Virus record (IMG/VR): IMGVR_UViG_3300042191_000068
Coordinates: 224 to 64,223 of that record
Length of the DNA stretch: 64,000 nt
Strand: one strand, 5' to 3'
From: a virus
Taxonomy: Duplodnaviria; Caudoviricetes
Shown: one piece after another, positions 1 through 64,000 of the stretch
How the letters are laid out: each line of letters begins with the position of its first letter
How positions within the stretch are numbered: position 1 is the first letter of the stretch
Translations under genes and position numbers: made by a program
Notes under the pieces: generated by a model
Database searches by the model: none
What the model was told of the DNA's origin: nothing
The model's input: the letters and a program-made list of their open reading frames with translations, nothing else

Positions 1-301
1 CCTTCGACCCTCCCATAATCCGACGCAGCGCCTCCTGATCAAGATCAGTGAGCGAGGTCCTTACGGCGCACATTCCGCAACCGATATCTACGCCAACAGC
101 GTTCGGAACAACGACACCTTGAGTCGCCATTACGCCACCTATAGGCATCCCGTAGCCTTGGTGAGCGTCCGGCATAATAGCGATGTGCTTGAAGATGAAC
201 GGAAGGTTCGCAAGGTTTCTAGCCTGCGCAAGTGCCCCTGGCTCGATGTCGTTAAGCCACAACTTAATAGGTACTCGGTCGGTAGCAATGATCTGTTTCG
301 T
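1..301 (-). CDS. rtcB: RtcB RNA ligase, N-terminal ~100 codons (runs off the window start; absent from the ORF track)
   Basis: Manual translation: (ACG)KQIIATDRVPIKLWLNDIEPGALAQARNLANLPFIFKHIAIMPDAHQGYGMPIGGVMATQGVVVPNAVGVDIGCGMCAVRT. It carries the MPDAH and VGVDIGCG RtcB motifs. SD AAGGAG lies 6 nt upstream of ACG at 301-299. Confidence 0.93.
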
Positions 302-325
302 GTTGCTCTCCTTGTGTATTTTTAA

Positions 326-402
326 TGGTCTGCGTGGCAGGATTCGAACCTGCGACTCCCTGGGTCCAAGCCAGGTACTCTACCAGACTGAGCTACACGC
401 AG
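326..402 (-). tRNA. tRNA-Pro(TGG)
   Basis: Canonical 77-nt cloverleaf: acceptor CTGCGTG/CACGCAG, anticodon arm CCTGG-CTTGGAC-CCAGG, T-loop GGTTCGAATCC, encoded CCA. Confidence 0.96.
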
Positions 403-412
403 TTAAAAAGAA

Positions 413-506
413 GTGAGGCCGACTCCCTGACGAGCGGGTGGTCGTTATGGGATCTACTCAGGTTTCCCTGAAGGCATTTTTCCAGCCTGCCGACTCCTCG
501 CCTCAC
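413..506 (-). ncRNA. Candidate multibranch structured RNA upstream of tRNA-Pro
   Basis: Closing stem GTGAGGC/GCCTCAC; hairpins GGCA-(11 nt)-TGCC, TCAGG-GAAA-CCTGA (GNRA loop) and CCC..CGA-CCACCCGC-TCG..GGG. It lies between a promoter and the tRNA. Confidence 0.6.
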
Positions 507-520
507 TTCTCATTTTCTTA

Positions 521-549
521 ATTGTAACCTGATTGACATTAAGAGTCAA
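521..549 (-). promoter_or_regulatory. Sigma70-type promoter for the ncRNA/tRNA-Pro/rtcB unit
   Basis: TTGACT-17 nt-TACAAT on the minus strand; near-identical copy at 57082-57110. Confidence 0.8.
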
Positions 550-829
550 GGGTTTTTTGCGCGTCCGCAAGGACGAGCGGCTTTCCTTTCTTGTACTCAA
601 TTGCGCAGTCTTCAACAAGAAAATCGAAGACCTCCGCGTTCCGCCTTACCTGATAAACAAAATCAGAACTCACATATCCCGGTTTGAATAGTGCGTTCAT
701 CGCAGAAAGCAGTTCAGTTTTTGTCACTGGGCGGAAAGCGCACTCAAGGAGGGTCAGCATCATCGCCTCCCGGCTTGCGAATGGGTAGTATGATTTGAAC
801 TTCAGTATGTCGAATGGCCTCGGTTTCAT
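539..829 (-). CDS. Hypothetical protein (96 aa)
   Basis: ORF with strong SD AAGGAGG. Confidence 0.75.
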   Translation of the reverse strand: MKPRPFDILKFKSYYPFASREAMMLTLLECAFRPVTKTELLSAMNALFKPGYVSSDFVYQVRRNAEVFDFLVEDCAIEYKKGKPLVLADAQKTLDS

Positions 830-891
830 CGGTTTTCCTCCTTAGTTGTTCCACTTCTCCAAATCCATCAAATCTCCCCACGATGTGCCGA

Positions 892-3081
892 TCATTTATC
901 AACATCTCCATAACTGACAGCGTATCCTCCGCTCGACTTCAGCGGCAGGTCGGCGCACCATGCTGGCGCGGTTGCCATCTCAACTTTCATCATTTCCAGG
1001 CACTCTTCGGCGCGGTGCAGCGGGACGCAGGCTACGACTTCGTCATATGTCGAAGTAACAATCTGGTATGTTCCTTTCCTGTCCCGTAACCTCTGCGCTT
1101 TGAGCCACCTGTCGATGTTCAGCATCTGGTCGGTCAGCACGATCCTGGCGAGGGCCTGGATGATATTTTCAACGGCCTTGCCGCCGTAGATATACGACCA
1201 TTCCTTTTTCCGGAAATTAGAAAGATACCGAAACTCTCCGCTCTCGTTGCTCCGCAGTTTATGGTACCGTATCTTCATACCGTTCGGCAGCCGGAAACCT
1301 TCCTTGCATGTCGTCACCATCCCCCGCTTTCCTACTGGAATTTCTTCGCCCTGCTCTATCGCATGGAGCGCCTGTCCCGCTTCCTTCCAGAATGCAACGA
1401 TCGCTCCGTTACTCTCCCGGTATTTATCAACGATCTGCTTGACCGCTGCGCAGTGCCACAGATGCGCCTCCTCGCTTACGTTCAACGGCTTCAGGGCGAG
1501 GGCTTCGTCGCGCAGAAACGCACAGCCTTTCTTGTAGCTTCGCTGGTTGGAGAACACGTCAATATCAGCTCCGAGTTTCTCTGCAGCAGCCTGGTCAAAG
1601 AGAAGCGGAGGAGCGCCCATAAAACCGACGCGAAGGGACTCTTGGAATTTCCCCCAACCCATGCCGTAGCCGTTACCGAGCGTCGAGGACTTCCCAACAA
1701 GGCCCTCCAGCCAATGCGCCTCGCTTTTCCTGTCTACTTCATACCCGAATATCTTCGATGCCTGCCGGTTGTAAGGATCGCCGCCAGTCCCGAACAGGCT
1801 GAGAAGGTCTTCCTGTCCTGCCGCGTAAGCAAGCTTTCTGCACTCAATTTGCCCCTGATCTCTCACGCAGAGAACGTGCCCTCGCAGGGCGACAAGTGAC
1901 TTGCGTAGTGCTCCGGAAGTTGGGTCCCGAGGATCGACCCGATTAAGGTTCGTCGTATTCTGTTTGTCCCCCCCGGAGTCCCTGCCCGTCCTCGCACCGT
2001 AGTAGTTATGATACACCGGGAACCGCCCGCGCTTGCCGATCTTATAAAACCGCTTACTCCTGGTTTCCTTGATCGTGGACTTTACCCCGAGGCGGGCCTC
2101 AACTACTGCCTGAACCTGCGGGTCTGGATGGTCGAGCAGCATCTTAAACGCTTCGTCGCTTTTGCCGAAAGCGTAGGCCCATGGGTAGACATCCTTCTCG
2201 GCTTTCAGCCGCACTCGCTCGGAGATCATCTCGCCCTTTGCGAGAAAAAGCCCGGTGCCAACCGGGAGCTTAAAGGACGGGAGTATCCCACTCGGGGCTT
2301 CGCCCGCGCTGTCCGGGTCCACCCTGCCGTCCTTTACTTTCGACGGGCTGAGTTTCTTCGGTGGGTCTACTCCGAGAGTCAGAAGCAGCTCCGCGAACTT
2401 GTCGCCGGAGGCGAGTACCGTTTTGTCCGTGTTGCACGCCTTGAGCAACGCCCGCTTGCTGCGCCGCTCCCGCTTATACTCGTCGATGAGGACACCACGT
2501 TCTACTTCGAGCGCAGGCTCGGTGAAGAGACGGACTGTAAGATCAATCAGCCGTAACTCCGAAGGAGGAAAGTGTCCCTTTAAAGCGTCGAAAACGTCGG
2601 AAGTGAGTTCGACATCGTTCGTACAGTACCCGCCCATGATCCTCTGCTCGTCGTCTGTCAGTTTCCATTTCCCCTGGAAGTGAACAAGCTCGGTGCCCTT
2701 CTCCCCGACGCTCAGGAGCTTCGCAACGTTCGCTAGACTGGAAGACTCGTGCGGGAAGATGGCCCTTGCCATGGACAGCGTACAGCCCCAAAATGCGGGC
2801 TTAATTCCACACCGCCAAGAGAGTATGGCTCCATCAAAATGCGTGTGATGGCAGATCACGTAGGACTTGCGCCACGGGTGTTCCTTCAGGAACGCTACGA
2901 GGTCGGCGGGTTTGTAAAGATAGAACGCTTTCTCCTTGCCAATCTTGACCCCGAGGCCGTGGGCTTTGAACTTCGGGTGTCGGACGTACTCTTCCGTCGT
3001 CATCTTGGACAGGGTGATGTTTTCGCCAGTGGCGGGGTGTTTGCCATAGGCCGACTCCCAGTCGAGTACAACTCTTATCAT
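892..3081 (-). CDS. polA: DNA polymerase, family A, with 3'-5' exonuclease domain
   Basis: Exo I motif VLDWES, motif A DQGQIECR, motif B KSSTLGNGYG, motif C TYDEV. Start placed at ATG 3081 after SD GGAG. Confidence 0.95.
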   Translation of the reverse strand: MIRVVLDWESAYGKHPATGENITLSKMTTEEYVRHPKFKAHGLGVKIGKEKAFYLYKPADLVAFLKEHPWRKSYVICHHTHFDGAILSWRCGIKPAFWGCTLSMARAIFPHESSSLANVAKLLSVGEKGTELVHFQGKWKLTDDEQRIMGGYCTNDVELTSDVFDALKGHFPPSELRLIDLTVRLFTEPALEVERGVLIDEYKRERRSKRALLKACNTDKTVLASGDKFAELLLTLGVDPPKKLSPSKVKDGRVDPDSAGEAPSGILPSFKLPVGTGLFLAKGEMISERVRLKAEKDVYPWAYAFGKSDEAFKMLLDHPDPQVQAVVEARLGVKSTIKETRSKRFYKIGKRGRFPVYHNYYGARTGRDSGGDKQNTTNLNRVDPRDPTSGALRKSLVALRGHVLCVRDQGQIECRKLAYAAGQEDLLSLFGTGGDPYNRQASKIFGYEVDRKSEAHWLEGLVGKSSTLGNGYGMGWGKFQESLRVGFMGAPPLLFDQAAAEKLGADIDVFSNQRSYKKGCAFLRDEALALKPLNVSEEAHLWHCAAVKQIVDKYRESNGAIVAFWKEAGQALHAIEQGEEIPVGKRGMVTTCKEGFRLPNGMKIRYHKLRSNESGEFRYLSNFRKKEWSYIYGGKAVENIIQALARIVLTDQMLNIDRWLKAQRLRDRKGTYQIVTSTYDEVVACVPLHRAEECLEMMKVEMATAPAWCADLPLKSSGGYAVSYGDVDK

Positions 3082-3413
3082 ACGTCCTCTCCTTGGTAAT
3101 CCAATAACTGCTCGACTGTCAAGCCCCTCTCGCACAACAAGTTTTTACCGGTCTCCGCTCGGGAGGGTCCTCGAAGCCTCCTAAGCGTGATGTCTTTGTT
3201 CCACCACCATTCCGAAACAGGTAAGTATGGAGGCTTGTACACGAAGTTTGAGCACTCGTCGAACCAAACGCTTGTTGCCTCCTGCTTCGCTTCTTGCTCT
3301 TGGCAGAACTCCTCTTGCGTTTTACGAACTACTTCATAGTTGTAAATCTCCGCCAACTCCTTGAGCATCTCCAGTTGCCGATTTGACGGCTCGCCGATTA
3401 CCAGAATCTTCAT
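3078..3413 (-). CDS. Hypothetical protein (111 aa)
   Basis: ATGA-coupled to both neighbours. Confidence 0.7.
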   Translation of the reverse strand: MKILVIGEPSNRQLEMLKELAEIYNYEVVRKTQEEFCQEQEAKQEATSVWFDECSNFVYKPPYLPVSEWWWNKDITLRRLRGPSRAETGKNLLCERGLTVEQLLDYQGEDV

Positions 3414-3649
3414 ACTTGAGCCTCTCCGAGGCTCCGCCATGCAGCATTCCCATTGGTAAAGGTGAAACCTTTCACCTTCGTAAAGGGTCCACGATCTCCG
3501 GCTTTTAACCTCTGGTAGAGGTTGCTCGGCCTGGCGTAGCCGCAGTATGCGGCGATCTGCCGCGCGGACCGCTCGACTCCGTCGGAGCAGAGGTAGAACG
3601 TGGTCCAGTGGCTGCCGACTTTTCTTACTTCGGATGAAATTATTTTCAT
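3410..3649 (-). CDS. Hypothetical protein, possibly a small DNA-binding domain (79 aa)
   Basis: SD AAGGAGGAG; ATGA overlap. Confidence 0.7.
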   Translation of the reverse strand: MKIISSEVRKVGSHWTTFYLCSDGVERSARQIAAYCGYARPSNLYQRLKAGDRGPFTKVKGFTFTNGNAAWRSLGEAQV

Positions 3650-3831
3650 TTCTCCTCCTTCGTTCGTCCTACGAACGCGATAAGCTTTGCAAGCTTCCTC
3701 CGGTAAACTGGGAGGGGTGTGAACTCCCCGCGTTCCCACCTCCCCCATGTGAGTTTCGTCACTCCGACAAGTGCGGCCATTTCGGCCTGGGTCCGGTGGA
3801 GCTTGGACCGAAGGTCCTTTAGGTCGTTCAT
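3646..3831 (-). CDS. XRE-family HTH protein (61 aa)
   Basis: LRSKLHRTQAEMAALVGVTKLTWGRWERG is a classic XRE HTH pattern. Confidence 0.85.
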   Translation of the reverse strand: MNDLKDLRSKLHRTQAEMAALVGVTKLTWGRWERGEFTPLPVYRRKLAKLIAFVGRTKEEK

Positions 3832-4166
3832 ACCTCCCCTTCCCCTTTGCAAACAAGGCATTCGCCCCAACTCTCCGGCAACCCTGCCGCAGCAACTATC
3901 TTTCTTACTGCGGCCCATTTGTCGCAGGCGTCGTGCCCTAAAGACATCGGAGGTCTGCCAGCCAGCCCCGATGTAAGGGCAACCATGTCTCTGCCGCACA
4001 CTTTACCCGCTGAATTGTAGATCGGCATATCGTAAAAATATGGGTGGCACTTCTCACGGAAGGCATCTGATCCTGACAGCATCAATAACGAGACTAAGTC
4101 TTCCAATCTCTGCCGTGCTATCGTCGATCCGGTGCCGCTACACGCGGCGCATACTTTTTTGCTCAT
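3828..4166 (-). CDS. Zn-binding protein with terminal CxxCxGxG motifs (112 aa)
   Basis: CAACSGTG at the N-terminus and CLVCKGEG at the C-terminus (DnaJ-type zinc motifs). Confidence 0.7.
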   Translation of the reverse strand: MSKKVCAACSGTGSTIARQRLEDLVSLLMLSGSDAFREKCHPYFYDMPIYNSAGKVCGRDMVALTSGLAGRPPMSLGHDACDKWAAVRKIVAAAGLPESWGECLVCKGEGEV

Positions 4167-4179
4167 TGGGTAGCTCCTT

Positions 4180-4455
4180 TTAGGAGAGTTCGAGGAGATA
4201 TTTTTCTCCTGGGTAGAGTTCTCGGACCTTAATACGACATTCTGTAGTTGTCCACGCTGCTGACGGATGCGGATCTGTAATGTCGATAACTTCAAAATGC
4301 CAATCTGCTGCGGTCCGCATAACAACATGCCCATCGTATTCTCCACCTAAAGTCTTTCTGTCTGCTACGACACAGACCTCCAGAGGCTTCATGTCGTTCA
4401 TAAACTTAGTTTTTGCCTGCGGCGCCGACGTGCCTTCGCGAATAAGCTTAATCAT
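4180..4455 (-). CDS. Hypothetical protein (91 aa)
   Basis: ORF with SD, within the operon. Confidence 0.7.
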   Translation of the reverse strand: MIKLIREGTSAPQAKTKFMNDMKPLEVCVVADRKTLGGEYDGHVVMRTAADWHFEVIDITDPHPSAAWTTTECRIKVRELYPGEKYLLELS

Positions 4456-4651
4456 TGGCTCCCTCCTTCAAAAAGTTTGTTCTGGCCCTCTTGAGCGCCT
4501 TAATCTGCGCCTTTCCCTTCGGCTGGCCGACTTTGTCGGGCCTGATCGCTTGTCCTTTGCTTGCGGGCCAGACTGCGTTTTTCCGTCTCTGGGAGATTTT
4601 GGCCTGGTGTTGTTCGAGCTTGTAAGGTTGGTTTAGTTTGTATGTGGTCAT
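4448..4651 (-). CDS. Small basic hypothetical protein (67 aa)
   Basis: SD GGAG upstream of ATG 4651. Confidence 0.55.
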   Translation of the reverse strand: MTTYKLNQPYKLEQHQAKISQRRKNAVWPASKGQAIRPDKVGQPKGKAQIKALKRARTNFLKEGAND

Positions 4652-4662
4652 CTGTTCTCCTA

Positions 4663-4983
4663 TTATATCCCGTACTTTGCCTTGAGTTTTTCCAGTTGGC
4701 AAAGTTCTTGGTTCTCGATAAAAGCGCGTTGGGCGTCCTCTTTTTTAAGTCTGGCAGCCTCCTCAGCATCAGTTTCAAGCCGGGTGTAGCTGATCTTCAC
4801 CTGTAGTTCGGTGCTGTCGTAACACATCGATGTGAAGCATCTTATCAGACCTGTATCCCTGTATTCTTCCGGGATCTCCTCGATTTTATCCCTCCACCAC
4901 TTCATGAACTCGTCTGTCTTTTCCGGCAGACTATATTCACATGAGTCGTCTTCGAAAACGACGACTTCTACAGTCTTTTTCAT
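4663..4983 (-). CDS. Hypothetical protein (106 aa)
   Basis: SD GGAGGAAAG; ATGA overlap. Confidence 0.75.
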   Translation of the reverse strand: MKKTVEVVVFEDDSCEYSLPEKTDEFMKWWRDKIEEIPEEYRDTGLIRCFTSMCYDSTELQVKISYTRLETDAEEAARLKKEDAQRAFIENQELCQLEKLKAKYGI

Positions 4984-5189
4984 GGTCTTTCCTCCCTCTG
5001 CGCTTTCAGCGCATCCGCTATGCGGAGATTCATCTCCTTGTGGAAAAACTCACTCTCGAAATAATGCCGGTACGGCCCGAGCCGTCCGTTCTCCCGATCT
5101 TCGTACTCCTTGCCGAGCAAGGCTACGCGCTGCTGCGCCGCACGGAGAGCGGCAGGGATCAGGGAATTTCTTAATTGTTCGTAGGTCAT
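4980..5189 (-). CDS. Hypothetical protein (69 aa)
   Basis: SD AAGGAG upstream of ATG 5189. Confidence 0.65.
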   Translation of the reverse strand: MTYEQLRNSLIPAALRAAQQRVALLGKEYEDRENGRLGPYRHYFESEFFHKEMNLRIADALKAQREERP

Positions 5190-5203
5190 GCTTTGTTTTC
5201 TCC

Positions 5204-5389
5204 TTATTTCGGCCCGGAGGCCAATATAAACCACAAGTTTAGGGCTGCAAGGGCGGCGAGAAATACGAGGAAAAGTTTCTCCCTCCAGGTGACGGGCTCG
5301 ACTGGGTACTCGGACCCATAGTAGTCCTCTTCCTCGCTCGTAGAGCGACAAGCGTCAGCCTGCGGAGCAGGCAATCGTTCCTCCTTCAT
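5204..5389 (-). CDS. Small membrane protein (61 aa)
   Basis: C-terminal hydrophobic helix LFLVFLAALAALNLWFILA. Confidence 0.7.
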   Translation of the reverse strand: MKEERLPAPQADACRSTSEEEDYYGSEYPVEPVTWREKLFLVFLAALAALNLWFILASGPK

Positions 5390-5643
5390 CCTTTCTCCTC
5401 CTCATAAGATTTTAATCTCCAGTTCTCGCACTCCCCGACAAGGGAGGCCGGGGTGAACACCTCCGGGTACGTCTCTTCGAGTCCTGATGTCTCGCAGGCG
5501 TGCGGCAGCTGCCGCGCCTTGCTCGCCGGAGCAGCATAAATATGCTGCTCCTTGAGGCGTATGCCTTTGGCCGGGTTCCGACAGGCGAACTTTTTGCGGC
5601 CTATCAGGACGTGATGCTCGCAGTATATGCATTTTCCGTTCAC
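5386..5643 (-). CDS. Cys-rich hypothetical protein (85 aa)
   Basis: GTG start after SD GGAGG; CIYCEH...C...C...C. Confidence 0.6.
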   Translation of the reverse strand: MNGKCIYCEHHVLIGRKKFACRNPAKGIRLKEQHIYAAPASKARQLPHACETSGLEETYPEVFTPASLVGECENWRLKSYEEEKG

Positions 5644-5654
5644 TTCGTGACCTC

Positions 5655-5987
5655 CTACTGCCCAAAGGCGCAAGTGTCTTGGCCCGGCTGTCCCGCCCCT
5701 CCTCCGCTGAGGCACTCGGAAAGGTCCTCAACTCGTACTAGCCCAGTCTGGGCGTCTGCCACGAGGCGATCAAACGCGGCGAAGTATCTTCGCCAACTGG
5801 ACCCAGTATACGACGCATATCTCATCGTCTTGCATACCGGCGACAACGGGCCGTTAAGGCATATGAGATACATGTCTTGGTCTTCCGCAGCTACAACGGT
5901 CGCACCAATGTCCCGCTCCACTGCTATCAGCAGAGCCCGGATCGTTCGCGCATCAAGTGTCACTAAGTCAAATTCTTGGTTTTCCAT
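5655..5987 (-). CDS. Hypothetical protein (110 aa)
   Basis: SD AAGGAG. Confidence 0.65.
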   Translation of the reverse strand: MENQEFDLVTLDARTIRALLIAVERDIGATVVAAEDQDMYLICLNGPLSPVCKTMRYASYTGSSWRRYFAAFDRLVADAQTGLVRVEDLSECLSGGGAGQPGQDTCAFGQ

Positions 5988-6011
5988 TTTTATCTCCTTG
6001 CGGCGGTTTCT

Positions 6012-6083
6012 TTACTCGTCCATGCCTGATCCGATAATGAGAAAAGCGGCGACGAGTATAAGTAATAGGATTGCTGTGAACAT
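6012..6083 (-). CDS. Single-TM micropeptide (23 aa)
   Basis: MFTAILLLILVAAFLIIGSGMDE; SD GGAGG upstream. Confidence 0.5.
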   Translation of the reverse strand: MFTAILLLILVAAFLIIGSGMDE

Positions 6084-6089
6084 CAGTGA

Positions 6090-6398
6090 TCACCCCTCCT
6101 CAACTACAAAATTCTGTGCAACCGTTTCGGCGTCGATGTCGTGCCGCTCGCACCACCGCAGGGCTTCGTCCGTAGTCATGACGATAATGCCCTCGCCGCC
6201 TCCGGTCAGGTTGCCGCAAGCCCTCGCCCATCTGGACATCGGCCCGCCTTCGCCGGCGACGAAGAACGCACCCTTCTTGGTTTTATACAGTGTTTCGTCG
6301 CAGTGCCCGAAATCTCTCCGGCCCAGATTGTTCGATCACTCTGCAATGAATTCTGCGGTCTCTGTGTTGTAGGTTTTCCCGTCGATCACTTTTTTCAT
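6090..6398 (-). CDS. Phage early protein with in-frame TGA at codon 21 (recoded or pseudogene)
   Basis: MKKVIDGKTYNTETAEFIAE*SNNLGRRDFGHCDETLYKTKKGAFFVAGEGGPMSRWA...; strong SD AGGAGG; the frame stays open for 81 codons after the TGA (6338-6336). Confidence 0.8.
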
Positions 6399-6399
6399 T

Positions 6400-6612
6400 T
6401 TACTCCTCCTTTAGTTTTTCCTTTTGCGCTTTGCGCAACTCCCGGCCCAGGCCGATTAACGCGTACCGCATGTATACGGGCAGCGGTGACGCTCCCGTCT
6501 CCCACCGACACCACGACACTCGGGTTACACCGAGCAGCGAAGCTGCACTGGCTTGGCTTAGGCCGAAGTGTCGGCGGAAAGCACGTAAGTGCTTGGGAGT
6601 CATGTTTTGCAT
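6400..6612 (-). CDS. XRE-family HTH protein (70 aa)
   Basis: FRRHFGLSQASAASLLGVTRVSWCRWETG. Confidence 0.85.
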   Translation of the reverse strand: MQNMTPKHLRAFRRHFGLSQASAASLLGVTRVSWCRWETGASPLPVYMRYALIGLGRELRKAQKEKLKEE

Positions 6613-6634
6613 GTCATCTTTATTCCTCCCCCGA

Positions 6635-6901
6635 CTACTTGTTCAGGTCTATAAGCTCAATTTCGCCGCTTTCAATCTTCGCCTCAATCTCTTTTGTGGT
6701 CATCCGCAGAAAGATGTTGCGATATTTCGAAGTCGTCTTAGAGTAGTCCCACTTGTCGGCGTCGAGCTGGATCTTACCTTTATAAGGGCGAAACGCTACG
6801 ACAGTGGCGTACGATTGGAAGTAGACGCCTTCGTCGGTGTAGATTTCAAACTGATTGGCAATAGTGGTTCCTCTTGATGACTGCATATTTTGGACTTTCA
6901 T
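6635..6901 (-). CDS. Phage early hypothetical protein (88 aa)
   Basis: ANQFEI...YFQSY...WDYSKTTSKYRNIFL resembles a recurring phage early-gene family (recalled, not searched). Confidence 0.75.
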   Translation of the reverse strand: MKVQNMQSSRGTTIANQFEIYTDEGVYFQSYATVVAFRPYKGKIQLDADKWDYSKTTSKYRNIFLRMTTKEIEAKIESGEIELIDLNK

Positions 6902-7515
6902 TCTTCCCCCTCTTGGCCTTCGGCCGGATTTAATTTTCTTAATGTGTAAAGCACATAGGGAGGGATTTTTCTTCCTCCTGATTCCCACTGATACAACGCT
7001 GAAGACGAGATATTCAGTCTATCCGCAAGCCCCGACTTGCTCAGCTTCATCTTTGCTCGGATGGCTCGGAGATGCGCCGGAGTTACTACAGGCTCAGGCG
7101 TTCCATACGGTGGGATACTCATTTTCTCCGCCCAATCCAAAGCGCACCACTCGATCTGTGCAGGCACGGTCTCAGACCGCCCGGCCTCTGCGTTCTGCCA
7201 CGAGATAACAGAGACATTGGCTTGCCTGGCAAGATACTCAATACTGAGCCCTGTGCGTTGCCTGATCCATCGCAACTCGTTCCAGAACATGTGTCCAAGA
7301 TAAACGAGGCGCACACCCATTTCGGCGGCTCTAGCCTTCGCCTCTTCTTCAGTCTGCACAGGCGTAGGGAGGTAATCCAGGTTTTGTCGGTCCACTACCC
7401 GCCAGTAGACAACCTCCTTCAGGCAAGGAACCTCTGGACACTTCCAGCCTGGCCGCCTGCATTGATGATCCCTGTTACATGCTCTCGTGTCCTTAATAAT
7501 CCGTCCAGTCTTCAC
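6898..7515 (-). CDS. Protein with two XRE-type HTH domains (205 aa)
   Basis: RQRTGLSIEYLARQANVSVISWQNAEAG and RAKMKLSKSGLADRLNISSSALYQWESG. Confidence 0.8.
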   Translation of the reverse strand: MKTGRIIKDTRACNRDHQCRRPGWKCPEVPCLKEVVYWRVVDRQNLDYLPTPVQTEEEAKARAAEMGVRLVYLGHMFWNELRWIRQRTGLSIEYLARQANVSVISWQNAEAGRSETVPAQIEWCALDWAEKMSIPPYGTPEPVVTPAHLRAIRAKMKLSKSGLADRLNISSSALYQWESGGRKIPPYVLYTLRKLNPAEGQEGEE

Positions 7516-7548
7516 TATTCCCCCCTCCTCCTTTATTGGTATATCTCA

Positions 7549-7576
7549 ATCGTACTAAATACAGGTAAGAAGTCAA
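7549..7576 (-). promoter_or_regulatory. Sigma70-type promoter
   Basis: TTGACT-16 nt-TACGAT upstream of the double-HTH gene. Confidence 0.55.
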
Positions 7577-7980
7577 GGAAAAAGTATCATGTAGACGCTG
7601 ATTCTTAGTAAGTAATTGATTTTACCAAGTTACCTATTTAAGAGATTGATTTATTATATGTTTTGTATGGTTTTTGGAGAGCAGACCCAGATTTGTTCAA
7701 ATTATTGGTTTGTGTAATTCTGGGGTTTGGGTCTACTCTATCCAGTGTGGAGCGGTTTTTACACAAACCAATAAAGTGCATAGGAACTCTATCTCTCTAT
7801 ATATACTACTATATATATATCAATAATCCCTACGGTGGTTATTCAACAATTTCAAGCACTTCCACCTGGCGGCTTTTCCAGCCCGCCGCGTCAGCAGGTA
7901 TCAAACTCCCTCCAAACTGACAAAAACACCAAAAAAAGTTCAATGATTTCAAAATCGCATTTAAGCAAACCCTTACGCTA

Positions 7981-8274
7981 TGTATATTTTTGATACCGAC
8001 TTTTCGCGTTTTTCCGATTTTTGCCTCTCCGCCGATTGTTAGGCATTTGCGTCGCCGCCTCTCGCGGTGTGTATATTTTTGATACACCGATCAGGTGTTT
8101 TCTCAAAAATCGACTTTGTTGCAATGCAACAATCGTATGAGATGTGCTTGACACATTTTTAGTAACAGGTGATACTTCCTTTGTTTGTCTGTATAGTTTT
8201 GATACTCCGTAGGGTATCACTTGCTGCATGATACTTGTATCTTTGCGTTACCTTGCATAGTAACATCCTGATAC
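7981..8274. repeat. Cluster of GTAW-N7-WTAC inverted-repeat boxes in an AT-rich non-coding region
   Basis: TGTATATTTTTGATAC at 7981-7996 and 8070-8085 (identical), TGTATAGTTTTGATAC 8190-8205, GTATCTTTGCGTTAC 8237-8251, GTAACATCCTGATAC 8260-8274. Confidence 0.7.
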
Positions 8275-8298
8275 AAGGCCGGGATGTTTTCCGGCCTT
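8275..8298. terminator. Hairpin (terminator or processing site)
   Basis: AAGGCCGG-GATGTTTT-CCGGCCTT just downstream of 8311..8772. Confidence 0.5.
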
Positions 8299-8310
8299 TA
8301 GTGTGTATCA

Positions 8311-8772
8311 TTAATATACTAAGCCGAGGCTTTCGACTGCCGCTTTAAACTCTTGCATTAGGTCCGGCAACCGAGCGAGCAGGAGAGCGGGACTCTGTAA
8401 TTGCGCAAGTGTTGCTTCCGGCCAGACAGCAGTTGAACGGGCAAAGTCGATGTTCGGGCTTTCCGCTCTTGCGTGGTAAGTAGTATTTGCAAGGTAGTGC
8501 ATCGGCCCATCGGTGCTGCATAAGTGCCATTTTAGATATGGTGTCAACTCCGGGAAGAACCTCGCTACATCTTCGTGGAGCATCCCCCAACTGCATTCGT
8601 ACCAGCGATTGTTCTTTTTCTTCTCTGAGAGTGTCCCAGTGATAGAGAATGAGTTGTGACCATTTTCGCATTCGTCGTCATGTCGGATGGTTACGACAAG
8701 TTTTTCTCTGTCGATGACTTTGGTCATGACTTTCTTTTGATTTCTTACAAGCTTACTTTCTGGTAAGTTCAT
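8311..8772 (-). CDS. Phage early hypothetical protein (153 aa)
   Basis: HDDECENGHNSFSITG...GMLHEDVARFFPEL...KWHLC; SD AAGGAG. Confidence 0.8.
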   Translation of the reverse strand: MNLPESKLVRNQKKVMTKVIDREKLVVTIRHDDECENGHNSFSITGTLSEKKKNNRWYECSWGMLHEDVARFFPELTPYLKWHLCSTDGPMHYLANTTYHARAESPNIDFARSTAVWPEATLAQLQSPALLLARLPDLMQEFKAAVESLGLVY

Positions 8773-8959
8773 GGTTTGTTTCTCCTTGTTCAAAGTTTAG
8801 CTCTCCCGAGCAAATAAAGTCTTCCCTTTCCTCGTCGTCCCGTTCCGGGATAAAAGGTGTCCCCCATTCCGGCAAATCGTCCAGGTTCTGGTCTTTCAGC
8901 CTTATTTGATATAAGGCCATGAACTTACGGAGTTTTTTCTTCTTTTCTTCTTTTGTCAT
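8753..8959 (-). CDS. Hypothetical protein (68 aa)
   Basis: SD GGGGA; within the operon. Confidence 0.6.
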   Translation of the reverse strand: MTKEEKKKKLRKFMALYQIRLKDQNLDDLPEWGTPFIPERDDEEREDFICSGELNFEQGETNHELTRK

Positions 8960-8970
8960 TGTCGGTCCCC

Positions 8971-9147
8971 CTATTTTTGAGCCTTAATAACATAGTGGCC
9001 ATCTCGGACAGCCTTGTTCATCTGGCGTTTTGTATAGTGCGCATGCACGCTAAACTCATGCGTATCTTTATGTAGCATCCCCCACACTATGCGAAACGGC
9101 AGGAGTGTTTTAATTAATACGATTTTATTTATTTGCTCTTTGGTCAT
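8971..9147 (-). CDS. Hypothetical protein (58 aa)
   Basis: Manual ORF MTKEQINKIVLIKTLLPFRIVWG...; SD AAGGAGG. Confidence 0.65.
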   Translation of the reverse strand: MTKEQINKIVLIKTLLPFRIVWGMLHKDTHEFSVHAHYTKRQMNKAVRDGHYVIKAQK

Positions 9148-9187
9148 TGTGTCATTCCTCCTTTAGATTTTTATCTTAACCACTCCA

Positions 9188-9218
9188 TAAAACCGGGATA
9201 TCTCAGTTCCCGGTTTTA
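9188..9218. terminator. Perfect 11-bp hairpin
   Basis: TAAAACCGGGA-9 nt-TCCCGGTTTTA. Confidence 0.6.
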
Positions 9219-9225
9219 GCAGGGG

Positions 9226-9423
9226 TCAAGCGACCTCATTAATAAAGTTTTTTCTTGTTTCCAACAAGGAAATCATATCGATATCGGACTTCCAAAGTCG
9301 TGCCGCCGATATCATGCTTTCTCGGTATACCTCCTCAGTCATTGCTTCCAGCAAGTAGAGGTGCTGAATGATGTTGAGATGATTCTGGTATTTGCTAAGA
9401 GCCAGCTCATGTAAGTGTTTCAT
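9226..9423 (-). CDS. Hypothetical protein (65 aa)
   Basis: ATGA-coupled to the upstream gene. Confidence 0.6.
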   Translation of the reverse strand: MKHLHELALSKYQNHLNIIQHLYLLEAMTEEVYRESMISAARLWKSDIDMISLLETRKNFINEVA

Positions 9424-9839
9424 AATTCCCCCCGTTCGATATAGCATCGATCAAAAACGCCTTCGTATGGGATGCCCTCCCAGTACGAAGAACCGAAGAT
9501 ATTTTCGTACCCGTAATAGGCTACGAGGTGTTGAATTGTTACTGGCAGTACCTCCTGCAGCGTCCACCAAAAATCTTCGTCCGGCTGATCATTGGCGCCG
9601 ACAAACGATTTGAACGAATCCCAATCCATCCAATCATATTCTTTCTTAAGATCAAGATTTTTATCGATAGTACAGAAATCGAACCGCACGTACTCGGTAT
9701 CGTCGCGCCGGATACCATAATAAAAGATGATATCTTCCGGCCCTTCGATCCAGGCAATGCCGTACTCTTTCAAAGACGTTTCAATATCGGCGTCAGGGCC
9801 TTCAATCTTGGTTATATCATATTCGTATCTTGTTTCCAT
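9420..9839 (-). CDS. Acidic hypothetical protein (139 aa)
   Basis: SD GAGGTG; D/E- and aromatic-rich. Confidence 0.75.
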   Translation of the reverse strand: METRYEYDITKIEGPDADIETSLKEYGIAWIEGPEDIIFYYGIRRDDTEYVRFDFCTIDKNLDLKKEYDWMDWDSFKSFVGANDQPDEDFWWTLQEVLPVTIQHLVAYYGYENIFGSSYWEGIPYEGVFDRCYIERGEL

Positions 9840-9842
9840 TTC

Positions 9843-10019
9843 TCACCTCACTTTTTTAGATTGAAACTTCCCATTAATTACGTGCTTGCTTACCAGCTTG
9901 CCACTTACAGGCCAGTAGCAAGCATAGGTTCTTCCAGAACCAAGGATCAATGCTTTCTCGGTTCTGCCGGTTATTTCGTATTGCCGGGAGTTAATTACTG
10001 CTACGCTTTGCATGTTCAT
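9843..10019 (-). CDS. Hypothetical protein (58 aa)
   Basis: Manual ORF MNMQSVAVINSRQYEITGRTEK...; ATGA overlap with 10016..10279. Confidence 0.6.
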   Translation of the reverse strand: MNMQSVAVINSRQYEITGRTEKALILGSGRTYACYWPVSGKLVSKHVINGKFQSKKVR

Positions 10020-10279
10020 TTGCTCATCTCCTTCATTATGGCCTTCAAGGCGCTGTCAATGTGTGCATCGTCGAGGTACACATATAAGGTATCACAAGCG
10101 TACTTGGTAAGTCCAGCAGCGTGAAACAAGTCCCACCGGAAGCGCTTATCTACGTCCTTAACACGAGGATCATTCTCCAGGTTACGCAGATATGCAGTTA
10201 CGTCAAGCGCTGGAGTACCAGCCAGCTTGTCTACCATTGCGCTCTTCATGTGCTCGTAATGTTCTTTCTTGATCTTCAT
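10016..10279 (-). CDS. Phage early protein (87 aa)
   Basis: RFRWDLF...LYVYLDDAHIDSALK pattern seen in early phage proteins; first gene after the promoter. Confidence 0.75.
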   Translation of the reverse strand: MKIKKEHYEHMKSAMVDKLAGTPALDVTAYLRNLENDPRVKDVDKRFRWDLFHAAGLTKYACDTLYVYLDDAHIDSALKAIMKEMSK

Positions 10280-10330
10280 GGTCTCACCCCTTGTCTGATT
10301 GTTGTTCGATTAACTACCATCCATATAAAC

Positions 10331-10359
10331 AAGATAACATTCTGTTATCTGATTGTCAA
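10331..10359 (-). promoter_or_regulatory. Sigma70-type extended -10 promoter for the leftward early operon
   Basis: TTGACA-17 nt-TATCTT with TGn; overlaps the palindrome GATAAC-N5-GTTATC. Confidence 0.75.
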
Positions 10360-10733
10360 ATATAAAATGCAACTCAATTAACATTTAATAACATAAAGAT
10401 GCACAATTACCGATTGTTGCTAGGTTGATCCAGGTTCAACGTTTTATTTGTGCGTGCTAATGCATTGACAGCACGTTAATCGGCTTACAGGCGGGCGCAC
10501 GTAATGTTGCATATGCACGTAATCAGCGGATTGACATTGTTTCGGGCTTGACCGGCTGCAAGCTGGGATCATAGGGGCGGGGTATGTCGTGTTCTGGGAG
10601 GTAGGCGCCTGGGGGGACGAGGCCCGAGGGGGTGCCGTCCTTTATCATGACTGCGTACCACTGAAACCCCAAAAAATCCAAAACCTGACAATGGAGCATT
10701 GAAAATTTTAAAATTTCTTGCCGATCTAAAATC

Positions 10734-10762
10734 TTGACAATTGAGTCACATAAAGATATAAT
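10734..10762 (+). promoter_or_regulatory. Perfect-consensus sigma70 promoter
   Basis: TTGACA(10734-39)-17 nt-TATAAT(10757-62), with an AT-rich upstream element. Confidence 0.9.
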
Positions 10763-10789
10763 AAGTGAAAATTCTAAGGAGGGGGAACT

Positions 10790-10981
10790 GTGGTAGGTAA
10801 ATTTATTTTTATCGTTAACTTAGTACTGGTGGTGCTCATATTACTGTCGGGCCCTATTCTTTTATCGAGGTACGTACATAGAAACGACGATATTTTAAAG
10901 CAACGGTGCGAAGAGGCTGGGGGGCTATTTATCAGGGCAAGCAGCCCATTGGTTGCGTGTGTTAAGGAAGTAAAGTTCTAA
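10790..10981 (+). CDS. Small membrane protein (63 aa)
   Basis: N-terminal TM helix; SD AAGGAGGGGG; GTG start. Confidence 0.7.
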   Translation: MVGKFIFIVNLVLVVLILLSGPILLSRYVHRNDDILKQRCEEAGGLFIRASSPLVACVKEVKF

Positions 10982-10991
10982 GGAGGAGGAG

Positions 10992-11342
10992 ATGCCAAAG
11001 GAATTACTTTTCTCAGTGACGAAGAAAGATCTTGAGATCGATTTCTTCAGTGGGACCGGCGCAGGAGGGCAGTATAGGAATAAGCACCAGAACTGTGTCC
11101 GTATTCGCCACAAGGATTCTGGAGCCTTCGCTACCGGGCAATCAAACCGGGAGAGGCCGGCAAACATCCAAGAGGCGTTTCGCAACTTGCTGGAGCACCC
11201 AAAGTTCAAGATATGGCAGTCGCAGAAGATATTGGAGTGCGTCTCCGGGGAGACGACCGCGCAGCGCGTGGAGAAAGCTCTGGCGCCGGAGAACTTGAAG
11301 GTTGAGGGGAAGGACGGAAACGGGAGATGGGAGGAATTATGA
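10992..11342 (+). CDS. Stand-alone peptide-chain-release-factor-like (GGQ) protein (116 aa)
   Basis: DLEIDFFSGTGAGGQYRNKHQNCVRIRH...SNRER.ANIQEAF matches the RF-1 catalytic domain; SD AGGAGG. Confidence 0.9.
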   Translation: MPKELLFSVTKKDLEIDFFSGTGAGGQYRNKHQNCVRIRHKDSGAFATGQSNRERPANIQEAFRNLLEHPKFKIWQSQKILECVSGETTAQRVEKALAPENLKVEGKDGNGRWEEL

Positions 11343-11605
11343 TAACTTTTTCGGATGAAGAACTGAGAGTGCTCGAACGTGTTGTAGGCGGAGACGCAAA
11401 AGCTGAGGTTGTGAAGGGGTACTTCTCAAACCTGCAGTTGCGTGTGACCTGCGAGTTCTCTGGACAAGGGTATGGGACGATGAAGACACTGTACCGAGAC
11501 TACCCGAACGACGCGAAGATGGACATAGTGCGATCGGTCGTTTACGACCTTGCTGAAATGCGAATCGCCGAGGAGTTCAAAGCCCTGGTTCCGGAGGAAC
11601 TATGA
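11339..11605 (+). CDS. Hypothetical protein (88 aa)
   Basis: ATGA coupling on both sides. Confidence 0.7.
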   Translation: MITFSDEELRVLERVVGGDAKAEVVKGYFSNLQLRVTCEFSGQGYGTMKTLYRDYPNDAKMDIVRSVVYDLAEMRIAEEFKALVPEEL

Positions 11606-12030
11606 ACTATAGAGAACTCTTGGATCGCAGCTACGAGCGAGAAAACGCTGAGGAAGAGCAATCGCGGTACGCATACCTGTCCGAGTACATTTTCATGTTC
11701 ACTACCTACGACTCAGAGATCTCAGACGAGTTCGGCCAGATAGCGGTCGCAGTTTGCGAAGCAGTAACAAACCGCACTACGTTCGAGTTCATAAAGGACC
11801 CAGAGAACTACCGGCGATTTATACTTCTCTGCAACACACCATTCTTCTCCGACCGCATTGAGTGGGGAACGTCTATACGGGGAGCGTGGTGGCGGTTCGA
11901 CATGATCAAGATGGATAGTTGTGGTTTATGGTCAGCGGACGGAGACCAGCTCGAAGAGATATCGTTTCCGCCGGAGGAGTGGGGTACGTTCATGCAGGAG
12001 GTAATCGCGTTTGCGAGAAACGAAACTTGA
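11602..12030 (+). CDS. Hypothetical protein (142 aa)
   Basis: SD GGAGG; ATGA coupling. Confidence 0.75.
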   Translation: MNYRELLDRSYERENAEEEQSRYAYLSEYIFMFTTYDSEISDEFGQIAVAVCEAVTNRTTFEFIKDPENYRRFILLCNTPFFSDRIEWGTSIRGAWWRFDMIKMDSCGLWSADGDQLEEISFPPEEWGTFMQEVIAFARNET

Positions 12031-12061
12031 CACCGAAGTAACGAAGTGATACAATCCAAGA

Positions 12062-12574
12062 ATGGAGACCCTAACTTTACTCAACGAAGACTTCTTCACC
12101 GATCTGGAGTTCGACGAGAACCAGGAGGAGGAGCCCGAGCTATCGCTCGTCCCTGCCAAGAGCAAGCCCCAATGGGTTCCTGCGGAACACCCACCAAACG
12201 TCAACCCCTGGGACCCGAGGCTCGTCCTCGACCTCGCTCTGGCGATCGAGGACACAGGTCCAATTCTGGACCGATATGACCTCCAACAGGAGGACTACGA
12301 CGCATTAATGCGCACTCCCTCCTTCAGACGGGACCTCGCCCTCACCATGAGGGAGGTAAGAGAGAACGGCTTGTCCTTCAGACATAAGGCCCGCGTCCAA
12401 GCGGAGAGCTACCTCGAAGTCCTCGACCAACTGGTTTACTCCCCGGCTACGCCGGCAAGCACGAGACTCGACGGGATAAAGCAGGCAGTTACGTGGGGCG
12501 ACCTAGCCCCTTCCGATAAGAAGGGCGACAGCCAGCAGCAGGCGCAAGCCATAAATATAAGTATTAACTTCTAA
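12062..12574 (+). CDS. Probable terminase small subunit
   Basis: Helical protein ending in INISINF, a C-terminal oligomerisation strand typical of TerS; located at the start of the late block. Confidence 0.6.
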   Translation: METLTLLNEDFFTDLEFDENQEEEPELSLVPAKSKPQWVPAEHPPNVNPWDPRLVLDLALAIEDTGPILDRYDLQQEDYDALMRTPSFRRDLALTMREVRENGLSFRHKARVQAESYLEVLDQLVYSPATPASTRLDGIKQAVTWGDLAPSDKKGDSQQQAQAINISINF

Positions 12575-12663
12575 TATCAAGTACTTACCTCACGCTCTCG
12601 CAGAACGACTCCTCCCTAGCCCATTAAGGGCGTTCAGAACTGATCATCTTTGTCAACATATTC

Positions 12664-12693
12664 TTGACAACCTACGTAACTTAGTGTTACACT
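12664..12693 (+). promoter_or_regulatory. Sigma70-type promoter overlapping a GTAAC-N5-GTTAC palindrome
   Basis: TTGACA-18 nt-TACACT with TGn; same architecture as 25654-25683. Confidence 0.75.
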
Positions 12694-12741
12694 CCTTGTA
12701 ATTAATCAGGCTCCGAGAGGAGCACATCATAAGGAGCTGAT

Positions 12742-13125
12742 ATGGCTGTTGGAACATGGGCAGACTTGGAGTATCGGAGAGGGCAGCTCGACGGCGAGAG
12801 CACAGAGCCCATAGGGCTTGTCAAAGAATTTACCGCGTCGGCAGACCTGGCTACCATCCCGACGGAAACAGTTCAGAATGAAACCGGGTTCCTGGTAGGC
12901 ATAGAGGTCGTAGCCGACGAGACTACCCCATTCGACTCTCTCGTTGTAAACTTCCAGTCGGTAGACGGCATCAGCCTGTATCTCGCTGCAGCGATAACTG
13001 CGTCCGACAGGATCGAAATTGATCCCGCCGTCCCCTTCGTCGGAGGCTACAAGCTCGCTTGTTCAAACAACACCACCAACTCCGCCAAGGCGAAGATTAT
13101 CTGCCTGGTCGTCTCAGGAGACTAA
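12742..13125 (+). CDS. Hypothetical, probably a virion beta-sandwich protein (127 aa)
   Basis: SD AAGGAG; beta-strand-rich. Confidence 0.75.
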   Translation: MAVGTWADLEYRRGQLDGESTEPIGLVKEFTASADLATIPTETVQNETGFLVGIEVVADETTPFDSLVVNFQSVDGISLYLAAAITASDRIEIDPAVPFVGGYKLACSNNTTNSAKAKIICLVVSGD

Positions 13126-13128
13126 GGT

Positions 13129-15663
13129 ATGAAGTACGTCAAGCGCAGGCTGCTGCGCAGCGGACTACCTCGCGAAAACCTCAGTTTTCTCGTCAGGAGG
13201 AACCCAGCTACCGGGTTGCTGATGCCGGATAGTATCGGCATATCTGCCAGAAGCAAAGCCGACAACAGCACCACCGCAACTTATTTTGTCCTGCCAAACA
13301 CCGACGCATCGAACCACGTCCGCTACAGTGCTATAAGCCTTGCGGATTGTGCTTTAGCTGGGGCCCCCGCGGCGTCGATCAATGCTCTGTTCACGGCTGG
13401 CGGGGCAGGGACGAAAATTGTTTTAGGTAGTGGCACGTATGGGGCTGCGGAGATGTCAGCCGGAACGAGCGGAGTCCGTATGGCTGCTGCCGATCAGTCT
13501 CTCATCGGTGTTCGTGGCGGCACTGTAATTCTTGGTGCCACCAACCTCAATGATAACACTGTATATGGTAGTGCAGCCGGGCATTTAATCCAAAACATCA
13601 GGCCCATCCGAGGCACAGGTGGCACTGCTGCTATCTACTCCCGCCCTGGAGCTGGAGGTGTTGGTATTGTAGATGGTTGCTATTTTGCCACACCTTGCCC
13701 TGGATACTACTTATACCAAGAAAATGGCACCATAAAGGTTCTGCGAAATACGTTTGTCGGGAGCGAAGGTTCATACGATGTTAGGTTCGCAGGTTCGGTG
13801 CTATTTGCGTTCAACACCGTGAAAAACAGTGCAAGTTCTGCGGCCACTCAACTATACCTGCAAGCCGCTGGTTCTACCTGTAGATTTTTTAGTAATCTTT
13901 TCAGCGGTCACGCTGGGCCATTGCTTGTATCTGCGGGGACACACACATCAGGAGTTGTGGATTTCTGCGGCAATATGGTCCTGCCTCCTGACTCCGCAAC
14001 AGGGCCACAGGGATTAAGCCTCAATGCTGCCATTACAGGCAGTGTCGATGGCAATTACATTGCAGCCAATCCACGTTTTGTGCAGGCCCCAACGTTCGGC
14101 GCGGCGCAGACAATCGGTACAAATCACTATTCAGATTTTCCCGGCATTACAGCAACCAAAACATCTGGCTATCTGACGTTTTCCATTGATGATTACAACG
14201 ACTCATCATACCACACCTGGGACTATATGTACGGTACTGATGGCACCGATGGGCTTGTCGCTCTGATGCAGTCGTACGGGGCTAAACTCGTTTGGTTTAT
14301 CAATACCAAATCTCTGGCTGAGATGCCTGATTACGCTACAAAAATAGCATGGTTTTTAGCTCAGGATAATATCGAGTGGGGTTGCCATACCGTCACGCAC
14401 TCCGACATGGCTTTCACGGGCAAAATTTGGGATGTGGTGAAAGGGGCTGAAACGGTGACGGTGGACAGGGCAGCGGACACCATAACCCTAAGCGGCGGCG
14501 GGGCGGTAACTGGATTCAGGGCAAAAACACTTGAGGCAATCCGCACTGAGTTAACCGCTCTCGGATGCACGATAACCCCTGTTGCAAATTACGACTCAGG
14601 TGTTGCCGGGACTCTCAGCCAGTACGTTAAAGGCGAGGCAATTGATAATGTCGCAGCGGGAACATCTCTGACATTACTCCGTGGCGATGATACTGAAGGA
14701 TATATCAAAGCGGAAATCTACGACTCCTTGGACGCGCTCGAAGCTCTTGTCGGCGTTGGGACTGTAAAAAGTTTTGCCTACCCGTTCGGCTCTGGACGGA
14801 CCGACGCATACCTCAAAGGCACGCTGCTGGCTGGCAGGAGTGGACAAATCACCAGTGCCAGGTCGGTAAATATTGACGGTAGTTCTCCTTGCAAAATTAA
14901 TGGCCTGGACAGGTATACCCTCGCTGCAACTACGGGGGCAAATCTCAAGACCAATGTTTCCCCCGGAGATACAGATGCGGACATCAAAGCTGGGATTCAT
15001 GGGCTATGTGCATATCTGGCTGAAAACGGGGGGTACAGCCATCTATACTGTCACAGTGCCAGTGATCTATCATTGCCCCAATGGAATCTTGTCCTGGCTG
15101 AGGCGTACAAATGGAGCGCTCATCTCCATATAGGCATGTCCGCTGCCGATGTGATGGATGATTTGTTGTCTATCGCAACCGATACCAATGGGATACTGGC
15201 TTATCAGTGGACGGATAATTCCAACTACAGACTGTTATCGACATCCTTCCTGAAAAATATTGGGGCAGCGCCTTTTATCGCTACAGACGGCGATCAGTAC
15301 GATTTGAACGGCAACATGGTTTATCATGCCGCCATGAATCGGCTGGTTTATCATGCTATTCCCGGTTTAAGTATCGGCGCGTATCAGTACGGAGGACCTG
15401 ATAAGGTTTATCATGGACTCACTGTTGCAAATGCTTGGGCGGCAATCCCTGAACTGTATGATGTGATCGGCCTGAACAACGCTGTCTACGCCGCCGATGG
15501 ATCGTCCGTGGCGTTTGATACTCCTGCGCTGGCTCTTGCCGCTCTCGCGTCTCTGGCTGACGATCAATACTTGTGGGGCGGGACCAAGGCGGCAGCACTT
15601 TTTAACATTGATATGACCGCCAAGGCAGGACCGATAAAGCGGTATGTCGGTGACACAGCGTGA
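13129..15663 (+). CDS. Tailspike-like protein: pectin-lyase-like beta-helix plus NodB-type polysaccharide deacetylase (844 aa)
   Basis: Repeating G/N-rich beta-helix N-terminal half; deacetylase motifs LTFSIDDY, GCHTVTH, FAYPFG, LYCH. Confidence 0.75.
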   Translation: MKYVKRRLLRSGLPRENLSFLVRRNPATGLLMPDSIGISARSKADNSTTATYFVLPNTDASNHVRYSAISLADCALAGAPAASINALFTAGGAGTKIVLGSGTYGAAEMSAGTSGVRMAAADQSLIGVRGGTVILGATNLNDNTVYGSAAGHLIQNIRPIRGTGGTAAIYSRPGAGGVGIVDGCYFATPCPGYYLYQENGTIKVLRNTFVGSEGSYDVRFAGSVLFAFNTVKNSASSAATQLYLQAAGSTCRFFSNLFSGHAGPLLVSAGTHTSGVVDFCGNMVLPPDSATGPQGLSLNAAITGSVDGNYIAANPRFVQAPTFGAAQTIGTNHYSDFPGITATKTSGYLTFSIDDYNDSSYHTWDYMYGTDGTDGLVALMQSYGAKLVWFINTKSLAEMPDYATKIAWFLAQDNIEWGCHTVTHSDMAFTGKIWDVVKGAETVTVDRAADTITLSGGGAVTGFRAKTLEAIRTELTALGCTITPVANYDSGVAGTLSQYVKGEAIDNVAAGTSLTLLRGDDTEGYIKAEIYDSLDALEALVGVGTVKSFAYPFGSGRTDAYLKGTLLAGRSGQITSARSVNIDGSSPCKINGLDRYTLAATTGANLKTNVSPGDTDADIKAGIHGLCAYLAENGGYSHLYCHSASDLSLPQWNLVLAEAYKWSAHLHIGMSAADVMDDLLSIATDTNGILAYQWTDNSNYRLLSTSFLKNIGAAPFIATDGDQYDLNGNMVYHAAMNRLVYHAIPGLSIGAYQYGGPDKVYHGLTVANAWAAIPELYDVIGLNNAVYAADGSSVAFDTPALALAALASLADDQYLWGGTKAAALFNIDMTAKAGPIKRYVGDTA

Positions 15664-15715
15664 CCGATATGAAACTACAATCTTTTTGGCTGACAAATTT
15701 TAGGAGTATAAAAAT

Positions 15716-15811
15716 ATGAAAATATACTTACTCGCAACAGCAACCCTGATCCTCTTTTTCTTCGCAGGGGTTGGCCTGTACTCAATGTTTCAAACGCTGA
15801 CATTTTATTGA
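15716..15811 (+). CDS. Single-TM micropeptide (31 aa)
   Basis: MKIYLLATATLILFFFAGVGLYSMFQTLTFY; SD AGGAG. Confidence 0.6.
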   Translation: MKIYLLATATLILFFFAGVGLYSMFQTLTFY

Positions 15812-15819
15812 GGTGACAA

Positions 15820-16569
15820 ATGAAAAAATTACTTCTTCCCCTTCTTCTGATTTTCGCACTGTCCGGGTGTTCTTCGAAATCTCCTGTCGAAATGGCGGCG
15901 GACGTCGGGGAATTTGCGCAAAGCGAGGCCATTACTACATCAGCGTGCTTCGAATATCTGAAGGTCCGCGACCAGCAGGAACTGGCCCTATACGAAGGCA
16001 TGGAGAGCGCAGACAAGGAGCGCGCACTCAGCACCAGAGCGATGAGCAAAATGGTCTCCGATCTTACCGGTAAGAGTCAGGACCTGTGTAAGCCTGGAAC
16101 AAACGTATGGGATGCGACAATTGCCTGGGCCGCCGAAAACGAGAAGACCAAGCGACAATACTCGACCGATCTCAAAAGCGTGGCGACCTTCGGTATTGTG
16201 ACGACAGGGGCCGTGAAACTTGTTGACTCCCTGGCCGGGGCCGTAGGTGACAAAATCAGCACTACCGGCGACAATTCCGGCGTGACGAAAACCACGACGA
16301 ATACGACCACCACGAATACCGCAGTTGCAGCAGACAAAAGCACAGCGACGAATAATGCTACCGCGGGTAGCAAGGAAGGGGAGACAGTGGCAACCGGCAA
16401 AACTCCGACCGCAGCACAGTGGGCCGACTGCACGACGGTTGCATCCGGAGCGGCCTCGAACTCCGAGATAAACGCCTGTCTGCAGCGTGATTACGGTATC
16501 AATTCGTCCGAATGCAACGGCGGAATCTGTATCGATGGTCAACCTTATAACGGCCCGGCGGTAAAATGA
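15820..16569 (+). CDS. Lipoprotein (249 aa)
   Basis: Signal peptide with lipobox LSGC; Thr-rich linker; C-terminal Cys-containing domain. Confidence 0.85.
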   Translation: MKKLLLPLLLIFALSGCSSKSPVEMAADVGEFAQSEAITTSACFEYLKVRDQQELALYEGMESADKERALSTRAMSKMVSDLTGKSQDLCKPGTNVWDATIAWAAENEKTKRQYSTDLKSVATFGIVTTGAVKLVDSLAGAVGDKISTTGDNSGVTKTTTNTTTTNTAVAADKSTATNNATAGSKEGETVATGKTPTAAQWADCTTVASGAASNSEINACLQRDYGINSSECNGGICIDGQPYNGPAVK

Positions 16570-16591
16570 TCACCATACTCAGTAGGCGAAC

Positions 16592-16783
16592 ATGAAAAAA
16601 GTGCAATGCGAGTGCGTAAAGTGCCAGCATAACGATTATGACGGAAAATCAGGGTGTGGGGTTTGCACCCTGGATGAAATCCAGCTCGATAAAAACGGAG
16701 TTTGCGCGGTTGTAGTAGGCCACATTTGTGGGGATATAATTTTAAAATGCAGAAACAAGGCCATGGCCGAAGTTGAAGAATGA
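16592..16783 (+). CDS. Small Cys-rich protein, DUF1540-like (63 aa)
   Basis: CECVKCQHN...C.VC.LDEIQLD..GVC. Confidence 0.6.
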   Translation: MKKVQCECVKCQHNDYDGKSGCGVCTLDEIQLDKNGVCAVVVGHICGDIILKCRNKAMAEVEE

Positions 16784-16813
16784 TCTACCTCAATAATCAA
16801 AGGAGCAATAAAA

Positions 16814-17029
16814 ATGTCATACTCACTCGTAACACCATGCTGTAATTACCCGTCCTCAACACCTGAAGGGCAGGGGGATTGTACCAAGAAAGACACATGC
16901 ACAGATCGCCATGTTTTGTACGGAGCCCTTGTCGCCATTCATGCAATGGCATACGGCACAGGCCATCTCGGGTCCGGCGAAATCACTCTGGAATGCAACA
17001 ACAAGACCGTGGCGAAAGCCGAGGAATGA
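16814..17029 (+). CDS. Small Cys-containing hypothetical protein (71 aa)
   Basis: SD AAAGGAG. Confidence 0.75.
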   Translation: MSYSLVTPCCNYPSSTPEGQGDCTKKDTCTDRHVLYGALVAIHAMAYGTGHLGSGEITLECNNKTVAKAEE

Positions 17030-17226
17030 TCTACTTAATCCTCGCAGCCATAACCGTCATCGGCGGCATATCCTACGCCGGTTGGCAACACGGCTACTGG
17101 CAGTGTCAGGTTGAGCAATACCTGCTTGGCGGCTTGGCGGCTTGTTACCTGCTGGCTGTTGCCGTAGGCAAGATATGCCGCAGGCTTTTTCCGGAGGACG
17201 AAGATGATGGTAGTAAAAGCGACTAA
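17026..17226 (+). CDS. Two-TM small membrane protein (66 aa)
   Basis: ATGA overlap; two hydrophobic segments. Confidence 0.65.
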   Translation: MIYLILAAITVIGGISYAGWQHGYWQCQVEQYLLGGLAACYLLAVAVGKICRRLFPEDEDDGSKSD

Positions 17227-17404
17227 GAAACCGAAATACATAGAGGTGAGACGGCAGGTAATTGAGGCGTACATCACCAGTTACCAATGCCCATCATGTA
17301 AAGTTATATTCGAAGGCGGCGGACCAGCGAGAAACGTAGTCAGGTTTAGGTGTAGTTGCGGCCAAGAACTTATCGTGAGGGAAGACGATGGTAGTAAATC
17401 CTGA
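17204..17404 (+). CDS. Zn-ribbon protein (66 aa)
   Basis: CPSC...CSCG. Confidence 0.7.
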   Translation: MMVVKATKKPKYIEVRRQVIEAYITSYQCPSCKVIFEGGGPARNVVRFRCSCGQELIVREDDGSKS

Positions 17405-17579
17405 ACCGATCCCAAGAGACGATGGTGGTACAGACTTCCGTATGTCTGAGTGTTCCGTCGCATGTTACGCGGTAAATGCTCAAGGAATGAGCGTCGAAAT
17501 ACCTTGTCCGTTTTTGAAGGTTGAAATCGGTGAGCCTCTTCGGTGCGGCGACCCTGCGATGAAGGAGATATTGGAATGA
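17388..17579 (+). CDS. Hypothetical protein (63 aa)
   Basis: Coupled ORF. Confidence 0.6.
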   Translation: MVVNPEPIPRDDGGTDFRMSECSVACYAVNAQGMSVEIPCPFLKVEIGEPLRCGDPAMKEILE

Positions 17580-17980
17580 TAAAAGTCGAGCAAAAAATAA
17601 ACATCGAGGTTGAAGGGCATAAGCTTGCAATCAGCCGGGAATCGGCAAAAGAGTTACATAAGCAACTTGGAAAATTGTTCGAGAGTAAGGAACGTAAGGA
17701 AAGTATTGAGGATTATATAAAGAAGCTCACACTGTTTAAGCCCCAACCTCTTTATGTTTCGCCTTATGTTCCGCCTCCAGTGTACGGCCCGGCAGAATCG
17801 ACAGACTTTCCATATGAAGTTACATGAGGGCTTGAGGAAACAAGAGCAGCTTCCCCTGGCTTGTTCAAAGTGTCTTGTGCATACGAAACAGTTGGCAAGT
17901 CCATTAGCGAGACTATTGGTAAGTCGGTTTGTGAACCGCTTGGAGAATCAATCTGCATCACTGAAGGCGAAAGTAGATGA
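17576..17980 (+). CDS. Hypothetical protein with in-frame TGA at codon 84 (134 aa if read through)
   Basis: After ...FPYEVT-TGA(17825-27) the frame continues for 50 codons, including 8-aa repeats ETVGKSIS/ETIGKSVC/EPLGESIC, and ends in an ATGA overlap with the next gene. Confidence 0.7.
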
Positions 17981-18129
17981 CAAGGTACCCTTGGTCCGAT
18001 CCAGAAGACAAAGTAAAGTCAGATTACTACCTCATCCCGAAAGATGTCAAAGCATTAATTATGGTCGGTGCGACATTCGAGCAGATAGGAAGATGGTTCA
18101 GAAGGATTTTCAAGAAGGATAAGAGATGA
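17977..18129 (+). CDS. Hypothetical protein with amphipathic basic C-terminus (50 aa)
   Basis: Manual ORF MTRYPWSDPEDK...GRWFRRIFKKDKR; ATGA overlaps at both ends. Confidence 0.65.
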   Translation: MTRYPWSDPEDKVKSDYYLIPKDVKALIMVGATFEQIGRWFRRIFKKDKR

Positions 18130-18398
18130 ATAAAATACTCGCAAAGATGGGCCTCATGTACCTTGCCAGCAAACTCGACGGCAAGAAAACCTATGTCGGC
18201 GCGGCTGTCCTCATGCTTCTCGGAACAGGGAAAATAATCGCCGGGCTTGTAGGCGTTATCGGCAACATGTACCCTGATGTCGGAGCTCCCGAGATTGACC
18301 TTGATGGATGTTACAACATGATACAGGCAGGCGTTGCGGCCTTCGGCGCAGGACTTGCTGCGATCGGGATCGGGCATAAGGTGGAGAAGACGAAATGA
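18126..18398 (+). CDS. Putative holin (90 aa)
   Basis: LDGKKTY N-terminal motif, two hydrophobic segments, GIGHK C-terminus; upstream of the endolysin. Confidence 0.65.
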   Translation: MNKILAKMGLMYLASKLDGKKTYVGAAVLMLLGTGKIIAGLVGVIGNMYPDVGAPEIDLDGCYNMIQAGVAAFGAGLAAIGIGHKVEKTK

Positions 18399-18718
18399 AG
18401 GATTTTTGCACCCTCAGCCCTGATCATCCATTCGGTTACGACATCTCTTTTTGATGCAGGCTACACGATGAGCGATACGAAGAGCAAACAATACCGAGAC
18501 TCGAAGCTGACCTCGAACTTAAATGGTGAGTCGCTCGCGTTGCCGGTCTGGAGATCGGTCAGAAATATTATGACGCAGTCAGATTGGCTGGCTGGTTTTT
18601 CTGGCGGAAAACGAAAATGTGGAGAACGCTAGATGGATATTATAAGAGAATGGTGGGCCGTTATTCTGGCGTTTCTCGGCGGGGCAATGTGGGTGGGAAA
18701 AATTCAGCGGGAAGTTGA
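18395..18718 (+). CDS. Phospholipase A2-like protein with two in-frame TGA codons (codons 20 and 45); candidate selenoprotein
   Basis: MKDFCTLSPDHPFGYDISF*CRLHDERYEEQTIPRLEADLELKW*VARVAGLEIGQKYYDAVRLAGWFFW; matches the CCxxHDxxY...AD..L..C pattern; SD GGAG and ATGA coupling to the holin. The C-terminal end is uncertain (86-nt overlap with the next gene). Confidence 0.8.
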
Positions 18719-18914
18719 AGACTTGAAGGCGGGGAAATTTGTTTCGAATGAGCGTTGCGGCGAACGCAGGCAAGAAATAAAAGACCTGACGGCCCTCCAG
18801 TTCGCATCTGGAAACGCACAATTTATCGAAATAAAAGCAATGGTGTCGAAACTCCAGGACAGCCATAATCAGCTTATCAAAGTCCTCATTGAGGACAGGA
18901 GGGATAACTCATGA
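18633..18914 (+). CDS. Single-TM coiled-coil protein, holin/antiholin-like (93 aa)
   Basis: N-terminal TM WWAVILAFLGGAMWVG followed by a coiled coil. Confidence 0.7.
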   Translation: MDIIREWWAVILAFLGGAMWVGKIQREVEDLKAGKFVSNERCGERRQEIKDLTALQFASGNAQFIEIKAMVSKLQDSHNQLIKVLIEDRRDNS

Positions 18915-19081
18915 GCACTGCAGAGCGTATCCAGGAGTTACTTGATTGCGCCGTTCGGGTGCCGGCGCGAGACGGAGCAGGCGTTATCACTCCTGCCGGA
19001 GTCGATGCTGCGATCGAGGTGAAGACCTTGCAACGGTGTTTGAAGATCGCTGCGGAGGAAGAGAGTGAAAGACTGGATTGA
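18911..19081 (+). CDS. Hypothetical protein (56 aa)
   Basis: Manual ORF MSTAERIQELLDC...; ATGA overlap. Confidence 0.6.
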   Translation: MSTAERIQELLDCAVRVPARDGAGVITPAGVDAAIEVKTLQRCLKIAAEEESERLD

Positions 19082-19535
19082 GCGATGCCTCGGGCACGAA
19101 GGCGCTTACTGGGACGACCCTGTCGGAGGGCCGACGAAGTACGGGATAAGCCAAAGGTCCTACCCAGACCTCGACATCGCGAGCCTCACAATTGACGATG
19201 CCAGAGCCATCTACCGGCGAGACTTCGTCAAGCCACTCAACCTGGATACTTACCCTCCCGGAGTCGCCTTCCAGTTGTTCGACTTCGCAGTAAATTCAGG
19301 ACCAAAGACCGCAATAAAGCAATTGCAGGAGGCTCTTGGGCTGAAGCCTGATGGAGTTGTCGGACCGAAGACCAAAGCAGCACTCGCCGGTAAAACTGAC
19401 TCTGATCTTGTCATGCTGGTCATTGCCGAACGTCTAGACTTCATGGCAAGTCTAAGGAACTTCATTCCGAACGCAAAAGGATGGGTTCGTAGGATGGCGG
19501 CGAACTTAAGGCATGGAGCCGAGGACACCGAATGA
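19065..19535 (+). CDS. Endolysin, glycoside hydrolase family 108
   Basis: HEGAYWDDPVGGPTKYGIS catalytic motif, FDFAVNSG, GWVRR C-terminus. Confidence 0.92.
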   Translation: MKDWIERCLGHEGAYWDDPVGGPTKYGISQRSYPDLDIASLTIDDARAIYRRDFVKPLNLDTYPPGVAFQLFDFAVNSGPKTAIKQLQEALGLKPDGVVGPKTKAALAGKTDSDLVMLVIAERLDFMASLRNFIPNAKGWVRRMAANLRHGAEDTE

Positions 19536-20479
19536 TGAGACAAACCTACCAAGGCAATACCGTTATCTTCGAGGATGAGTACTTCGTGCTGAACAGGTTC
19601 AGCGAGGGCGAGGGAACGCCCTGTTTCATCGTCCCGCCCTTCGCGGGCCGAGACGGCACCGTCACCCAGAACCTTATCAATAAGTGCGTTGAAGCGGGTC
19701 GCTCAACTTACGCCTACGAGTTGAAGTCGGCCACCCAAGAAACGAAGAATCTCAGTATCAACGGGCTGATCACAATCTTGGATGCTTGCTGCGACATGAT
19801 CTACGGTGAGACCGGAGAGCAGTCGGTAGACCTCATTGGTTGCTGCCAAGGTGGCTGGCTCGCCTCAATGTTCACCGCCCTACGCCCAGAGTGGGTCAAC
19901 CGCCTCGCCGTCTTCGCCGCGCCGATAAATACGCATTCCGGGAGCAAGAACCGAATCGAGGAGTATTGCGAGACCATCTCCCTGCCGGCGCACCGCCTGA
20001 TCGTCGGGCTGAACAACGGCGTTCAGCCAGGTATGGCCCAATGGCTCGCCTTCGCGGCGATGGCCCCGGAACAGATTTTCTTTGGGAGGTATCTCGACCT
20101 GCTGGCGCACATCGTCAGCGGACGAGATGCGGATATCGATAAATGGGAGAAACAGAATGGATGGTATGACAGCCCCAATGACTTGGCCGGTATATGGTTT
20201 CTCGACGCCCTCGAAAATCACTTTTGCAAGAACGCCCTCTACAACGGGGCCTGGGAGGTAGGAGGAAGTATTGTAGATCTTCGCAACGTCACTTGCCCGG
20301 TCTTCGTTTTCGCAGGCGAAGACGACGACATTACCTCCGTCGAACAAGCCCGAGGGCTGATCGACAAGGTCAGTTCAGAGTGGGACTTAGTCGTCTTTCC
20401 GAACTGTGGGCACACGAAATGCTTTACAGGGAGTAAAGAACTGGAACAGTTCGCGGAGTTGTTCTTCCAAGAGGAGTGA
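19532..20479 (+). CDS. Alpha/beta hydrolase of the PHA depolymerase/synthase (PhaZ/PhaC, DUF3141-like) type (315 aa)
   Basis: IVPPFAG; Cys-type lipase box LIGCCQGGW; AAPIN; GEDDDIT (Asp); GH (His). Confidence 0.8.
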   Translation: MMRQTYQGNTVIFEDEYFVLNRFSEGEGTPCFIVPPFAGRDGTVTQNLINKCVEAGRSTYAYELKSATQETKNLSINGLITILDACCDMIYGETGEQSVDLIGCCQGGWLASMFTALRPEWVNRLAVFAAPINTHSGSKNRIEEYCETISLPAHRLIVGLNNGVQPGMAQWLAFAAMAPEQIFFGRYLDLLAHIVSGRDADIDKWEKQNGWYDSPNDLAGIWFLDALENHFCKNALYNGAWEVGGSIVDLRNVTCPVFVFAGEDDDITSVEQARGLIDKVSSEWDLVVFPNCGHTKCFTGSKELEQFAELFFQEE

Positions 20480-20482
20480 CAG

Positions 20483-21448
20483 ATGGCCCAAAAAGCGATA
20501 GCCAGAGCACTACAAGTAGTCGCTTACGCAGCGAAGCACGGACCGGAGAAAGCCAAGGCTGACTTAGGGCTGTCCGACGAGACGTTCAAACGTTATGCGC
20601 GGATGGCGAAGCAGGAGAAAGGAGTAACCATCCCTGAGAGATCGCACTGGCTGGAAGAGATCGCAACAAGATTTTCAGATACTGAATTACAGGCCATTGC
20701 CAAGGGAGGCAGGATTGTCCCCGGCGCCGGCAAGGTTCCGGTCGTCTCATTCTCCGGCACGCACATCAGGATCGGCTGTATCACGGATACACACATCGGC
20801 CACATGCTGTCGCCCAGGGCTAGGCTCATGCAAGCCTTCGACGAGTTCAAGAAAGAACAGGTTGATTTTATTACTCATTCCGGCGATGTCACCGAAGGCA
20901 TGAGCCACCGCCCTGGGCAGATCTACGAGCTTTCACACCTCGGCTACGACGCGCAGAAGCATGAAGCGATCGACTGCTTCGCTCAGTGGCCTGACACAGA
21001 TATTTACGCAATTGACGGGAATCACGATCGATGGTTCCTGAAGTCGAACGGGGCGCTGATAGTAAAAGATATTGAGGAAGCCCTCGACAATTTCCATTTC
21101 CTCGGTCACGACGAGGGAGATATCTCGCTTGATGGGAGAGCAGTTCTCAAGTTGTGGCACGGAGAAGATGCGTCATCCTACGCACTTAGCTATCGCCTTC
21201 AGAAGATTTTAGAAGCTTTCTCCGGAGGAGAGAAGCCGAACGTCCTGATAACAGGCCACGTTCACAAGTACGTCAACATCTTCGAAAGGAACGTCTGGTG
21301 CGTCTCCGCCGGCTGTCTGCAGAGCCAGACTTCATGGATGCGTGGGAAAAGACTAGCGGCGCACGTAGGATTTTGTATAATAGATATACATGTTGCAAAG
21401 AAGGGAGTTAGTAAATTCAACGTTACTTGGTATCCTTTTTATACTTGA
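20483..21448 (+). CDS. Calcineurin-like metallophosphoesterase with N-terminal HTH-like region
   Basis: DTH, GDVTEG, GNHD, WHG and GHVH motifs. Confidence 0.88.
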   Translation: MAQKAIARALQVVAYAAKHGPEKAKADLGLSDETFKRYARMAKQEKGVTIPERSHWLEEIATRFSDTELQAIAKGGRIVPGAGKVPVVSFSGTHIRIGCITDTHIGHMLSPRARLMQAFDEFKKEQVDFITHSGDVTEGMSHRPGQIYELSHLGYDAQKHEAIDCFAQWPDTDIYAIDGNHDRWFLKSNGALIVKDIEEALDNFHFLGHDEGDISLDGRAVLKLWHGEDASSYALSYRLQKILEAFSGGEKPNVLITGHVHKYVNIFERNVWCVSAGCLQSQTSWMRGKRLAAHVGFCIIDIHVAKKGVSKFNVTWYPFYT

Positions 21449-21450
21449 TA

Positions 21451-22896
21451 ATGGCCATTAAAGACTTTAAATATACGGCCCCTCCAACGGTGGCTAAGTT
21501 CATGCGATCTAATGCGTTCCATCGCGCCATAATGGGAGGTATCGGGTCCGGCAAGTCGGTAGGTATGTGCGTCGAGATTCTTCGCAGAAACCTTGAGATG
21601 CCTGCATGGAATAACGGCAAGCGATCATCCAAGTGGGCGATAATTCGTAACACTAACAAGCAGTTACGTGATACAACTCTGGCTACGTGGATGCATTGGA
21701 TGCGGGACCTTGGGACGTGGCACGAATCAAAGATGACTTTCCGGCTGAAATTCGGTGAAGTTGACTCTGAGATTCTCTTCCTTCCGCTTGATACTCAGGA
21801 TGATGTTGGAAGAGTGCTCTCGCTCGAATTATCGGGCGCATTTGTCAACGAATTTCGTGAGGTGCCTGTTCCGCTGTTTGCGGATATCAAAGGTCGACTC
21901 CGTCGATACCCAAATCCGACGGAAGTACCAGGAGCCTGGTATGGACTCATTATGGACACCAACCCGCCGGAAATTGACAGTGAGGCTTACCGGCTCATGG
22001 AGCACCTACCGCAAGAAGAGGGAAATGAGAACAGCGTCATAGAGTGCGACACATTTAAGCAACCGTCAGGGCTTTCATCGGAAGCTGAGAACAGAGACCA
22101 CCTGCACCCAGACTACTACTCGGACCTTGCTAAGGGGCAGACCAAGGCGTGGGTTGACACCTACATTCATGGAATGTACTCACCCTCAATGGTTGGCAAG
22201 CCGGTGTACTCCAGGACATTCAACCCAGAGAAGCATGTGTCGAAAGTTCCTCTCAAGGCGGACCCGGAACTCCCCGTTATAATCTCTTTCGACTGCGGGC
22301 TTACCCCCGCGGCTACGTTCAAGCAGATGACGCTCGATGGTAGAGTGAGGGTTCTGCGAGAAGCTGTTGAGTTCGACATGGGGATGAAGCGGTTCAGCAA
22401 GCTGCGATTGCGCCCAATCATCAAAAACTTCTTTCCGAACAACCCGTTAATATTCATTGGCGATCCTGCAGGCAAACGCAGAGCCGACTCGGATGAATCG
22501 TCTGCGTTCAAGGTACTGAAGGACGACTACGACGAGGACGGCGCGATTGTGAAGGGCGCAGCCACCAACGACCCGAAGGTTAGGATTGAGGCAACTGAGC
22601 ACATGTTGAGCCAGTACCCGGAAGGGGAGCCGCTGATGATAATCGACCCATCCTGCAAGACGTATATAGAAGCTCTCAGAAGCAAGTACAGGTACCCCAA
22701 GAAAAAACTGTCCGGAGAGTTTTCCGATAGCCCAGAGAAGAACAACTGGAGCCATATCGCAGAAGCGGGGCAGTACGGAGACTTATATTTATTGTCAGGA
22801 AAGTACGACCCTGCAGATCACATGAGAGTCACTTCGAACGCAGGACCCTTCAACCCAAGAACGCATTACAGACCTGCCCAGCAGGAGGGATACTAA
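21451..22896 (+). CDS. terL: Terminase large subunit
   Basis: Walker A GGIGSGKS, Walker B AFVNE, nuclease motifs SFDCG, DPAG and SHIAEA. Confidence 0.93.
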   Translation: MAIKDFKYTAPPTVAKFMRSNAFHRAIMGGIGSGKSVGMCVEILRRNLEMPAWNNGKRSSKWAIIRNTNKQLRDTTLATWMHWMRDLGTWHESKMTFRLKFGEVDSEILFLPLDTQDDVGRVLSLELSGAFVNEFREVPVPLFADIKGRLRRYPNPTEVPGAWYGLIMDTNPPEIDSEAYRLMEHLPQEEGNENSVIECDTFKQPSGLSSEAENRDHLHPDYYSDLAKGQTKAWVDTYIHGMYSPSMVGKPVYSRTFNPEKHVSKVPLKADPELPVIISFDCGLTPAATFKQMTLDGRVRVLREAVEFDMGMKRFSKLRLRPIIKNFFPNNPLIFIGDPAGKRRADSDESSAFKVLKDDYDEDGAIVKGAATNDPKVRIEATEHMLSQYPEGEPLMIIDPSCKTYIEALRSKYRYPKKKLSGEFSDSPEKNNWSHIAEAGQYGDLYLLSGKYDPADHMRVTSNAGPFNPRTHYRPAQQEGY

Positions 22897-24996
22897 ATGC
22901 TCACAAATTACGAAGAACTGAAGAAACTCGGGACCCACGTTAAAGGAGTCCTCGACCAGCATATCAAAGATAGGGCCCTTCTCGAAGTCCAGTGGATGAA
23001 GAACCTCCGGCAGTACCTGCGGAAATACGACCCTGACGTTCTTGCCCGCATCCCGGACGAGCGGTCGCATGTGTATCCTGAAGATACCCGCATAAAGGTC
23101 AAAGGCGGCGTTGCGAAGATGATGGAAATGATGTTTCCATCACAGGACAAGAACTGGGGCCTGTCAGTCTCTCCGTCTCCGTCTATTCCGCAGACAGCCT
23201 TGCAGACTATCATAGATAGTCTTCAGCAACAGGAGCTTGCACTCGCCCAGCAGGAGCAACGACCCGCAGCGCCGATAACGAGCGACGCCATCGAGCGGGA
23301 AGTCCGAACCTTCGCTGAGAAGCGCAAAGAGAAGATGGAGACTGAGATCGCTGATCAGTTGGCCGACCCAGGGATTGATTATCCTCAGTTGTGCAAGAAA
23401 GTTGTTCGCAGTGGCTACCTATACGGCTTCGGTATCGCCCGCAGCCCGATGGTCAGGACGCAAGCTGAGAGAGTGTGGACCGCCGACGAGACGGGCCAGT
23501 ACGTTGCCAAGACCAAAACTCTCCGCCGGCCATACCCTGAGTACGTCCGTATGTGGGACGTATACCCCGACCTCTCAGCCATAGCCTGGACCGACCAGGA
23601 CGCATTCTTTGAGAGGATTATATTCCTCCGTCACGACTTCCGCGCCCTTGCTAAGCGGCCTGACTTCGAGGCCAAGATAATCAAGGAGTATCTAAAAGAT
23701 CATTCAGATGGGAATTACGCGGCCAAGGAGTACGAGGCCGATCTGCACGACATCGCCAAAACTTCCAATCTCGCCAACAGGCAGGCCCGGAGGTACGAGG
23801 TATACCGAGGGCTGATGTTCGTCTCGGCGCATACGCTTCAATCCGTCGGAGTTGAAGTAAGCGACAACGAGCTTGACGAGGACATTCTCGCGGATGTCTG
23901 GATAATCGACGACGTAGTCATTAAGGCAGAGAAAGCCGCATTCGGCGAGCGCCCATCCGACCAGTATCATGCCTTCATTTACACTGAAGATGAGGACTCA
24001 GGACTTACCGGTGTCGGCCTGCCGGAGGAAGTGCGGGACGCCCAGATGTCGCTTTGTATGGCGACCAGGATGCTCGCGGATAATGCGTCGGCGTGCGCAG
24101 GTCCTATCTACGAAGTGAACGAAAGCCTCCTCCCAAGAGGGCGGAAGAACATCGGGCCTATCCATTCGTTTATGACCATCACTCGGGAAGGCGACGGACC
24201 AGAGGCCCAATACCCCGCAGTGCGGGCGCTCATCACCGAGTCGCATATTACCGAACTGATAAGTATGGTCGAGATGTACGAACGAAGATTCGACGTTGCT
24301 AGCAACCTGCCGGCCTACACTATGGGCGCCATGCAGAACCAGCCTCTCGGTGAAGCCTTCCGGACAACGAGCAACATGTCGATGATGACCGGCTCCGCCA
24401 ACATGGTAACGAAAGACACCGTCAGAGCGTTCGACAAATTCACCACCTCGTTACTTACATCCATGCTTGCATGGAACATGGAGTTCAACCCGAACGAGGA
24501 ACTGAAGGGTGACTACCAAGTCGTCGCCAAAGGCAACCTGTCGCTCGTTGCGAAGGAAGTTCGAGGCGCGGCCCTCGACCAGTTCGTCATGACTCTCACG
24601 CCGGAGGAGAGAGCGATCCTTGATACTCATGGATTACTCATAGATCGTTTGAAAGCTCGCGATCTACCTGTAGACCGAGTCTTACCGGAGGACGAAGCCA
24701 AGCAGATTCTCGAAGGGATGAAACAGGCCGCTTCACAAGCATCGCAGATCGAGCAGGGCCTGACCCAGGCCAAGACCGAGGACGTGTCGGCTTCTGCCGC
24801 GAAGAAGCAAATGGACGTGCAGATGTTGCAGGCGTCGGCAGATGCGACAATTCAGGAGATTTTGTCACGGGTCGAACAGAACCTTGCGAACGCCAAGTCG
24901 GCGAAAGACAAGAACCAGTTAGAGAACTTGAAGGTCTTGCTGACTACGGTCAGCGAGAAGAAAGAAGGGGCGAAGCCCAAGGGGGATACGAAGTGA
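22897..24996 (+). CDS. Portal protein
   Basis: 699 aa directly after terL; helical with a coiled-coil C-terminal barrel, podovirus-type. Confidence 0.85.
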   Translation: MLTNYEELKKLGTHVKGVLDQHIKDRALLEVQWMKNLRQYLRKYDPDVLARIPDERSHVYPEDTRIKVKGGVAKMMEMMFPSQDKNWGLSVSPSPSIPQTALQTIIDSLQQQELALAQQEQRPAAPITSDAIEREVRTFAEKRKEKMETEIADQLADPGIDYPQLCKKVVRSGYLYGFGIARSPMVRTQAERVWTADETGQYVAKTKTLRRPYPEYVRMWDVYPDLSAIAWTDQDAFFERIIFLRHDFRALAKRPDFEAKIIKEYLKDHSDGNYAAKEYEADLHDIAKTSNLANRQARRYEVYRGLMFVSAHTLQSVGVEVSDNELDEDILADVWIIDDVVIKAEKAAFGERPSDQYHAFIYTEDEDSGLTGVGLPEEVRDAQMSLCMATRMLADNASACAGPIYEVNESLLPRGRKNIGPIHSFMTITREGDGPEAQYPAVRALITESHITELISMVEMYERRFDVASNLPAYTMGAMQNQPLGEAFRTTSNMSMMTGSANMVTKDTVRAFDKFTTSLLTSMLAWNMEFNPNEELKGDYQVVAKGNLSLVAKEVRGAALDQFVMTLTPEERAILDTHGLLIDRLKARDLPVDRVLPEDEAKQILEGMKQAASQASQIEQGLTQAKTEDVSASAAKKQMDVQMLQASADATIQEILSRVEQNLANAKSAKDKNQLENLKVLLTTVSEKKEGAKPKGDTK

Positions 24997-25469
24997 GCGA
25001 GAACAAATTCAAGACACTAAGGCACATCGAGACAGTACGTAATTTCCTCGGCGGAGTAGTAGCGGAACTTCTCAAGAGGGCCGAGGAGCACGACCAGAGC
25101 AAGCTGCAGTCTCCGGAGGTGGAAGTATTCGAGGAGTACACGGCAAAGCTCAGAGACTGCACCTATGGGTCCGCTGAGTACAAGACCTACTTGGATGGCA
25201 TGGGCGTAGCCCTGGAGCACCACTACAAAGTCAACAGACACCACCCCGAACACTTCGGCGAGATCGCGAAGATGAATCTGATAGATATCACGGAGATGTT
25301 GTGCGACTGGAAAGCTGCCACGCTTCGTCACGCAAACGGAGATATCTACAAAAGCATTGAGTTCAACCAAAAGAGGTTTGGGTATTCTGATGAAATGAAG
25401 CAGGTACTCATCAACACAGTGCGGATGTTGGATTTGCTGGAGGTTAAGCACTTTGCGGAGGAAAGCTGA
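24993..25469 (+). CDS. HD-like hydrolase, DUF5662-type (158 aa)
   Basis: RHI...HDQSK...HHY..NRHHPEH...EMLCDW motifs. Confidence 0.75.
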   Translation: MSENKFKTLRHIETVRNFLGGVVAELLKRAEEHDQSKLQSPEVEVFEEYTAKLRDCTYGSAEYKTYLDGMGVALEHHYKVNRHHPEHFGEIAKMNLIDITEMLCDWKAATLRHANGDIYKSIEFNQKRFGYSDEMKQVLINTVRMLDLLEVKHFAEES

Positions 25470-25657
25470 TGAAAGAACGAGAACTCGAAATTGAGGACAG
25501 GATCAACTTGTTGAGGCGTACTGAGGGAGTTCAACTCCTTGCGGAGCTTCTCTCCCTTCGGAGAGAACGTCATCGGGACAAGCTCGAAAGCAGCGAGAGT
25601 GAGGAGATGAGGGGCAGGGCAAAGGAGTGTAAAGATCTGATACACATATTGTCTTGA
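25469..25657 (+). CDS. Small head-module protein (62 aa)
   Basis: Located between portal and scaffold; ...RGRAKEC.DL. Confidence 0.7.
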   Translation: MKERELEIEDRINLLRRTEGVQLLAELLSLRRERHRDKLESSESEEMRGRAKECKDLIHILS

Positions 25658-25683
25658 CACCTGGTGTAACCGTGTGTTACACT
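25654..25683 (+). promoter_or_regulatory. Sigma70-type promoter for scaffold/capsid genes, overlapping GTAAC-N5-GTTAC
   Basis: TTGACA-18 nt-TACACT with TGn. Confidence 0.75.
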
Positions 25684-25706
25684 ACAGATAAAATTCGGAG
25701 GATTTC

Positions 25707-26615
25707 ATGGAAGACGAAGTAATTGATAGCGGAGTGACAGAAGACGAGTTCGATCTCGCCTTCAACGTCGCCGTAGGCGGGGAACCGGAGAAGGAAGAGC
25801 CTGAGAAGGAGGACGTAGTCGTCGAGGCGGAGCCTGAAGTGGCCGTCGTAGACGAACCTGCTCCTCTTGTTGAGGAGAAGCCGAAGGTAGAACCCGAAGT
25901 AAAGGCTGCTCCGCAGCCGGAGCCGGCCCCGAAGGTCGACCCCGAGGTCGAACGACTCGCCCAAGAGACGAAGGCCAAAGAAGACGCAGCCGCCAAGGCT
26001 GAAGCCGACCGTCTGCAGGTCGAAGCACTCGCTAGAGAGGCGCTGACTCCAGAGGAGCAAGCTGCTCTCAAAGAGGTAGAGGCTAATTTCCCTGACACCG
26101 CGTCGGCCCTGAAGGCCGTCGAGCGCATAGCTTTCACCAAGGCTGAGAACGCATTCAATGCGAAATTGAAAGCGATTGAAGAGAAATTCGAACAGAAATT
26201 TTCTCAGATAAGCCAGGACTTCGCCCCGGCGATCGCCACTGCCAAGGTCGTAGCTCAGAACACGCATCAGGCCGAGATCCTCAAGGGTCACGCCGACGCC
26301 TTTGAAATCGTACCAAAGGTCGAGGAATGGGTAAACGCTCAGCCCGACTTTCTGAAGTCAGCATATAACGCGGTCCTCGATAAGGGGAGCGCTTCGCAAA
26401 TTGTAGAATTGTTCAACATCTTCAAGAAGGAAACGAATGGTAGTGTGAAGGGGCCTCCATCTTCTACTCCGACTCCTGAAGAGACTGCACAGAAGGCTGC
26501 GAAGGAGAAAAAACTGCAATCCCAGGAGGGAGTACGCAGTCGACAAGCAGCGCAAAAGGGCGGTATTGACGAAGACGACTTCGAGTCGGCGTTCAACGCA
26601 GCCGTAAATTCCTAA
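25707..26615 (+). CDS. Scaffolding protein
   Basis: Acidic E/P/A-rich N-terminus, FDLAFN/FESAFN terminal repeats, directly upstream of the capsid gene. Confidence 0.8.
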   Translation: MEDEVIDSGVTEDEFDLAFNVAVGGEPEKEEPEKEDVVVEAEPEVAVVDEPAPLVEEKPKVEPEVKAAPQPEPAPKVDPEVERLAQETKAKEDAAAKAEADRLQVEALAREALTPEEQAALKEVEANFPDTASALKAVERIAFTKAENAFNAKLKAIEEKFEQKFSQISQDFAPAIATAKVVAQNTHQAEILKGHADAFEIVPKVEEWVNAQPDFLKSAYNAVLDKGSASQIVELFNIFKKETNGSVKGPPSSTPTPEETAQKAAKEKKLQSQEGVRSRQAAQKGGIDEDDFESAFNAAVNS

Positions 26616-26633
26616 TTTTGGAGGTATGACCCC

Positions 26634-27632
26634 ATGACAATGACAGTGAGTGATATTAGCCTTCGAACGGCTGGGTATGTGGCTGGCAAGCTTCTTATGA
26701 GAGCTGACCCTGCACTTATTATACAACCGTTCCTGCAAACTCATGAAATCCCGCAGAACGCATCGAGCACTATCAAATTTCGGCGCTACGCAGCACTCGC
26801 TGCGGCGATCGCAGACCTGACTGAGGGGGTTACTCCTCCGTCCAGTACCATCACGCATTCCGACTATGAGGCAAATCTGTCGCAGGTTGGCGCGTGGGTA
26901 GGTATCTCCGACCGCGTAGCTGATACGCACGAAGACCCTATCATCAAAGAGTACACCAGCATTCTTGCAAAGCAGGCTGCGCTCTCTGTTGAGACTCGGC
27001 TGTTCAACGTAATGAAGGCTGGTACTAACGTGTACTTCGCCAACGGCACCGCACGGACCGATGTAAACACTTCGCTGACCAAAGCACTGCAGCAGAAGAT
27101 TACGAGGGGCTTTAAGCGTCAGAATGCATCTACCATTACTGAGAGACTGAGCAGCTCGGCTAAGATGGAGACTGTATCCGTCAAGCCGTCGTTCATCGCG
27201 TTTATTCATCCCGACCTCGAACCTACCATCCAGGCAATCCCCGGCTTTAAGGACGTTGTCGACTACGGCTCGATGTCCTCATATCCGACTGAGATCGGTA
27301 GTATCGGCGATGTTCGGTATTTGACCTCTACCGTGTTCACCTCTTGGGCTGACGGCGGCGGGGCGAAAGCCGGTTCCGGTACCACGATGATCTCCACGAC
27401 CGGCACCAGTGCCGACGTATATCCGATCATCTACATCGCCGCTGAGTGTGCGGCGGTAACACCGCTCAAAGGGAAGACCGCCCTCGACCCGTTCGTCGTC
27501 AACCCTGGAACTTCTCGGGAAGGCGATCAGCTCGGCCAGCGCGGGTGGATCGGCTGGAAGACTTACTTCGCAGCTGTCATCCTGAATCAACTCTGGATGT
27601 GCAGAGCTGAGGTAGCGGCTGCAGAGCTTTAA
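26634..27632 (+). CDS. Major capsid protein, N4-gp56 family
   Basis: IKFRRY, LTEGVTP, HEDPII, EIGSIGDVRY, DQLGQRGWIGWK motifs. Confidence 0.9.
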   Translation: MTMTVSDISLRTAGYVAGKLLMRADPALIIQPFLQTHEIPQNASSTIKFRRYAALAAAIADLTEGVTPPSSTITHSDYEANLSQVGAWVGISDRVADTHEDPIIKEYTSILAKQAALSVETRLFNVMKAGTNVYFANGTARTDVNTSLTKALQQKITRGFKRQNASTITERLSSSAKMETVSVKPSFIAFIHPDLEPTIQAIPGFKDVVDYGSMSSYPTEIGSIGDVRYLTSTVFTSWADGGGAKAGSGTTMISTTGTSADVYPIIYIAAECAAVTPLKGKTALDPFVVNPGTSREGDQLGQRGWIGWKTYFAAVILNQLWMCRAEVAAAEL

Positions 27633-27639
27633 AATTGAA

Positions 27640-27655
27640 GGGGGCTTCGGCCCCC
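27640..27655 (+). terminator. C(UUCG)G hairpin after the capsid gene
   Basis: GGGGGC-TTCG-GCCCCC; weak U-tract. Confidence 0.6.
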
Positions 27656-27681
27656 AACTCTTAAAATAAGGAGAACACAAA

Positions 27682-28227
27682 ATGTCTTTGAACTATGCAG
27701 ATCAGGTCCAGAAAATGGGGACCGTTACTGTCTCTAACCCTGCTGTCGCCGTCAACTTGGTTTGTGGTTGGCAGCCTCGGTATGTGCGGGCGTATAACGT
27801 CAATAACCTCGTGGCTTACGAGTATTTCTACGGTATGACCGCAGGAACCTCGCTCGACAACGGCAATCATGCCGACACCCAGAACTCGGTCAACGCCGCA
27901 GGGTCCATCACTCTGTACGCAGGACGCAATGCCGGCGCAGCCGTAACAGGCACCGTCGCAGTAACTGCCGATTCCCCGACCATCACCGGGACCAGCACCA
28001 ACTTCGTCGGCGAACTCGCTGTAGGTGACAAAGTCACCATCAATGGGGAAACCGTCAGCATCCTGTCGATTACCAGCTCGACTGTCGCTACCGCCGACAA
28101 ACCGTTCGTCGCTACCACTACTGGCGCCAGCCTGTATGATATGCTCGGCAAAGGCGAAGGCGTGACCCTCGGCACCGACATCTGCGACACCGCAGCCGAC
28201 GTTGTTCGTTGGGTAGCATTCCGCTAA
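27682..28227 (+). CDS. Virion structural protein, possibly capsid decoration (181 aa)
   Basis: SD AAGGAG; T/A/G-rich; follows the capsid gene. Confidence 0.75.
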   Translation: MSLNYADQVQKMGTVTVSNPAVAVNLVCGWQPRYVRAYNVNNLVAYEYFYGMTAGTSLDNGNHADTQNSVNAAGSITLYAGRNAGAAVTGTVAVTADSPTITGTSTNFVGELAVGDKVTINGETVSILSITSSTVATADKPFVATTTGASLYDMLGKGEGVTLGTDICDTAADVVRWVAFR

Positions 28228-28274
28228 AAAGATAGCCCGTCCAGGCGGGCTTACAATACCTGGAGGAGATTATT

Positions 28275-29015
28275 ATGAGCAGACAAGAAGTCAAGACTCT
28301 TCGAGTGATCGCGGAAGAGATTACCAATGCAGCCGGCACCATGCCCTCTCTCCCCGGAGTGGGTACGTTCGCAGGAGTGAAGACCTTCAGTTCGCAGGTC
28401 GTCCTGCAGGACGCTCACAGCGGTATCCTGATCGGGTGTGGAGCCTCCGGTTCCGCGTTTGCCCTCGGAGCAACTGGAGATAACGCCAAAGAGTATTACC
28501 TCGACGCGACCCATACTACCGGCGACATGCGGGGCGAGTATCTCAGGCTTTATTTCTCCGGCGCAGGTGGGTCTGGCGAAGCTTTCCGAGCGATGAGTAC
28601 CATCAACAACGTGTCCGTCGCAACTGGCGGGACGGTGAACGGTGCCCATATCTCTCTCGGCACTGCCGGAGCCTCCGCCGCAGTATCCGGCGCAGCCAAC
28701 GCCTTGCGGGCGACCTTCGGGATCGCTGCGCTTTCTACCAACATTGGTGGAACTTGCTCAGTTATTCAGGTCGACACCGACATCGCAACCGAGGCCACTG
28801 TCCCGACGAACTTTGCCTTCCTGCGGTTCACCAATACTGGGGCGAGTAAGTCGAACAATCTCATGCGTATCCCGAACGTCGCTGCCGAAGCTGGTGGGCT
28901 GTTCTGTGCGCACGATACGCAGGCCATGACCCATTCTATCAGGATAGTAAGTGAAGGTGGTACGCCGTATTACATCATGTGTACCAACGCTTCGACCAAC
29001 AGGACGGAGTCTTAA
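28275..29015 (+). CDS. Virion structural protein, fibre-like (246 aa)
   Basis: G/A-rich; SD GGAGG. Confidence 0.75.
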   Translation: MSRQEVKTLRVIAEEITNAAGTMPSLPGVGTFAGVKTFSSQVVLQDAHSGILIGCGASGSAFALGATGDNAKEYYLDATHTTGDMRGEYLRLYFSGAGGSGEAFRAMSTINNVSVATGGTVNGAHISLGTAGASAAVSGAANALRATFGIAALSTNIGGTCSVIQVDTDIATEATVPTNFAFLRFTNTGASKSNNLMRIPNVAAEAGGLFCAHDTQAMTHSIRIVSEGGTPYYIMCTNASTNRTES

Positions 29016-29016
29016 T

Positions 29017-29202
29017 ATGGACTTGGCTAAAGAGCGACAGAGCCTGGTAGCCCAGAGGGATAACGCATGGGCAGTGTATCACCAGGCTATAGGCGCAATT
29101 GCCTTCATAGATGCAATGCAGGAGAGTCAGAAGTCGATGACTCTCGGCGAGTTGGGCGAGGCGTTCGGCGCGAAAGAAATAGGCGAGCCAGAAGAGCTTT
29201 AA
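29017..29202 (+). CDS. Small coiled-coil protein (61 aa)
   Basis: MDLAKERQSLVAQRDNAW...; SD GGAG. Confidence 0.65.
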   Translation: MDLAKERQSLVAQRDNAWAVYHQAIGAIAFIDAMQESQKSMTLGELGEAFGAKEIGEPEEL

Positions 29203-29206
29203 GCAA

Positions 29207-29232
29207 AAGGGAGGGTGTAACAGCCCTCCCTT
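29207..29232 (+). terminator. Hairpin terminator
   Basis: AAGGGAGGG-8 nt-CCCTCCCTT. Confidence 0.6.
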
Positions 29233-29265
29233 CTAGGGGAAGAAATCCAAGAAGGAGGAGTGTAA

Positions 29266-29682
29266 ATGAACGACGAATTTGATGTAGAAGTTGACCTGAA
29301 CGGGCCGGCGGAGCCGGAGAAGAAAAGCAAGAAGCTTGCGAAGGTCTCCAAGAAGAAGCAGGAGATGATCGACAGGATCATGGCCGCGACTGACGAAGAA
29401 CTCGACGAGCCGATGGGCGCCGTTCGCATTGACGAAAAGACCAAGAAGATCAGGATCATCATCGACGAAATGGCCGGCTGCAAGGACAATTACGAAGCCG
29501 TCGGCGTGAATGGCGTCGTCTACCAGATCAAACGAGGCGTTCCGGTCGAAGTCCCTCCCGAAGTCGTCCACGTTCTCGAACTCGCCATAGCTACGCACAT
29601 TGAGCAGAAGAAAAACCCGTACACCGGAGAACTGGAGGAAACAGAACGAAGGTACTCAGCAATCCCATGGCGGAGGGCATAA
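29266..29682 (+). CDS. Hypothetical structural-module protein (138 aa)
   Basis: SD AAGGAGG; V.VNG..YQIKRG..VEVP motif. Confidence 0.8.
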   Translation: MNDEFDVEVDLNGPAEPEKKSKKLAKVSKKKQEMIDRIMAATDEELDEPMGAVRIDEKTKKIRIIIDEMAGCKDNYEAVGVNGVVYQIKRGVPVEVPPEVVHVLELAIATHIEQKKNPYTGELEETERRYSAIPWRRA

Positions 29683-29685
29683 GCC

Positions 29686-30372
29686 GTGACCCGAGCTGAG
29701 ATGTTGACAGAACTCCTCGAAGTTCTCAACAGCGAGACGACGAACGGAGCATGGAGCGATGCAAGGCTCCTCGCCTACCTTGCCGAAGGGCAGGATAAGT
29801 TCTGTGAAGAGACTGGGTTTTTCGTTGACATAACGAACTACACGCTGGCGCTCGCTACAGGTACGGCGCTCTACGCGATCCCGGCCAGAGCCATTCAGAT
29901 AATGAATATCTGGTACGGAACAAAGCGTTTAGGGAAGGTTCTCCAGGACTCGGTTTCAGAGCCTGACGAGTGGCCTGTCGACTTCGACGACACTGCATCC
30001 GGGATGCCGAACCAGTGGCAGACCGACCAGACAACCGGCTTCATCAAGCTGGCTCCGACGCCGACCGCGACCGAAAACGGCCTTACTCTCAATCTTCATG
30101 TCTGGAGATACAGCAGATACGATCTCGCAGGCGACGGAGCGACTACAGGTGTAGCAGCTACGCCCGAGCTTCCAGCTCGGTTCCAGCGAGCATGTATTGA
30201 GTGGGCGGCGTACAAGGCGTTCAATCATCACGACATGGAGGCCCAGGACCCGGTTAAGGCACGAGACCATCTCAGCATCTTCAACGAGTACGTCATGGAT
30301 GGGCGCTCCGCGTTCCGGCGGTTCCATAATCTAGAAACTAGAATAGGGTCTGACCCCGCTTACCGGACATAA
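29686..30372 (+). CDS. Probable head-tail adaptor (228 aa)
   Basis: Size, position, and the YKAF/HL..F pattern typical of podovirus adaptors. Confidence 0.65.
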   Translation: MTRAEMLTELLEVLNSETTNGAWSDARLLAYLAEGQDKFCEETGFFVDITNYTLALATGTALYAIPARAIQIMNIWYGTKRLGKVLQDSVSEPDEWPVDFDDTASGMPNQWQTDQTTGFIKLAPTPTATENGLTLNLHVWRYSRYDLAGDGATTGVAATPELPARFQRACIEWAAYKAFNHHDMEAQDPVKARDHLSIFNEYVMDGRSAFRRFHNLETRIGSDPAYRT

Positions 30373-30374
30373 GA

Positions 30375-31283
30375 ATGGCCCAGGCAAAACTCATACCGAT
30401 CTTCAAAGCCACAACGGGGCTGAATAACGCACTTGACCCTGTACGGCTGAGTTACGACCTGAAGACCGGAGTCACTGAGCTTGCCCAACTGGTCAACATG
30501 AATGTTGACAACTCAGGCCGGCCTTCAAGCCGGCTTGGACGATCTACCGCGAAGCGGGCGGAAGCTTCAAGGTGTGCGTTCTCCACTGGCGAGACCTGCC
30601 TCTACGTTGCCGGAACCGAAATGTACCAGCTTCTTCCCGACTACTCGCGAACCGTAGTTCGCACCGGCCTGACACTTGGCGCCAGGATGCGATATCAGCC
30701 GATAGCCGGGAGGATTTATTACACAAACGGGCATGAGAAAGGCTACGTCTTCAAGGGCGCGGATAACACCTGGCAGAAGGGAACATTCACCGCTCCTGGA
30801 AACCCCAAGACGATTTACTCCAATCCGCCTACCGGCCACCTGGTAAGTTGGTTCGCAAGCCGAGCACTGATCGCCAAAGACGATGTAGTCTTCGCCTCGC
30901 TTCCTTCGTTCTACGGAGTCTTCGATCTGCATGGCGACATGAAGCTGTTTCCGAACAGTGTGACAATGCTGCAGCCAACGCCTGCCGGTCTCTGGGTCGG
31001 GACGACAACTCAGATCCTCTTTTACCGAGGCACGGAGTGGCGGAAACTGAGAAGAGAGGAGAAGGCCCCGTTCGGTGTCATCGAAGGTTCTTCAGTCTGG
31101 TGCCCTGCCGAGAAGATGGGCGGGCCGAAGTCAGTAATTTTCACCACGCCGCAAGGGATCTGCTCAGGCAGTGAGGACGGCACATTTACCAACCACACGT
31201 ACAATAAACTTATTTTCCCAGCAGGACGGTACGCAAGCGCTGCGATTGTTGACAGTCGGTACATAGTCCTTTTAGAACCTTGA
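30375..31283 (+). CDS. Probable tail nozzle/stabilisation protein (302 aa)
   Basis: GLNN..DP...LVNMNVDNSG N-terminus and beta-propeller-like repeats. Confidence 0.6.
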   Translation: MAQAKLIPIFKATTGLNNALDPVRLSYDLKTGVTELAQLVNMNVDNSGRPSSRLGRSTAKRAEASRCAFSTGETCLYVAGTEMYQLLPDYSRTVVRTGLTLGARMRYQPIAGRIYYTNGHEKGYVFKGADNTWQKGTFTAPGNPKTIYSNPPTGHLVSWFASRALIAKDDVVFASLPSFYGVFDLHGDMKLFPNSVTMLQPTPAGLWVGTTTQILFYRGTEWRKLRREEKAPFGVIEGSSVWCPAEKMGGPKSVIFTTPQGICSGSEDGTFTNHTYNKLIFPAGRYASAAIVDSRYIVLLEP

Positions 31284-31305
31284 TCAATAGAGGAGATTAT
31301 AAAAA

Positions 31306-32043
31306 ATGGCAACAAGACTGTCTACAGGCACAAGAAATGCAATGGTGTCCAAGCACTCATACCCGACCAAAATGGTCACTGGAACGACCTTCGCTTTTGA
31401 AGACGGTACCGGCACCGACGGTACTGACCGGATTACCGATTCTGGCAGCGGCTTTGTATCCGCAGGTTACATTGCTGGAGACTATATCTCCGTTGCAGGC
31501 TCGACTTCGAACAACGTCGCTGGAGTGAAAGTCTCCGCAGTAGCCGCAGGTTACTTGGAAATCCCTGCCGGCTCACTTACGACTGAGGTCGCAGGCGACC
31601 AGGTTATCGTCGCCGCAGGCATGAACGGTGGGTCGCTCGACGAGATTTTTCGCGACTGTGTAATCGAGGTCTACACCGGCGCACAGCCGGCCACCGCCGA
31701 CCTTACTGAGTCCGGGACCAAGCTCTTACGGATTACCGTAAGCTCCGGAGCGTTCACTCCGGGAACAGCCACTAATGGGCTGAACCTTGCCGATGCAGCT
31801 TCCGGCGTCTCCGCCAAAGAGACTTCCGAGGTCTGGAGCGGTGTCGGTCTTGCCGCAGGAACTGCAGGCTGGTTCAGGTGTTACAGCAATGCCTATGTGA
31901 CCGGGGCTTCTTCTGTTGCCGAGCGATTTGACGGTGTCTGCGGCGTAGGTACTGGCGAACTTCGCATGTCGAGTCTTACCGTTGCGGTCGGAGCCACTAC
32001 GACGATCGACACGGCAACCGCAACGCAACCGGCTTCGGCGTAA
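31306..32043 (+). CDS. Tail structural protein (245 aa)
   Basis: Motifs IEVYTGAQPA, GTAGWFR and DG.CG. Confidence 0.7.
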   Translation: MATRLSTGTRNAMVSKHSYPTKMVTGTTFAFEDGTGTDGTDRITDSGSGFVSAGYIAGDYISVAGSTSNNVAGVKVSAVAAGYLEIPAGSLTTEVAGDQVIVAAGMNGGSLDEIFRDCVIEVYTGAQPATADLTESGTKLLRITVSSGAFTPGTATNGLNLADAASGVSAKETSEVWSGVGLAAGTAGWFRCYSNAYVTGASSVAERFDGVCGVGTGELRMSSLTVAVGATTTIDTATATQPASA

Positions 32044-32054
32044 GGAGGTAGGAC

Positions 32055-32495
32055 ATGGCTGCTGGAGCATGGACCAAATTCGATAAATCGATATATTACG
32101 GGATGATCGGCACGATCGACTTCGATGTCGCGACTGCCGACACCTTCAAGTGCGCCCTGCTGCTGGATACGTATACGCCGGATCTGACCGATGATACATG
32201 GGCCGATCTTTCCGCGCACGAACATGCAGGGGCGAACGGCTATACAGCGGGCGGAGTAGGGCTGACTTCAGTGGTTTACACGAACACTGCAGGGGTTGAT
32301 ATGTGGGACGCCGCCGACATATCGTGGACAGCTTCAGGCGGGCCGATCACAGCGAAGTACGCTGTGATCTATCACGTCGCCTCCGGCAAGCTTATTCGTT
32401 ACTGTGACCTCGACGATACCGGAAGTAGGACGGCGACGGATGGCAATACATTTGTTATTCAGCTTTCGGCTTCCGGAATATTCGACATTACTTAG
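32055..32495 (+). CDS. Tail structural protein (146 aa)
   Basis: DTFKCALL...ANGYTAGG...WDAADISWTASGG pattern. Confidence 0.75.
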   Translation: MAAGAWTKFDKSIYYGMIGTIDFDVATADTFKCALLLDTYTPDLTDDTWADLSAHEHAGANGYTAGGVGLTSVVYTNTAGVDMWDAADISWTASGGPITAKYAVIYHVASGKLIRYCDLDDTGSRTATDGNTFVIQLSASGIFDIT

Positions 32496-32503
32496 AGGAC
32501 TAT

Positions 32504-33298
32504 ATGGGTGACTGGCCGTCAGATTTTGGAGGAGGAAGGATAGTTACTGGATTAGTCTCTAATGCTGAGGCAGTCACGGTAAACACTAAGGGGGCATGGG
32601 CTACAGTGCTAGATCCGTGCCCGTATGATGCTGTTTTATATGTCTCTGCAAGGATATATATTGGTGACTGTCTGTATGATATCGGCATCGGCGCAGCAGG
32701 AAGTGAGCAAGTTGTGATGTCGAATGTCCTGACTACATCTGGCTATTCTTCAGGTAATTACAAAACAACGAACTGCATTTTTCCGGTAACTGTACCGAAA
32801 GGCAGCAGGATCGCTGTGCGCCGGCAGTGCTCTGTAAATCCAGGCTATTTCAGGATTGCTATTCATCCTGTTCCTGCGGCGACCGGGATAATTGCGCCGC
32901 TTTCGTCGTGTACCACAATTGGGGACAACACAGCGGATAGCGGAGGGACAGCAGTAGACCCTGGTGCCTCGGCACTTACAAAGGGTTCGTATGTTCAACT
33001 TACGGCAGGACTTGACAGGCCGGTAAGAGCTATAATACTTGCGGCTGGAGATAGGCGGAACGCGACAATGAGTATTGCTGAGTGGACTGTCGATATCGCT
33101 ATTGGGGCTGGTAATGATATAGTTGTTCCAGATATAGCTCTGTTTTCCCACTCTAACTCTGACACCATATTCCCTGAGATTTCAATGCCGTTTCCTGTCA
33201 ATATTCCTGCAGGAGAGGCAATATCGGTTCGAGCGCTTTGTACAATTACAGATGCAACGGACAGAGTTTTTGATGCCGTTTTGTATTGTTTTTCATAA
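32504..33298 (+). CDS. Tail protein with an internal tandem duplication (264 aa)
   Basis: Both halves share TKG.W/Y...DI.IGA....V...FPV.(V/I)P.G..I.VR..C. Confidence 0.75.
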   Translation: MGDWPSDFGGGRIVTGLVSNAEAVTVNTKGAWATVLDPCPYDAVLYVSARIYIGDCLYDIGIGAAGSEQVVMSNVLTTSGYSSGNYKTTNCIFPVTVPKGSRIAVRRQCSVNPGYFRIAIHPVPAATGIIAPLSSCTTIGDNTADSGGTAVDPGASALTKGSYVQLTAGLDRPVRAIILAAGDRRNATMSIAEWTVDIAIGAGNDIVVPDIALFSHSNSDTIFPEISMPFPVNIPAGEAISVRALCTITDATDRVFDAVLYCFS

Positions 33299-33307
33299 GG
33301 AGGTATT

Positions 33308-33634
33308 ATGGCCGTTACATCGGTTGGAACCGCAACTCAAACTGCTACGCTCGACACTGAGCATACGTTAGATACTGAAACAACTCCAGGAGTGTATGTT
33401 CTTGTTGTTGATACTGCTAATTTGGTAGCAGGCGATATCGTGCTGCTTAGGATCAAGACGAAATATACTACTGGAGGTACTTCAAGGCTGGCATATATCA
33501 AAGAGTTTGCTGGAGTCCAGACTGAGCCGAACAAATACTCTGTCCCTGTCCCGGTAGATGCAGAAATAGTATGCACACTCGAACAGACTGACGGGACCGG
33601 AAGAGATTTCCCATGGAACTTATTGAGATTGTAA
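33308..33634 (+). CDS. Tail structural protein (108 aa)
   Basis: SD AAGGAGG; beta-rich. Confidence 0.75.
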   Translation: MAVTSVGTATQTATLDTEHTLDTETTPGVYVLVVDTANLVAGDIVLLRIKTKYTTGGTSRLAYIKEFAGVQTEPNKYSVPVPVDAEIVCTLEQTDGTGRDFPWNLLRL

Positions 33635-33635
33635 C

Positions 33636-34517
33636 ATGGGAATAAGGCACGGAGCTTTATACGTAATAGCAGATGGACAGGAGACAATCTACCCTGTAAC
33701 TGCGCACTCATACTCTGAAGGGTTTGCTCCGACAGTTCTTGCTATCGACGATTACTCTCATCCTGAGACAGGATCGTCCGTATCTACAGGCTACGCCCCT
33801 ACTGTCGCCGAAGCGCAGGGGTCGTTCGCCATCGAACTTCCTCCTATTGCCGTAGCGATCGAGGCCAGAGGCGTAAACTGCGAGCTGATCCTCGACCTGC
33901 CAGCCATCGAGTTCCTCGGAGAGACTTCCGCGCCAGCCTGGCTCGACTTCACCCTCCCTGCACTGGAGGTGCTTCTCGGCACAGGCTCAAGCCTAGCCTT
34001 CGAAGTTCCTTTCCAAGAACTCACCATGACGGCGGTTTCCGGAGCAACCTGCTCCTTAGTCGCAGACTTGCCGGCAATCACGTTTGCCGGGCAAACCGGC
34101 GCGGCTCTGGCCTTCGACCTCGCAGTTATTGAGGCGGCATTGGCCGGCACGACCGGCCTTGTCGCCGACCTGCATTTGAATTTCCCGGCGCTCGAAGTCC
34201 TCCTCACAGGGACCGCTGCGCAGGTAGCCCAGTTACAATTTTCTCTCCCGCCGATCGGCGCAAGTTTCACAGCAAGCCAACAGACCCTGAGTAGCCTCCT
34301 CCTGGAGATCCCCCCTCTCCAAGTCCTCCTCTCAGGGTCTGTTGGGACTGTTGCTTCGCTTGAGTTCGACCTACCGGTACCGGAGGTACTGATGTCCTCT
34401 TATGAAGACATCTCGGCCAGCCTGATCTTCTCTCTCCCGGTCCCGAAGTTCTACGTTGAGGGTGCAGCCATGGCGAGGTTTGACAATTACATCCTGTCGT
34501 ATACACGACCTTCTTAG
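33636..34517 (+). CDS. Repeat-rich tail protein (293 aa)
   Basis: Periodic L.F.LP...L.G repeats of about 21 aa. Confidence 0.75.
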   Translation: MGIRHGALYVIADGQETIYPVTAHSYSEGFAPTVLAIDDYSHPETGSSVSTGYAPTVAEAQGSFAIELPPIAVAIEARGVNCELILDLPAIEFLGETSAPAWLDFTLPALEVLLGTGSSLAFEVPFQELTMTAVSGATCSLVADLPAITFAGQTGAALAFDLAVIEAALAGTTGLVADLHLNFPALEVLLTGTAAQVAQLQFSLPPIGASFTASQQTLSSLLLEIPPLQVLLSGSVGTVASLEFDLPVPEVLMSSYEDISASLIFSLPVPKFYVEGAAMARFDNYILSYTRPS

Positions 34518-34526
34518 GAGGACAAA

Positions 34527-35006
34527 ATGAGTGATCGTCTCACGATAGCAATGAACACCCTCAACAAGGCGCCGAGCCAGTACACCAACATGCCCTTCGA
34601 CTCCGTCGTCGAGTTTAACGGTAAACTCGTCATGTTTGGCGACACCGGGATTTTCGAAGAAGGCGGAACGACTGACGCAGGGACCGCAATCTCTTGGTGG
34701 CTGGACACTCCGACCCATGACTTCGAGAGTAGGGAACAGAAGAGTATCGAGGCTTATGACATCGGATATGAATCTGTCGGTAACGTCACCGTTACCCTGA
34801 CGGGTGATGAAGATACCGCCCACGCCAGAGCGTATACGCTTGCGCCGACTACGTCGGGGCAGGTCCAGCAGGACATGTTCAAGACCTTGAAGAAGTATCT
34901 GTACGGCAAGGCTCGGTACTGGAAGGTCCGGGTCGCGGGTACCGGCAACTTCTCACTCGACTTCCTCGCCCTCGCCCCGGTATTCCTCAAACGCAAGAAA
35001 CGCTGA
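34527..35006 (+). CDS. Tail structural protein (159 aa)
   Basis: SD AGGAGG; ...GKARYWKV. Confidence 0.75.
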   Translation: MSDRLTIAMNTLNKAPSQYTNMPFDSVVEFNGKLVMFGDTGIFEEGGTTDAGTAISWWLDTPTHDFESREQKSIEAYDIGYESVGNVTVTLTGDEDTAHARAYTLAPTTSGQVQQDMFKTLKKYLYGKARYWKVRVAGTGNFSLDFLALAPVFLKRKKR

Positions 35007-36460
35007 TGGCTGCCAAGACGACGCAGGTCGAGCTTAAAGGGGACAGGGTTCAGGCCCGGTCTCTTGCCGAGGCCCATGTGCCGAGGCTGATGCACGACTT
35101 CAGGAAGAACCAGTCTTTTCAGGATTTAAAAATCTACTCTGAGACGAAGAAATTCTTTGACAAGACCGGCGCCTATGTAGGCACGGTCTACATGCAGTCC
35201 GTCAACGGAGCTGAGAATATTGTCGTTTCCTGCGACGCCGGCAAGCCTGAGGTTCCGAAAGAGGAAACACCGAAAATCCCTGTGCCTACGCCTCTTACGA
35301 GAATAGTCCCCTGTATAAGAAGCACGGACGACCAGTACTGGGTCGCCTGCCTCAGCGGAACATTCGAAGGTCCGTACCGGCTTTTCAAGAACCTTGTCGG
35401 TGTCACATATACAGATTTTCTGCCGGCAAACGAAGCCAATATCGACGGGCAGTTCTTGTCGACTGATGGAGATTACTATCTTTTTTACATTGCTCAGTCG
35501 GGGAATCAACCGCCTTTTGGATCAAAAATAACAACATCTTCAAACACTACAGACTATAATGTTTGGGAAATAGATAAATGGGTTGTTATCTGCCCAGACG
35601 GAACCGGCCATCTTGCACAACTGTTCGGAGCAACTTCATCAGATATAACTGATACAACGATGACGGTAATGGGAGAAGATATAGGTCTACCCAAAGGGGT
35701 TGATAGAAAAACATGGGACATGACAAACGAAGATTCTCGTTGTGGTGTGTCAAGACTCCCCCCTGAGTATGATGAAGCTACAGAGGGCGAGGTTTTGGCG
35801 AAGTGTGATAACCCTACATACACGTATCTTCCATTAAAGTGGTGGATCACTGATCTTAATCCGTTCTCAATAGGAGTGGCTACCATGGACAGAATGTATA
35901 CCTATTACGGTTGGGGGGCTAGGTATGAAGACATGTCACTAGAATTCGATAACAAAAATAATCATGCAGTACAGTTCGCAGAGACACAGAGAGATGCTCA
36001 TAAGACAAGCATACAGCCTATAACAAACGATGATTGCTCATATACGTATCATCCATCGACTGTGACTGAGTCATCAATAATTAGAATAGCTAATAAGTTA
36101 AAGGTGGATGAAGACATATACACTTTATCAGAGGTGTATTCTTCTGATGACGAACCAACATATTACACTCAATCAATAAAATATTACAATACTAACAATA
36201 TAGCAGCAAAGACAGCATTGCTTGGTTCGGCAGTATACACGGATGAGTATGTAGCGGACAGCGACACATACATTTATCATGAAAGATATGAATATTATTA
36301 TGTCGGGCCGAACTCACAGGACGAACTTGCAAAGACCGAATTTGTCGCAGACTACAGTAAAGGGACTCACACTATCCCTGACATCGTCGTCGATGGTGTT
36401 CCTCTTGAGTTCGACGGGATGGTGTTTCTCGGGCGGCTCGATTACGTAATGCAGTTGTAA
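35006..36460 (+). CDS. Hypothetical tail/receptor-binding protein (484 aa)
   Basis: Long ORF; Y/T/D-rich, AT-richer C-terminal two thirds. Confidence 0.7.
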   Translation: MAAKTTQVELKGDRVQARSLAEAHVPRLMHDFRKNQSFQDLKIYSETKKFFDKTGAYVGTVYMQSVNGAENIVVSCDAGKPEVPKEETPKIPVPTPLTRIVPCIRSTDDQYWVACLSGTFEGPYRLFKNLVGVTYTDFLPANEANIDGQFLSTDGDYYLFYIAQSGNQPPFGSKITTSSNTTDYNVWEIDKWVVICPDGTGHLAQLFGATSSDITDTTMTVMGEDIGLPKGVDRKTWDMTNEDSRCGVSRLPPEYDEATEGEVLAKCDNPTYTYLPLKWWITDLNPFSIGVATMDRMYTYYGWGARYEDMSLEFDNKNNHAVQFAETQRDAHKTSIQPITNDDCSYTYHPSTVTESSIIRIANKLKVDEDIYTLSEVYSSDDEPTYYTQSIKYYNTNNIAAKTALLGSAVYTDEYVADSDTYIYHERYEYYYVGPNSQDELAKTEFVADYSKGTHTIPDIVVDGVPLEFDGMVFLGRLDYVMQL

Positions 36461-36509
36461 TCCATAATAACATGAGGTATACTCATGTTACACATATAAG
36501 GAGGCCGAG

Positions 36510-38474
36510 ATGGCGACTTTTCAAATAACACCTGTTGCGCATGTTGCCGCAGACCTTGTAACTGCGAGGTTCGGAATGTCGGAAGACCTCGTGAATCGGT
36601 ATGACTCAGAGTCGGTCGCAGCACTTGACGCTCTCGCTGTAGGCGACTTCTCCGTCCCGATGGGGAATCTCGACCTCGCACTTGAGACTCTCGCTCCGCC
36701 CAATATCGGCGAAGCTCCGTCCCCGGACGCTGTCGCTCCTTATGTTGCGCAAGCGCAACCCGTCGCCCTAAACGATATCGCTGCTCTACGAGCACTACTC
36801 GGCCTCGTTGACATCACTGTCGATCAGGTAGACCTGCCAAGTCTGGAAGTAATCTCCCCGGCAATTTCATTGCCTGACGCCCCGGACGACGCACTGCCCA
36901 CAGTGCCGACTGACGTACCTGCGATCTCCGATCCAAGTATCCCAGTGTCTCCGACCCTCGACATGCCGGCAGTTCCGGTCCTCGACGAGACAGTCCTCCC
37001 GTCTCCCCCGGAGATTGCGTTCGCCCAATTCGAAGGAGAACTCCCGACGGCAGACCTGACGCCTCCCGAGCCGATGTTCGTCTACGACGAAGCGACCTAT
37101 CAGTCCGATCTGGCTGACGCCATCAAGACGAAGTTGTATAACGATGTTACGATCGGCACCGCCGTTTACACGGAGGAAGTCTGGACTGCGATCTGGGAGC
37201 GAGCACTGTCGGACCTGGACGTTGAGCTTGTCAAGGCGTATAATCAGGTCCTCAATAACTGGGAGCAGTGGAACTACGAGATGCCCGACGGCGTTCTCTC
37301 TTCTGCACTGCAGGAAGCCCTCGCCGAAGATACAAGGGCAAGGCTGAATCTTGACCGAGATATTACGTTCAAGCGGGCTGAGTTGCAACAGCAACAGACC
37401 CAGTTCGCCATCACCTCCGGGATGGCCTTCGAAAAGCAGGTCATGGGCTTCACCAACCAGGTAGCGCAACGAGCCTTCGAGGTTGCACGGTACAGAGTAC
37501 AAGCTGTTATTGATGCCTTCACCTTAAAGGTCAATGCGTTCAACGCAAGGATGGAGGGCTACAAAGTCCTTGCCCAAGTCTTCGAGTCCCGTATCCGGGC
37601 CGAACTCGCCAAAGTCGAGCTTTACAAAGCGCAGATGGAAGGGGCGAAGATTCATGGAGAGCTTCAGCTTCAGAAGGTGCAGATTTACTCTGCCCGCGTC
37701 GACGCATTGAAAGTTCTGATTGAGCTTTACAAAGCTCAGATGGACGGTGCCCGCCTCCAGACTGAGATCGACCGAGCAAGGATCGACGCATTCAAAGCGA
37801 AGATCGACGCAGTCGTTGCGCAGATCTCTGGCGTTACCGCCAAGTTCAACCTGTACCAAGCCCGCATCGCCGGGGAGACTGCCAAGGTCGACCTATACGG
37901 TAAGCAGGTTACTGCCTATGCTACGCAGGTCCAAGCAACGAAAGTTGTTGCAGACATCAACCTCGCGCAGATGCAAGCCCTCGTCGAAGGGAATAAGGAC
38001 AAAGTCGCTGTACTTACTTCCGCCCTCGATAAGTATAAAGCGGACACCCAGTATGAACTGGGCAAAGATGAAACCGGGGCTAAAGTCTATACCGCCCAAA
38101 TGGCAGGCTACGACGCCGAGGTTCGTCGTGAGGGCGAGTACCTGAGAGCGAAAGTCGACAACTTTAAGGCGCAGGTCAGCGAAGTAGTCGGCAGAGCCGA
38201 ACTGATAGTCAAAGAGATGGACGCGAACCTGCGGGCGGCGACGGCAGCGAAAGAGATCCAGATGGAAGCCCTCAAGGCCGTAGCAGGACTTTACACGCAG
38301 AAGGTCGCATCGGCGCTTACCAGCGTCTCGGCGAACGCCCAGATCGGGTTCAACGAAGGCTTGTCGCAGAGCTACTCCGCACAGGAGAGCAACAGCTTCT
38401 CCATCATCGACAGCCACTCTACGACCGACACGACCAGCGACAGTACCGTCGAGCAGACAATTATCCAAGGGTAG
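36510..38474 (+). CDS. Probable ejection (internal virion) protein (654 aa)
   Basis: Pro-rich linker followed by long A/K/Y heptad-like helices. Confidence 0.7.
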   Translation: MATFQITPVAHVAADLVTARFGMSEDLVNRYDSESVAALDALAVGDFSVPMGNLDLALETLAPPNIGEAPSPDAVAPYVAQAQPVALNDIAALRALLGLVDITVDQVDLPSLEVISPAISLPDAPDDALPTVPTDVPAISDPSIPVSPTLDMPAVPVLDETVLPSPPEIAFAQFEGELPTADLTPPEPMFVYDEATYQSDLADAIKTKLYNDVTIGTAVYTEEVWTAIWERALSDLDVELVKAYNQVLNNWEQWNYEMPDGVLSSALQEALAEDTRARLNLDRDITFKRAELQQQQTQFAITSGMAFEKQVMGFTNQVAQRAFEVARYRVQAVIDAFTLKVNAFNARMEGYKVLAQVFESRIRAELAKVELYKAQMEGAKIHGELQLQKVQIYSARVDALKVLIELYKAQMDGARLQTEIDRARIDAFKAKIDAVVAQISGVTAKFNLYQARIAGETAKVDLYGKQVTAYATQVQATKVVADINLAQMQALVEGNKDKVAVLTSALDKYKADTQYELGKDETGAKVYTAQMAGYDAEVRREGEYLRAKVDNFKAQVSEVVGRAELIVKEMDANLRAATAAKEIQMEALKAVAGLYTQKVASALTSVSANAQIGFNEGLSQSYSAQESNSFSIIDSHSTTDTTSDSTVEQTIIQG

Positions 38475-38485
38475 GAGGTTTAGAT

Positions 38486-39718
38486 ATGGTAGATATGGCA
38501 AAAGTGAGACCCGACGAACTAGGGATCAAGCCGCAGGTGTTGAGTACGGTCAACCCTGTAGCCCAGGCAATCGAACAATCGATCGCCAAGCCGCAAGCGG
38601 AACGAGAGGCCATGATTGGAGCGAGGATGCTACGAGACCAGTCCTCGTTCCTGCGGACACCTCCGAACGCATCTGGAGTAGCCAGCCCGAACGTTTTCTC
38701 TGGACCCGTTCCAGGGAGCACAACTGCACAAGGAATCGTGCCGAGAATGCAAGCAAGTACTGCTCCGCCGGTTGCCGTCGCCCCTGAGCGCTTCGCGCCC
38801 GAGGCTCCGATGACTTACGTCCCACCAGAGCCGGCGTACACTACGCTCCCCAACGGCACCAGAGTCATTACCCAAGCAGGGCACGACGAGATGCAGTTGG
38901 ACCGAGCGCTCGCAGATGCAAAGGCACGGTCCGAAGGAAGGCCGGATACGCTGATGCGTAATACTGGACGAGGGATGTCGCCTCCTACGGCGACCGCCGC
39001 TCCTGCGCAAGACGCAGGCATAAGAAGGGAAGTAATTAATGGGAACGTCTCGACCTCATACGGAGGAAGCATCGCACCGAAGACGACAGTTCAGCCGGGA
39101 TATGCACCACAGTTGAAAACTCCGTTCACCAGCCCGAAAGCCTTCGCCTCGATCGTCGGATATCGTGGGGACAACCCGATATACTCCTCCGGAGCGGCTG
39201 AGATGGCAGCGGCCAACGCCGGCATAGCGGAGTACAATAAAGCTGCGGTCGACAAGTTCGGTGCTGAGAACACACTGTATTCTACAGTGACTGGCGGCGT
39301 TCCTCTTCAGCAAGCGCAGGCTGCGCTTGCTGGGACCTCGGCGGCTGAGATGCCGGGAGAGAATAAATCCCAACAAGGATTCAGGTCGGCGCAGAGTAAA
39401 GAGGCGTTGGCGAACGCCAGCCTCCTTTCAGCGAAAGCTGCAGTAGCAGGGGAGCCGGAACTGCCTAAGCCGCATTACGGCGAGATGGAGTCCGTAGGTC
39501 CCGGAGGGATAACGAAAACGCCGTATGTCGGCGTGCTCGACCGGGAAGGTAACTACCAAGTGAAGACTCCGCAAGGGGCACAAGGCTCCTTCGCCGCAGT
39601 GGCCGCATCTTTGACCCCAGAGCAGAAGAGCATAGCAGCCAAGCATATGAAGAAAGGCCAAACCCAAGAAGAACAAACAAGCATATTCGCTAAGGTTAAG
39701 AACGGGGAGCTGAAGTAA
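38486..39718 (+). CDS. Probable ejection (internal virion) protein (410 aa)
   Basis: A/G/P/Q-rich; precedes the giant protein. Confidence 0.65.
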   Translation: MVDMAKVRPDELGIKPQVLSTVNPVAQAIEQSIAKPQAEREAMIGARMLRDQSSFLRTPPNASGVASPNVFSGPVPGSTTAQGIVPRMQASTAPPVAVAPERFAPEAPMTYVPPEPAYTTLPNGTRVITQAGHDEMQLDRALADAKARSEGRPDTLMRNTGRGMSPPTATAAPAQDAGIRREVINGNVSTSYGGSIAPKTTVQPGYAPQLKTPFTSPKAFASIVGYRGDNPIYSSGAAEMAAANAGIAEYNKAAVDKFGAENTLYSTVTGGVPLQQAQAALAGTSAAEMPGENKSQQGFRSAQSKEALANASLLSAKAAVAGEPELPKPHYGEMESVGPGGITKTPYVGVLDREGNYQVKTPQGAQGSFAAVAASLTPEQKSIAAKHMKKGQTQEEQTSIFAKVKNGELK

Positions 39719-42700
39719 TGGCCGATTTCGACGACCTTCTTGCCCCCTCTGAGGGAGGCACCTTCGACACTCTGCTCGCCCCGGCAGCAGGCATCCGCCA
39801 GAAACCTCGCTCCGCTCTCGGAGAGATTGGGACCGGCCTCCGTACCGGCGTAACTGAGGGGCTTCCTCTTCAGGCCGGCCAGGCCATGCAATGGCTTGGG
39901 GAGCCGACAGGCGGAGGGTTCAGGCAGAGTGTATATGAAAAAGGGAAATCAATTGCTGACGCGGCCAAGGCACGGCAGGAGTTGCCCGAGAACAAACTTC
40001 GCCCCGGAGAACATGGGGCCGTGGTAAACTCCCTCGCCGAGGGTGGAGAGATGCTTGCTCCGTCGCTCGCGCCGCCGCTTGCGGTCGCTGCCGGGCTTGC
40101 CCTTCTTCCCGAAGCAGTTGGCGCCAGTGCTCTCGCCGGAGGCGCGGCCACCGCGCTTCGGTTTGCTCCGAAGGTAGTTCAGGCGGTAAGCAAACTCGCT
40201 CCGCTCGCAGTATCCTCCGCCGTCGGTGCTGTACCTGCAGCGATGCAGGCAGGTCAACAGACCTTGGAGTCTGTCCAAGGTGCAGGAGCTTCGGACGAAG
40301 TAGCCAGAGCTGCTGGGTGGAAGAACCTCTTTATCGAGGGAGTGGGTGAAACCGCTGGTACAGCCATAGGCGGTAAGTTCGCGGGGCTGGCCGGTAAGAC
40401 TTTAGGCAAAGCTACAAAGGCGACCATAGCTGGAACGATCAAAGCGGCGACAGATACCGCCGTCTGGAAACCGTTCGCTAAAGGTTTGGTGAATACTGCC
40501 ATCGGCGAGGTAGGTACTGAACTCGGTCAGGCGGGGCTGCAGGCAAGCGTAGAGCGAGAAGCAGGGGTCGATGTTGACCCACTTGAGCAGATGAAATCTG
40601 TCGTCGGTCCGACCCTCGGCATGACTGCGTTCCTCGCCCCGTTTGGGCTTCATGCGAACTACAGCAACGCTCGGAGCGCCAAGGCGGTAAATACCATTAT
40701 CGAAGATCCGACTTCGGCTACGCCGGAGCAACGGCAGGCCGTCGTGGAAGAGCTACACAAGCAGGCCGTAGCCAATAAGGTGCCTGACGCCGATGAGTGG
40801 TTGACTGGAGCGAAGGAAGATATCGCTGCGGGTCTCCCTATCCGGAGAGTTGCGAATGTAATTCGGGAGGAGCAAGCCGAGCCTGCCGACCCGGCGACAA
40901 ACACCGTGCAAGCGGAGACCCTCAATCAGGCTACACCTGAAGAGGTGAAGATCGACAAAGTCGAAGACGGCGTAGCGACAGTCACCGTAGGCGACCGCAC
41001 GGTTGAACTTCCTGTGAAGGAAGCGGCTGAAGCCGTAGCTTCCGGCAACCTTGAAGAAGTCCTCGCAGAGAAAGAGGCGAAGCCTGTAGTTGAAGAACTA
41101 CCGATGAGGCCGTCGGCCCCAACGTCTACGAACCTCGCTATCGGCGAGGAAGTGTGGAGTTACTTGCCTCCTGTAGGGAAAACAATTCAGGACGTTCAGG
41201 CGGAGACCGCAGAGATGTCGCCTGCTGAGAAGCGAGCGTGGTTCGAAAAGAACGAGGCGGAGTCCTACAGGAACAAGGTTGCTGAGTATGAGGTGAAACA
41301 ATCCAGAAGGATGTCGGAGGTTCCTCCCCTTGAGGAGCAAGTTGCTTCGCAGGACGAAGTCGGTTCGGAGACGAACGATATTCTTTTTGACTTGGCAGAT
41401 CAGGCCGTTGCCGCGCAGGACGAAGCGGACATCCAGAAGAGGCGTGTTGCCTTTGAGAGGCTGCAGGCCGGAGCGGAGCTTGCTTCGCAGGAGGTAAGAA
41501 ATGGTAATCTTCAACAGGATTCGGCTCAGGTGGCCGGTGCAGATACTCTCCAAACAGGAGACGGACTTTCTTCGCAGGAAGGACGAAATAGCCTTGAGGG
41601 TAGCCCTGCTCAGACAGGCAGCACAGGGGGACAGAACGCACAGCTTCTCCCGCAAGAAATAAACGACGAGTTCTCCGTTCCGGAGGAACCGGCTGGGCTT
41701 CGCCACGAGGGCGAAGGTGCGACGTTCATCTCGCCGACGCAAAGTCCGGAGGAGGTACAAGCTCGGCTTGCCGAGACTGAGGCGAAGTTTGCTCCAAAGG
41801 AGCAGGCCCTATCAGGTGGGGATTTCGAATCCCTAGATACGCTCTCCGAGACTGCAACCAAGCAGACGATCACCACAGGCGACCTGTTCGCTACGCTCGA
41901 ACAATCTCCAGATGAGAATGTGAAGAAGCTCGGCGGGTTCCTCAAGTCGTTCACTCCCGGCTCCAAACTGGAGACCGCAGTCAAGGTCGACCCGACTGCA
42001 AAGGTTGCAAACTATCTCCCCGGCAAGAACGAGTTAACGGTAAAAGATTTGAAGAATGCTCCGACCTCTCTCCACGAGCTTGTTCACTCCGTCACGGTTC
42101 GCGAATTGAAAATACGGCCCGACATGCAGAAGCGAGTCCGGGAAGTCATGGCGCTGGTCAAGGTCCAAGTTACCCAGCTTGGGCTTATCTCAAAGGACAC
42201 GATCTCGAACATCGAGATTGCCGGCGGCAGCAAGACCTTCAAGAACAAGTTCCTCGCCGGAGAGTTGTCCGGCATGGAGCAGATCGGTTACGGCCTCCTC
42301 AACGAGCAGGAGTTCCTGGCCCAGGCGTTCTCGTCCCCTCAGTTCCAGGGTGTGCTGAAGGCAACCCAGATTAAGACCGGCGGCAAGTACCGCAGCGCGT
42401 GGGACGCTCTTGTCGAGAAAGTAATGCAGGTCCTCGGGATTGAGGCGAAGCACGCCTCAGCATTTAGCGAAGCATTATCTATTGCTGCGCAGTTGGCGAG
42501 TACTGAGGTCTCGGCGCCGTTACAGGCGCAATCCGCCAAAGGCGGCATCGCTTCGCGATCAGGCCAGGGCACCTTCGTTGCACGAGTGCAACAGGACCTC
42601 AAAAAGTTCCTCGGCAAGGGGTACGACAACCTCGTGAAACGAGGGAAACTTGAAGTTGTGCGGAACGCGAATGATCTGCCTCAGCAGATGCAGCGGTCGG

Positions 42701-45700
42701 CGTTGTACGCCTGGGCCACGCCTCAGCAACAGGTATCAAGTGCTTCAACGTCAATCTCTTATCCTGACCCAGAGAGCAAGTCGCCAATCATATTCAGCGC
42801 ATTCCGTAAAGGGGAGATAACCCTCGGCCCTACTAACGCAGACATAGGCGGCGGAAGGTTCGATCAGATTACAGATTGGCTACGAAGCAAAGGCGTTACA
42901 AACATAGTATGGGATAGGTTTAACCGAACTGAGGAACACAATAAGCTGGCGGAAAGTCTACTCCGTGGAGGACAGGCCGATACCGCCACAGTGAGCAATG
43001 TCCTAAATGTTATCCCAGAACGCAGCGGGAGGATAGAAACTATCTCCACTGCTTATGATGCTGTTAAGCCTGGCGGAGAAGTATTCTTTTCCATGTACAC
43101 CGCACCAAAAGCCGGAGAGGTGAAGGGTCGCGACGCATACCAAACAGGGATGAAGCCTGCCGAGTATAAAGCGGAGATTGAGGAAGTATTTGGCGCAGGC
43201 TCAGTACGGAAGCAAGGTAATCTCCTCGTAGCAGTGAAATCGGAGAATGTCGCGCAGACGCTCTACGCAAAGTCTGGGAAAATAGCCGGTTCGTATTTCC
43301 CCAGCCAGAAAAAAGTTTTTCTCTTTTCCGACAACCTCAAGCCCGGCGACGCAGTCGACGTAATGCGGCACGAAGCCGGCCACGCCCTTCTGAACGAGGA
43401 CAAGCTGTTCCGTGCCAAGCGGACTGCGATCCTGAAGGACTTCGCCTATCTTGCGAAGACCAATCCGAAGATCAGGGAGGCGTTCGCCAAAGTCCCTACA
43501 GACACCGCGAAGGGCTTCCGAGGCGAAGAAGCCCTCATGTATTGGCTGCAGGAGCCTGCCAATAGGAAACATTCCATCTTCAAGCGAATTATCTCCGCCG
43601 TCAAGGCCGCGCTCTACCGACTGGGCGTCGGCTATGGCCGATTGTCTGAGTCCGATCTCGTCGCCCTATTTTCGCAGGGGACGAAGGCTTGGTCCCGAAG
43701 GGAGCAGGACCAGGACTTGACTAAGGGGAGAACCCTCGGAGAGGTTCTCGGCGAGTTCGCGCAGGACGCGAAACTCTCAGTCAAAGAGGCAGGGAGGAAG
43801 ATACAGGGGCTGGACGCCTTTAAGAAGTGGTTTGGAGACAGTAAGGTCGTCGATGAGAACGGAGAGCCTTTGGTTGTTTATCACGGGACGAACGCAAGCG
43901 ACTTCTCAACGTTCGACACCAAAACTCCGGAAGCAAGCTGGTTCTCCGCAGATCCATCGTATGCAAGCGAGTACGCTGACGGCGAGGAAGATGCTCGATT
44001 ATATCCGGTGTACCTCAGGTTGACCAATCCGTTCGACTTCGGGTTCAGAGACACTCTTACCAGAGTTACCATTGCAGACATGGCGTCGCGCGTAAAGCAA
44101 GGCGTTTTAGATTCGTTTGCTGCAGGTAGAATAGGCAAGGACGAGGCGAGGAAATTAGTAGCTGACTTAGACGACGTCAGCAGGAGGAAGGTGCATGTCG
44201 GAGTATACTCCCCCGTATATCAGTGGTGGCAGGGCGAGTTCGCACTGACAGATGCCCTCAGAGCCGCAGGATATGATGGTATAGTAGCACGCGAAGGGGG
44301 TAAGTCGCAGTACCCAACTTTTGCCGTCTTCGAACCAACCCAAATAAAATCAATCTTCAACCGAGGCACCTGGAGTCAGACTGACCCAGATATACTTTTT
44401 TCAAAAGTATCCGACAAAATGAAAGAAGGCCAAGCGAAGATCGACCAAATCTTAGACGCAGTGCAGAATCCGAAGAGCAGGCTCCGCGATATCTACGTCA
44501 AGTACGCCCCGCAGTGGCTCGCAGTAACGCCGAGGTCGCATCTGGCGCAGACGCTTGGAAAGCGTATTCACTGGTTGGCAGACATCGACACGCACAACAA
44601 GAAGATGGAGGCAATTAAAGCACAGCTTCCAGATGATTTCTATGCCATCTACCAAGATGCGGAGAGTGTAGCGAAAAAGAACTCGGGGCTGAAAGCGTTC
44701 AACAATCTCCTCCTCACTGGGACGTTCAACCAGATGACCCCTTGGCTCGATCTCGAGGAGCAGGACTGGTACGGCAAGAGTCTCGTAGAGACTGAGAAGG
44801 CTTGGAAAAAAGAGGGCATGGCGAAGACGACCGGCAAGTCGTTCGCCGAAGCGTACCAAGAAGTGCGAACTGCGTGGAACGGGCTGAAGCCTGCAGAGCA
44901 GGAGCAAGTGAAGAAGATCGTCGGCTACCTGGCGTCGCTCAGAGAGCGCGAAAGAAACAATCTCCTTGCCGTACTCGAAGCTTCGTCCGAAGGAAACCCG
45001 ACGCTCCGCGAACAACTGATGACTCAGTTCAACGCGACGTTCAGCAAACTGAGAGGTATTTACGTACCTCTCTCTCGGTACGGCGACTACATCCTGAAGT
45101 TCACGACGAAGGACGGCAGGGAGCAGACTGAGTTCTTTATGTCCCCCGGCGAACGCCGCGTCTTCCGTAAGCAGATGGAAGCCCAAGGCGTAGACCCCGA
45201 CACCTTCGTCGAAGATGTGAAGAGGGAAACGCAGAAGGGCGAAGCCGTCATTCCCCAGGCTCTGCGTGAGCAGCTTGGCAAAGCCCTTGAGGCGAAGTAC
45301 CTGACTGGAGTCGATCTGGAAGATGCGGGCGCCGTGAGCGAAGCTCAAGCGAGGGCAGCCGATGCTTTCTCCGACCTGAATCAGGTCATCCTCCGCTGGA
45401 TGCCGGAGACCTCTGCGCTCAAAAACTCTATTCATCGGAAGAACGTTCTCGGCGCCAGCACTGACATGCTCCGCAGCTCGATGGACTACGTTCTGAGACA
45501 CGCAGGCTCCATCGCGTGGATGGAGTACGGTAGGAAGATCGAGGCGGACATTCAAGGCTTCGAAGAAGAGACGAAGGGGAGGGTGAAGGAGAGGAAGGGG
45601 TCCATCAATACGGACATGAGAACTCATCTCGTCAACGACGCCAGAAGGTGGTTCCAAGCGGTGAAGAACGAGCGGGTCAGTCCGATCGCTTCGACTCTTG

Positions 45701-47322
45701 GCAAGTTCAGTACTGCGTACTATATGACTTCGCCCTCGACTTTCTTGGTGCAACTTACTCAGTTGCCAGTGCTTACCCTGCCCGCCCTCTCAAGGAAGTT
45801 CGCCTCGTATCCGAAGGCCGCCGCTGCTCTCGCAGAGGGTCTGCAGAAAGCCTTCAGCAAGAAGTATAGTAAAGACGCGATGTACGGCGACGCCGATGTA
45901 AACCGCGTTTACGCCGACCTCCACATGAAGGTTACTGAGAAGAACAGGGTAGGAGATCGCCAGTTGGGCGAAGACTTCTATTCTCCTGCGGAGAAGCTGC
46001 AGAAGATTAAGGGACTGGGGACCGGCAAGGAAGGAGACTACAAGCGAGAGCTTCTCGCCCTCCGTGAGTCCCTCGCCCGAGGCGATCTGGATATCTCCGC
46101 TGTCCATGAGGCGAGCGATATCGCCCAAGGCAAACAGACGACCGCCGTAGGCAAGGTCCTGCAGTACGCGATGCTGCCCATGCAGCACGGCGAGCTGGGA
46201 AGCCGCAAGGCTACCGTGCTTTCCACCTACAAGCTCGCTACCGATGCGAAGCAGGACTTCTTCTCAGCTATGGACGCTTCGTCCGAAGTCGTCGGTGGCA
46301 CCCTCTATAATTACGCCAAGTCCGACAAGGGCTGGTTCATGCAGGGCGACACCGTCAGGACTCTGACGACGTTCCAGACGTACAGGATAAAGACCGCTCT
46401 GCGGATGGGTATCTTGCTGATGCAGTCGCTGAAGGGAGAAAGTCCCGAAGTGAAGAAAGAAGCGTTCAAGGAGTTCCTCGGAGTAACCGCCATGTCTGCA
46501 TCCCTTGCAGGGGTGCATGGCACCATAATAGGCAGTATGATCTTCGGTCTTGCCAACCTCTTCGGCGGCGATGACGACGAACCTTACGACGCAGTCCTGG
46601 AGTTCAATAATTGGGCTAATGAGCGCCTCGGCGACTTGTTCGGCGGAATACTTTCTTATGGTCTTCCAACCGCATTCGGCGTCAACGCCTCGAAGCGTAT
46701 CGGCATGGGCGACCTCTACGGTGTTTCTTCCGAGCCCCCAGAGAACATGCATGGAGCGCAGCTTGCTGCGTGGTATGCCGGCAACCTCATCGGCCCGAGC
46801 TTCTCCGTGGCGCAGTCGTGGGTCAAGGGCTACGACCAAATGGCGAACAAGGGCAATTATATGAGAGGTCTCGAAGAGGCCCTGCCCAAGCCCTTGAAGG
46901 ATGGCCTAAAGGCTATCCGCGTAGCGTCCGACGGGCTGAAGACCGGAGCAGGGAAGAAGCTCTTGGCCGACGAGGCCATCGGCCCAGATGAAATCCTGAT
47001 GATCGGCCTCGGCTTCCAGCCTGATGAAGTTGCGAAAGCTCAAGGCGCCGAACGTAGCTTGAACAAGATCGGGACCCAGCTCTCCGAAAGGAGAGGCCGA
47101 CTCATCCGCGACGCCGCCAAGGCGATCGTAGAGAGTGAGGATACTGAGGGGCCGATGGCCGCAATTGCGACCTTCAACGCGAAGCTCCCGTTATTTGCAA
47201 TCAACGGGAGCGACTTACGGCCCGCCGTCAGGCGGCTGGTCCTCGGCGAGGTTGGGACTACTGGGCTAAGGCAAAGACAAGTGGCTTCGCAGTTTGGGGT
47301 TCAGACTTACATGGGGGAGTGA
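39718..47322 (+). CDS. Large polyvalent / ejection protein (2534 aa): two HExxH metallopeptidase-like motifs, SAM methyltransferase, ART-like domain, PLxRFG-type C-terminal region
   Basis: HELVH (~42073), DIGGG...SNVLNVI...KPGG (~42840-43080), HEAGH (43369), WFGDSKVVDENGEPLVVYHGT (~43826), PLSRYG (~45067). Confidence 0.85.
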   Translation: MADFDDLLAPSEGGTFDTLLAPAAGIRQKPRSALGEIGTGLRTGVTEGLPLQAGQAMQWLGEPTGGGFRQSVYEKGKSIADAAKARQELPENKLRPGEHGAVVNSLAEGGEMLAPSLAPPLAVAAGLALLPEAVGASALAGGAATALRFAPKVVQAVSKLAPLAVSSAVGAVPAAMQAGQQTLESVQGAGASDEVARAAGWKNLFIEGVGETAGTAIGGKFAGLAGKTLGKATKATIAGTIKAATDTAVWKPFAKGLVNTAIGEVGTELGQAGLQASVEREAGVDVDPLEQMKSVVGPTLGMTAFLAPFGLHANYSNARSAKAVNTIIEDPTSATPEQRQAVVEELHKQAVANKVPDADEWLTGAKEDIAAGLPIRRVANVIREEQAEPADPATNTVQAETLNQATPEEVKIDKVEDGVATVTVGDRTVELPVKEAAEAVASGNLEEVLAEKEAKPVVEELPMRPSAPTSTNLAIGEEVWSYLPPVGKTIQDVQAETAEMSPAEKRAWFEKNEAESYRNKVAEYEVKQSRRMSEVPPLEEQVASQDEVGSETNDILFDLADQAVAAQDEADIQKRRVAFERLQAGAELASQEVRNGNLQQDSAQVAGADTLQTGDGLSSQEGRNSLEGSPAQTGSTGGQNAQLLPQEINDEFSVPEEPAGLRHEGEGATFISPTQSPEEVQARLAETEAKFAPKEQALSGGDFESLDTLSETATKQTITTGDLFATLEQSPDENVKKLGGFLKSFTPGSKLETAVKVDPTAKVANYLPGKNELTVKDLKNAPTSLHELVHSVTVRELKIRPDMQKRVREVMALVKVQVTQLGLISKDTISNIEIAGGSKTFKNKFLAGELSGMEQIGYGLLNEQEFLAQAFSSPQFQGVLKATQIKTGGKYRSAWDALVEKVMQVLGIEAKHASAFSEALSIAAQLASTEVSAPLQAQSAKGGIASRSGQGTFVARVQQDLKKFLGKGYDNLVKRGKLEVVRNANDLPQQMQRSALYAWATPQQQVSSASTSISYPDPESKSPIIFSAFRKGEITLGPTNADIGGGRFDQITDWLRSKGVTNIVWDRFNRTEEHNKLAESLLRGGQADTATVSNVLNVIPERSGRIETISTAYDAVKPGGEVFFSMYTAPKAGEVKGRDAYQTGMKPAEYKAEIEEVFGAGSVRKQGNLLVAVKSENVAQTLYAKSGKIAGSYFPSQKKVFLFSDNLKPGDAVDVMRHEAGHALLNEDKLFRAKRTAILKDFAYLAKTNPKIREAFAKVPTDTAKGFRGEEALMYWLQEPANRKHSIFKRIISAVKAALYRLGVGYGRLSESDLVALFSQGTKAWSRREQDQDLTKGRTLGEVLGEFAQDAKLSVKEAGRKIQGLDAFKKWFGDSKVVDENGEPLVVYHGTNASDFSTFDTKTPEASWFSADPSYASEYADGEEDARLYPVYLRLTNPFDFGFRDTLTRVTIADMASRVKQGVLDSFAAGRIGKDEARKLVADLDDVSRRKVHVGVYSPVYQWWQGEFALTDALRAAGYDGIVAREGGKSQYPTFAVFEPTQIKSIFNRGTWSQTDPDILFSKVSDKMKEGQAKIDQILDAVQNPKSRLRDIYVKYAPQWLAVTPRSHLAQTLGKRIHWLADIDTHNKKMEAIKAQLPDDFYAIYQDAESVAKKNSGLKAFNNLLLTGTFNQMTPWLDLEEQDWYGKSLVETEKAWKKEGMAKTTGKSFAEAYQEVRTAWNGLKPAEQEQVKKIVGYLASLRERERNNLLAVLEASSEGNPTLREQLMTQFNATFSKLRGIYVPLSRYGDYILKFTTKDGREQTEFFMSPGERRVFRKQMEAQGVDPDTFVEDVKRETQKGEAVIPQALREQLGKALEAKYLTGVDLEDAGAVSEAQARAADAFSDLNQVILRWMPETSALKNSIHRKNVLGASTDMLRSSMDYVLRHAGSIAWMEYGRKIEADIQGFEEETKGRVKERKGSINTDMRTHLVNDARRWFQAVKNERVSPIASTLGKFSTAYYMTSPSTFLVQLTQLPVLTLPALSRKFASYPKAAAALAEGLQKAFSKKYSKDAMYGDADVNRVYADLHMKVTEKNRVGDRQLGEDFYSPAEKLQKIKGLGTGKEGDYKRELLALRESLARGDLDISAVHEASDIAQGKQTTAVGKVLQYAMLPMQHGELGSRKATVLSTYKLATDAKQDFFSAMDASSEVVGGTLYNYAKSDKGWFMQGDTVRTLTTFQTYRIKTALRMGILLMQSLKGESPEVKKEAFKEFLGVTAMSASLAGVHGTIIGSMIFGLANLFGGDDDEPYDAVLEFNNWANERLGDLFGGILSYGLPTAFGVNASKRIGMGDLYGVSSEPPENMHGAQLAAWYAGNLIGPSFSVAQSWVKGYDQMANKGNYMRGLEEALPKPLKDGLKAIRVASDGLKTGAGKKLLADEAIGPDEILMIGLGFQPDEVAKAQGAERSLNKIGTQLSERRGRLIRDAAKAIVESEDTEGPMAAIATFNAKLPLFAINGSDLRPAVRRLVLGEVGTTGLRQRQVASQFGVQTYMGE

Positions 47323-47509
47323 CCGGAAGGTCACTCTTTCTCCCATTCCTCGGAATGCAGAACGTCACCATGAATGCTCCTTCGTCGTCGGAGCATTCAT
47401 ACCCCTCCTCCCAGCATTCCGACTTAGTCCTTCCTCCTAGATAAGCGTCGTCGGCATATTTCCACAGGACATCGATCGCGGCTTGTACTTCCTTCGGCCA
47501 TTCTTTCAT
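47258..47509 (-). CDS. Hypothetical protein (C-terminus uncertain)
   Basis: ATGA-coupled; overlaps the convergent gene end. Confidence 0.55.
   Translation of the reverse strand: MKEWPKEVQAAIDVLWKYADDAYLGGRTKSECWEEGYECSDDEGAFMVTFCIPRNGRKSDLPVTPPCKSEPQTAKPLVFALAQ
47317..47340 (+). terminator. Intrinsic terminator at the convergent junction
   Basis: GAGTGACC-GGAA-GGTCACTC-TTT, overlapping the TGA stop of the giant gene. Confidence 0.75.
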
Positions 47510-48120
47510 CTCTCCCCCATCAGCCGGTCAGCGGCGATCGCCGCGTAGCCGCAAATATCGACATACGAGTCTCGTTTTAACTTCTGCCCCTGGCACCGAG
47601 CGACCTTGAATAAGATCATCATGTGGTCCACATCCAGAGATGTGAGCAAGTCCACCAATTTGTACTCGGCAGGATCGAAGCCATGGGCGATCAAAACTTT
47701 TTTCTGCACCTCTATGAGGTAAGTACTCCAGTACTTCGCCACCAAGGCGAACGAGTCCTCCGGGTTTCCATACTGATCTTGCCGCTCACCGCAGATCGTC
47801 GCTTTGGCTTCGCCGAGGCAGTCGTCTAGTTTCGGTGCTTCGCCACCGGCCTGCAGAAGGGCCGATCTGCTTATTTCCCTTATGTTTTCGTCCATAGCCA
47901 TCTGGCACAACGCCTGTCTATGCGCGGCTTCGATTGCGTCTTCCGCTTTCTTCACTCTATCTTCTGCCATCTTGACGGCAATGTCGTCGTGGTTCATCGG
48001 CGCGACATCCGCGCAGTCTACCGACCCTGTCAAAGACAGGGCGCCGCATCTCTGACACAGCCAGTACCCGGACCCATACGGTGAAAGTCCTTCCGTTGCT
48101 CCGCACGTAGTACATTTCAT
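47506..48120 (-). CDS. DUF6378-type protein with N-terminal Zn finger
   Basis: CTTC...CQRC; ERQDQYGNPEDSF..A.YW...K.AR...DSYVDICGYAA. Confidence 0.8.
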   Translation of the reverse strand: MKCTTCGATEGLSPYGSGYWLCQRCGALSLTGSVDCADVAPMNHDDIAVKMAEDRVKKAEDAIEAAHRQALCQMAMDENIREISRSALLQAGGEAPKLDDCLGEAKATICGERQDQYGNPEDSFALVAKYWSTYLIEVQKKVLIAHGFDPAEYKLVDLLTSLDVDHMMILFKVARCQGQKLKRDSYVDICGYAAIAADRLMGER

Positions 48121-48347
48121 TTCTTTTCCTCCCTCAGTCGAAGTAAGTTCTCGCACATAGTGCGAAGTATCCCAATCAGTCTAACGTCTTCCTGCGCCGA
48201 ATGAACCCACATCAGGACGATGATGCAGAGGACGCCGCCGGCTATGTTTCCTGTCGCTCCGAGATAAGCACCCCACAAGCCGAAGGCCGCTACGTAGGCG
48301 ATAAGACACTCGCTTAGCAGCGCGGACTGGTGTTCTGAGAGTTTCAT
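48117..48347 (-). CDS. Small two-TM membrane protein (76 aa)
   Basis: Two hydrophobic helices. Confidence 0.65.
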   Translation of the reverse strand: MKLSEHQSALLSECLIAYVAAFGLWGAYLGATGNIAGGVLCIIVLMWVHSAQEDVRLIGILRTMCENLLRLREEKK

Positions 48348-49219
48348 AAAAACTCCTCCCAAGGCACAAGGCCCATAAGCCGTACCATGTCAGGGTGAGC
48401 AGCCGGCGAAGTTCGAAGTTTCCTTATGTGCGCCCACTCTTTTGCGTCCGCAGTGACGACGATCTCAGTCTTCAAAGCGTTTGGCAGGACGGCTCGGGCT
48501 TGTTGGGGTTTGAGTTCTTCACCGAGGGTAAGGCGTCTGTAGTAGATCTCCGCGAACTCGCACAACTCTCTGAAGTACCTCCTTGCGTCCCAAGACCACT
48601 CGGCGTAGCCGGCAGGCTCAATAAACTCCATCTCCTTCCCAGCGTAGTTCACGTACCGCGTACTCTCCTGAGCGAAAGAGCAAGGACGATGACGGACCAA
48701 CTCATGGGATACTCCCCTGTCACAGATAAACTTGGCGGAGTACCTGTGAAGCTCTTTTGGGATTTCGCTGTGGGAGCAGGGGTGCCACCCTGCAGTATAT
48801 ACTGCGGCTTCTTTGGACGCCCAGAATAATCCACTGTAGGCGTTATAAAACGGTGCGAAAATGTAATCCTTCCATCCATACTTCTTGTCTTGCTGGAACC
48901 ACGCTGTGAGATTACCGCCGATGTAGAAAAAGTCGTGGTCGGCGCGGACAGTAAGAAATTTTCCTGCCCTTGTTACCAAGGCTGAGATGGTGTCGTCCGG
49001 AGCGCCTACCTGTTTTCGCACCACAAAATTCGAATGTTCAACCATAGCCAAATGGCCGGCCTTAATAAGGCGCTTGACGAACGACTCGGCGCTCGTAGAG
49101 GATATTTTATCCTCGGACTTGTAACAAGTACGTCCCGCCATCTCGATGAACTTCAAGGCGTTCTCATAATCAGTAGGCACCGCGCCGAAAAACTCAACTC
49201 TTGGCTTCACTATTTTCAT
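48344..49219 (-). CDS. thyX: FAD-dependent thymidylate synthase
   Basis: AGRTCYKS, GHLAMVEH, RGVSHELVRHRPCSFAQESTRY, ARAVLPN, AAHP. Confidence 0.93.
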   Translation of the reverse strand: MKIVKPRVEFFGAVPTDYENALKFIEMAGRTCYKSEDKISSTSAESFVKRLIKAGHLAMVEHSNFVVRKQVGAPDDTISALVTRAGKFLTVRADHDFFYIGGNLTAWFQQDKKYGWKDYIFAPFYNAYSGLFWASKEAAVYTAGWHPCSHSEIPKELHRYSAKFICDRGVSHELVRHRPCSFAQESTRYVNYAGKEMEFIEPAGYAEWSWDARRYFRELCEFAEIYYRRLTLGEELKPQQARAVLPNALKTEIVVTADAKEWAHIRKLRTSPAAHPDMVRLMGLVPWEEFL

Positions 49220-49337
49220 TTCTATTCTCCTCCCGCTCAAGAATTTCAATTATCCTATCAACCCCGTCGGTAATGCCTTCCCAAGGCATAAGCTGCGCAG
49301 CTACCCACAACTCGTGGGCAAGTTCTTCGATTGTCAC
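49194..49337 (-). CDS. Hypothetical protein (47 aa)
   Basis: Manual ORF MTIEELAHELWVAAQ...; GTGA overlap. Confidence 0.55.
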   Translation of the reverse strand: MTIEELAHELWVAAQLMPWEGITDGVDRIIEILEREENRNENSEAKS

Positions 49338-49534
49338 TTCGTGTTCTCCTTCACCATCCAATCAGGTTTCCAAATAGGATACTGGTCGAAGACCAGAGTG
49401 AACTTCTCGTGGCAGTGCGGGCACGAGCTTGTCGCACCGATCTCGACTTCCTTGCCCTCATACTCGCAGGCTACATCTGCGACGCAGCAACGGAGAACTC
49501 CGCCTACCTTGATCTTCGTGTCTTCGAGTTTCAT
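49334..49534 (-). CDS. Small Cys-rich protein (66 aa)
   Basis: RCC...CPHC. Confidence 0.65.
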   Translation of the reverse strand: MKLEDTKIKVGGVLRCCVADVACEYEGKEVEIGATSSCPHCHEKFTLVFDQYPIWKPDWMVKENTK

Positions 49535-49725
49535 CTCTTCTCCCTCCAATTCCGGCAAGGCCGGTTTGATGTATAGTAAATCCACCCTGCGGGCAGGGTC
49601 CGAATGAACTGAGCTGCTTCTCCGTAGGAGACGGCTTCGCCGATCGTCTCCGCCTTCGGGCTGACTCGCCAGGAGTAGAACTCCCCGGCGTCGTACTGCT
49701 TCTTCGTTCGTTGGATGTAGATCAT
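49531..49725 (-). CDS. Hypothetical protein (64 aa)
   Basis: ATGA-coupled. Confidence 0.55.
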   Translation of the reverse strand: MIYIQRTKKQYDAGEFYSWRVSPKAETIGEAVSYGEAAQFIRTLPAGWIYYTSNRPCRNWREKR

Positions 49726-49910
49726 TCGTCCTCCCCGGCGAAGTTGATCTCCTCCTGCATGTCCTTCGTGATGATGACTCCGTCGAAGTCTCCGGAGGCT
49801 AAAAGCGCCTTAGCCAAGGCTTTAGCCATTGACAGACCTTCGTCGAAAAACGTAAATCTGAGTCCTTGGTAGTCCTTCTTATAAGTTGCTTCAAGCCTGT
49901 ATGTGTTCAT
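49722..49910 (-). CDS. Hypothetical protein (62 aa)
   Basis: SD GGAGG. Confidence 0.6.
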   Translation of the reverse strand: MNTYRLEATYKKDYQGLRFTFFDEGLSMAKALAKALLASGDFDGVIITKDMQEEINFAGEDE

Positions 49911-50097
49911 CCTCCTCCCCTCCTCCCTGCGCCTCTGTCACCTCGTGACAGATAGCGTCAACTATTCTTCTTAACTTCTCGTTCTCCGGCCTGTTCTCGA
50001 AAGGCGTTGTTGCGAGAACGAAGTTCTTGCCGATCAAGAGATAAAAGTTTTCCTCGTCCAGTACAATTTTCCTGCGGATGCAGGCTTCGCCTTTCAT
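49891..50097 (-). CDS. Hypothetical protein (68 aa)
   Basis: ATGA-coupled to the primase gene. Confidence 0.6.
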   Translation of the reverse strand: MKGEACIRRKIVLDEENFYLLIGKNFVLATTPFENRPENEKLRRIVDAICHEVTEAQGGGEEDEHIQA

Positions 50098-52982
50098 TCC
50101 TTCCCTCCAATTTTCCCACTCCCAGGCAATGCCGGGAGCTTCGCCAATTCTTCCGCAGTTTCAATCAGCCGTTGCGCAGTAAACCCAAGCCGACGACAGG
50201 AGACATTAATTTCCCAAGTAGCTTGAGACGCAGAAGAGAACCATGTCCCGGCGCCAAGATTCTTCATCTTGTTCGCCTCGACCAGAGCTTTCATCTCGAT
50301 CAGATCCCGCTTCAGTTTGGTGTACGACCCAAACCTCTTAGACAGCCACGTCTTTAACGTAGGCCGAGAAATATACATCCGCTGAGTATCGATCTCGTAG
50401 CGGACGTAGAGCGCGCCTCGTGGCGCCTCGATCACCTGACAGCCCTGTTTTGACAAGGCACTACCCTTCACGATCAGCCTGTTCCCAGCATGATCGTCGA
50501 GGAATTGGGCGAGGATGGTGACGGAGTCTCCAGACAGCTCCTGTTTGTCGGTCCTCATCTCTCGGATAGTCTCCTCCGCCCACTTCATTACAGGGGCGAT
50601 CTCGAAGTCGATAAGGCCAAGCCGCTTCGCGATTAACCCGCCATAGATGGCGACGCTTGCGATCGCCGACCAGAACCTCTCTCCGCCTTGAGTTGCGGCC
50701 TTCGCCTCAATCCTGGTCTTGATCTTGTCAAGATCAGCCCGCAGACCTTTTACATTTTTCACCAGCCACTCTGCGTACTTCTCCCCGGCGTGCCCGAAGT
50801 TCTCAGTAATCGTCCAGTACAGGTCAGTCGTCAGCGGCTCGACGAACAGCTCATGTTTGTTGACGTAGTACTCAAAGACCCGGTTTATCTCCGCCGAGGC
50901 GTCAACTTTAGTTGACGACAACTTGTCGACAAGTGACTCGTTTGAACTCGTCACTGCGAGGGTATTCCACCTGTTAAGATTGCTCAACTCCTTTGAGTCC
51001 CGGCCAAGGCGGGTACGCTCCCTACCTTGCGTGATCTGGTACAGGAGGTTGGAGACCTTCATCGCCTCCATGTTGGTGACTTCGTCGATGGTAAGCGGCA
51101 AGGTGTTATACACGCCAAGCCTGGAGATCATCGACAAATCGGTATCGTTTTTCGTCATCATCAGGTCTTGGTGAGCGCCCCAGACCGACTGGATCATCAT
51201 AAGAAGAAGCGTCTTCCCGGCGCCCGACTGCCCGACCATTGAGATCGCCGCGCCGTCGAAACCGGTGAACTTCAGCAGCGGAGCGCCGAAGCCTCCAGCG
51301 AGGAGCGCAAAGGCGAACGGCTCCATCCCCGGCTCGTTCAATACTCGGGTAGCTTTCACCCACTCGCTGAGATCCCCCGCCGTCCGGTACCCGCCGGCAG
51401 CCGCCGGCACGTTGTGGGCAAGGCTCGCCTCTTCGGACGAACCGTCTGAATGCAGGATCTTTTTGCCAAGAACGAACATCTCCTTGCCGTCTCTGGCCGT
51501 CGCCCATCCCATCTGGCACAGGTAGTGCGACATACGGCGCATCCTCTGGAGTTTACTTTGGTATCCTTCCATATAGTTCACCATGAATTTCTTATCTCGG
51601 TTCCCGACGATCTTGATATGATTATCTCCAAGGAGAGTAATCAATGCTTTCGGGTCATTGACCATTGACGACCGAATAGTGCATTCTAAATGCCCCTCGT
51701 GAGGGAGGGAGTGCTTGATCGTCATAACCTCGTAGCCGAGGGATTGGTCATATGCCAGTCTGTCGACGTAAAGATCGCAGTCATAGAAACGTACCCACTG
51801 GTCGTCGACCGCAACGTACAGGCCGTCAGGGCTTCTCCTGAAGCCATCTGGTGGGGGGCACTGTTCTTCGACCGGCGCAAGCTCTTTCGGCTCCGGCTTG
51901 CCGAGAACGATCGGACTCTTTATTTTCCCGTTGCTTGGGCAGCCGATACAGCCTGTCGGGTTCAGTTCTCCGAACTTGGCACAGGTCGTCGGGCCGATGC
52001 CGGTCCCTCGCCACTGGGCGATCTTCCTGCTTGTCTCCTCAGGGGAGTAGTCCGGGTGCCCGGACGACCACTCATGGGCGACAGCATCGCCATCTTCGCA
52101 GTGGATAACCAGCCCGAGGGTATTGTACCACAACGGCTCTGAGACGTTGCCCTTCGCTTCGCGAACCTCGCGCACTTGTGCGCATTTATCCGCAACGTGG
52201 TCGGCGTTGCTTGGGGGACCTGTCGGACCGAGGCCGGCGTAGAAGTCAGCATTGATATCTACCGCCTTCGGGGGGAGGATCATCTCCCGGTTAATCTTCT
52301 TTCGCTTCGCGGCTTCACCGAGCAGGTTTACGAAGTCGAGGAACTCGATCGGTTCTACGTCCCTTAGAAGGACTACAGGTCGCTCTGCGTCTGGGTACTT
52401 TCTATTCGTCATCCCTGGCGGGCGCAGCACTGTCGACGGGTCGCTAGTCTTGGAGGAATCACCTCCTATTGCGGGGGAATATGTAGCTACTACCTTCTTT
52501 AGGAGTTGTGCGATGGTCTTCCATTGATTGGCCGGCACTGCCTGCGCCAATATCCAGTGAGCGTAAAAACCGTGGCCAGAGCTGACAACTGCCGGGAACG
52601 GCAGACCTGTTTCCCGGACAAACTTCTTCAGTTCATCGACCGCCGCCTTCCGAGTCTTCAGCGGCCACTTCTCGCCTACATCGATATCGAGAAAAAAATT
52701 CTTAAGTTGGTGCGCATTTGCGTGTGTGCGAAGTCCTACATAGGCTCCACCAGCGGGGACGGCCTTGTTCTGCTCCTTCGCGGCCTCAACCTTCCCCGCA
52801 TCGAACGTAGCCTGTGCGATAAAGACAGTGTTTCCAGCCCCGTTAAGAGCGCTAAGGCGCGTCTCTGCTTCTTGCAGCCGAGCATGGAAAAAATGCCTCC
52901 ACTTGGGCTTTTTGCCTTGCTGAGGAATCAGCAGCGCTACGCAATATAACCCTTCCGTCGGGAGGAGCTTGGATAGGAACAT
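50094..52982 (-). CDS. Primase-helicase: AEP-like N-terminus, PriCT-like middle, DUF927/SF3 helicase (962 aa)
   Basis: FFLDID, SSGHGFYAHW, LRPPGMTNRK, EPLWY, Walker A GQSGAGKT, Walker B TIDE. Confidence 0.88.
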   Translation of the reverse strand: MFLSKLLPTEGLYCVALLIPQQGKKPKWRHFFHARLQEAETRLSALNGAGNTVFIAQATFDAGKVEAAKEQNKAVPAGGAYVGLRTHANAHQLKNFFLDIDVGEKWPLKTRKAAVDELKKFVRETGLPFPAVVSSGHGFYAHWILAQAVPANQWKTIAQLLKKVVATYSPAIGGDSSKTSDPSTVLRPPGMTNRKYPDAERPVVLLRDVEPIEFLDFVNLLGEAAKRKKINREMILPPKAVDINADFYAGLGPTGPPSNADHVADKCAQVREVREAKGNVSEPLWYNTLGLVIHCEDGDAVAHEWSSGHPDYSPEETSRKIAQWRGTGIGPTTCAKFGELNPTGCIGCPSNGKIKSPIVLGKPEPKELAPVEEQCPPPDGFRRSPDGLYVAVDDQWVRFYDCDLYVDRLAYDQSLGYEVMTIKHSLPHEGHLECTIRSSMVNDPKALITLLGDNHIKIVGNRDKKFMVNYMEGYQSKLQRMRRMSHYLCQMGWATARDGKEMFVLGKKILHSDGSSEEASLAHNVPAAAGGYRTAGDLSEWVKATRVLNEPGMEPFAFALLAGGFGAPLLKFTGFDGAAISMVGQSGAGKTLLLMMIQSVWGAHQDLMMTKNDTDLSMISRLGVYNTLPLTIDEVTNMEAMKVSNLLYQITQGRERTRLGRDSKELSNLNRWNTLAVTSSNESLVDKLSSTKVDASAEINRVFEYYVNKHELFVEPLTTDLYWTITENFGHAGEKYAEWLVKNVKGLRADLDKIKTRIEAKAATQGGERFWSAIASVAIYGGLIAKRLGLIDFEIAPVMKWAEETIREMRTDKQELSGDSVTILAQFLDDHAGNRLIVKGSALSKQGCQVIEAPRGALYVRYEIDTQRMYISRPTLKTWLSKRFGSYTKLKRDLIEMKALVEANKMKNLGAGTWFSSASQATWEINVSCRRLGFTAQRLIETAEELAKLPALPGSGKIGGKE

Positions 52983-53060
52983 TATCGCACCCCCTTGTAG
53001 CCCTTCGGAAGGGCGAACTTTGTTCGCAACATGTTGTGCCTCCGCAGAGAAATGAACTTA

Positions 53061-53357
53061 CTACTCTACTCGTTTTGTTGCTGCGTTGGCAATGATTTTC
53101 CTCAGAAGCTTTATTCTCTCGTCCGTCTTCATCGGGTTTTGTAACGGCAGTTTACCTTCGGAGACTGCCCTTTCTAAAAGGATGGCAAACTTTACCATCA
53201 CTCTGTCAAGACGGAGGAAGTCTCGGACGGTGCCCCCATTTTTCCACTTGTAAAGCGTTTCCCTGCTTATACTGGTAAGACGTTGAACGTCGACCATGCT
53301 GATCTCCGCCCGGTCTATCGACCGGAAGATTTGCTCTACTTTCTCTTTCGTTGTCAC
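53061..53357 (-). CDS. HTH DNA-binding protein (98 aa)
   Basis: ISMVDVQRLTSISRETLYKWKNG; directly upstream of the primase gene. Confidence 0.75.
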   Translation of the reverse strand: MTTKEKVEQIFRSIDRAEISMVDVQRLTSISRETLYKWKNGGTVRDFLRLDRVMVKFAILLERAVSEGKLPLQNPMKTDERIKLLRKIIANAATKRVE

Positions 53358-53369
53358 GGCGTAACTCTC

Positions 53370-53864
53370 TTATTCGCCCAACTTGAATGGCGAAACAATT
53401 AGTTTTGGCTCAACATAAATAGGCCGAACATCTTTTCCAGAAGGATCTTTACACATCACCCACGTGCCGTCGGCAGACGCCGGAGAGAAAAGACCGTTAG
53501 GGTCAGCTTGTGGAAGCGTGATGGGGCCAGACGAGAACCAGGTATGTTTTTCTGGACTGGTATACTGAGTAGCATACGGAATCCCGTAACCGATCGAGTC
53601 ACACAGGAATATTTTCTTGCCGGTCATCTCGCTGAAAAGATACGTATACGTGGTTAGACCTGTCTGGTCGCGAAGTTCAAGGATTTCCTTCAGAAGTTTG
53701 CGCTCCCTGAAATTCTTTATGGCCGGCATCCCGGTTTGCATGGTAGCCTCTTTCGCCATCTGTTCCTGTTGTTTCGCCTGTATATCGTCACTCGAAGACT
53801 GAGTGTCGCAAGAACCGGCCATGAGAAGCGGGGATAGGGCCAAGAAAAAAAGTAGTTTCTTCAT
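53370..53864 (-). CDS. Lipoprotein (164 aa)
   Basis: Signal peptide with lipobox AGSC; SIGYGIPYATQYT...PQADPNGLF. Confidence 0.8.
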   Translation of the reverse strand: MKKLLFFLALSPLLMAGSCDTQSSSDDIQAKQQEQMAKEATMQTGMPAIKNFRERKLLKEILELRDQTGLTTYTYLFSEMTGKKIFLCDSIGYGIPYATQYTSPEKHTWFSSGPITLPQADPNGLFSPASADGTWVMCKDPSGKDVRPIYVEPKLIVSPFKLGE

Positions 53865-53865
53865 C

Positions 53866-54201
53866 TTAATACTCCCTTTGATTGTTTTTGAGCATGGCAA
53901 CGAACGCATTCAGATCAGGGGTGAGCGCTTCGGATGGAACGTCAGCCGAGCGATGCAGGATGACTGAAGCAATGGCAACCTGTTGATCGGGCGTGGCCTT
54001 CATGTATTCGAACTGCATATTCTGTAACTCCTGTACCATTCCTTGCCGGTATGCCTTCGACTGCTCGAACGTATCGCGCCGAACCTGCTCGTATTTCGAG
54101 GCGAAGATTTTGTACATAAAGAAGTCATTTCCTTGGATGCCCCACACTGCTCCAAAGAGGAGCACCAGTCCTGCCAAACTTCCTATAATCGTTTCTTTCA
54201 T
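53866..54201 (-). CDS. Membrane-anchored hypothetical protein (111 aa)
   Basis: N-terminal TM; adjacent to the lipoprotein gene. Confidence 0.75.
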   Translation of the reverse strand: MKETIIGSLAGLVLLFGAVWGIQGNDFFMYKIFASKYEQVRRDTFEQSKAYRQGMVQELQNMQFEYMKATPDQQVAIASVILHRSADVPSEALTPDLNAFVAMLKNNQREY

Positions 54202-54216
54202 TATATTTCCTCCTCG

Positions 54217-54240
54217 CTCCGCCCCTTCGAAGGGGCGGAG
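54217..54240. terminator. Perfect 24-nt palindrome/hairpin
   Basis: CTCCGCCCCTTCGAAGGGGCGGAG, between the SSB-like gene and the next SD. Confidence 0.65.
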
Positions 54241-54270
54241 GTATACTAAGTTTACATCCCGCGAAGCGGC

Positions 54271-55320
54271 CTAAAGATCGTCCAGATGCAAGCTATCGAT
54301 GAGTTCAGCATCCGAGACCTCGGATGGGTCGAAGAAGGCTTCGGGCTTCGCCGCAGGAGGCGCAGCCTCCACCTTCGGTGGCTCTGCCTTCGGAGCAGCT
54401 TTCTTCTTCGGAGCAGCCTTTGGTGCAGGCTTTGGAGCCTCCGGCTCGATCCCCAGTCCGAGATCGTCGTCTTCGACGAGAGGAGGTGCAGCCTGCTTGG
54501 CAGGCGGAGGAGGCGCGGGAAGCGCGGGAAGCGCGGGCAACACCGCCCCGTTGGGACTGTCCTTAATAATGTCCAGTACAACCTGTTCCTGCGACATTTC
54601 CTTAACCTTGGCAACAAGTTGCTTCTGCTGCTCCGCTGACTTGCCGTCCCCCACATACCCACCGAACCGAAAGACGAGAATCGACTTGGTGGTAGACAGA
54701 TCGAACCCAATAAGAGTCTTGAACGAGTAGAACGGCACATCCGGCAGGTTGAACTTCACCTGATCCGTGAACTTCCTCCAATTCTTCAGCGACCCTCCAG
54801 GAATTTCGAACTTATAGATCCCGTATTTGGGGATGTAAATTGCAAGCACCTTTTTGTCATTGCAAGCTTTGCCGTCCGTAGGGGCGCCGTTCTGATCGGT
54901 CCCCGATCCGTATTGATTGTGCGGACATGCTGCGCATGTTTCGCATTGGGGCGCCGTAGATGCAGCAGCGGGCTTCAGCCCGTCCAGACTGAAACAATCA
55001 GGGGCTTTCCGCTCGGACTTTGGAGCGTTCGGGTTGTATTTTTCGAGATACCACCCTTTGGATAACGGACCTTTGGCAGCCAACATTATCGCCGGCAGAT
55101 ATACATTGCCCTCCGCGTCGGCAACCAGTGCTGCGGGCGGGTACGGCTTCTCTTCTCCGCCCTCGTCGACAAGGGTGAACTGCTTGCCGGACAGTTTGAC
55201 CTTGGCGGGGAATCCCCCACTTATTCCTGCGGAAGCGTCGGCATAATTTTGCGCTGCGGCTACAGCATCGACAAGGAAACTCGGGACCGACGACTTGTCG
55301 GGAATCATAAGTTCGTTCAT
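54271..55320 (-). CDS. SSB-like / recombination-associated protein (349 aa)
   Basis: PDCFS.DG.KP...C.TCAAC.HNQYGS...GKAC; P/A/K-rich linker; acidic C-terminus. Confidence 0.7.
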   Translation of the reverse strand: MNELMIPDKSSVPSFLVDAVAAAQNYADASAGISGGFPAKVKLSGKQFTLVDEGGEEKPYPPAALVADAEGNVYLPAIMLAAKGPLSKGWYLEKYNPNAPKSERKAPDCFSLDGLKPAAASTAPQCETCAACPHNQYGSGTDQNGAPTDGKACNDKKVLAIYIPKYGIYKFEIPGGSLKNWRKFTDQVKFNLPDVPFYSFKTLIGFDLSTTKSILVFRFGGYVGDGKSAEQQKQLVAKVKEMSQEQVVLDIIKDSPNGAVLPALPALPAPPPPAKQAAPPLVEDDDLGLGIEPEAPKPAPKAAPKKKAAPKAEPPKVEAAPPAAKPEAFFDPSEVSDAELIDSLHLDDL

Positions 55321-55493
55321 TTTACTTCCTCCTTAACTGAAATTTTTCTCCACTCCTTAAAGAGCTTCTCAAGCTCCAAACTTGCCTTCCGCGACCGGGC
55401 GCCCGCGGCTTTGTCTCCATTCATCGCCCTACTATAGGCGTCTAACTTGAACGTATCGAACAGGTAGCAAACCTTATCCACGAACTCTTCCAT
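55317..55493 (-). CDS. Histone H1-like (Hc1-family) small protein (58 aa)
   Basis: NGDKAAGARSRKASLELEKLFKEWRKISV matches the recalled Hc1 core GNKAAG.RARK.SL.LEK..KEFRK.S. Confidence 0.75.
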   Translation of the reverse strand: MEEFVDKVCYLFDTFKLDAYSRAMNGDKAAGARSRKASLELEKLFKEWRKISVKEEVK

Positions 55494-55516
55494 ACTTACT
55501 TCCTCCTTAGCCGCTA

Positions 55517-55717
55517 TTACGGCGCTATCCCTTCGTCCCAAGCGTACGTGTCAGGCCCGTCCCCGCCGTAGTTCCACGCAGCCACCCACTCCCGATACTT
55601 ATCTTGCATTACGGTTCTTACGATCTGGTCGAGTATCCACTGTTTGTGGTGCTCCCCGTCGATGCCTCCATACCGAGCAATCAGGTCCATAACTTCCCGA
55701 ATTCGTTCCTCCTCCAT
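55517..55717 (-). CDS. Phage hypothetical protein (66 aa)
   Basis: YGGIDG.HHKQW.LDQ...WDEGIAP. Confidence 0.75.
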   Translation of the reverse strand: MEEERIREVMDLIARYGGIDGEHHKQWILDQIVRTVMQDKYREWVAAWNYGGDGPDTYAWDEGIAP

Positions 55718-55719
55718 AC

Positions 55720-56529
55720 TTACCCCCTATTAATCTGCACTACCCTTGTAGAGGAGTAGTTAGTTCCTGGAGGCGGCGTCTGACCATCCTTGACGGCCTC
55801 GTCCACTGCCGTTTTACTCACCCTTTTTTCTAAGAAGTGGTTCCTCCCATCCCAGTCCTCCTTGACCCATTTAACAAATTCCGTTGCATCGGCCATCGTC
55901 GCCGAGGTCCGCGTCTTGAAGAACGCGATGCCTATTCCGTTTTTCTTGAAGCTGGTCACGCCGAGCTTATCGAGTTCGGATGTGAGCCATTGCTCGCGCT
56001 TGGCCTGAACGGCTTTGAGCTTCTCGACCTTCTCTTCGTAAATTCTTTTTTCTTCGTCGATCGCATCTCGCGTCTTGATGTACGCAGAGATTACTGCGTC
56101 GGCAGTTACAGCCTTCTTCGCGTCCATTGGCCTGCTTTGCGCAGGAGTCGTGGCTGTACCATTTGCGGACCTGAAGTCTGGAGACTCAGTCCACGTCGGC
56201 TCCGCCCTCGCGGCCTTGACCGCGTCGGCCAGCGTAGTCGCTTTCGCGACGGCTTCTCGTCGATTACTTCCCATGTCAGTACCCTCCTCTTTGATTGCCA
56301 CAAAATGACATAAGTTTACAAGTATCTGCCCCCGGCCCTCGTCCACCCAGCACGCCCAGCCGTTCTCGTGGAGGCCGACGACCTCCGCATTGCGGACGCA
56401 GTCAAAGGCTTCGTCCTTCCACCTGATCTTCGTTCCGGGCACCAAGAGGTGATCCTCTGCGAGGTGGTCGAAGGCCTTGAAAGGCGGCTTCGTCGCTTCT
56501 TGGATTGCGTCTCGCAATTCTTTCTTCAT
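55720..56529 (-). CDS. Coiled-coil phage protein; may be two genes (internal SD and ATG at 56274)
   Basis: YIKTRD...coiled coil...FLEKRVSKTAV; internal SD GAGGAGG before ATG 56274. Confidence 0.7.
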   Translation of the reverse strand: MKKELRDAIQEATKPPFKAFDHLAEDHLLVPGTKIRWKDEAFDCVRNAEVVGLHENGWACWVDEGRGQILVNLCHFVAIKEEGTDMGSNRREAVAKATTLADAVKAARAEPTWTESPDFRSANGTATTPAQSRPMDAKKAVTADAVISAYIKTRDAIDEEKRIYEEKVEKLKAVQAKREQWLTSELDKLGVTSFKKNGIGIAFFKTRTSATMADATEFVKWVKEDWDGRNHFLEKRVSKTAVDEAVKDGQTPPPGTNYSSTRVVQINRG

Positions 56530-56540
56530 CTCTCCCCCTC

Positions 56541-56620
56541 TCCTGCTACGCACCCGATGTGACCTGAACCTCCCGAGTATCAGGGCAAAGCACTATGCCG
56601 TCATCGAGTGCGTAGCAGGA
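56541..56620 (-). ncRNA. Candidate structured RNA downstream of tRNA-Tyr
   Basis: Perfect 13-bp closing stem TCCTGCTACGCAC/GTGCGTAGCAGGA, a further CGATGAC/GTCACATCG helix, and hairpins GGCA-TAGTGCTT-TGCC and CTGA..TCAG. Confidence 0.6.
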
Positions 56621-56626
56621 AATTTT

Positions 56627-56715
56627 TGGTGGGAAGCGATGGAATCGAACCACATGCCTGGAAGGAGCAGGGTTACAGTCTGCCGTCGGACCATCCGACC
56701 TTATTGACGCTTCCC
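56627..56715 (-). tRNA. tRNA-Tyr(GTA), atypical structure
   Basis: GCAGA-CTGTAAC-CCTGC anticodon arm, short variable stem, GGTTCGATTCC T-arm, acceptor GGGAAGCG/CGCTTCCC, ACCA end; abnormal D-region. Confidence 0.85.
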
Positions 56716-56722
56716 AGATATA

Positions 56723-57039
56723 TTACGTTATGCTTAACTCGGCCACGACGCTCAGGTCGTTCTTGGTAGTAGGTACTCCAAGCATGGACAGCTTAGCCGC
56801 GAACGCGTCGGCGTTCGCCCATATCTCCATCAGAGTATCTCCAGGGACGAGCGCTACTACATATGTGTCGCCGGTACAAGCGTTGCCAGCCGTCTCATAC
56901 TCTAGGAGCAACTCCTCCAGGCACTCGCCGAAGTCCCCCCAGCGTTCTGCAGGTAAACCACCGAACTTTTTATGGTTTCGATATTTTCCTCGGTGAGTAC
57001 GACGCCTATCCCGCCTATGGCGGTGTATTCTACACTCAT
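56723..57039 (-). pseudogene. Hypothetical protein split by a -1 frameshift near 56967-56971
   Basis: The SD-bearing frame MSVEYTAIGGIGVVLTEENIETIK stops at 56904-56902; the -1 frame KFGGLPAERWGDFGECLEELLLEYETAGN... runs to 56723. Confidence 0.65.
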
Positions 57040-57081
57040 CATGTCCTCCGTTTCGTCGAAAGACGAAATCTCATTTTCTTA

Positions 57082-57110
57082 ATTGTAACCGGACTGACAT
57101 ATATAGTCAA
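57082..57110 (-). promoter_or_regulatory. Sigma70-type promoter (twin of 521-549)
   Basis: TTGACT-17 nt-TACAAT; 22-nt identity (57069-57090 = 508-529). Confidence 0.8.
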
Positions 57111-57133
57111 GAAGTTTTTTGTAAGGCTGACAA

Positions 57134-58696
57134 CTAAAAATCGTTGCTCTCTTTCGAGAGAGCTAAGACTATATCCTGATACCGCCCGTTCCCTTCAAGG
57201 ACGGAATAAGCCCTCTTCTCCTCTGGAGTAGCGTATATCCGGGCGATGTCGATCTTCGCTGTCTGCTTGCTCCCATCGGTCCGAGCGTTCGCCTGCTGGT
57301 ACTTCTCCGACTTGAGATAGGGAGCGTACCAGATAGACAACGACGCCGTCGTCAGGTCGAGGCCATGGGCCATGCAGTCGGGGTGGCAGAGGAGTATCCA
57401 AGGGTCCTTCAGGGACCGGAACTCTCGGAATACTTGCGTCCGCTTCGCCGGGGAGACATCGCCGTTGACGATGGCTACTGACCATCTCTTCCGCAACTCG
57501 GTGGCAAGTGCCTCAAGGACGCCGGTAAATGGGACGAAGACCAAGACCTTCTCGTTGTTTTCTTCGATCAGTTCTTCAAGGACTGAGAGCCTCGGGCCGA
57601 AGTCCAGCTTGGCAAGCGAGCCGTCTGCGGCATATGCCACGCCACAAGAAATTTGAATTATCTTCGATAATAAATTCGCGGCGTTAACCGCTGTAACCAT
57701 CGACCCCCGGATGTCGGTCGCCGCCTGATTGACGATCTGCCGGTATGCCTTACGCTGTTCCTCGGAGAGCTGCGCTCGTCGCTCGATGTAACATGGCTCC
57801 ATATCGGTGCACACCGTTCGTTCGAACCGGATAGATGGAGAAAGTATCCTTGCTACACTTTTGGCCGAGTCTTTCTTCGGCACCCACTTGAATTGCGAGA
57901 CTTGAAGCATGGTCTCCTGGCGCCATGCGGTGAAGTGACCTTTCAGTTTTTCTGGGGTAATAAGTTTGCTTTGGCCGAAGGCATCAAGTGGACCATTTGG
58001 CGTCGGAGTTCCGGTAAGCCCCCATGCTGCGCGAACAATACCATGCTGGTTAAGCACTACGTTCAGTGGACGCCACAGCGTTTTTGCCTTTGAATTTCGG
58101 ATAGTTGCGCACTCGTCGATGATCACTAGATTGATGTCGTCCCGCTTTCGCAAGTCCTGCTCGATCAACTGCACCCCGTGATGATTTACGATATAGAAAT
58201 CGTGCGGCTTGGCGAGCAACTCAAGACGCTTCTTCCTGTCACCATGCAGTACCGCAAAAGTTCTCAGCGGGAACGATTCGAATATACACCTCTCCCAAAC
58301 GTCCCAGAGGGTAGAGAGTGGGGCGACTATCAGCGTCCGTTTTACCTTGCCTACCTGGCGCAGGTAATCTGCGCTCCACAAAGCGCTAAGCGTTTTGCCG
58401 GTGCGAGGAGCGTTGTGGCAATGACATCGCATATTTAGCGTGAAGAACTCGGAGGTATCAACCTGGTACCATCGAGGAGTATACCTACCTGGCCACGAAT
58501 ATTTTGTCCGTATCGGACTCGGAGCACTGACTCCCAGGTTATTCAGGATCTTCGCGCTCTCAAGCGTGTGGGGTACAGCCAGGAACTTCTCGCCTTTGAT
58601 CGTCGCCTCCTTGAGGAGGGGGAAGACCGAGCGCAATTGCGCTGCGTTCTCGGACCGAAGAACGAGGTGGTTCTGGACTACTCGGACTTGGTGCAC
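57134..58696 (-). CDS. SNF2-like/DEAD-box helicase
   Basis: RTGKT, IIDEC, LTGTPTPN, KVLVF, HGLDLT; GTG start after SD GAGG. Confidence 0.9.
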   Translation of the reverse strand: MHQVRVVQNHLVLRSENAAQLRSVFPLLKEATIKGEKFLAVPHTLESAKILNNLGVSAPSPIRTKYSWPGRYTPRWYQVDTSEFFTLNMRCHCHNAPRTGKTLSALWSADYLRQVGKVKRTLIVAPLSTLWDVWERCIFESFPLRTFAVLHGDRKKRLELLAKPHDFYIVNHHGVQLIEQDLRKRDDINLVIIDECATIRNSKAKTLWRPLNVVLNQHGIVRAAWGLTGTPTPNGPLDAFGQSKLITPEKLKGHFTAWRQETMLQVSQFKWVPKKDSAKSVARILSPSIRFERTVCTDMEPCYIERRAQLSEEQRKAYRQIVNQAATDIRGSMVTAVNAANLLSKIIQISCGVAYAADGSLAKLDFGPRLSVLEELIEENNEKVLVFVPFTGVLEALATELRKRWSVAIVNGDVSPAKRTQVFREFRSLKDPWILLCHPDCMAHGLDLTTASLSIWYAPYLKSEKYQQANARTDGSKQTAKIDIARIYATPEEKRAYSVLEGNGRYQDIVLALSKESNDF

Positions 58697-58944
58697 TTCG
58701 TGACCTCGTTCCCAAAGAACGTGACCATCCCGCCCCATTTTTCCTCGAAAGTTTTTATTTCTTCTGGGGAGAATAACTTAGCGTAGTGCCCTCGTTCGAC
58801 AAGCTCTACTTCGTCTTGATTGTACCACGCCTGTTTTGCGGTGGTTCGATGCTTGAGCGAGAATTGCTTCCCGTCCACATTCATTACCAAGGCAAGAAGT
58901 CCTGACTCCTTTATACGCACTAAGTCTCCAGTATGTAAGATCAT
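58678..58944 (-). CDS. Small SH3/KOW-like hypothetical protein (88 aa)
   Basis: GDLVRIK...G.V...WY..DEVELV. Confidence 0.7.
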   Translation of the reverse strand: MILHTGDLVRIKESGLLALVMNVDGKQFSLKHRTTAKQAWYNQDEVELVERGHYAKLFSPEEIKTFEEKWGGMVTFFGNEVTKCTKSE

Positions 58945-59276
58945 TTTGTCTTCTCCCTCGAACTCGCAACCAACTTCTCATTCTGATAAATCCTGTACTC
59001 CGGCAGATGCCAGCCAATCAAGTCTCCGGACTTCTCGCCGAGAGGACCACATCGCAATTCCATAACAATGTTATGTCTTTTGAGAAACGCAATCAACGCG
59101 TTGCGAGCTACCTTGCTCGACGGACTGTCTTTGCAAAACTGGACAAGTATCTTGAACTGCCCTGCGTCACTGCCGACAAGCTTGGAGATGTTGTTGTAAA
59201 ACCATTGCTCTTGATGGTCGGCTACGCGCCTCCACATCTCCGCCACTATGTTCGTCACTGCCTCTTGCAGGTGCAT
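58941..59276 (-). CDS. Hypothetical protein (111 aa)
   Basis: ATGA-coupled. Confidence 0.6.
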   Translation of the reverse strand: MHLQEAVTNIVAEMWRRVADHQEQWFYNNISKLVGSDAGQFKILVQFCKDSPSSKVARNALIAFLKRHNIVMELRCGPLGEKSGDLIGWHLPEYRIYQNEKLVASSREKTK

Positions 59277-59290
59277 TCCTTCTAGGATGC

Positions 59291-59632
59291 TCACTTCCCC
59301 TCCTTCAGCCACATCTCGAAGAGATGCAGAGTTTCACTTCCGTCAACGACGAAGACGGCTCCAGAGGAGCCGATGATCGCTGCAATCTGCAAAGCTTGCA
59401 GTCCTGTCGGTTTCTTGCCTGGAGCTTTCGCTTCTATCGCGAAGAATTTTCCTTGAAAATGTCCGATGTAATCCGGTATGCCAGTTACGCCGAACGCATT
59501 CTGCGCCGGCATGTAATACCACCCTTGGCTTGCGCCGACCATCTTCCCGGAATCTTTCGCCGAGGCGATGTGCCACTTGTCGAGCAGTCGCTTTATTAGC
59601 GACTTCGTTTTTCCTTCTGGCGTGATGCTCAT
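59291..59632 (-). CDS. VRR-NUC domain nuclease
   Basis: GIPDYIG...FFAIEAKAPGKKPTGLQ. Confidence 0.9.
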   Translation of the reverse strand: MSITPEGKTKSLIKRLLDKWHIASAKDSGKMVGASQGWYYMPAQNAFGVTGIPDYIGHFQGKFFAIEAKAPGKKPTGLQALQIAAIIGSSGAVFVVDGSETLHLFEMWLKEGK

Positions 59633-59820
59633 CCAGCCTCCGTTATTTTATTCCAGATTTTCTCCAAGATCTCCACCTGCTTCGACGAAAGACTCCCTCG
59701 CTCTGCAAGCTGTTCATCGATCGACTCGATGAAGTTCGTCTCCCACTCTGAGAGCAAGGACTCTCGGTCCTCGCAATCAACTATCATTTCCTGCCATTCC
59801 TGGACTTGAGTTCGTTTCAT
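59629..59820 (-). CDS. Hypothetical protein (63 aa)
   Basis: LSEWETNFIESI...LS.KQ...L..IW. Confidence 0.75.
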   Translation of the reverse strand: MKRTQVQEWQEMIVDCEDRESLLSEWETNFIESIDEQLAERGSLSSKQVEILEKIWNKITEAG

Positions 59821-60008
59821 TCTTCCCTCCCCTCAAAAGAACAAGCCAACTTGTCAAGTTTCTCCGCGCACTCGGTGCAGAGGCCGTCGTCCGGCGCAGC
59901 CGGCTGGCCGCAGGAAGCGCAACGAAGTTGCTCAGTTTCTTCTTCACTCATCAGTTCGACCTGACTCGCTAACTCTCGGAGATATCGCCCTCTCTTCCCG
60001 GCGTTCAT
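59817..60008 (-). CDS. Zn-finger protein (63 aa)
   Basis: CASC...CTEC. Confidence 0.65.
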   Translation of the reverse strand: MNAGKRGRYLRELASQVELMSEEETEQLRCASCGQPAAPDDGLCTECAEKLDKLACSFEGREE

Positions 60009-60865
60009 TTCGCCGCCTCCCTGAACCCCTCAACAAACTCCTCCGCAGTAAACGCAGGCCACCCGATCTCTGTAGAAAATCCACTTGCTCGCGCGTGGCC
60101 TCCTCCGCTGAATGCCTTTGCTATGCGCGACACATCGAAGTCTCCTACTGAGCGGAGCGACCACGAGCGAACGTCCTTCCTGTCACAGTATGTTACTGAG
60201 AACGGCGCCTCTGGATATTCTTTGCAAAGGACGTTACCGACCTCAGAGACATTGGCTGAACAGTTACATGCCGGCACTTCCCACTCCTCGCCGTCCAGTG
60301 TGAGGAGCATTGGCCGAACGTTCCTCAGCGCAGACTTGATCTGGTTGTCCTGGAACGCTTTTATGGCGAAACCGAGAGTTTGCGCATGAGTGCGAAACTC
60401 GTCATAACTTGCCAGCTTAGCCCACGTTTCGAAGTCGTGCGGAAGCGTAGCGATAAAGAGGTTGACAACCTCTGAGTCAGGCAGCTCGAACTTCCACAAG
60501 TCTCGGTCCTGAACGTAGGCGAAGAGTGATGGAAGCGGACCTCCATGAAACGCGCCCCAGACCATGACGCACCCTGACCTATATTGGTCGAAGTTTGCAT
60601 AGGACAGTCCTGCGAGATCTCGCTCTGCAGTCTTGTGATGATCAAAAATGGTAACATCATACTTCTCGTTCAGCGCCTCGCAGATCTCCCTCTTGTAGGA
60701 GAAATCGACGATGTAAAGTGTTCTCGTCCCTTCAGGGATCTTCGGCACCGGCTGTGAGTACTGAACCTCAATGTAGTTGGCGTCGTCTTTCAGCTTAAGC
60801 CAAATGGCGAGCGCAGATGCGAAGCCGTCTGCGTCGGCATGGTAAAGCACGGTTACTGCTTTCAT
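60005..60865 (-). CDS. DHH-family phosphoesterase
   Basis: YHADADG, VDFSY, FDHH, QDRDLW, GGGHARASG. Confidence 0.92.
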   Translation of the reverse strand: MKAVTVLYHADADGFASALAIWLKLKDDANYIEVQYSQPVPKIPEGTRTLYIVDFSYKREICEALNEKYDVTIFDHHKTAERDLAGLSYANFDQYRSGCVMVWGAFHGGPLPSLFAYVQDRDLWKFELPDSEVVNLFIATLPHDFETWAKLASYDEFRTHAQTLGFAIKAFQDNQIKSALRNVRPMLLTLDGEEWEVPACNCSANVSEVGNVLCKEYPEAPFSVTYCDRKDVRSWSLRSVGDFDVSRIAKAFSGGGHARASGFSTEIGWPAFTAEEFVEGFREAAK

Positions 60866-61008
60866 TCATAATCCTCCTCATAATAATCGGCGGAGCCGTA
60901 TTCGTACTCATCATCCGAGAAATCAAGTTCTTCCGGATCGTCGTCTCCGATGTCAGGTACTTGCGCATCGTACTTTTCCTGCGCTCGGTCGAATTGTTCT
61001 TTGTTCAT
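60862..61008 (-). CDS. Highly acidic small protein (48 aa)
   Basis: Manual ORF; 20 D/E versus 3 K/R. Confidence 0.6.
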   Translation of the reverse strand: MNKEQFDRAQEKYDAQVPDIGDDDPEELDFSDDEYEYGSADYYEEDYE

Positions 61009-61020
61009 TTTGGGGGCTCC

Positions 61021-61269
61021 TTAGTTGGCGAGAAGCTCTAAAAACCGCCACGCTGCAGCTTGCAGAGGTGAAGGAACACCCATATCCGTAGTCGTACCAG
61101 AGCCGTGCGGCCAGCTGGTCCAGTGTTCAAGTTTCCCCTCTCTAGTCACATAGCAGCCATCTTCGAGTACCTTCTTAGTAATGTACTCCTTGACTACAGC
61201 TTTCGCGGTTTCGTCGTCAAGTTCCACCGTTCTCGTTTCTTTTTGATACACCGTAATTTTGTCGCTCAT
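61021..61269 (-). CDS. Hypothetical protein (82 aa)
   Basis: SD GGAGGAAGGAG. Confidence 0.7.
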   Translation of the reverse strand: MSDKITVYQKETRTVELDDETAKAVVKEYITKKVLEDGCYVTREGKLEHWTSWPHGSGTTTDMGVPSPLQAAAWRFLELLAN

Positions 61270-61970
61270 CTCCTTCCTCCATTCTTTTTGCCACAATGCG
61301 GGCAGTTTGAAACGTCGCACCACGCCTTGCAAAGGCCACCTGGACGGGGACCAAAGGACTCAGTGGACCACGCCGTTTCCATCCTCCGGACCCATGAAAA
61401 GATCTCCTCCCAAAGTGAAGGAATCTGTTCCTTCTTGAAAACCTCGCCCGTCGTCGTCGCGGCGTGTTTCAGCCAGATGTACCGCAGATTAAATTGGTCA
61501 AGCTCCGGATGGAGCAAGGAAACGAAGCACGCGTTAATTTTTAACTGAAGACTGTTCTCGCGGATGTTGCCCGACTTCCAGTCACCTACAAAGCAGTTCT
61601 TGCCTTTCAGGGCAAGCACGTCAATCTGGCAGCGCCCGTAAGCATCCTTTGCGAACCATTTGACGAACTTCATATCTCGGTTTATCGCCAGTTGTTTCTC
61701 GGTAAATATCTGCCCTCCGGAGGCACATGCTTCGATCACCCGGCAGTACTTCTCGCCGCGAGCATAGCCGGCGGGCAACGCCTGCTTCTCCTTGAGACGA
61801 AGCTCAAGAGCTTTGTGCTCTTCCGTCCCTGCCCGCATGGCCTCGGTCTCTACGTAAGGGATCGTTTCGTAGAAGCGCTTGGCTCCGTATTGAGCTGGAC
61901 AAGTGACGAAATCACTTATTGCGGATGGGGACCAAGAAAAGTTCTTATTTCGGGCGTTCTTGGGGATCAC
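61266..61970 (-). CDS. PD-(D/E)XK (Cas4/RecB-like) exonuclease
   Basis: SWSPS...CP, GTEEH, IDV...GDWKSG, C-terminal LCKAWCDVSNCPHC. Confidence 0.85.
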   Translation of the reverse strand: MIPKNARNKNFSWSPSAISDFVTCPAQYGAKRFYETIPYVETEAMRAGTEEHKALELRLKEKQALPAGYARGEKYCRVIEACASGGQIFTEKQLAINRDMKFVKWFAKDAYGRCQIDVLALKGKNCFVGDWKSGNIRENSLQLKINACFVSLLHPELDQFNLRYIWLKHAATTTGEVFKKEQIPSLWEEIFSWVRRMETAWSTESFGPRPGGLCKAWCDVSNCPHCGKKNGGRR

Positions 61971-62146
61971 TCTTTCTCCTCCCCTCTGCAGGCGCACAGC
62001 GCTCTCCAGTTTGCATCCGCTCTGGCAGTTTGGTATGCGAGCTTTTCCTCAAGATCCTTTACATCTTCAAACAGGACGTATTCGCCGTCCGATTCTTCCT
62101 CCATTACCACCACCCCCCACTCCAAACGGGCATCATATCTTTTCAT
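61967..62146 (-). CDS. Hypothetical protein (59 aa)
   Basis: Manual ORF MKRYDARLEWGVV...DGEYVLFEDV. Confidence 0.65.
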   Translation of the reverse strand: MKRYDARLEWGVVVMEEESDGEYVLFEDVKDLEEKLAYQTARADANWRALCACRGEEKE

Positions 62147-62337
62147 TTTACCCTCACAACGTTGCCGGACCGGTTATACATCTCTACCGAAGAAATTGGT
62201 TCCCACACCTCCTCAGTTATATCTACTATGTCTCCATCGTCATCTACGTAAGGCGCGTCGGAAAAGTCCGATACACACTCAACCTCCATATCATGAGGAT
62301 ACTCTTGAAGTGCCTTTATGGGGTCTTCGACTGTCAC
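62143..62337 (-). CDS. Acidic hypothetical protein (64 aa)
   Basis: GTGA-coupled. Confidence 0.6.
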   Translation of the reverse strand: MTVEDPIKALQEYPHDMEVECVSDFSDAPYVDDDGDIVDITEEVWEPISSVEMYNRSGNVVRVK

Positions 62338-62609
62338 TTGCAGTCCTCCTTCTCCCAACTCGGAACGATGAACATGCTCCGCTTGCGGTCGAGCAGCTCT
62401 ACGAGCAAGGCGTCGAGGACTCCTCCAGAGAGGGAGGAGAACAATGCCTCTGCCAAGGTAACGGCCTCCTTCTTGAGTGCCTCTCGCCATTGTGGCTCCC
62501 ATCCTGCGCCTGTTGGTGGTCGAGGATGCTCCTTATCGATGACGATCGTTATTGATTCGACTTCCTGGTTTCCTATACCTTGTGCTTTACAGACGTTCAC
62601 TGTCTTCAT
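62334..62609 (-). CDS. Hypothetical protein (91 aa)
   Basis: SD AAGGAGG. Confidence 0.7.
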   Translation of the reverse strand: MKTVNVCKAQGIGNQEVESITIVIDKEHPRPPTGAGWEPQWREALKKEAVTLAEALFSSLSGGVLDALLVELLDRKRSMFIVPSWEKEDCK

Positions 62610-62707
62610 TCTTCTTCCTCCTTCAGAGGAGTAGTATACTCCGCATACACACGGAGCGCTCCGAGTTCGTGGTTGAACACGCCGTTCTCGATGGGGGTTG
62701 TTTTCAT
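62606..62707 (-). CDS. Small hypothetical protein (33 aa)
   Basis: SD GGAGGAG; ATGA overlaps. Confidence 0.5.
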   Translation of the reverse strand: MKTTPIENGVFNHELGALRVYAEYTTPLKEEEE

Positions 62708-63108
62708 CTCAACTCCTCCTCAGTCGGCAGGCGCCATTTGCCCCAGGTAGCGACTTCGTCCGGCGTACATGACCAGGAGGTCCCCCCGCATTGAAAGCAA
62801 GCTATCATTCCGTCCTCAAAGTGACTGAAATACGCCCTCTTGAAGAAGTTGTTGGCGCTGTCCCTCACCATCACCTTATCGTCAACCTTCAACTCGATGT
62901 GCTTGACCAGTTCTCCATCAATGATCTGGTGAAGTGAGTCTTTCCAGCCGGAGATTTCTGCTAAATCTTCGAGGAAGTTACTCACGGCGTGACACTCTTT
63001 GGCGTACGCGTACCATTGATTACCTTTCACTACTGGGCGGTCTTCGTAGAAGAACCAATCCCCGTCCGCATCCATCGCCGCCCACTTCCAACAATCTTTG
63101 ATTTTCAT
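62704..63108 (-). CDS. Hypothetical protein (134 aa)
   Basis: WKWAAMDADGDWFFY..RP; SD GGAGG. Confidence 0.75.
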   Translation of the reverse strand: MKIKDCWKWAAMDADGDWFFYEDRPVVKGNQWYAYAKECHAVSNFLEDLAEISGWKDSLHQIIDGELVKHIELKVDDKVMVRDSANNFFKRAYFSHFEDGMIACFQCGGTSWSCTPDEVATWGKWRLPTEEELR

Positions 63109-63123
63109 GAGTCCTCCGTAAGT

Positions 63124-63196
63124 AAAAAACCGGGATGGTGCGCTCGTGCCGACTTGTCCGTATTCTTTCAACGGTGAGCAGATAGGCGTTCCCGGT
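63124..63196 (-). terminator. Structured element / terminator after rtcB
   Basis: ACCGGGA...TCCCGGT closing stem followed by TTTTT; internal GCTC/GAGC and CCGT/ACGG helices. Confidence 0.5.
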
Positions 63197-63203
63197 AAAT
63201 TTT

Positions 63204-64000
63204 TCAGCCCTTAATGACTGCCAGCGGGTGAAGCTCAACAACCACCTCGACTAGATCTTCTTGGTTTCGCATAACCTCAGAAATATCTTTGTACGCTCCC
63301 GGCGCCTCATCAAGATCAGAGGTACTACGAACACTGTGAATTACTCCAAGAGCATCAAGTTTTTCTTTCTCGCCGTCGAGTGACAACTCTCGCTGCGCCT
63401 GCCCTCGGCCCATTCGGCGCCCAGCTCCGTGAGAGCACGAAAAGAAACTCTCAGGATTACCTTTCCCCTTCACGATGTAACTGGCAGTGCCTTGGCTGCC
63501 GGGGATGATCCCGAGCTGTTCGGTCACCGCCTTCGTCGCTCCCTTGCGATGGATCATTACATTCTTACCAAAATGGTGCTCCATGGCTGCGTAGTTGTGC
63601 GCAATGTTGATTGGCGCATCACACGAAAACTGTTCTCCAACAACTTCTGAAATGCTGAGGAGCGTGTTGCCCATCATGAGTTCCCGACTCGCAAGGGCGA
63701 AGTCTACGCAGTACTGCATCTCAGAGAGGTAACTCTGACCTTCAGCGGAGTCAAGAGGAAAGAATGCGAGTTGCCAAGATGTGGGTACGGCGCTGCGCCA
63801 CTGTTCGTTCAACGAAATTGCTAGACTGTTGTAATGCTTCGCTACTTGATAACCTATGTTACGGCTTCCGGAGTGGATCATTACCCAGATAAAACCATCG
63901 CTGCCTTTCTGGATCTCAATGAAGTGATTACCCCCGCCGAGGGTGCCTATCTGCTTCAGCGCGGAAAAATATTCTCGCTTTACAATCGGCAAGTCGTCAG
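63204..64000 (-). CDS. rtcB: RtcB RNA ligase, C-terminal part (open at the window end)
   Basis: GTLGGGNHFIE, HSGSR, HNY, HRKGAT, SCSHGAGR, DEAPGAYK motifs. Confidence 0.95.
   Translation of the reverse strand, partial: DDLPIVKREYFSALKQIGTLGGGNHFIEIQKGSDGFIWVMIHSGSRNIGYQVAKHYNSLAISLNEQWRSAVPTSWQLAFFPLDSAEGQSYLSEMQYCVDFALASRELMMGNTLLSISEVVGEQFSCDAPINIAHNYAAMEHHFGKNVMIHRKGATKAVTEQLGIIPGSQGTASYIVKGKGNPESFFSCSHGAGRRMGRGQAQRELSLDGEKEKLDALGVIHSVRSTSDLDEAPGAYKDISEVMRNQEDLVEVVVELHPLAVIKG

Follow-up and report, generated by a model that had tools for sequence, protein, structure and literature searches.

Selenocysteine (Sec) is inserted in bacterial proteins, e.g., the product of fdhF of Escherichia coli, at in-frame UGA codons, with a SECIS element inside the reading frame that is read by SelB. 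These elements are heterogeneous; at least 40 (13%) of the selenoprotein genes known from the tested genomes escaped bSECISearch, and the pairing of a TGA with cysteine in homologues has become the standard SECIS-independent criterion (PMC12013277). Predicted bacterial SECIS elements are described in one figure legend as having a conserved G in the apical loop (PMC2398784, Fig. 7). UGA can also stand for cysteine: a tRNA-Cys of the (8/4) type with a UCA anticodon, an opal suppressor described and proposed for some delta-proteobacteria, inserts Cys at UGA in E. coli (Mukai et al., PMC5389517). Certain phages have gone much further, using TAG as Gln or TGA as Trp in hundreds of codons genome-wide, and besides avoiding the recoded codon as a stop they encode release factors and suppressor tRNAs (Borges et al., bioRxiv 10.1101/2021.08.26.457843; PMC9523058). 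Viral selenoproteins are known from eukaryotic viruses, e.g., the glutathione-peroxidase homologues of poxviruses, which are captured host redox enzymes with a SECIS in the 3'-UTR, none of them from a bacteriophage (PMC6769590), and full-text literature searches for phage selenoproteins gave papers on eukaryotic viruses only.

Internal TGA codons in a 64-kb phage

In the complete 64-kb phage considered here (the window, i.e., the whole 64,000-nucleotide stretch that was analysed) there are exactly four internal stops, distributed over three small genes (A, B and C; Table 1), and every one of them is a TGA at the position given in an earlier note on this DNA. Both flanks of each of the four are homologous to uninterrupted proteins, and three of them, those of genes B and C, align to cysteine in related proteins. 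When the entire window was scanned for gaps and read-through with TAA, TAG and TGA alike, neither TAA nor TAG was found to interrupt a gene, in agreement with the note, although the scan used a home-made gene caller, and homology for part of the genome, which a short interrupted gene may escape. The remaining pairs of ORFs joined in frame by a stop (three TGA, eight TAA and two TAG) have a start codon a few codons past each stop and are therefore ordinary gene boundaries. Under a mutational null built on the codon usage of this phage, in which 21-25% of random nonsense substitutions produce TGA, the probability of four out of four being TGA was 0.002-0.004, and that of at least three of four random nonsense hits falling on Cys codons was about 2e-4.

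Table 1. Positions of the interrupted genes, their TGA codons and hairpins, and the neighbouring lysis genes in the window
Feature	Positions	Strand	Remarks
Gene A, early region, 102 codons	6090..6398	-	TGA at codon 21 (plus-strand 6336-6338)
Gene A hairpin CCGGAG-AGA-UUUCGG	6307..6321	-	14 nt past TGA
Gene B, 133 codons, Cys-rich tail	17576..17979	+	in-frame TGA at 17825-17827
Holin-like membrane protein	18126..18398	+	ATGA-coupled to gene C
Gene C, mini PLA2 homologue (phrog_6098; microbial group XIII/XIV PLA2-like)	18395..18718	+	TGA at codons 20 and 45
Gene C, TGA codon 20	18452..18454	+	first Cys of CCxxHD motif
Gene C, TGA codon 45	18527..18529	+	partner Cys of covarying pair
SECIS-like hairpin GCCGGUC-UGGA-GAUCGGU	18542..18559	+	12 nt past TGA45
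GH108 endolysin with peptidoglycan-binding domain	19065..19535	+	PF05838 3.8e-16; phrog_315 1e-40
Alpha/beta-hydrolase (esterase or PHB-depolymerase-like)	19532..20479	+	PF06850, PF12697; coupled to endolysin

The case of gene A proved to be different. It has 193 homologues, the closest 72% identical, and at the site of the TGA these have W (38), Y (21), F (4) or other residues and never C. No TGA or other stop was present at this site in any of 80 viral loci, the TGA being unique among 80 + 78 relatives, and it is one transition away from the TGG of the closest relatives. The hairpin past it conforms to the same description as that of TGA45 in gene C, but a hairpin at this position also occurs in 11 of the 80 (14%) homologues that have no TGA, several at the same codons, which makes it weak evidence. 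With its variable Trp/Tyr site, unique TGA and unspecific hairpin, gene A resembles an ordinary TGG>TGA lesion, and from the comparison of sequences it is probably a separate and recent one; the broader reading, a drift lesion or a tolerated leaky stop, we favour by a little. Thus, where the note had seen Cys/Trp-like positions, the cysteines held for genes B and C, and gene A is probably a separate case. The pattern is also one of a gene family more than of the genome: in the relatives the TGAs follow one gene family, with the PLA2 gene alone interrupted in G001 and G002.

A phospholipase gene of the lysis cassette and its cysteine columns

The link to lysis suspected in the note was borne out by the setting of gene C, which sits in a lysis cassette. 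A holin-like gene adjoins the gene C family in the relatives L003 and L117 as well, and the equivalent neighbour in L034 is a Pfam Phage_holin_6_1 gene, followed by a lysozyme. The gene C product is about 80 aa long; homology stops near 18625, and the tail that continues in frame runs into the next gene. It matches phrog_6098 (E 4e-13, residues 1-76), and as a single sequence it scores 18.5 bits against PF09056, under the Pfam cut-off of 29.4. The profile of 50 family sequences, however, matches the solved PLA2s 4aup, 7ygk, 8k1w and 1faz with E values of 6e-13 to 3e-10, and the catalytic His-Asp dyad, the Tyr and the distal Asp (H24, D25, Y28 and D39) do not vary among 55 sequences. The AF2 model has a pLDDT of 89.7, and Foldseek ranks 1-3 are all PLA2s (TM 0.61-0.67, probability 0.97-1.0, but E only 0.03-0.4). 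Family profile, catalytic residues and predicted fold all identify gene C as a putative microbial PLA2.

The two codons of gene C that are TGA covary as cysteines, for codons 20 and 45 are C/C in 31 homologues, non-C/non-C in 19 and C/D in one (Fisher p = 4e-13), and a Cys at codon 45 is always accompanied by a Cys at codon 20. Codon 20 is TGA also in L003, L012, L004, L015 and L021, and codon 45 is TGA in all 11 of the clade relatives that cover the position. In total, 12 distinct phage sequences of the family contain 24 in-frame TGAs, which are confined to three Cys columns (the two Cys of CCxxHD, and Cys45); in frame, these 12 sequences have no TAA or TAG, and no TGA outside the three columns. 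Within the CC pair, TGA and TGY are exchanged among near relatives (U-C in the window, U-U in L012 and C-U in L117; and, in a second case, U-C in L003 versus C-U in L023), with L012, L004 and L015 having a tandem TGA-TGA. Identical "truncated" products occur in seven and in three contigs from different samples, the 43-44-aa gene C "proteins" in the databases are N-terminal halves, and two database proteins "end" exactly at TGA45, with DNA that runs on in frame and with homology. TGA thus recurs in gene C of many divergent phages, and the sequence downstream is under purifying selection: in each of the three segments of the gene, and after every TGA, pN falls far short of pS, e.g., 0.05-0.45 against 0.33-0.85 in codons 46-72. 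The pS of these codons is lower than upstream, which is the expectation if an RNA fold adds constraint past TGA45.

A candidate for such a fold is the hairpin past TGA45, which in the family has a stem of 5-7 bp, begins 12-15 nt past the TGA and has a G within the first two loop bases. An equivalent hairpin was found in 10 of 11 TGA45 forms (11 of 11 when relaxed) versus one of nine non-TGA forms (p = 9e-4), an association that does not stem from independent events, as the TGA forms are one clade. There are six different stem sequences with compensatory changes; as a background, such a hairpin follows 11% of all TGA trinucleotides and 5 of the 50 TGAs that end genes. Past TGA20/21 a conserved hairpin is lacking in every lineage, and no SECIS-like fold follows the TGA of gene B.

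Gene B has only two homologues, both with Cys at the TGA position. One of them, P0061 (113 aa, E 3e-17), spans 100% of the read-through product and has TGC as the codon at this site in L117. No TGA-bearing orthologue was found, and the gene, whose terminal TGA overlaps the ATG that follows, is missing from L012, a close relative. Given the Cys positions and the recurrence of TGA in relatives, the three TGAs of genes B and C are almost certainly translated, i.e., they would be sense codons that are read through, and by the same sequence comparisons the codons of gene C appear as selected TGAs and not as products of drift.

Selenocysteine as the probable residue, and the alternatives

The TGAs at Cys positions in genes B and C are probably decoded in a site-specific manner by the host, with Sec as the likeliest residue. 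That TGA is paired with Cys in homologues is true of gene C codons 20 and 45 and of gene B, and not of gene A (W/Y/F), and the host would have to do the decoding since the phage encodes no suppressor tRNA. We infer Sec as the inserted residue, and with it the chemistry of the bridge and a throttle on output. Host SelB and tRNA-Sec, with a SECIS inside the ORF, would decode UGA as Sec in genes C and B, and one or both cysteines of the structural Cys20-Cys45 bridge, in relatives also Cys21, would give way to Sec in a signal-less enzyme encoded between holin and endolysin. Diselenide or selenylsulfide cross-links might then form and persist under reducing conditions, and inefficient decoding of UGA might throttle the output of a membrane-damaging enzyme. 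That output could depend on selenium or on the host, and the conditional switch proposed in the note, with licensing that depends on selenium, host or stage, is a plausible function. Against Sec are the absence of a hairpin of their own past TGA20/21 and the gene B TGA, as the E. coli SelB model needs a nearby SECIS for each UGA, the tandem TGA-TGA, which is awkward for the same model, and the very low yield to be expected of two or three insertions in 80 codons; bacterial SECIS elements are, however, heterogeneous. A more tentative proposal is that the PLA2s of phage lysis cassettes are multi-Sec proteins, with as many as three Sec among 80 residues and at least two UGAs that have no canonical adjacent SECIS, in which Sec-Sec or Sec-Cys bridges would replace structural disulfides and cross-link a signal-less enzyme in a reducing, anoxic host. 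If true, it would imply either that the SECIS is shared or acts over a long range, or that bacteria have a new mode of Sec insertion, and lysis would depend on selenium and a Sec-competent host.

This pattern, i.e., TGA at Cys columns only, free exchange of TGA and TGY and a SelB-type hairpin, is also what would be predicted if the host read UGA as cysteine, by means of a Sec-mimicking tRNA-Cys of the (8/4) type that has a UCA anticodon, a dedicated synthetase and a SelB-like factor. Such tRNAs are rare, however, with a natural role that is unproven, and plain Cys leaves no evident reason for TGA to be kept at codon 45 throughout the clade, without drift back to TGY, so that we regard this as rather unlikely.

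Unlikely, too, is a leaky termination that needs no SECIS, or a general opal suppressor of the host, in which the TGAs would attenuate a dangerous lysis enzyme and any residue would be tolerated. The lack of local structure past TGA20/21 and the gene B TGA, the Trp position of the gene A TGA and the small, accessory or lysis nature of the affected genes would all suit it. Near-cognate read-through of UGA in bacteria usually inserts Trp. Attenuation would work from any codon, yet all 24 TGAs of the family and the gene B TGA are on Cys columns, both members of the bridge are hit together, Trp at the bridge positions would break the fold, and the hairpin past TGA45 covaries. Moreover, back-up stops within 10 codons are not in excess after TGA-ended genes (23/50, versus 9/29 for TAA and 7/12 for TAG).

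Drift, the alternative raised in the note itself, would make the interrupted genes pseudogenes with dispensable functions. It fits gene A and overall is very improbable, being rejected for genes B and C, where the TGA positions recur across sequences with saturated synonymous divergence and neither frameshifts nor further stops accompany the low pN and the hits on Cys codons; in gene C, the recurrence of TGA refutes it. Recoding of the whole genome (table 4/25, TGA = Cys), or a late suppressor tRNA encoded by the phage, of the kind seen in recoded gut phages (phages whose recoded stops are concentrated in late and lysis genes are a precedent; bioRxiv 10.1101/2021.08.26.457843), has a negligible probability, as it is contradicted by stop usage (TGA is the commonest true stop, with 50 of 91 called genes against 29 for TAA and 12 for TAG, many in ATGA overlaps, and terminates 47 of 94 long ORFs in G001), by the mere four in-frame TGAs, none in long genes including the 2534-aa one (which the note had rightly called intact, with TGA still a normal stop), by the lack of any UCA or suppressor tRNA in the window, with its tRNA-Pro and one GUA tRNA-like gene only, or in G001-G003, which have none, and by Cys positions that misfit Trp or Gly.

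As to the host, no prophage relatives of this phage were found in 185,579 species genomes, and the endolysin relatives in proteobacterial MAGs (44-56% identity) are only a loose pointer to Proteobacteria. If Sec is indeed inserted, this would be the first family of selenoproteins to be described from bacteriophages and a rare natural use of Sec for structural cross-links and not redox catalysis, and it would tie phage lysis, and hence host range, to the Sec machinery of the host and its selenium supply. UGAs without a recognisable SECIS, including the tandem UGA-UGA, bear on the diversity of bacterial Sec-insertion signals, and, as standard gene callers truncate or miss TGA-interrupted genes, phage annotation pipelines may hide more cases.

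Comparison with known systems

Like the recoded phages, this one would use a stop as sense in a lysis gene, possibly with an effect on lysis timing, but here four codons are concerned, TGA is the main stop and no suppressor tRNA is encoded. The (8/4) tRNA-Cys(UCA) would decode UGA at positions of Cys in a manner resembling SelB, but it inserts Cys and not Sec, and none was found in these phages. The selenoproteins of eukaryotic viruses share with gene C the dependence of a virus gene on Sec insertion by the host. With the secreted microbial PLA2s of groups XIII/XIV (PF09056; 4aup, 1faz, 7ygk), the gene C family has in common the CxxHDxxY catalytic helix, the conserved Asp of the second helix and a three-helix core; it differs in being about 40 residues shorter, in having no signal peptide, in its location in phage lysis cassettes and in the extra Cys20-Cys45 pair, absent from the solved enzymes. 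Paired Sec residues positioned to bond have a precedent in SelL (Shchedrina et al. 2007, PMC1955791, as cited in PMC2398784), a thioredoxin-fold redox protein of eukaryotes with a diselenide in an adjacent UxxU, whereas the partners in gene C are 25 residues apart on two PLA2 helices and their bond is deduced from Cys covariation only. Compared to bacterial selenoprotein genes, gene C is carried by a virus without Sec machinery of its own, its candidate Sec sites are the structural-bridge cysteines of a hydrolase and not a redox-active site, and its 80 codons include as many as three UGAs, of which two are adjacent and have no recognisable SECIS. What it shares with those genes is an in-frame UGA at the cysteine of homologues, Sec-type and Cys-type forms within one family, UGA as a stop elsewhere and, for TGA45 only, a small G-loop hairpin at a fixed short distance past the UGA.

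Opal codons in a genome that stops at TGA

The window comprises nearly the whole of a 64,223-bp contig, whose 127-bp terminal repeat indicates that the phage genome is complete. It encodes a family-A DNA polymerase, a DUF927 primase-like protein, an SNF2 helicase, ThyX, RtcB and a major capsid protein, shows no sign of an integrase, and has a single canonical tRNA identified by ARAGORN and Rfam, tRNA-Pro(UGG). TGA is the most common gene end in the 91-gene set (TGA 50, TAA 29, TAG 12), many genes overlap their neighbors at ATGA, and none of the long genes has a TGA in frame, which excludes a genome-wide reassignment of the codon.

That the premature stops of this phage are all opal had been proposed in the earlier note, and the proposal was borne out by a systematic scan in which each gap of >90 nt was inspected in six frames, all stops with an in-frame extension of >30 codons were listed, and a read-through scan filling gaps was run per stop type. 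Only genes A, B and C were left, the last an ~80-aa PLA2 homolog of the lysis cassette, and all four internal stops are TGA, at exactly the positions originally reported. Each of the other in-frame, stop-joined ORF pairs (3 TGA, 8 TAA, 2 TAG) has a new ATG or GTG start, with a ribosome-binding site, no more than a few codons on. Under a mutational null based on phage codon usage, in which TGA accounts for 21-25% of random nonsense substitutions, the probability of four TGAs in four is 0.002-0.004, and that of at least three of four random nonsense hits falling on Cys codons is ~2e-4. Short genes were beyond the resolution of a codon-score read-through scan, off-frame matches to the close relative L012 dominated the output of a homology-spanning scan, and a two-TGA candidate in the relative genome G001 (Gp37/Gp68-like) was really two adjacent genes.

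Elsewhere in the window, two short ORFs in different frames may represent a single gene split by a frameshift, as the earlier note suggested, and a region of low GC (~44%) with no convincing ORF on either strand, adjoined by a cI-like HTH gene, might serve as an origin or in regulation.

Positions of the features discussed, in the window unless a relative's contig is named
Feature	Coordinates	Strand	Remark
ORF after gene A	6012-6083	-	23 codons
Gene A	6398-6090	-	TGA at 6336 (codon 21)
cI-like HTH gene	6898-7515	-	
Low-GC region	7516-8310		~800 nt
RF-1/GGQ domain protein	10992-11342	+	116 aa
Segment similar to L003	17024-17160	+	137 nt; L003 6083-6219
Holin-like protein gene	17026-17226		66 aa, two TM
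Gene B	17576-17979	+	TGA at 17825
Gene C	18395-18718	+	TGA at 18452 (codon 20) and 18527 (codon 45)
Gene C tail	18633-18718	+	
Gene following gene C	18633-18914		
tRNA-like gene	56632-56714	-	
Two short ORFs	56723-57042	-	56902-57042 and 56723-56911; 10-nt overlap
RtcB	63204-63992		
L004 hairpin	10079-10120	+	13-bp stem
L003 hairpin	10096-10132	+	37 nt

TGA at the cysteine columns of a PLA2 family

Gene C was matched end to end, across both of its TGAs, by phrog_6098. A word-indexed protein search with gene C gave no match, and an exhaustive HMMER search was needed to reveal its 58 homologs; tblastn of GenBank phages found no match, nor did a scan of genome contigs find prophage copies. A 50-sequence profile matched the solved microbial PLA2s 4aup, 7ygk, 8k1w and 1faz (E 6e-13 to 3e-10), and the same PLA2s were the best Foldseek matches to the AlphaFold model, a three-helix bundle with a pLDDT of 89.7. 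Residues H24, D25, Y28 and D39 are invariant in the family. The gene has a holin-like gene (18126-18398) on one side and genes for a GH108 endolysin and an alpha/beta-hydrolase on the other, and in relatives the family is flanked by a Pfam holin and lysozyme. Homology ends at ~18625 without a nearby stop, and the frame runs on for 30 codons as a tail that overlaps the next gene in a different frame; the tail is retained in L012, and in other relatives the stop falls at codons 81-95.

The family alignment has Cys at both codon 20 and codon 45 in 31 sequences and at neither in 19, with one exception (Fisher p = 4e-13), a covariation that marks a disulfide pair. Two database proteins, 43-44 aa long, terminate immediately before codon 45; the DNA of both, recovered from 7 and 3 contigs of different samples, has TGA at that codon followed by clear in-frame homology. 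With relatives from viral and metagenome contigs included, there are 24 in-frame TGAs in 12 distinct sequences, all confined to the columns of Cys20, Cys45 and Cys21, the last being the second, almost invariant Cys of CCxxHD; family members without the Cys20/Cys45 pair have none.

Codons 20, 21 and 45 in the sequences with in-frame TGA (U, TGA; C, Cys)
Codons 20-21-45	Sequences
U-C-U	Window, L003, L021
U-U-U	L012 (80% identical to the window), L004, L015
C-U-U	L023, L018, L027
C-C-U	L006, L009
C-U-?	L117 (partial)

Which of the two adjacent Cys codons carries the TGA differs between near-identical pairs (L003 versus L023; the window versus L012 and L117), and TGA and TGY have thus swapped repeatedly, as in families with selenocysteine (Sec) or Cys. 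Synonymous sites are saturated between most pairs and pN is 0.02-0.45 in all three segments, including the one after the last TGA. For gene C, both pseudogenization and assembly error are ruled out.

Gene B has two homologs only, both with Cys at the TGA position. One, of 113 aa, spans the whole read-through product (E 3e-17), and the matching codon in L117, a relative of the same lysis region, is TGC; the gene is absent from L012 and had no relatives in viral contigs. For gene A there are 193 homologs, the closest 72% identical, and the TGA column holds W (38), Y (21), D (5), F (4) and others in the protein set, never Cys, and W (30), Y (20), F (8) and C (1) in 80 viral loci, none of which has a TGA or any other stop within the gene. 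Gene A is best read as an otherwise intact gene in which TGG became TGA in a single step, a change that is either very recent or put up with via leaky decoding. Immediately downstream of its terminal TGA, in frame, an ORF with a strong Shine-Dalgarno of its own encodes a hydrophobic helix; this is a micro-gene or else an extension by read-through that would add a membrane anchor to the gene A product.

The lysis module is the sole part that the relatives have in common with the window, and the window's portal/terminase-size protein had no match in the relatives' genomes. A scan for the endolysin gave five MAG hits, proteobacterial or misbinned, none with a PLA2 gene beside it. One segment is 90% identical to L003, which is otherwise ~67-72% similar; it was rejected as an RNA or tRNA, being coding sequence for the core of a 66-aa two-TM holin-like protein (17026-17226), and such identity points to module exchange in the recent past or to exceptionally strong constraint.

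RNA structure downstream of the TGA codons

A hairpin follows TGA45 in 10 of the 11 sequences with this codon under a fixed rule, and in all 11 when the rule is relaxed. Its stem of 5-7 bp starts 12-15 nt downstream and carries a 4-7-nt loop with G within the first two bases (UGGA, AGGA, CGGGAU, AGUU, AGUUCUA, CGGGA, CGUGA). The position and loop G agree with descriptions of SECIS elements predicted in bacteria (PMC2398784, Fig. 7 legend; PMC12013277), and the six different stem sequences represent compensatory changes. Among all TGA trinucleotides in the window 11% satisfy the fixed rule, as do 5 of the 50 terminal TGAs and one of nine family members with Cys or another residue at codon 45 (Fisher p = 9e-4, a value that overstates independence, since the TGA forms are one clade). 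Single-sequence folds after each TGA were uninformative alone (z -0.9 to +1.1), and RNAalifold, run on the TGA45 region aligned with MAFFT, yielded no more than a weak 4-pair consensus, the hairpins being in different registers.

No conserved structure was found after TGA20/21, and RNAalifold on the region from there to TGA45 was also empty; a weak hairpin around the RLEADL codons was rejected as not specific, being present too where both positions are Cys. Strong lineage-specific hairpins that occupy the interval between codons 21 and 45 in L004 and in L003 might bring the TGA45 hairpin spatially nearer the upstream UGAs. After the gene B TGA, no SECIS-like fold meets the hairpin rule. The similar hairpin previously described for gene A does exist, but it also occurs at the same place in 11 of 80 non-TGA homologs, in several from the same conserved codons.

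Probable decoding by the host

There is no UCA tRNA in the window, and no tRNA gene occurs in the relatives' genomes G001 (complete, 58.8 kb), G002 and G003, where TGA is an ordinary stop; decoding must therefore fall to the host and be site-specific. A tRNA-like gene was rejected as the UGA decoder, as its anticodon is GUA (7-nt loop CUGUAAC). With an 8-bp acceptor stem, a 4-bp T-stem, a 6-bp D-stem with a 3-nt loop, a long variable arm and an encoded CCA, it was missed by ARAGORN, scored 22.8 bits against Rfam tRNA-Sec, below the gathering threshold, and resembles the (8/4) allo-tRNAs reported from bacteria and phages (PMC5389517); it may be a tRNA-Tyr or else a missense tRNA charged with Ser. 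The early region encodes a stand-alone RF-1/GGQ domain protein (PF00472, 3.6e-12; ArfB/PrfH-like), in the same genome as RtcB, and may have a link to UGA decoding.

We favor, with moderate confidence, Sec insertion by host SelB and tRNA-Sec as the most likely means of decoding. The main gap in the Sec reading is the lack of conserved structure after TGA20/21; bacterial SECIS elements can be unrecognizable, and bSECISearch missed at least 40 (13%) known selenoprotein genes in tested genomes (PMC12013277). Next in likelihood, Cys would be inserted instead by a Sec-mimicking tRNA-Cys(UCA), of the kind described in PMC5389517, and after that comes SECIS-independent suppression serving as a throttle.

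Under Sec insertion, the gene C protein, predicted to lack a signal peptide and to have its fold held by Cys bridges, would form Se-containing bridges where the cytoplasm is reducing or the envelope anoxic. Inefficient decoding at two or three UGAs would hold a membrane-damaging enzyme at a low level, and would make that level hinge on selenium supply and a Sec-competent host. No account of a phage selenoprotein came up in full-text literature searches, and the known viral selenoproteins are eukaryotic cases. The stop-codon recoding described so far in phages is genome-wide and tRNA-driven.

Follow-up and report, generated by a model that had tools for sequence, protein, structure and literature searches.

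Borges et al., in 2022, reportedly described stop-codon-recoded phages, in which TAG is read as Gln and TGA as Trp under genetic codes of the 4/15 type. In bacteria, the selC* tRNACys are defined by the anticodon UCA, U73, and tRNA-Sec-like features; they "may function as opal suppressor", and in E. coli they have inserted Cys in response to an opal codon (Mukai et al. 2017, PMC5389517). The literature that we searched describes no phage gene as using UGA for Cys or Sec, and no phage selenoprotein. Here, we compare these systems with a phage gene that is interrupted by an in-frame TGA, and we argue with moderate confidence, from comparative sequence analysis, that this UGA is decoded in part as Cys, independently of a SECIS element.

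The window, by which we mean the whole 64,000-nt stretch of DNA that was analyzed, covers almost the whole of a virus record of 64,223 bp that has direct terminal repeats and is rated complete. Its G+C content is ~52%. Minus-strand genes occupy the first ~10.3 kb, plus-strand genes follow to 47.3 kb, and the remainder is again minus-strand. The phage terminase shares only 30-40% identity with terminases from isolated phages that infect Proteobacteria. The gene under study sits first in the lysis module, and this position suggests a lysis-related accessory role for its protein. The module is ordered as follows:

17576-17980, plus strand: the gene with the in-frame TGA
17977-18129, plus strand: next gene, 50 aa, conserved in the relatives G001 (locus L004) and L002
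18126-18398, plus strand: holin-like membrane protein gene
18395-18718, plus strand: PLA2-like gene
18633-18914, plus strand: spanin-like gene
19065-19535, plus strand: GH108 endolysin gene

Upstream of the module (16592-17579, plus strand) lies a series of small Cys-rich (CxxC) genes that share a recurring gene junction, GAAGAYGATGGTAGTAAA, which encodes E-D-D-G-S-K and overlaps the start M-V-V of the following gene; the recurrence suggests tandem duplication of small zinc-ribbon-like genes. Downstream (19532-20479, plus strand), an alpha/beta hydrolase gene is ATGA-coupled to the endolysin gene, and its nearest protein-atlas clusters are PHB-depolymerase/PhaC-like.

Within the first gene of the module we distinguish these features:

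17562-17567, plus strand: Shine-Dalgarno sequence AAGGAG, 8 nt ahead of the ATG, read from the sequence
17576-17824, plus strand: N-terminal 83 codons, up to PYEVT
17825-17827, plus strand: in-frame TGA, codon 84, at a nearly invariant Cys of the family (VTC motif)
17828-17977, plus strand: in-frame tail of 50 codons, rich in Cys/Ser/Glu, with homology to the tail region of uninterrupted relatives (motif ESICITE)
17885-17980, plus strand: four tandem 24-nt (8-aa) units xxxGxSxC, with the terminal TGA in the Cys slot of unit 4
17978-17980, plus strand: terminal TGA, overlapping the ATG of the next gene at 17977-17979 (ATGA)

The start codon (ATG 17576-17578) likewise overlaps the TGA of the preceding gene as ATGA. 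The N-terminal part opens with a conserved domain of a beta-hairpin and a helix (residues 1-35); another helix follows, and then a linker rich in Pro and Tyr that ends in PYEVT. An AF2 model (pLDDT 61) places strands at residues 7-12 and 15-20 and helices at 21-35 and 44-52, the remainder being disordered; compared with the PDB, it gave no significant match (best E=2.2), and PHROGs and Pfam gave no family for the N-terminal or the tail half. An earlier note on this DNA, made from the sequence, had reported that the frame runs on past TGA 17825-17827 for 50 codons to a TGA overlapping the next ATG, and this extension was confirmed. TGA 17825 is itself part of an ATGA, whose ATG (17824) starts a three-codon ORF (M-R-A-stop; 17824-17835, plus strand) in another frame, which is probably a coincidence.

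An open run of 50 codons arises by chance in ~9% of cases and is weak evidence taken alone. The same note had judged that the frame of the tail's tandem 8-aa repeats appears to be under protein-level constraint, and the repeats bear this out. The four units read ETVGKSIS, ETIGKSVC, EPLGESIC, and ITEGESR-TGA, and the 28 pairwise differences among units 1-3 are distributed 11/0/17 on codon positions 1/2/3. This pattern would be expected only if the frame was translated while the repeats diverged, and it fits constraint on the protein. TRF did not call the 24-nt array, the identity being too low. The codon-usage score of the tail is 0.11 in frame and negative in the other two frames; relative to the reference distributions (in-frame 5th percentile 0.09, off-frame 95th percentile -0.16), this value is positive but low. 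No sign of a pseudogene was seen in the tail: there are no frameshifts or other stops over the 50 codons, the second codon positions carry none of the 28 changes, and pN is below pS.

The earlier note had also found no good start for the tail, which holds: the only canonical in-frame starts are TTG 17861 and GTG 17870, both without a Shine-Dalgarno sequence. The tail could in principle be a separate small peptide, made by re-initiation after 17825 at one of these codons, for example. Such a peptide would account for the constrained frame, and termination-reinitiation coupling is widespread in this genome, where an A precedes many TGA stops in a manner consistent with ATGA. But the first of the two starts lies 34 nt downstream, neither has a Shine-Dalgarno sequence, in every relative the tail is joined to the N-terminal part across the Cys codon, and the peptide would be without the conserved VTC. 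We regard this explanation as very improbable. Frameshifting was rejected because no change of frame separates the tail from the N-terminal part, and a ribosomal hop from ACA 17822-17824 to the in-frame ACA 17840-17842 because the conserved Cys would be lost; we regard the paired ACA codons as a coincidence. A-to-I editing was rejected because it would yield Trp and the TadA motif is missing.

Relatives were found with the read-through product in a collection of 5.8 billion proteins (L002, 113 aa; L003, 74 aa) and in a metagenome scan (L012, 104 aa), and the L002 protein covers 100% of the read-through query. All three have a TGC Cys codon at the column of the window's TGA: L002 at 1233-1235 (...CCATACGAAGTTACT TGC GGA...), L012 at 729-731 (...GAAGTAACT TGC GGG...), and L003 (...GTGACG TGC TCA TGA). 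In L002 and L012, the tail is in frame with the N-terminal part and shares with the window's tail the motif (S/G)ES(I/T)C(I/L)(T/A)E. A homolog search with both halves, which the earlier note had proposed, returned one joined ORF, and no relative has a stop at this codon or carries the tail as a gene of its own. A profile search of 1.84 billion representatives gave 11 proteins at E<=0.001. Cys occupies the codon-84 column in 11 of the 12 aligned family sequences when the window's TGA is counted as Cys; leaving the window aside, Cys is found in 10 of 11 relatives and the VTC motif in 9 of 11. One family member is without the motif and ends in TAG plus a terminator. Tails after VTC vary from 1 to ~30 residues, some relatives ending 1-3 residues past the motif, and a product that stops at PYEVT would be found in the window alone among the aligned family. 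In the family layout, a Pro/Tyr-rich linker leads from an N-terminal beta-hairpin/helix domain to the Cys of (P)Y(E)VTC, after which comes a variable tail rich in Cys, Ser, and Glu. We conclude that the gene is a member of a small phage protein family without annotation and that 17576-17980, judged from its sequence, is one gene rather than a gene and a spacer. A locus search of IMG/VR with the protein or the alignment returned no relatives.

Selection on the tail can be compared directly with that on uninterrupted genes. Over ESICITE, the window and L012 differ at four synonymous and no non-synonymous sites, and over the tail pS is 0.78 and pN 0.28 (p=0.003), which is like the uninterrupted pair L002/L012. 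This bears on the possibility that a TGC-to-TGA transversion created a nonsense allele, cutting a dispensable gene to 83 aa and leaving the tail as a young, untranslated remnant, with the open run then expected anyway if the mutation is recent. The gene-level data fit such an allele equally well. TGA stands at codon 84 in one genome only (the exact protein is on one contig only), TGA is the commonest genuine stop in the genome, neither a SECIS nor another read-through signal was found at 17825, and the closest relative (G001/L004, holin 92% identical) is without the gene entirely. Its absence there and the restriction of TGA-84 to a single genome also count against Cys decoding. On the other side, the change would have hit the one Cys codon that is invariant: 66 single-step changes in the gene would create a stop, of which 1 falls at codon 84 and 4 at any Cys. 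The terminal TGA (17978-17980) too falls in a Cys column, aligning with TGC/TGT in L012 and L002, and constraint on the tail is not relaxed relative to L002/L012. Weighing these points together with the neighboring gene described below, we consider a nonsense allele, the main rival reading, rather unlikely, though far from negligible.

The gene is accessory and dispensable. An alignment of L004:1000-1260 with window 17388-18129 has the gene (17576-17976) cleanly missing between the same two flanking genes, with the ends of these flanking genes rearranged at the indel. Eight holin-anchored viral loci were inspected, and none carries the gene.

The genome context shifts our reading of TGA 17825 from a nonsense allele to Cys decoding, chiefly through two further in-frame TGAs in the PLA2-like gene of the same module:

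18452-18454, plus strand: TGA at the first C of CCxxHD
18527-18529, plus strand: TGA at codon 45

The gene reads DISF-TGA-TGC-RLHD...KW-TGA-VARVAG. We compared it (window 18395-18718) with L004:1526-1852, L014:1500-1710, and L002:1922-2008. The two adjacent Cys codons of CCxxHD are TGC-TGC in G002, TGA-TGC in the window, TGC-TGA in L002, and TGA-TGA in G001, and at the third site (18527) TGA is shared by the window, G001, and G002. The N-terminal part aligns to solved microbial PLA2s, whose conserved Cys corresponds to the second CC codon. Between the window and G001, dS is 0.61 and omega 0.18 for the whole gene. Codons 22-44, which follow the first TGA, shared by both, differ at 8 of 15 synonymous and 6 of 54 non-synonymous sites (p=0.0012); since this segment is under purifying selection and holds no in-frame start, it must be translated and the UGA before it read. 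This UGA is followed by essentially unstructured RNA (MFE -4.2 and -1.4 kcal/mol). Downstream of the PLA2-like TGAs that are without a SECIS, omega is 0.13-0.18. In this clade, a TGA is evidently no dead end, which argues against the nonsense allele at 17825, and it is because the same clade keeps SECIS-less TGAs at the PLA2-like Cys codons under purifying selection that we infer read-through at codon 84. No uninterrupted close PLA2-like homolog was found among three word-sharing candidates of 59-191 aa from the 5.8-billion-protein collection.

The same comparison speaks to the quality of the sequence. An error in sequencing or assembly that hides a C or T at 17827 is conceivable for a single metagenome contig with the exact protein on one contig, but other samples, assembled independently, carry equivalent TGAs at the orthologous Cys codons (G001, G002, L002). 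This recurrence makes a systematic error in the clade unlikely, and we give an error at 17827 scarcely any credence.

A fourth in-frame TGA does not follow the pattern:

6090-6398, minus strand: early gene with in-frame TGA at 6338-6336, large unannotated family with 193 homologs

Among 27 homologs, the column of this TGA is mostly Trp and otherwise mainly Tyr, with Ala or Asp in three, and the two closest homologs have Trp. This Trp/Tyr column, not a Cys column, counts against Cys decoding. All four in-frame stops found in the window are TGA, stand at TGN-box (Cys/Trp-type) columns, and lie only in small accessory genes. No in-frame TAA, TAG, or frameshift was seen in the genes examined. We also counted in-frame stops across the genome, with tblastn and with codon scores, but off-frame and antisense ORFs dominated these counts, and further in-frame stops could exist; in these noisy censuses, the long conserved genes had no in-frame stop on the sense strand.

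TGA is nonetheless the normal terminator of this genome. It ends 50 of the 85 genes (59%), and in 30 of them an A stands just before it, consistent with ATGA overlaps. The codons of the window include 263 TGY (Cys) and 289 TGG, so that in-frame TGA makes up <1% of Cys and Trp sites (4 vs 552 Cys and Trp codons). Read-through at 20477 would join two unrelated enzymes. Because TGA terminates normally in 50 of 85 genes, any suppression must be partial or context-dependent. The TGA majority among terminators and the TGY and TGG counts together rule out genome-wide reassignment and disfavor random decay, and we rejected reassignment under code 4, 10, or 25 because TGA is the main terminator.

A suppressor encoded by the phage was likewise rejected, because the only tRNAs found were a tRNA-Pro(UGG) and an odd tRNA-like gene with the anticodon GUA; a relaxed ARAGORN scan for a suppressor tRNA gave noise only. 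ARAGORN missed the tRNA-like gene, which lies at 56632-56714 on the minus strand. Its acceptor stem has 8 bp, its T stem 4 bp, and its D stem 6 bp; position 73 is A (A73), the CCA is encoded, and the match to the Rfam tRNA-Sec model is weak (22.8 bits, E=0.03). The gene resembles a phage tRNA of the 8/4 type and, with its anticodon GUA, cannot read UGA. At 10992-11342 (plus strand), the window also encodes a 116-aa ArfB-like protein whose sole domain is an RF-1/GGQ peptidyl-tRNA hydrolase (Pfam PF00472, E=3.6e-12); a tie to UGA usage is conceivable.

The earlier note had proposed that the TGA is read as Cys or Sec. The homologs support Cys, by the TGC codons of L002, L012, and L003 and by the near-invariance of the residue in the wider family. 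Sec at 17825 fared less well, for the reasons that follow, and the read-through itself is in either case what we infer. Insertion of Sec would mean that host SelB and tRNA-Sec read UGA-84 and that the gene is a phage selenoprotein gene. A TGA matched by Cys in homologs is a classic selenoprotein signature, and the inferred host order uses Sec, with tRNA-Sec in 111 of 121 genomes. We looked for SECIS elements with a descriptor drawn from five MvhD genes that contain an in-frame TGA and come from the inferred host lineage. These five share a 6-7-bp stem that starts 13-16 nt past the UGA and a 5-nt loop xGGxx. Two hairpins of the window were considered:

17844-17866, plus strand: 8-bp hairpin with a bulged U and the loop UCCCCU, beginning 16 nt past TGA 17825
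18542-18559, plus strand: SECIS-like hairpin GCCGGTC-TGGA-GATCGGT, 12 nt past TGA 18527

The presence of the first hairpin is favorable to Sec, but it is not more stable than shuffled sequence (z=+0.97), its loop is without the GG of all five examples, and it fails the descriptor, which 14 of the 1931 TGA trinucleotides in the window (0.7%) pass. Rfam SECIS models found nothing in the 17825 region even at E<=10. The sole GG loop nearby, CUUG-AGGAAA-CAAG, begins 3 nt past the UGA, too close for a bacterial SECIS, and a structure ~11-17 nt past the UGA with a G-containing apical loop is absent. We consider Sec at codon 84 improbable.

The second hairpin gives a different picture. The in-frame TGA 18527 is among the 14 that pass the descriptor, and its orthologs in G001 and G002 pass as well, the one in G002 with different stem and loop letters. 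By these sequence criteria, TGA 18527 is a good candidate for a Sec codon. That one phage should carry a SECIS-like hairpin resembling those of the host MvhD genes, kept in three phages, also lends some plausibility to Sec at 17825.

The host lineage was approached through an RtcB fragment encoded by the phage (63204-63992, minus strand), which shares 72-73% identity with proteins from Ca. Electrothrix laxa and from two MAGs, one of Desulfobulbaceae and one of Desulfobacterales; among its best 80 matches (loci L029-L108), most are from Desulfobulbales. RtcB is a single, possibly transferred gene and the only clue to the host lineage, giving an order-level hint and not a host assignment. The similarity of the tRNA-Pro did not discriminate between hosts. 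Our tRNA survey covered a sample of 121 genomes, all from the order to which G009 belongs; G009 is a Desulfocapsaceae MAG and one of the RtcB hit genomes. Besides the tRNA-Sec noted above, 15 of the 121 genomes (~12%) have another tRNA-Sec-like gene, in which the anticodon is UCA, the discriminator is U73, and the CCA is encoded. It occurs in three sequence types, at these loci:

L114:1501-1599 (= L119:4316-4414): U73/UCA tRNA
L150-L158 and L161-L165: U73/UCA tRNAs

The three genomes with the best RtcB matches have no U73/UCA tRNA. In G009, this tRNA lies between an HdrA-like gene and MvhD/formate-dehydrogenase-like genes, and the latter contain no in-frame TGA in the stretch read.

A host with a U73/UCA tRNA would read UGAs that are without a SECIS as Cys, in competition with RF2. 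Such a decoder fits the interchange of TGA and TGC at Cys columns, the rarity of TGA, and its restriction to genes that tolerate low output. Near-cognate reading by the ordinary tRNACys(GCA) is a weaker alternative, because the three TGAs of the G001 PLA2-like gene would then leave almost no product. The host of this phage group probably reads some UGA as cysteine (or selenocysteine), a claim drawn from the codon comparisons.

The reading that we favor at codon 84 can be summarized as a mechanism. The host ribosome would decode UGA-84 as Cys without a SECIS and with partial efficiency, competing with RF2, to give two products, one of 83 aa by termination and one of 134 aa at full length, with Cys84. 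The most concrete candidate for the decoder would be a selC*-type tRNACys(UCA) of the host that reads opal codons, with near-cognate tRNACys(GCA) as the fallback. Read-through, inserted residue, decoder, and host are each proposed from the comparisons above, and the junction tryptic peptide predicted from the read-through product is LTLFKPQPLYVSPYVPPPVYGPAESTDFPYEVT-[C/U/W]-GLEETR. More tentatively, we suggest that a phage clade, probably on Desulfobulbales-type sulfur bacteria, may use UGA in three ways, as a terminator, as a SECIS-directed Sec codon, and as a SECIS-independent Cys codon; we hold this wider scheme to be possible but doubtful. Within it, Sec would be assigned to codon 45 of the PLA2-like gene, and Cys, by way of the host opal-decoding tRNACys, to codon 84 and to the CC motif of the PLA2-like gene. 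If true, recoded codons in the lysis module would link expression to the recoding capacity of the host, as a host-specific lock or timer, and they would provide a simple, testable model of a phage that throttles lysis-module proteins through a partly readable stop codon. Gene callers would be expected to split or truncate such phage genes, for which the failure to find an uninterrupted PLA2-like homolog may be an example.

How does this locus compare with the systems described so far? Like the recoded phages, it has its in-frame stops concentrated in lysis-module genes, where they may gate expression of those genes. Unlike them, it uses TGA to end 59% of its genes and encodes no suppressor tRNA, and the four in-frame TGAs are mostly at Cys, not Trp, columns. 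The A1 protein of phage Qbeta offers a second parallel, in which a leaky UGA in a phage gene, that of the coat protein, gives a short and a C-terminally extended product; as in Qbeta, the extension past the stop in 17576-17980 is under coding constraint. The Qbeta stop, however, is conserved and read as Trp, whereas at codon 84 the relatives have the sense Cys codon TGC, the stop in the window is lineage-specific, and the extension belongs to the ancestral full-length protein.

The bacterial pairs of Sec and Cys homologs, where UGA recoding depends on SelB and a SECIS, are alike in having an in-frame UGA at the Cys of the homologs while UGA is the normal stop elsewhere. The likeness to bacterial selenoprotein genes extends to the Sec-using lineage of the inferred host and to the neighboring phage gene with a UGA and a SECIS-like hairpin, but 17825 is without a SECIS-like element and the protein is without a recognizable redox motif or fold. 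A further parallel is with the selC* tRNACys(UCA) of delta-proteobacteria, which read UGA as Cys and whose like we found in 15 of 121 genomes of the inferred order. Suppression of this type would likewise act on UGAs without a SECIS at sites that require Cys, such as codon 84 and the PLA2-like CC motif of the window, L002, and G001, which has no structure downstream. What differs is the target, as a phage target of these tRNAs has not been described before. If the reading is true, these genes would be the first candidate natural targets for the selC* tRNACys(UCA) of delta-proteobacteria, and the first mRNAs known to be natural targets of selC*-type tRNAs, as well as the first phage genes with UGA for Sec or Cys. 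Phage genes would then use a host recoding of UGA to Cys or Sec that has so far been described for cellular genes only.
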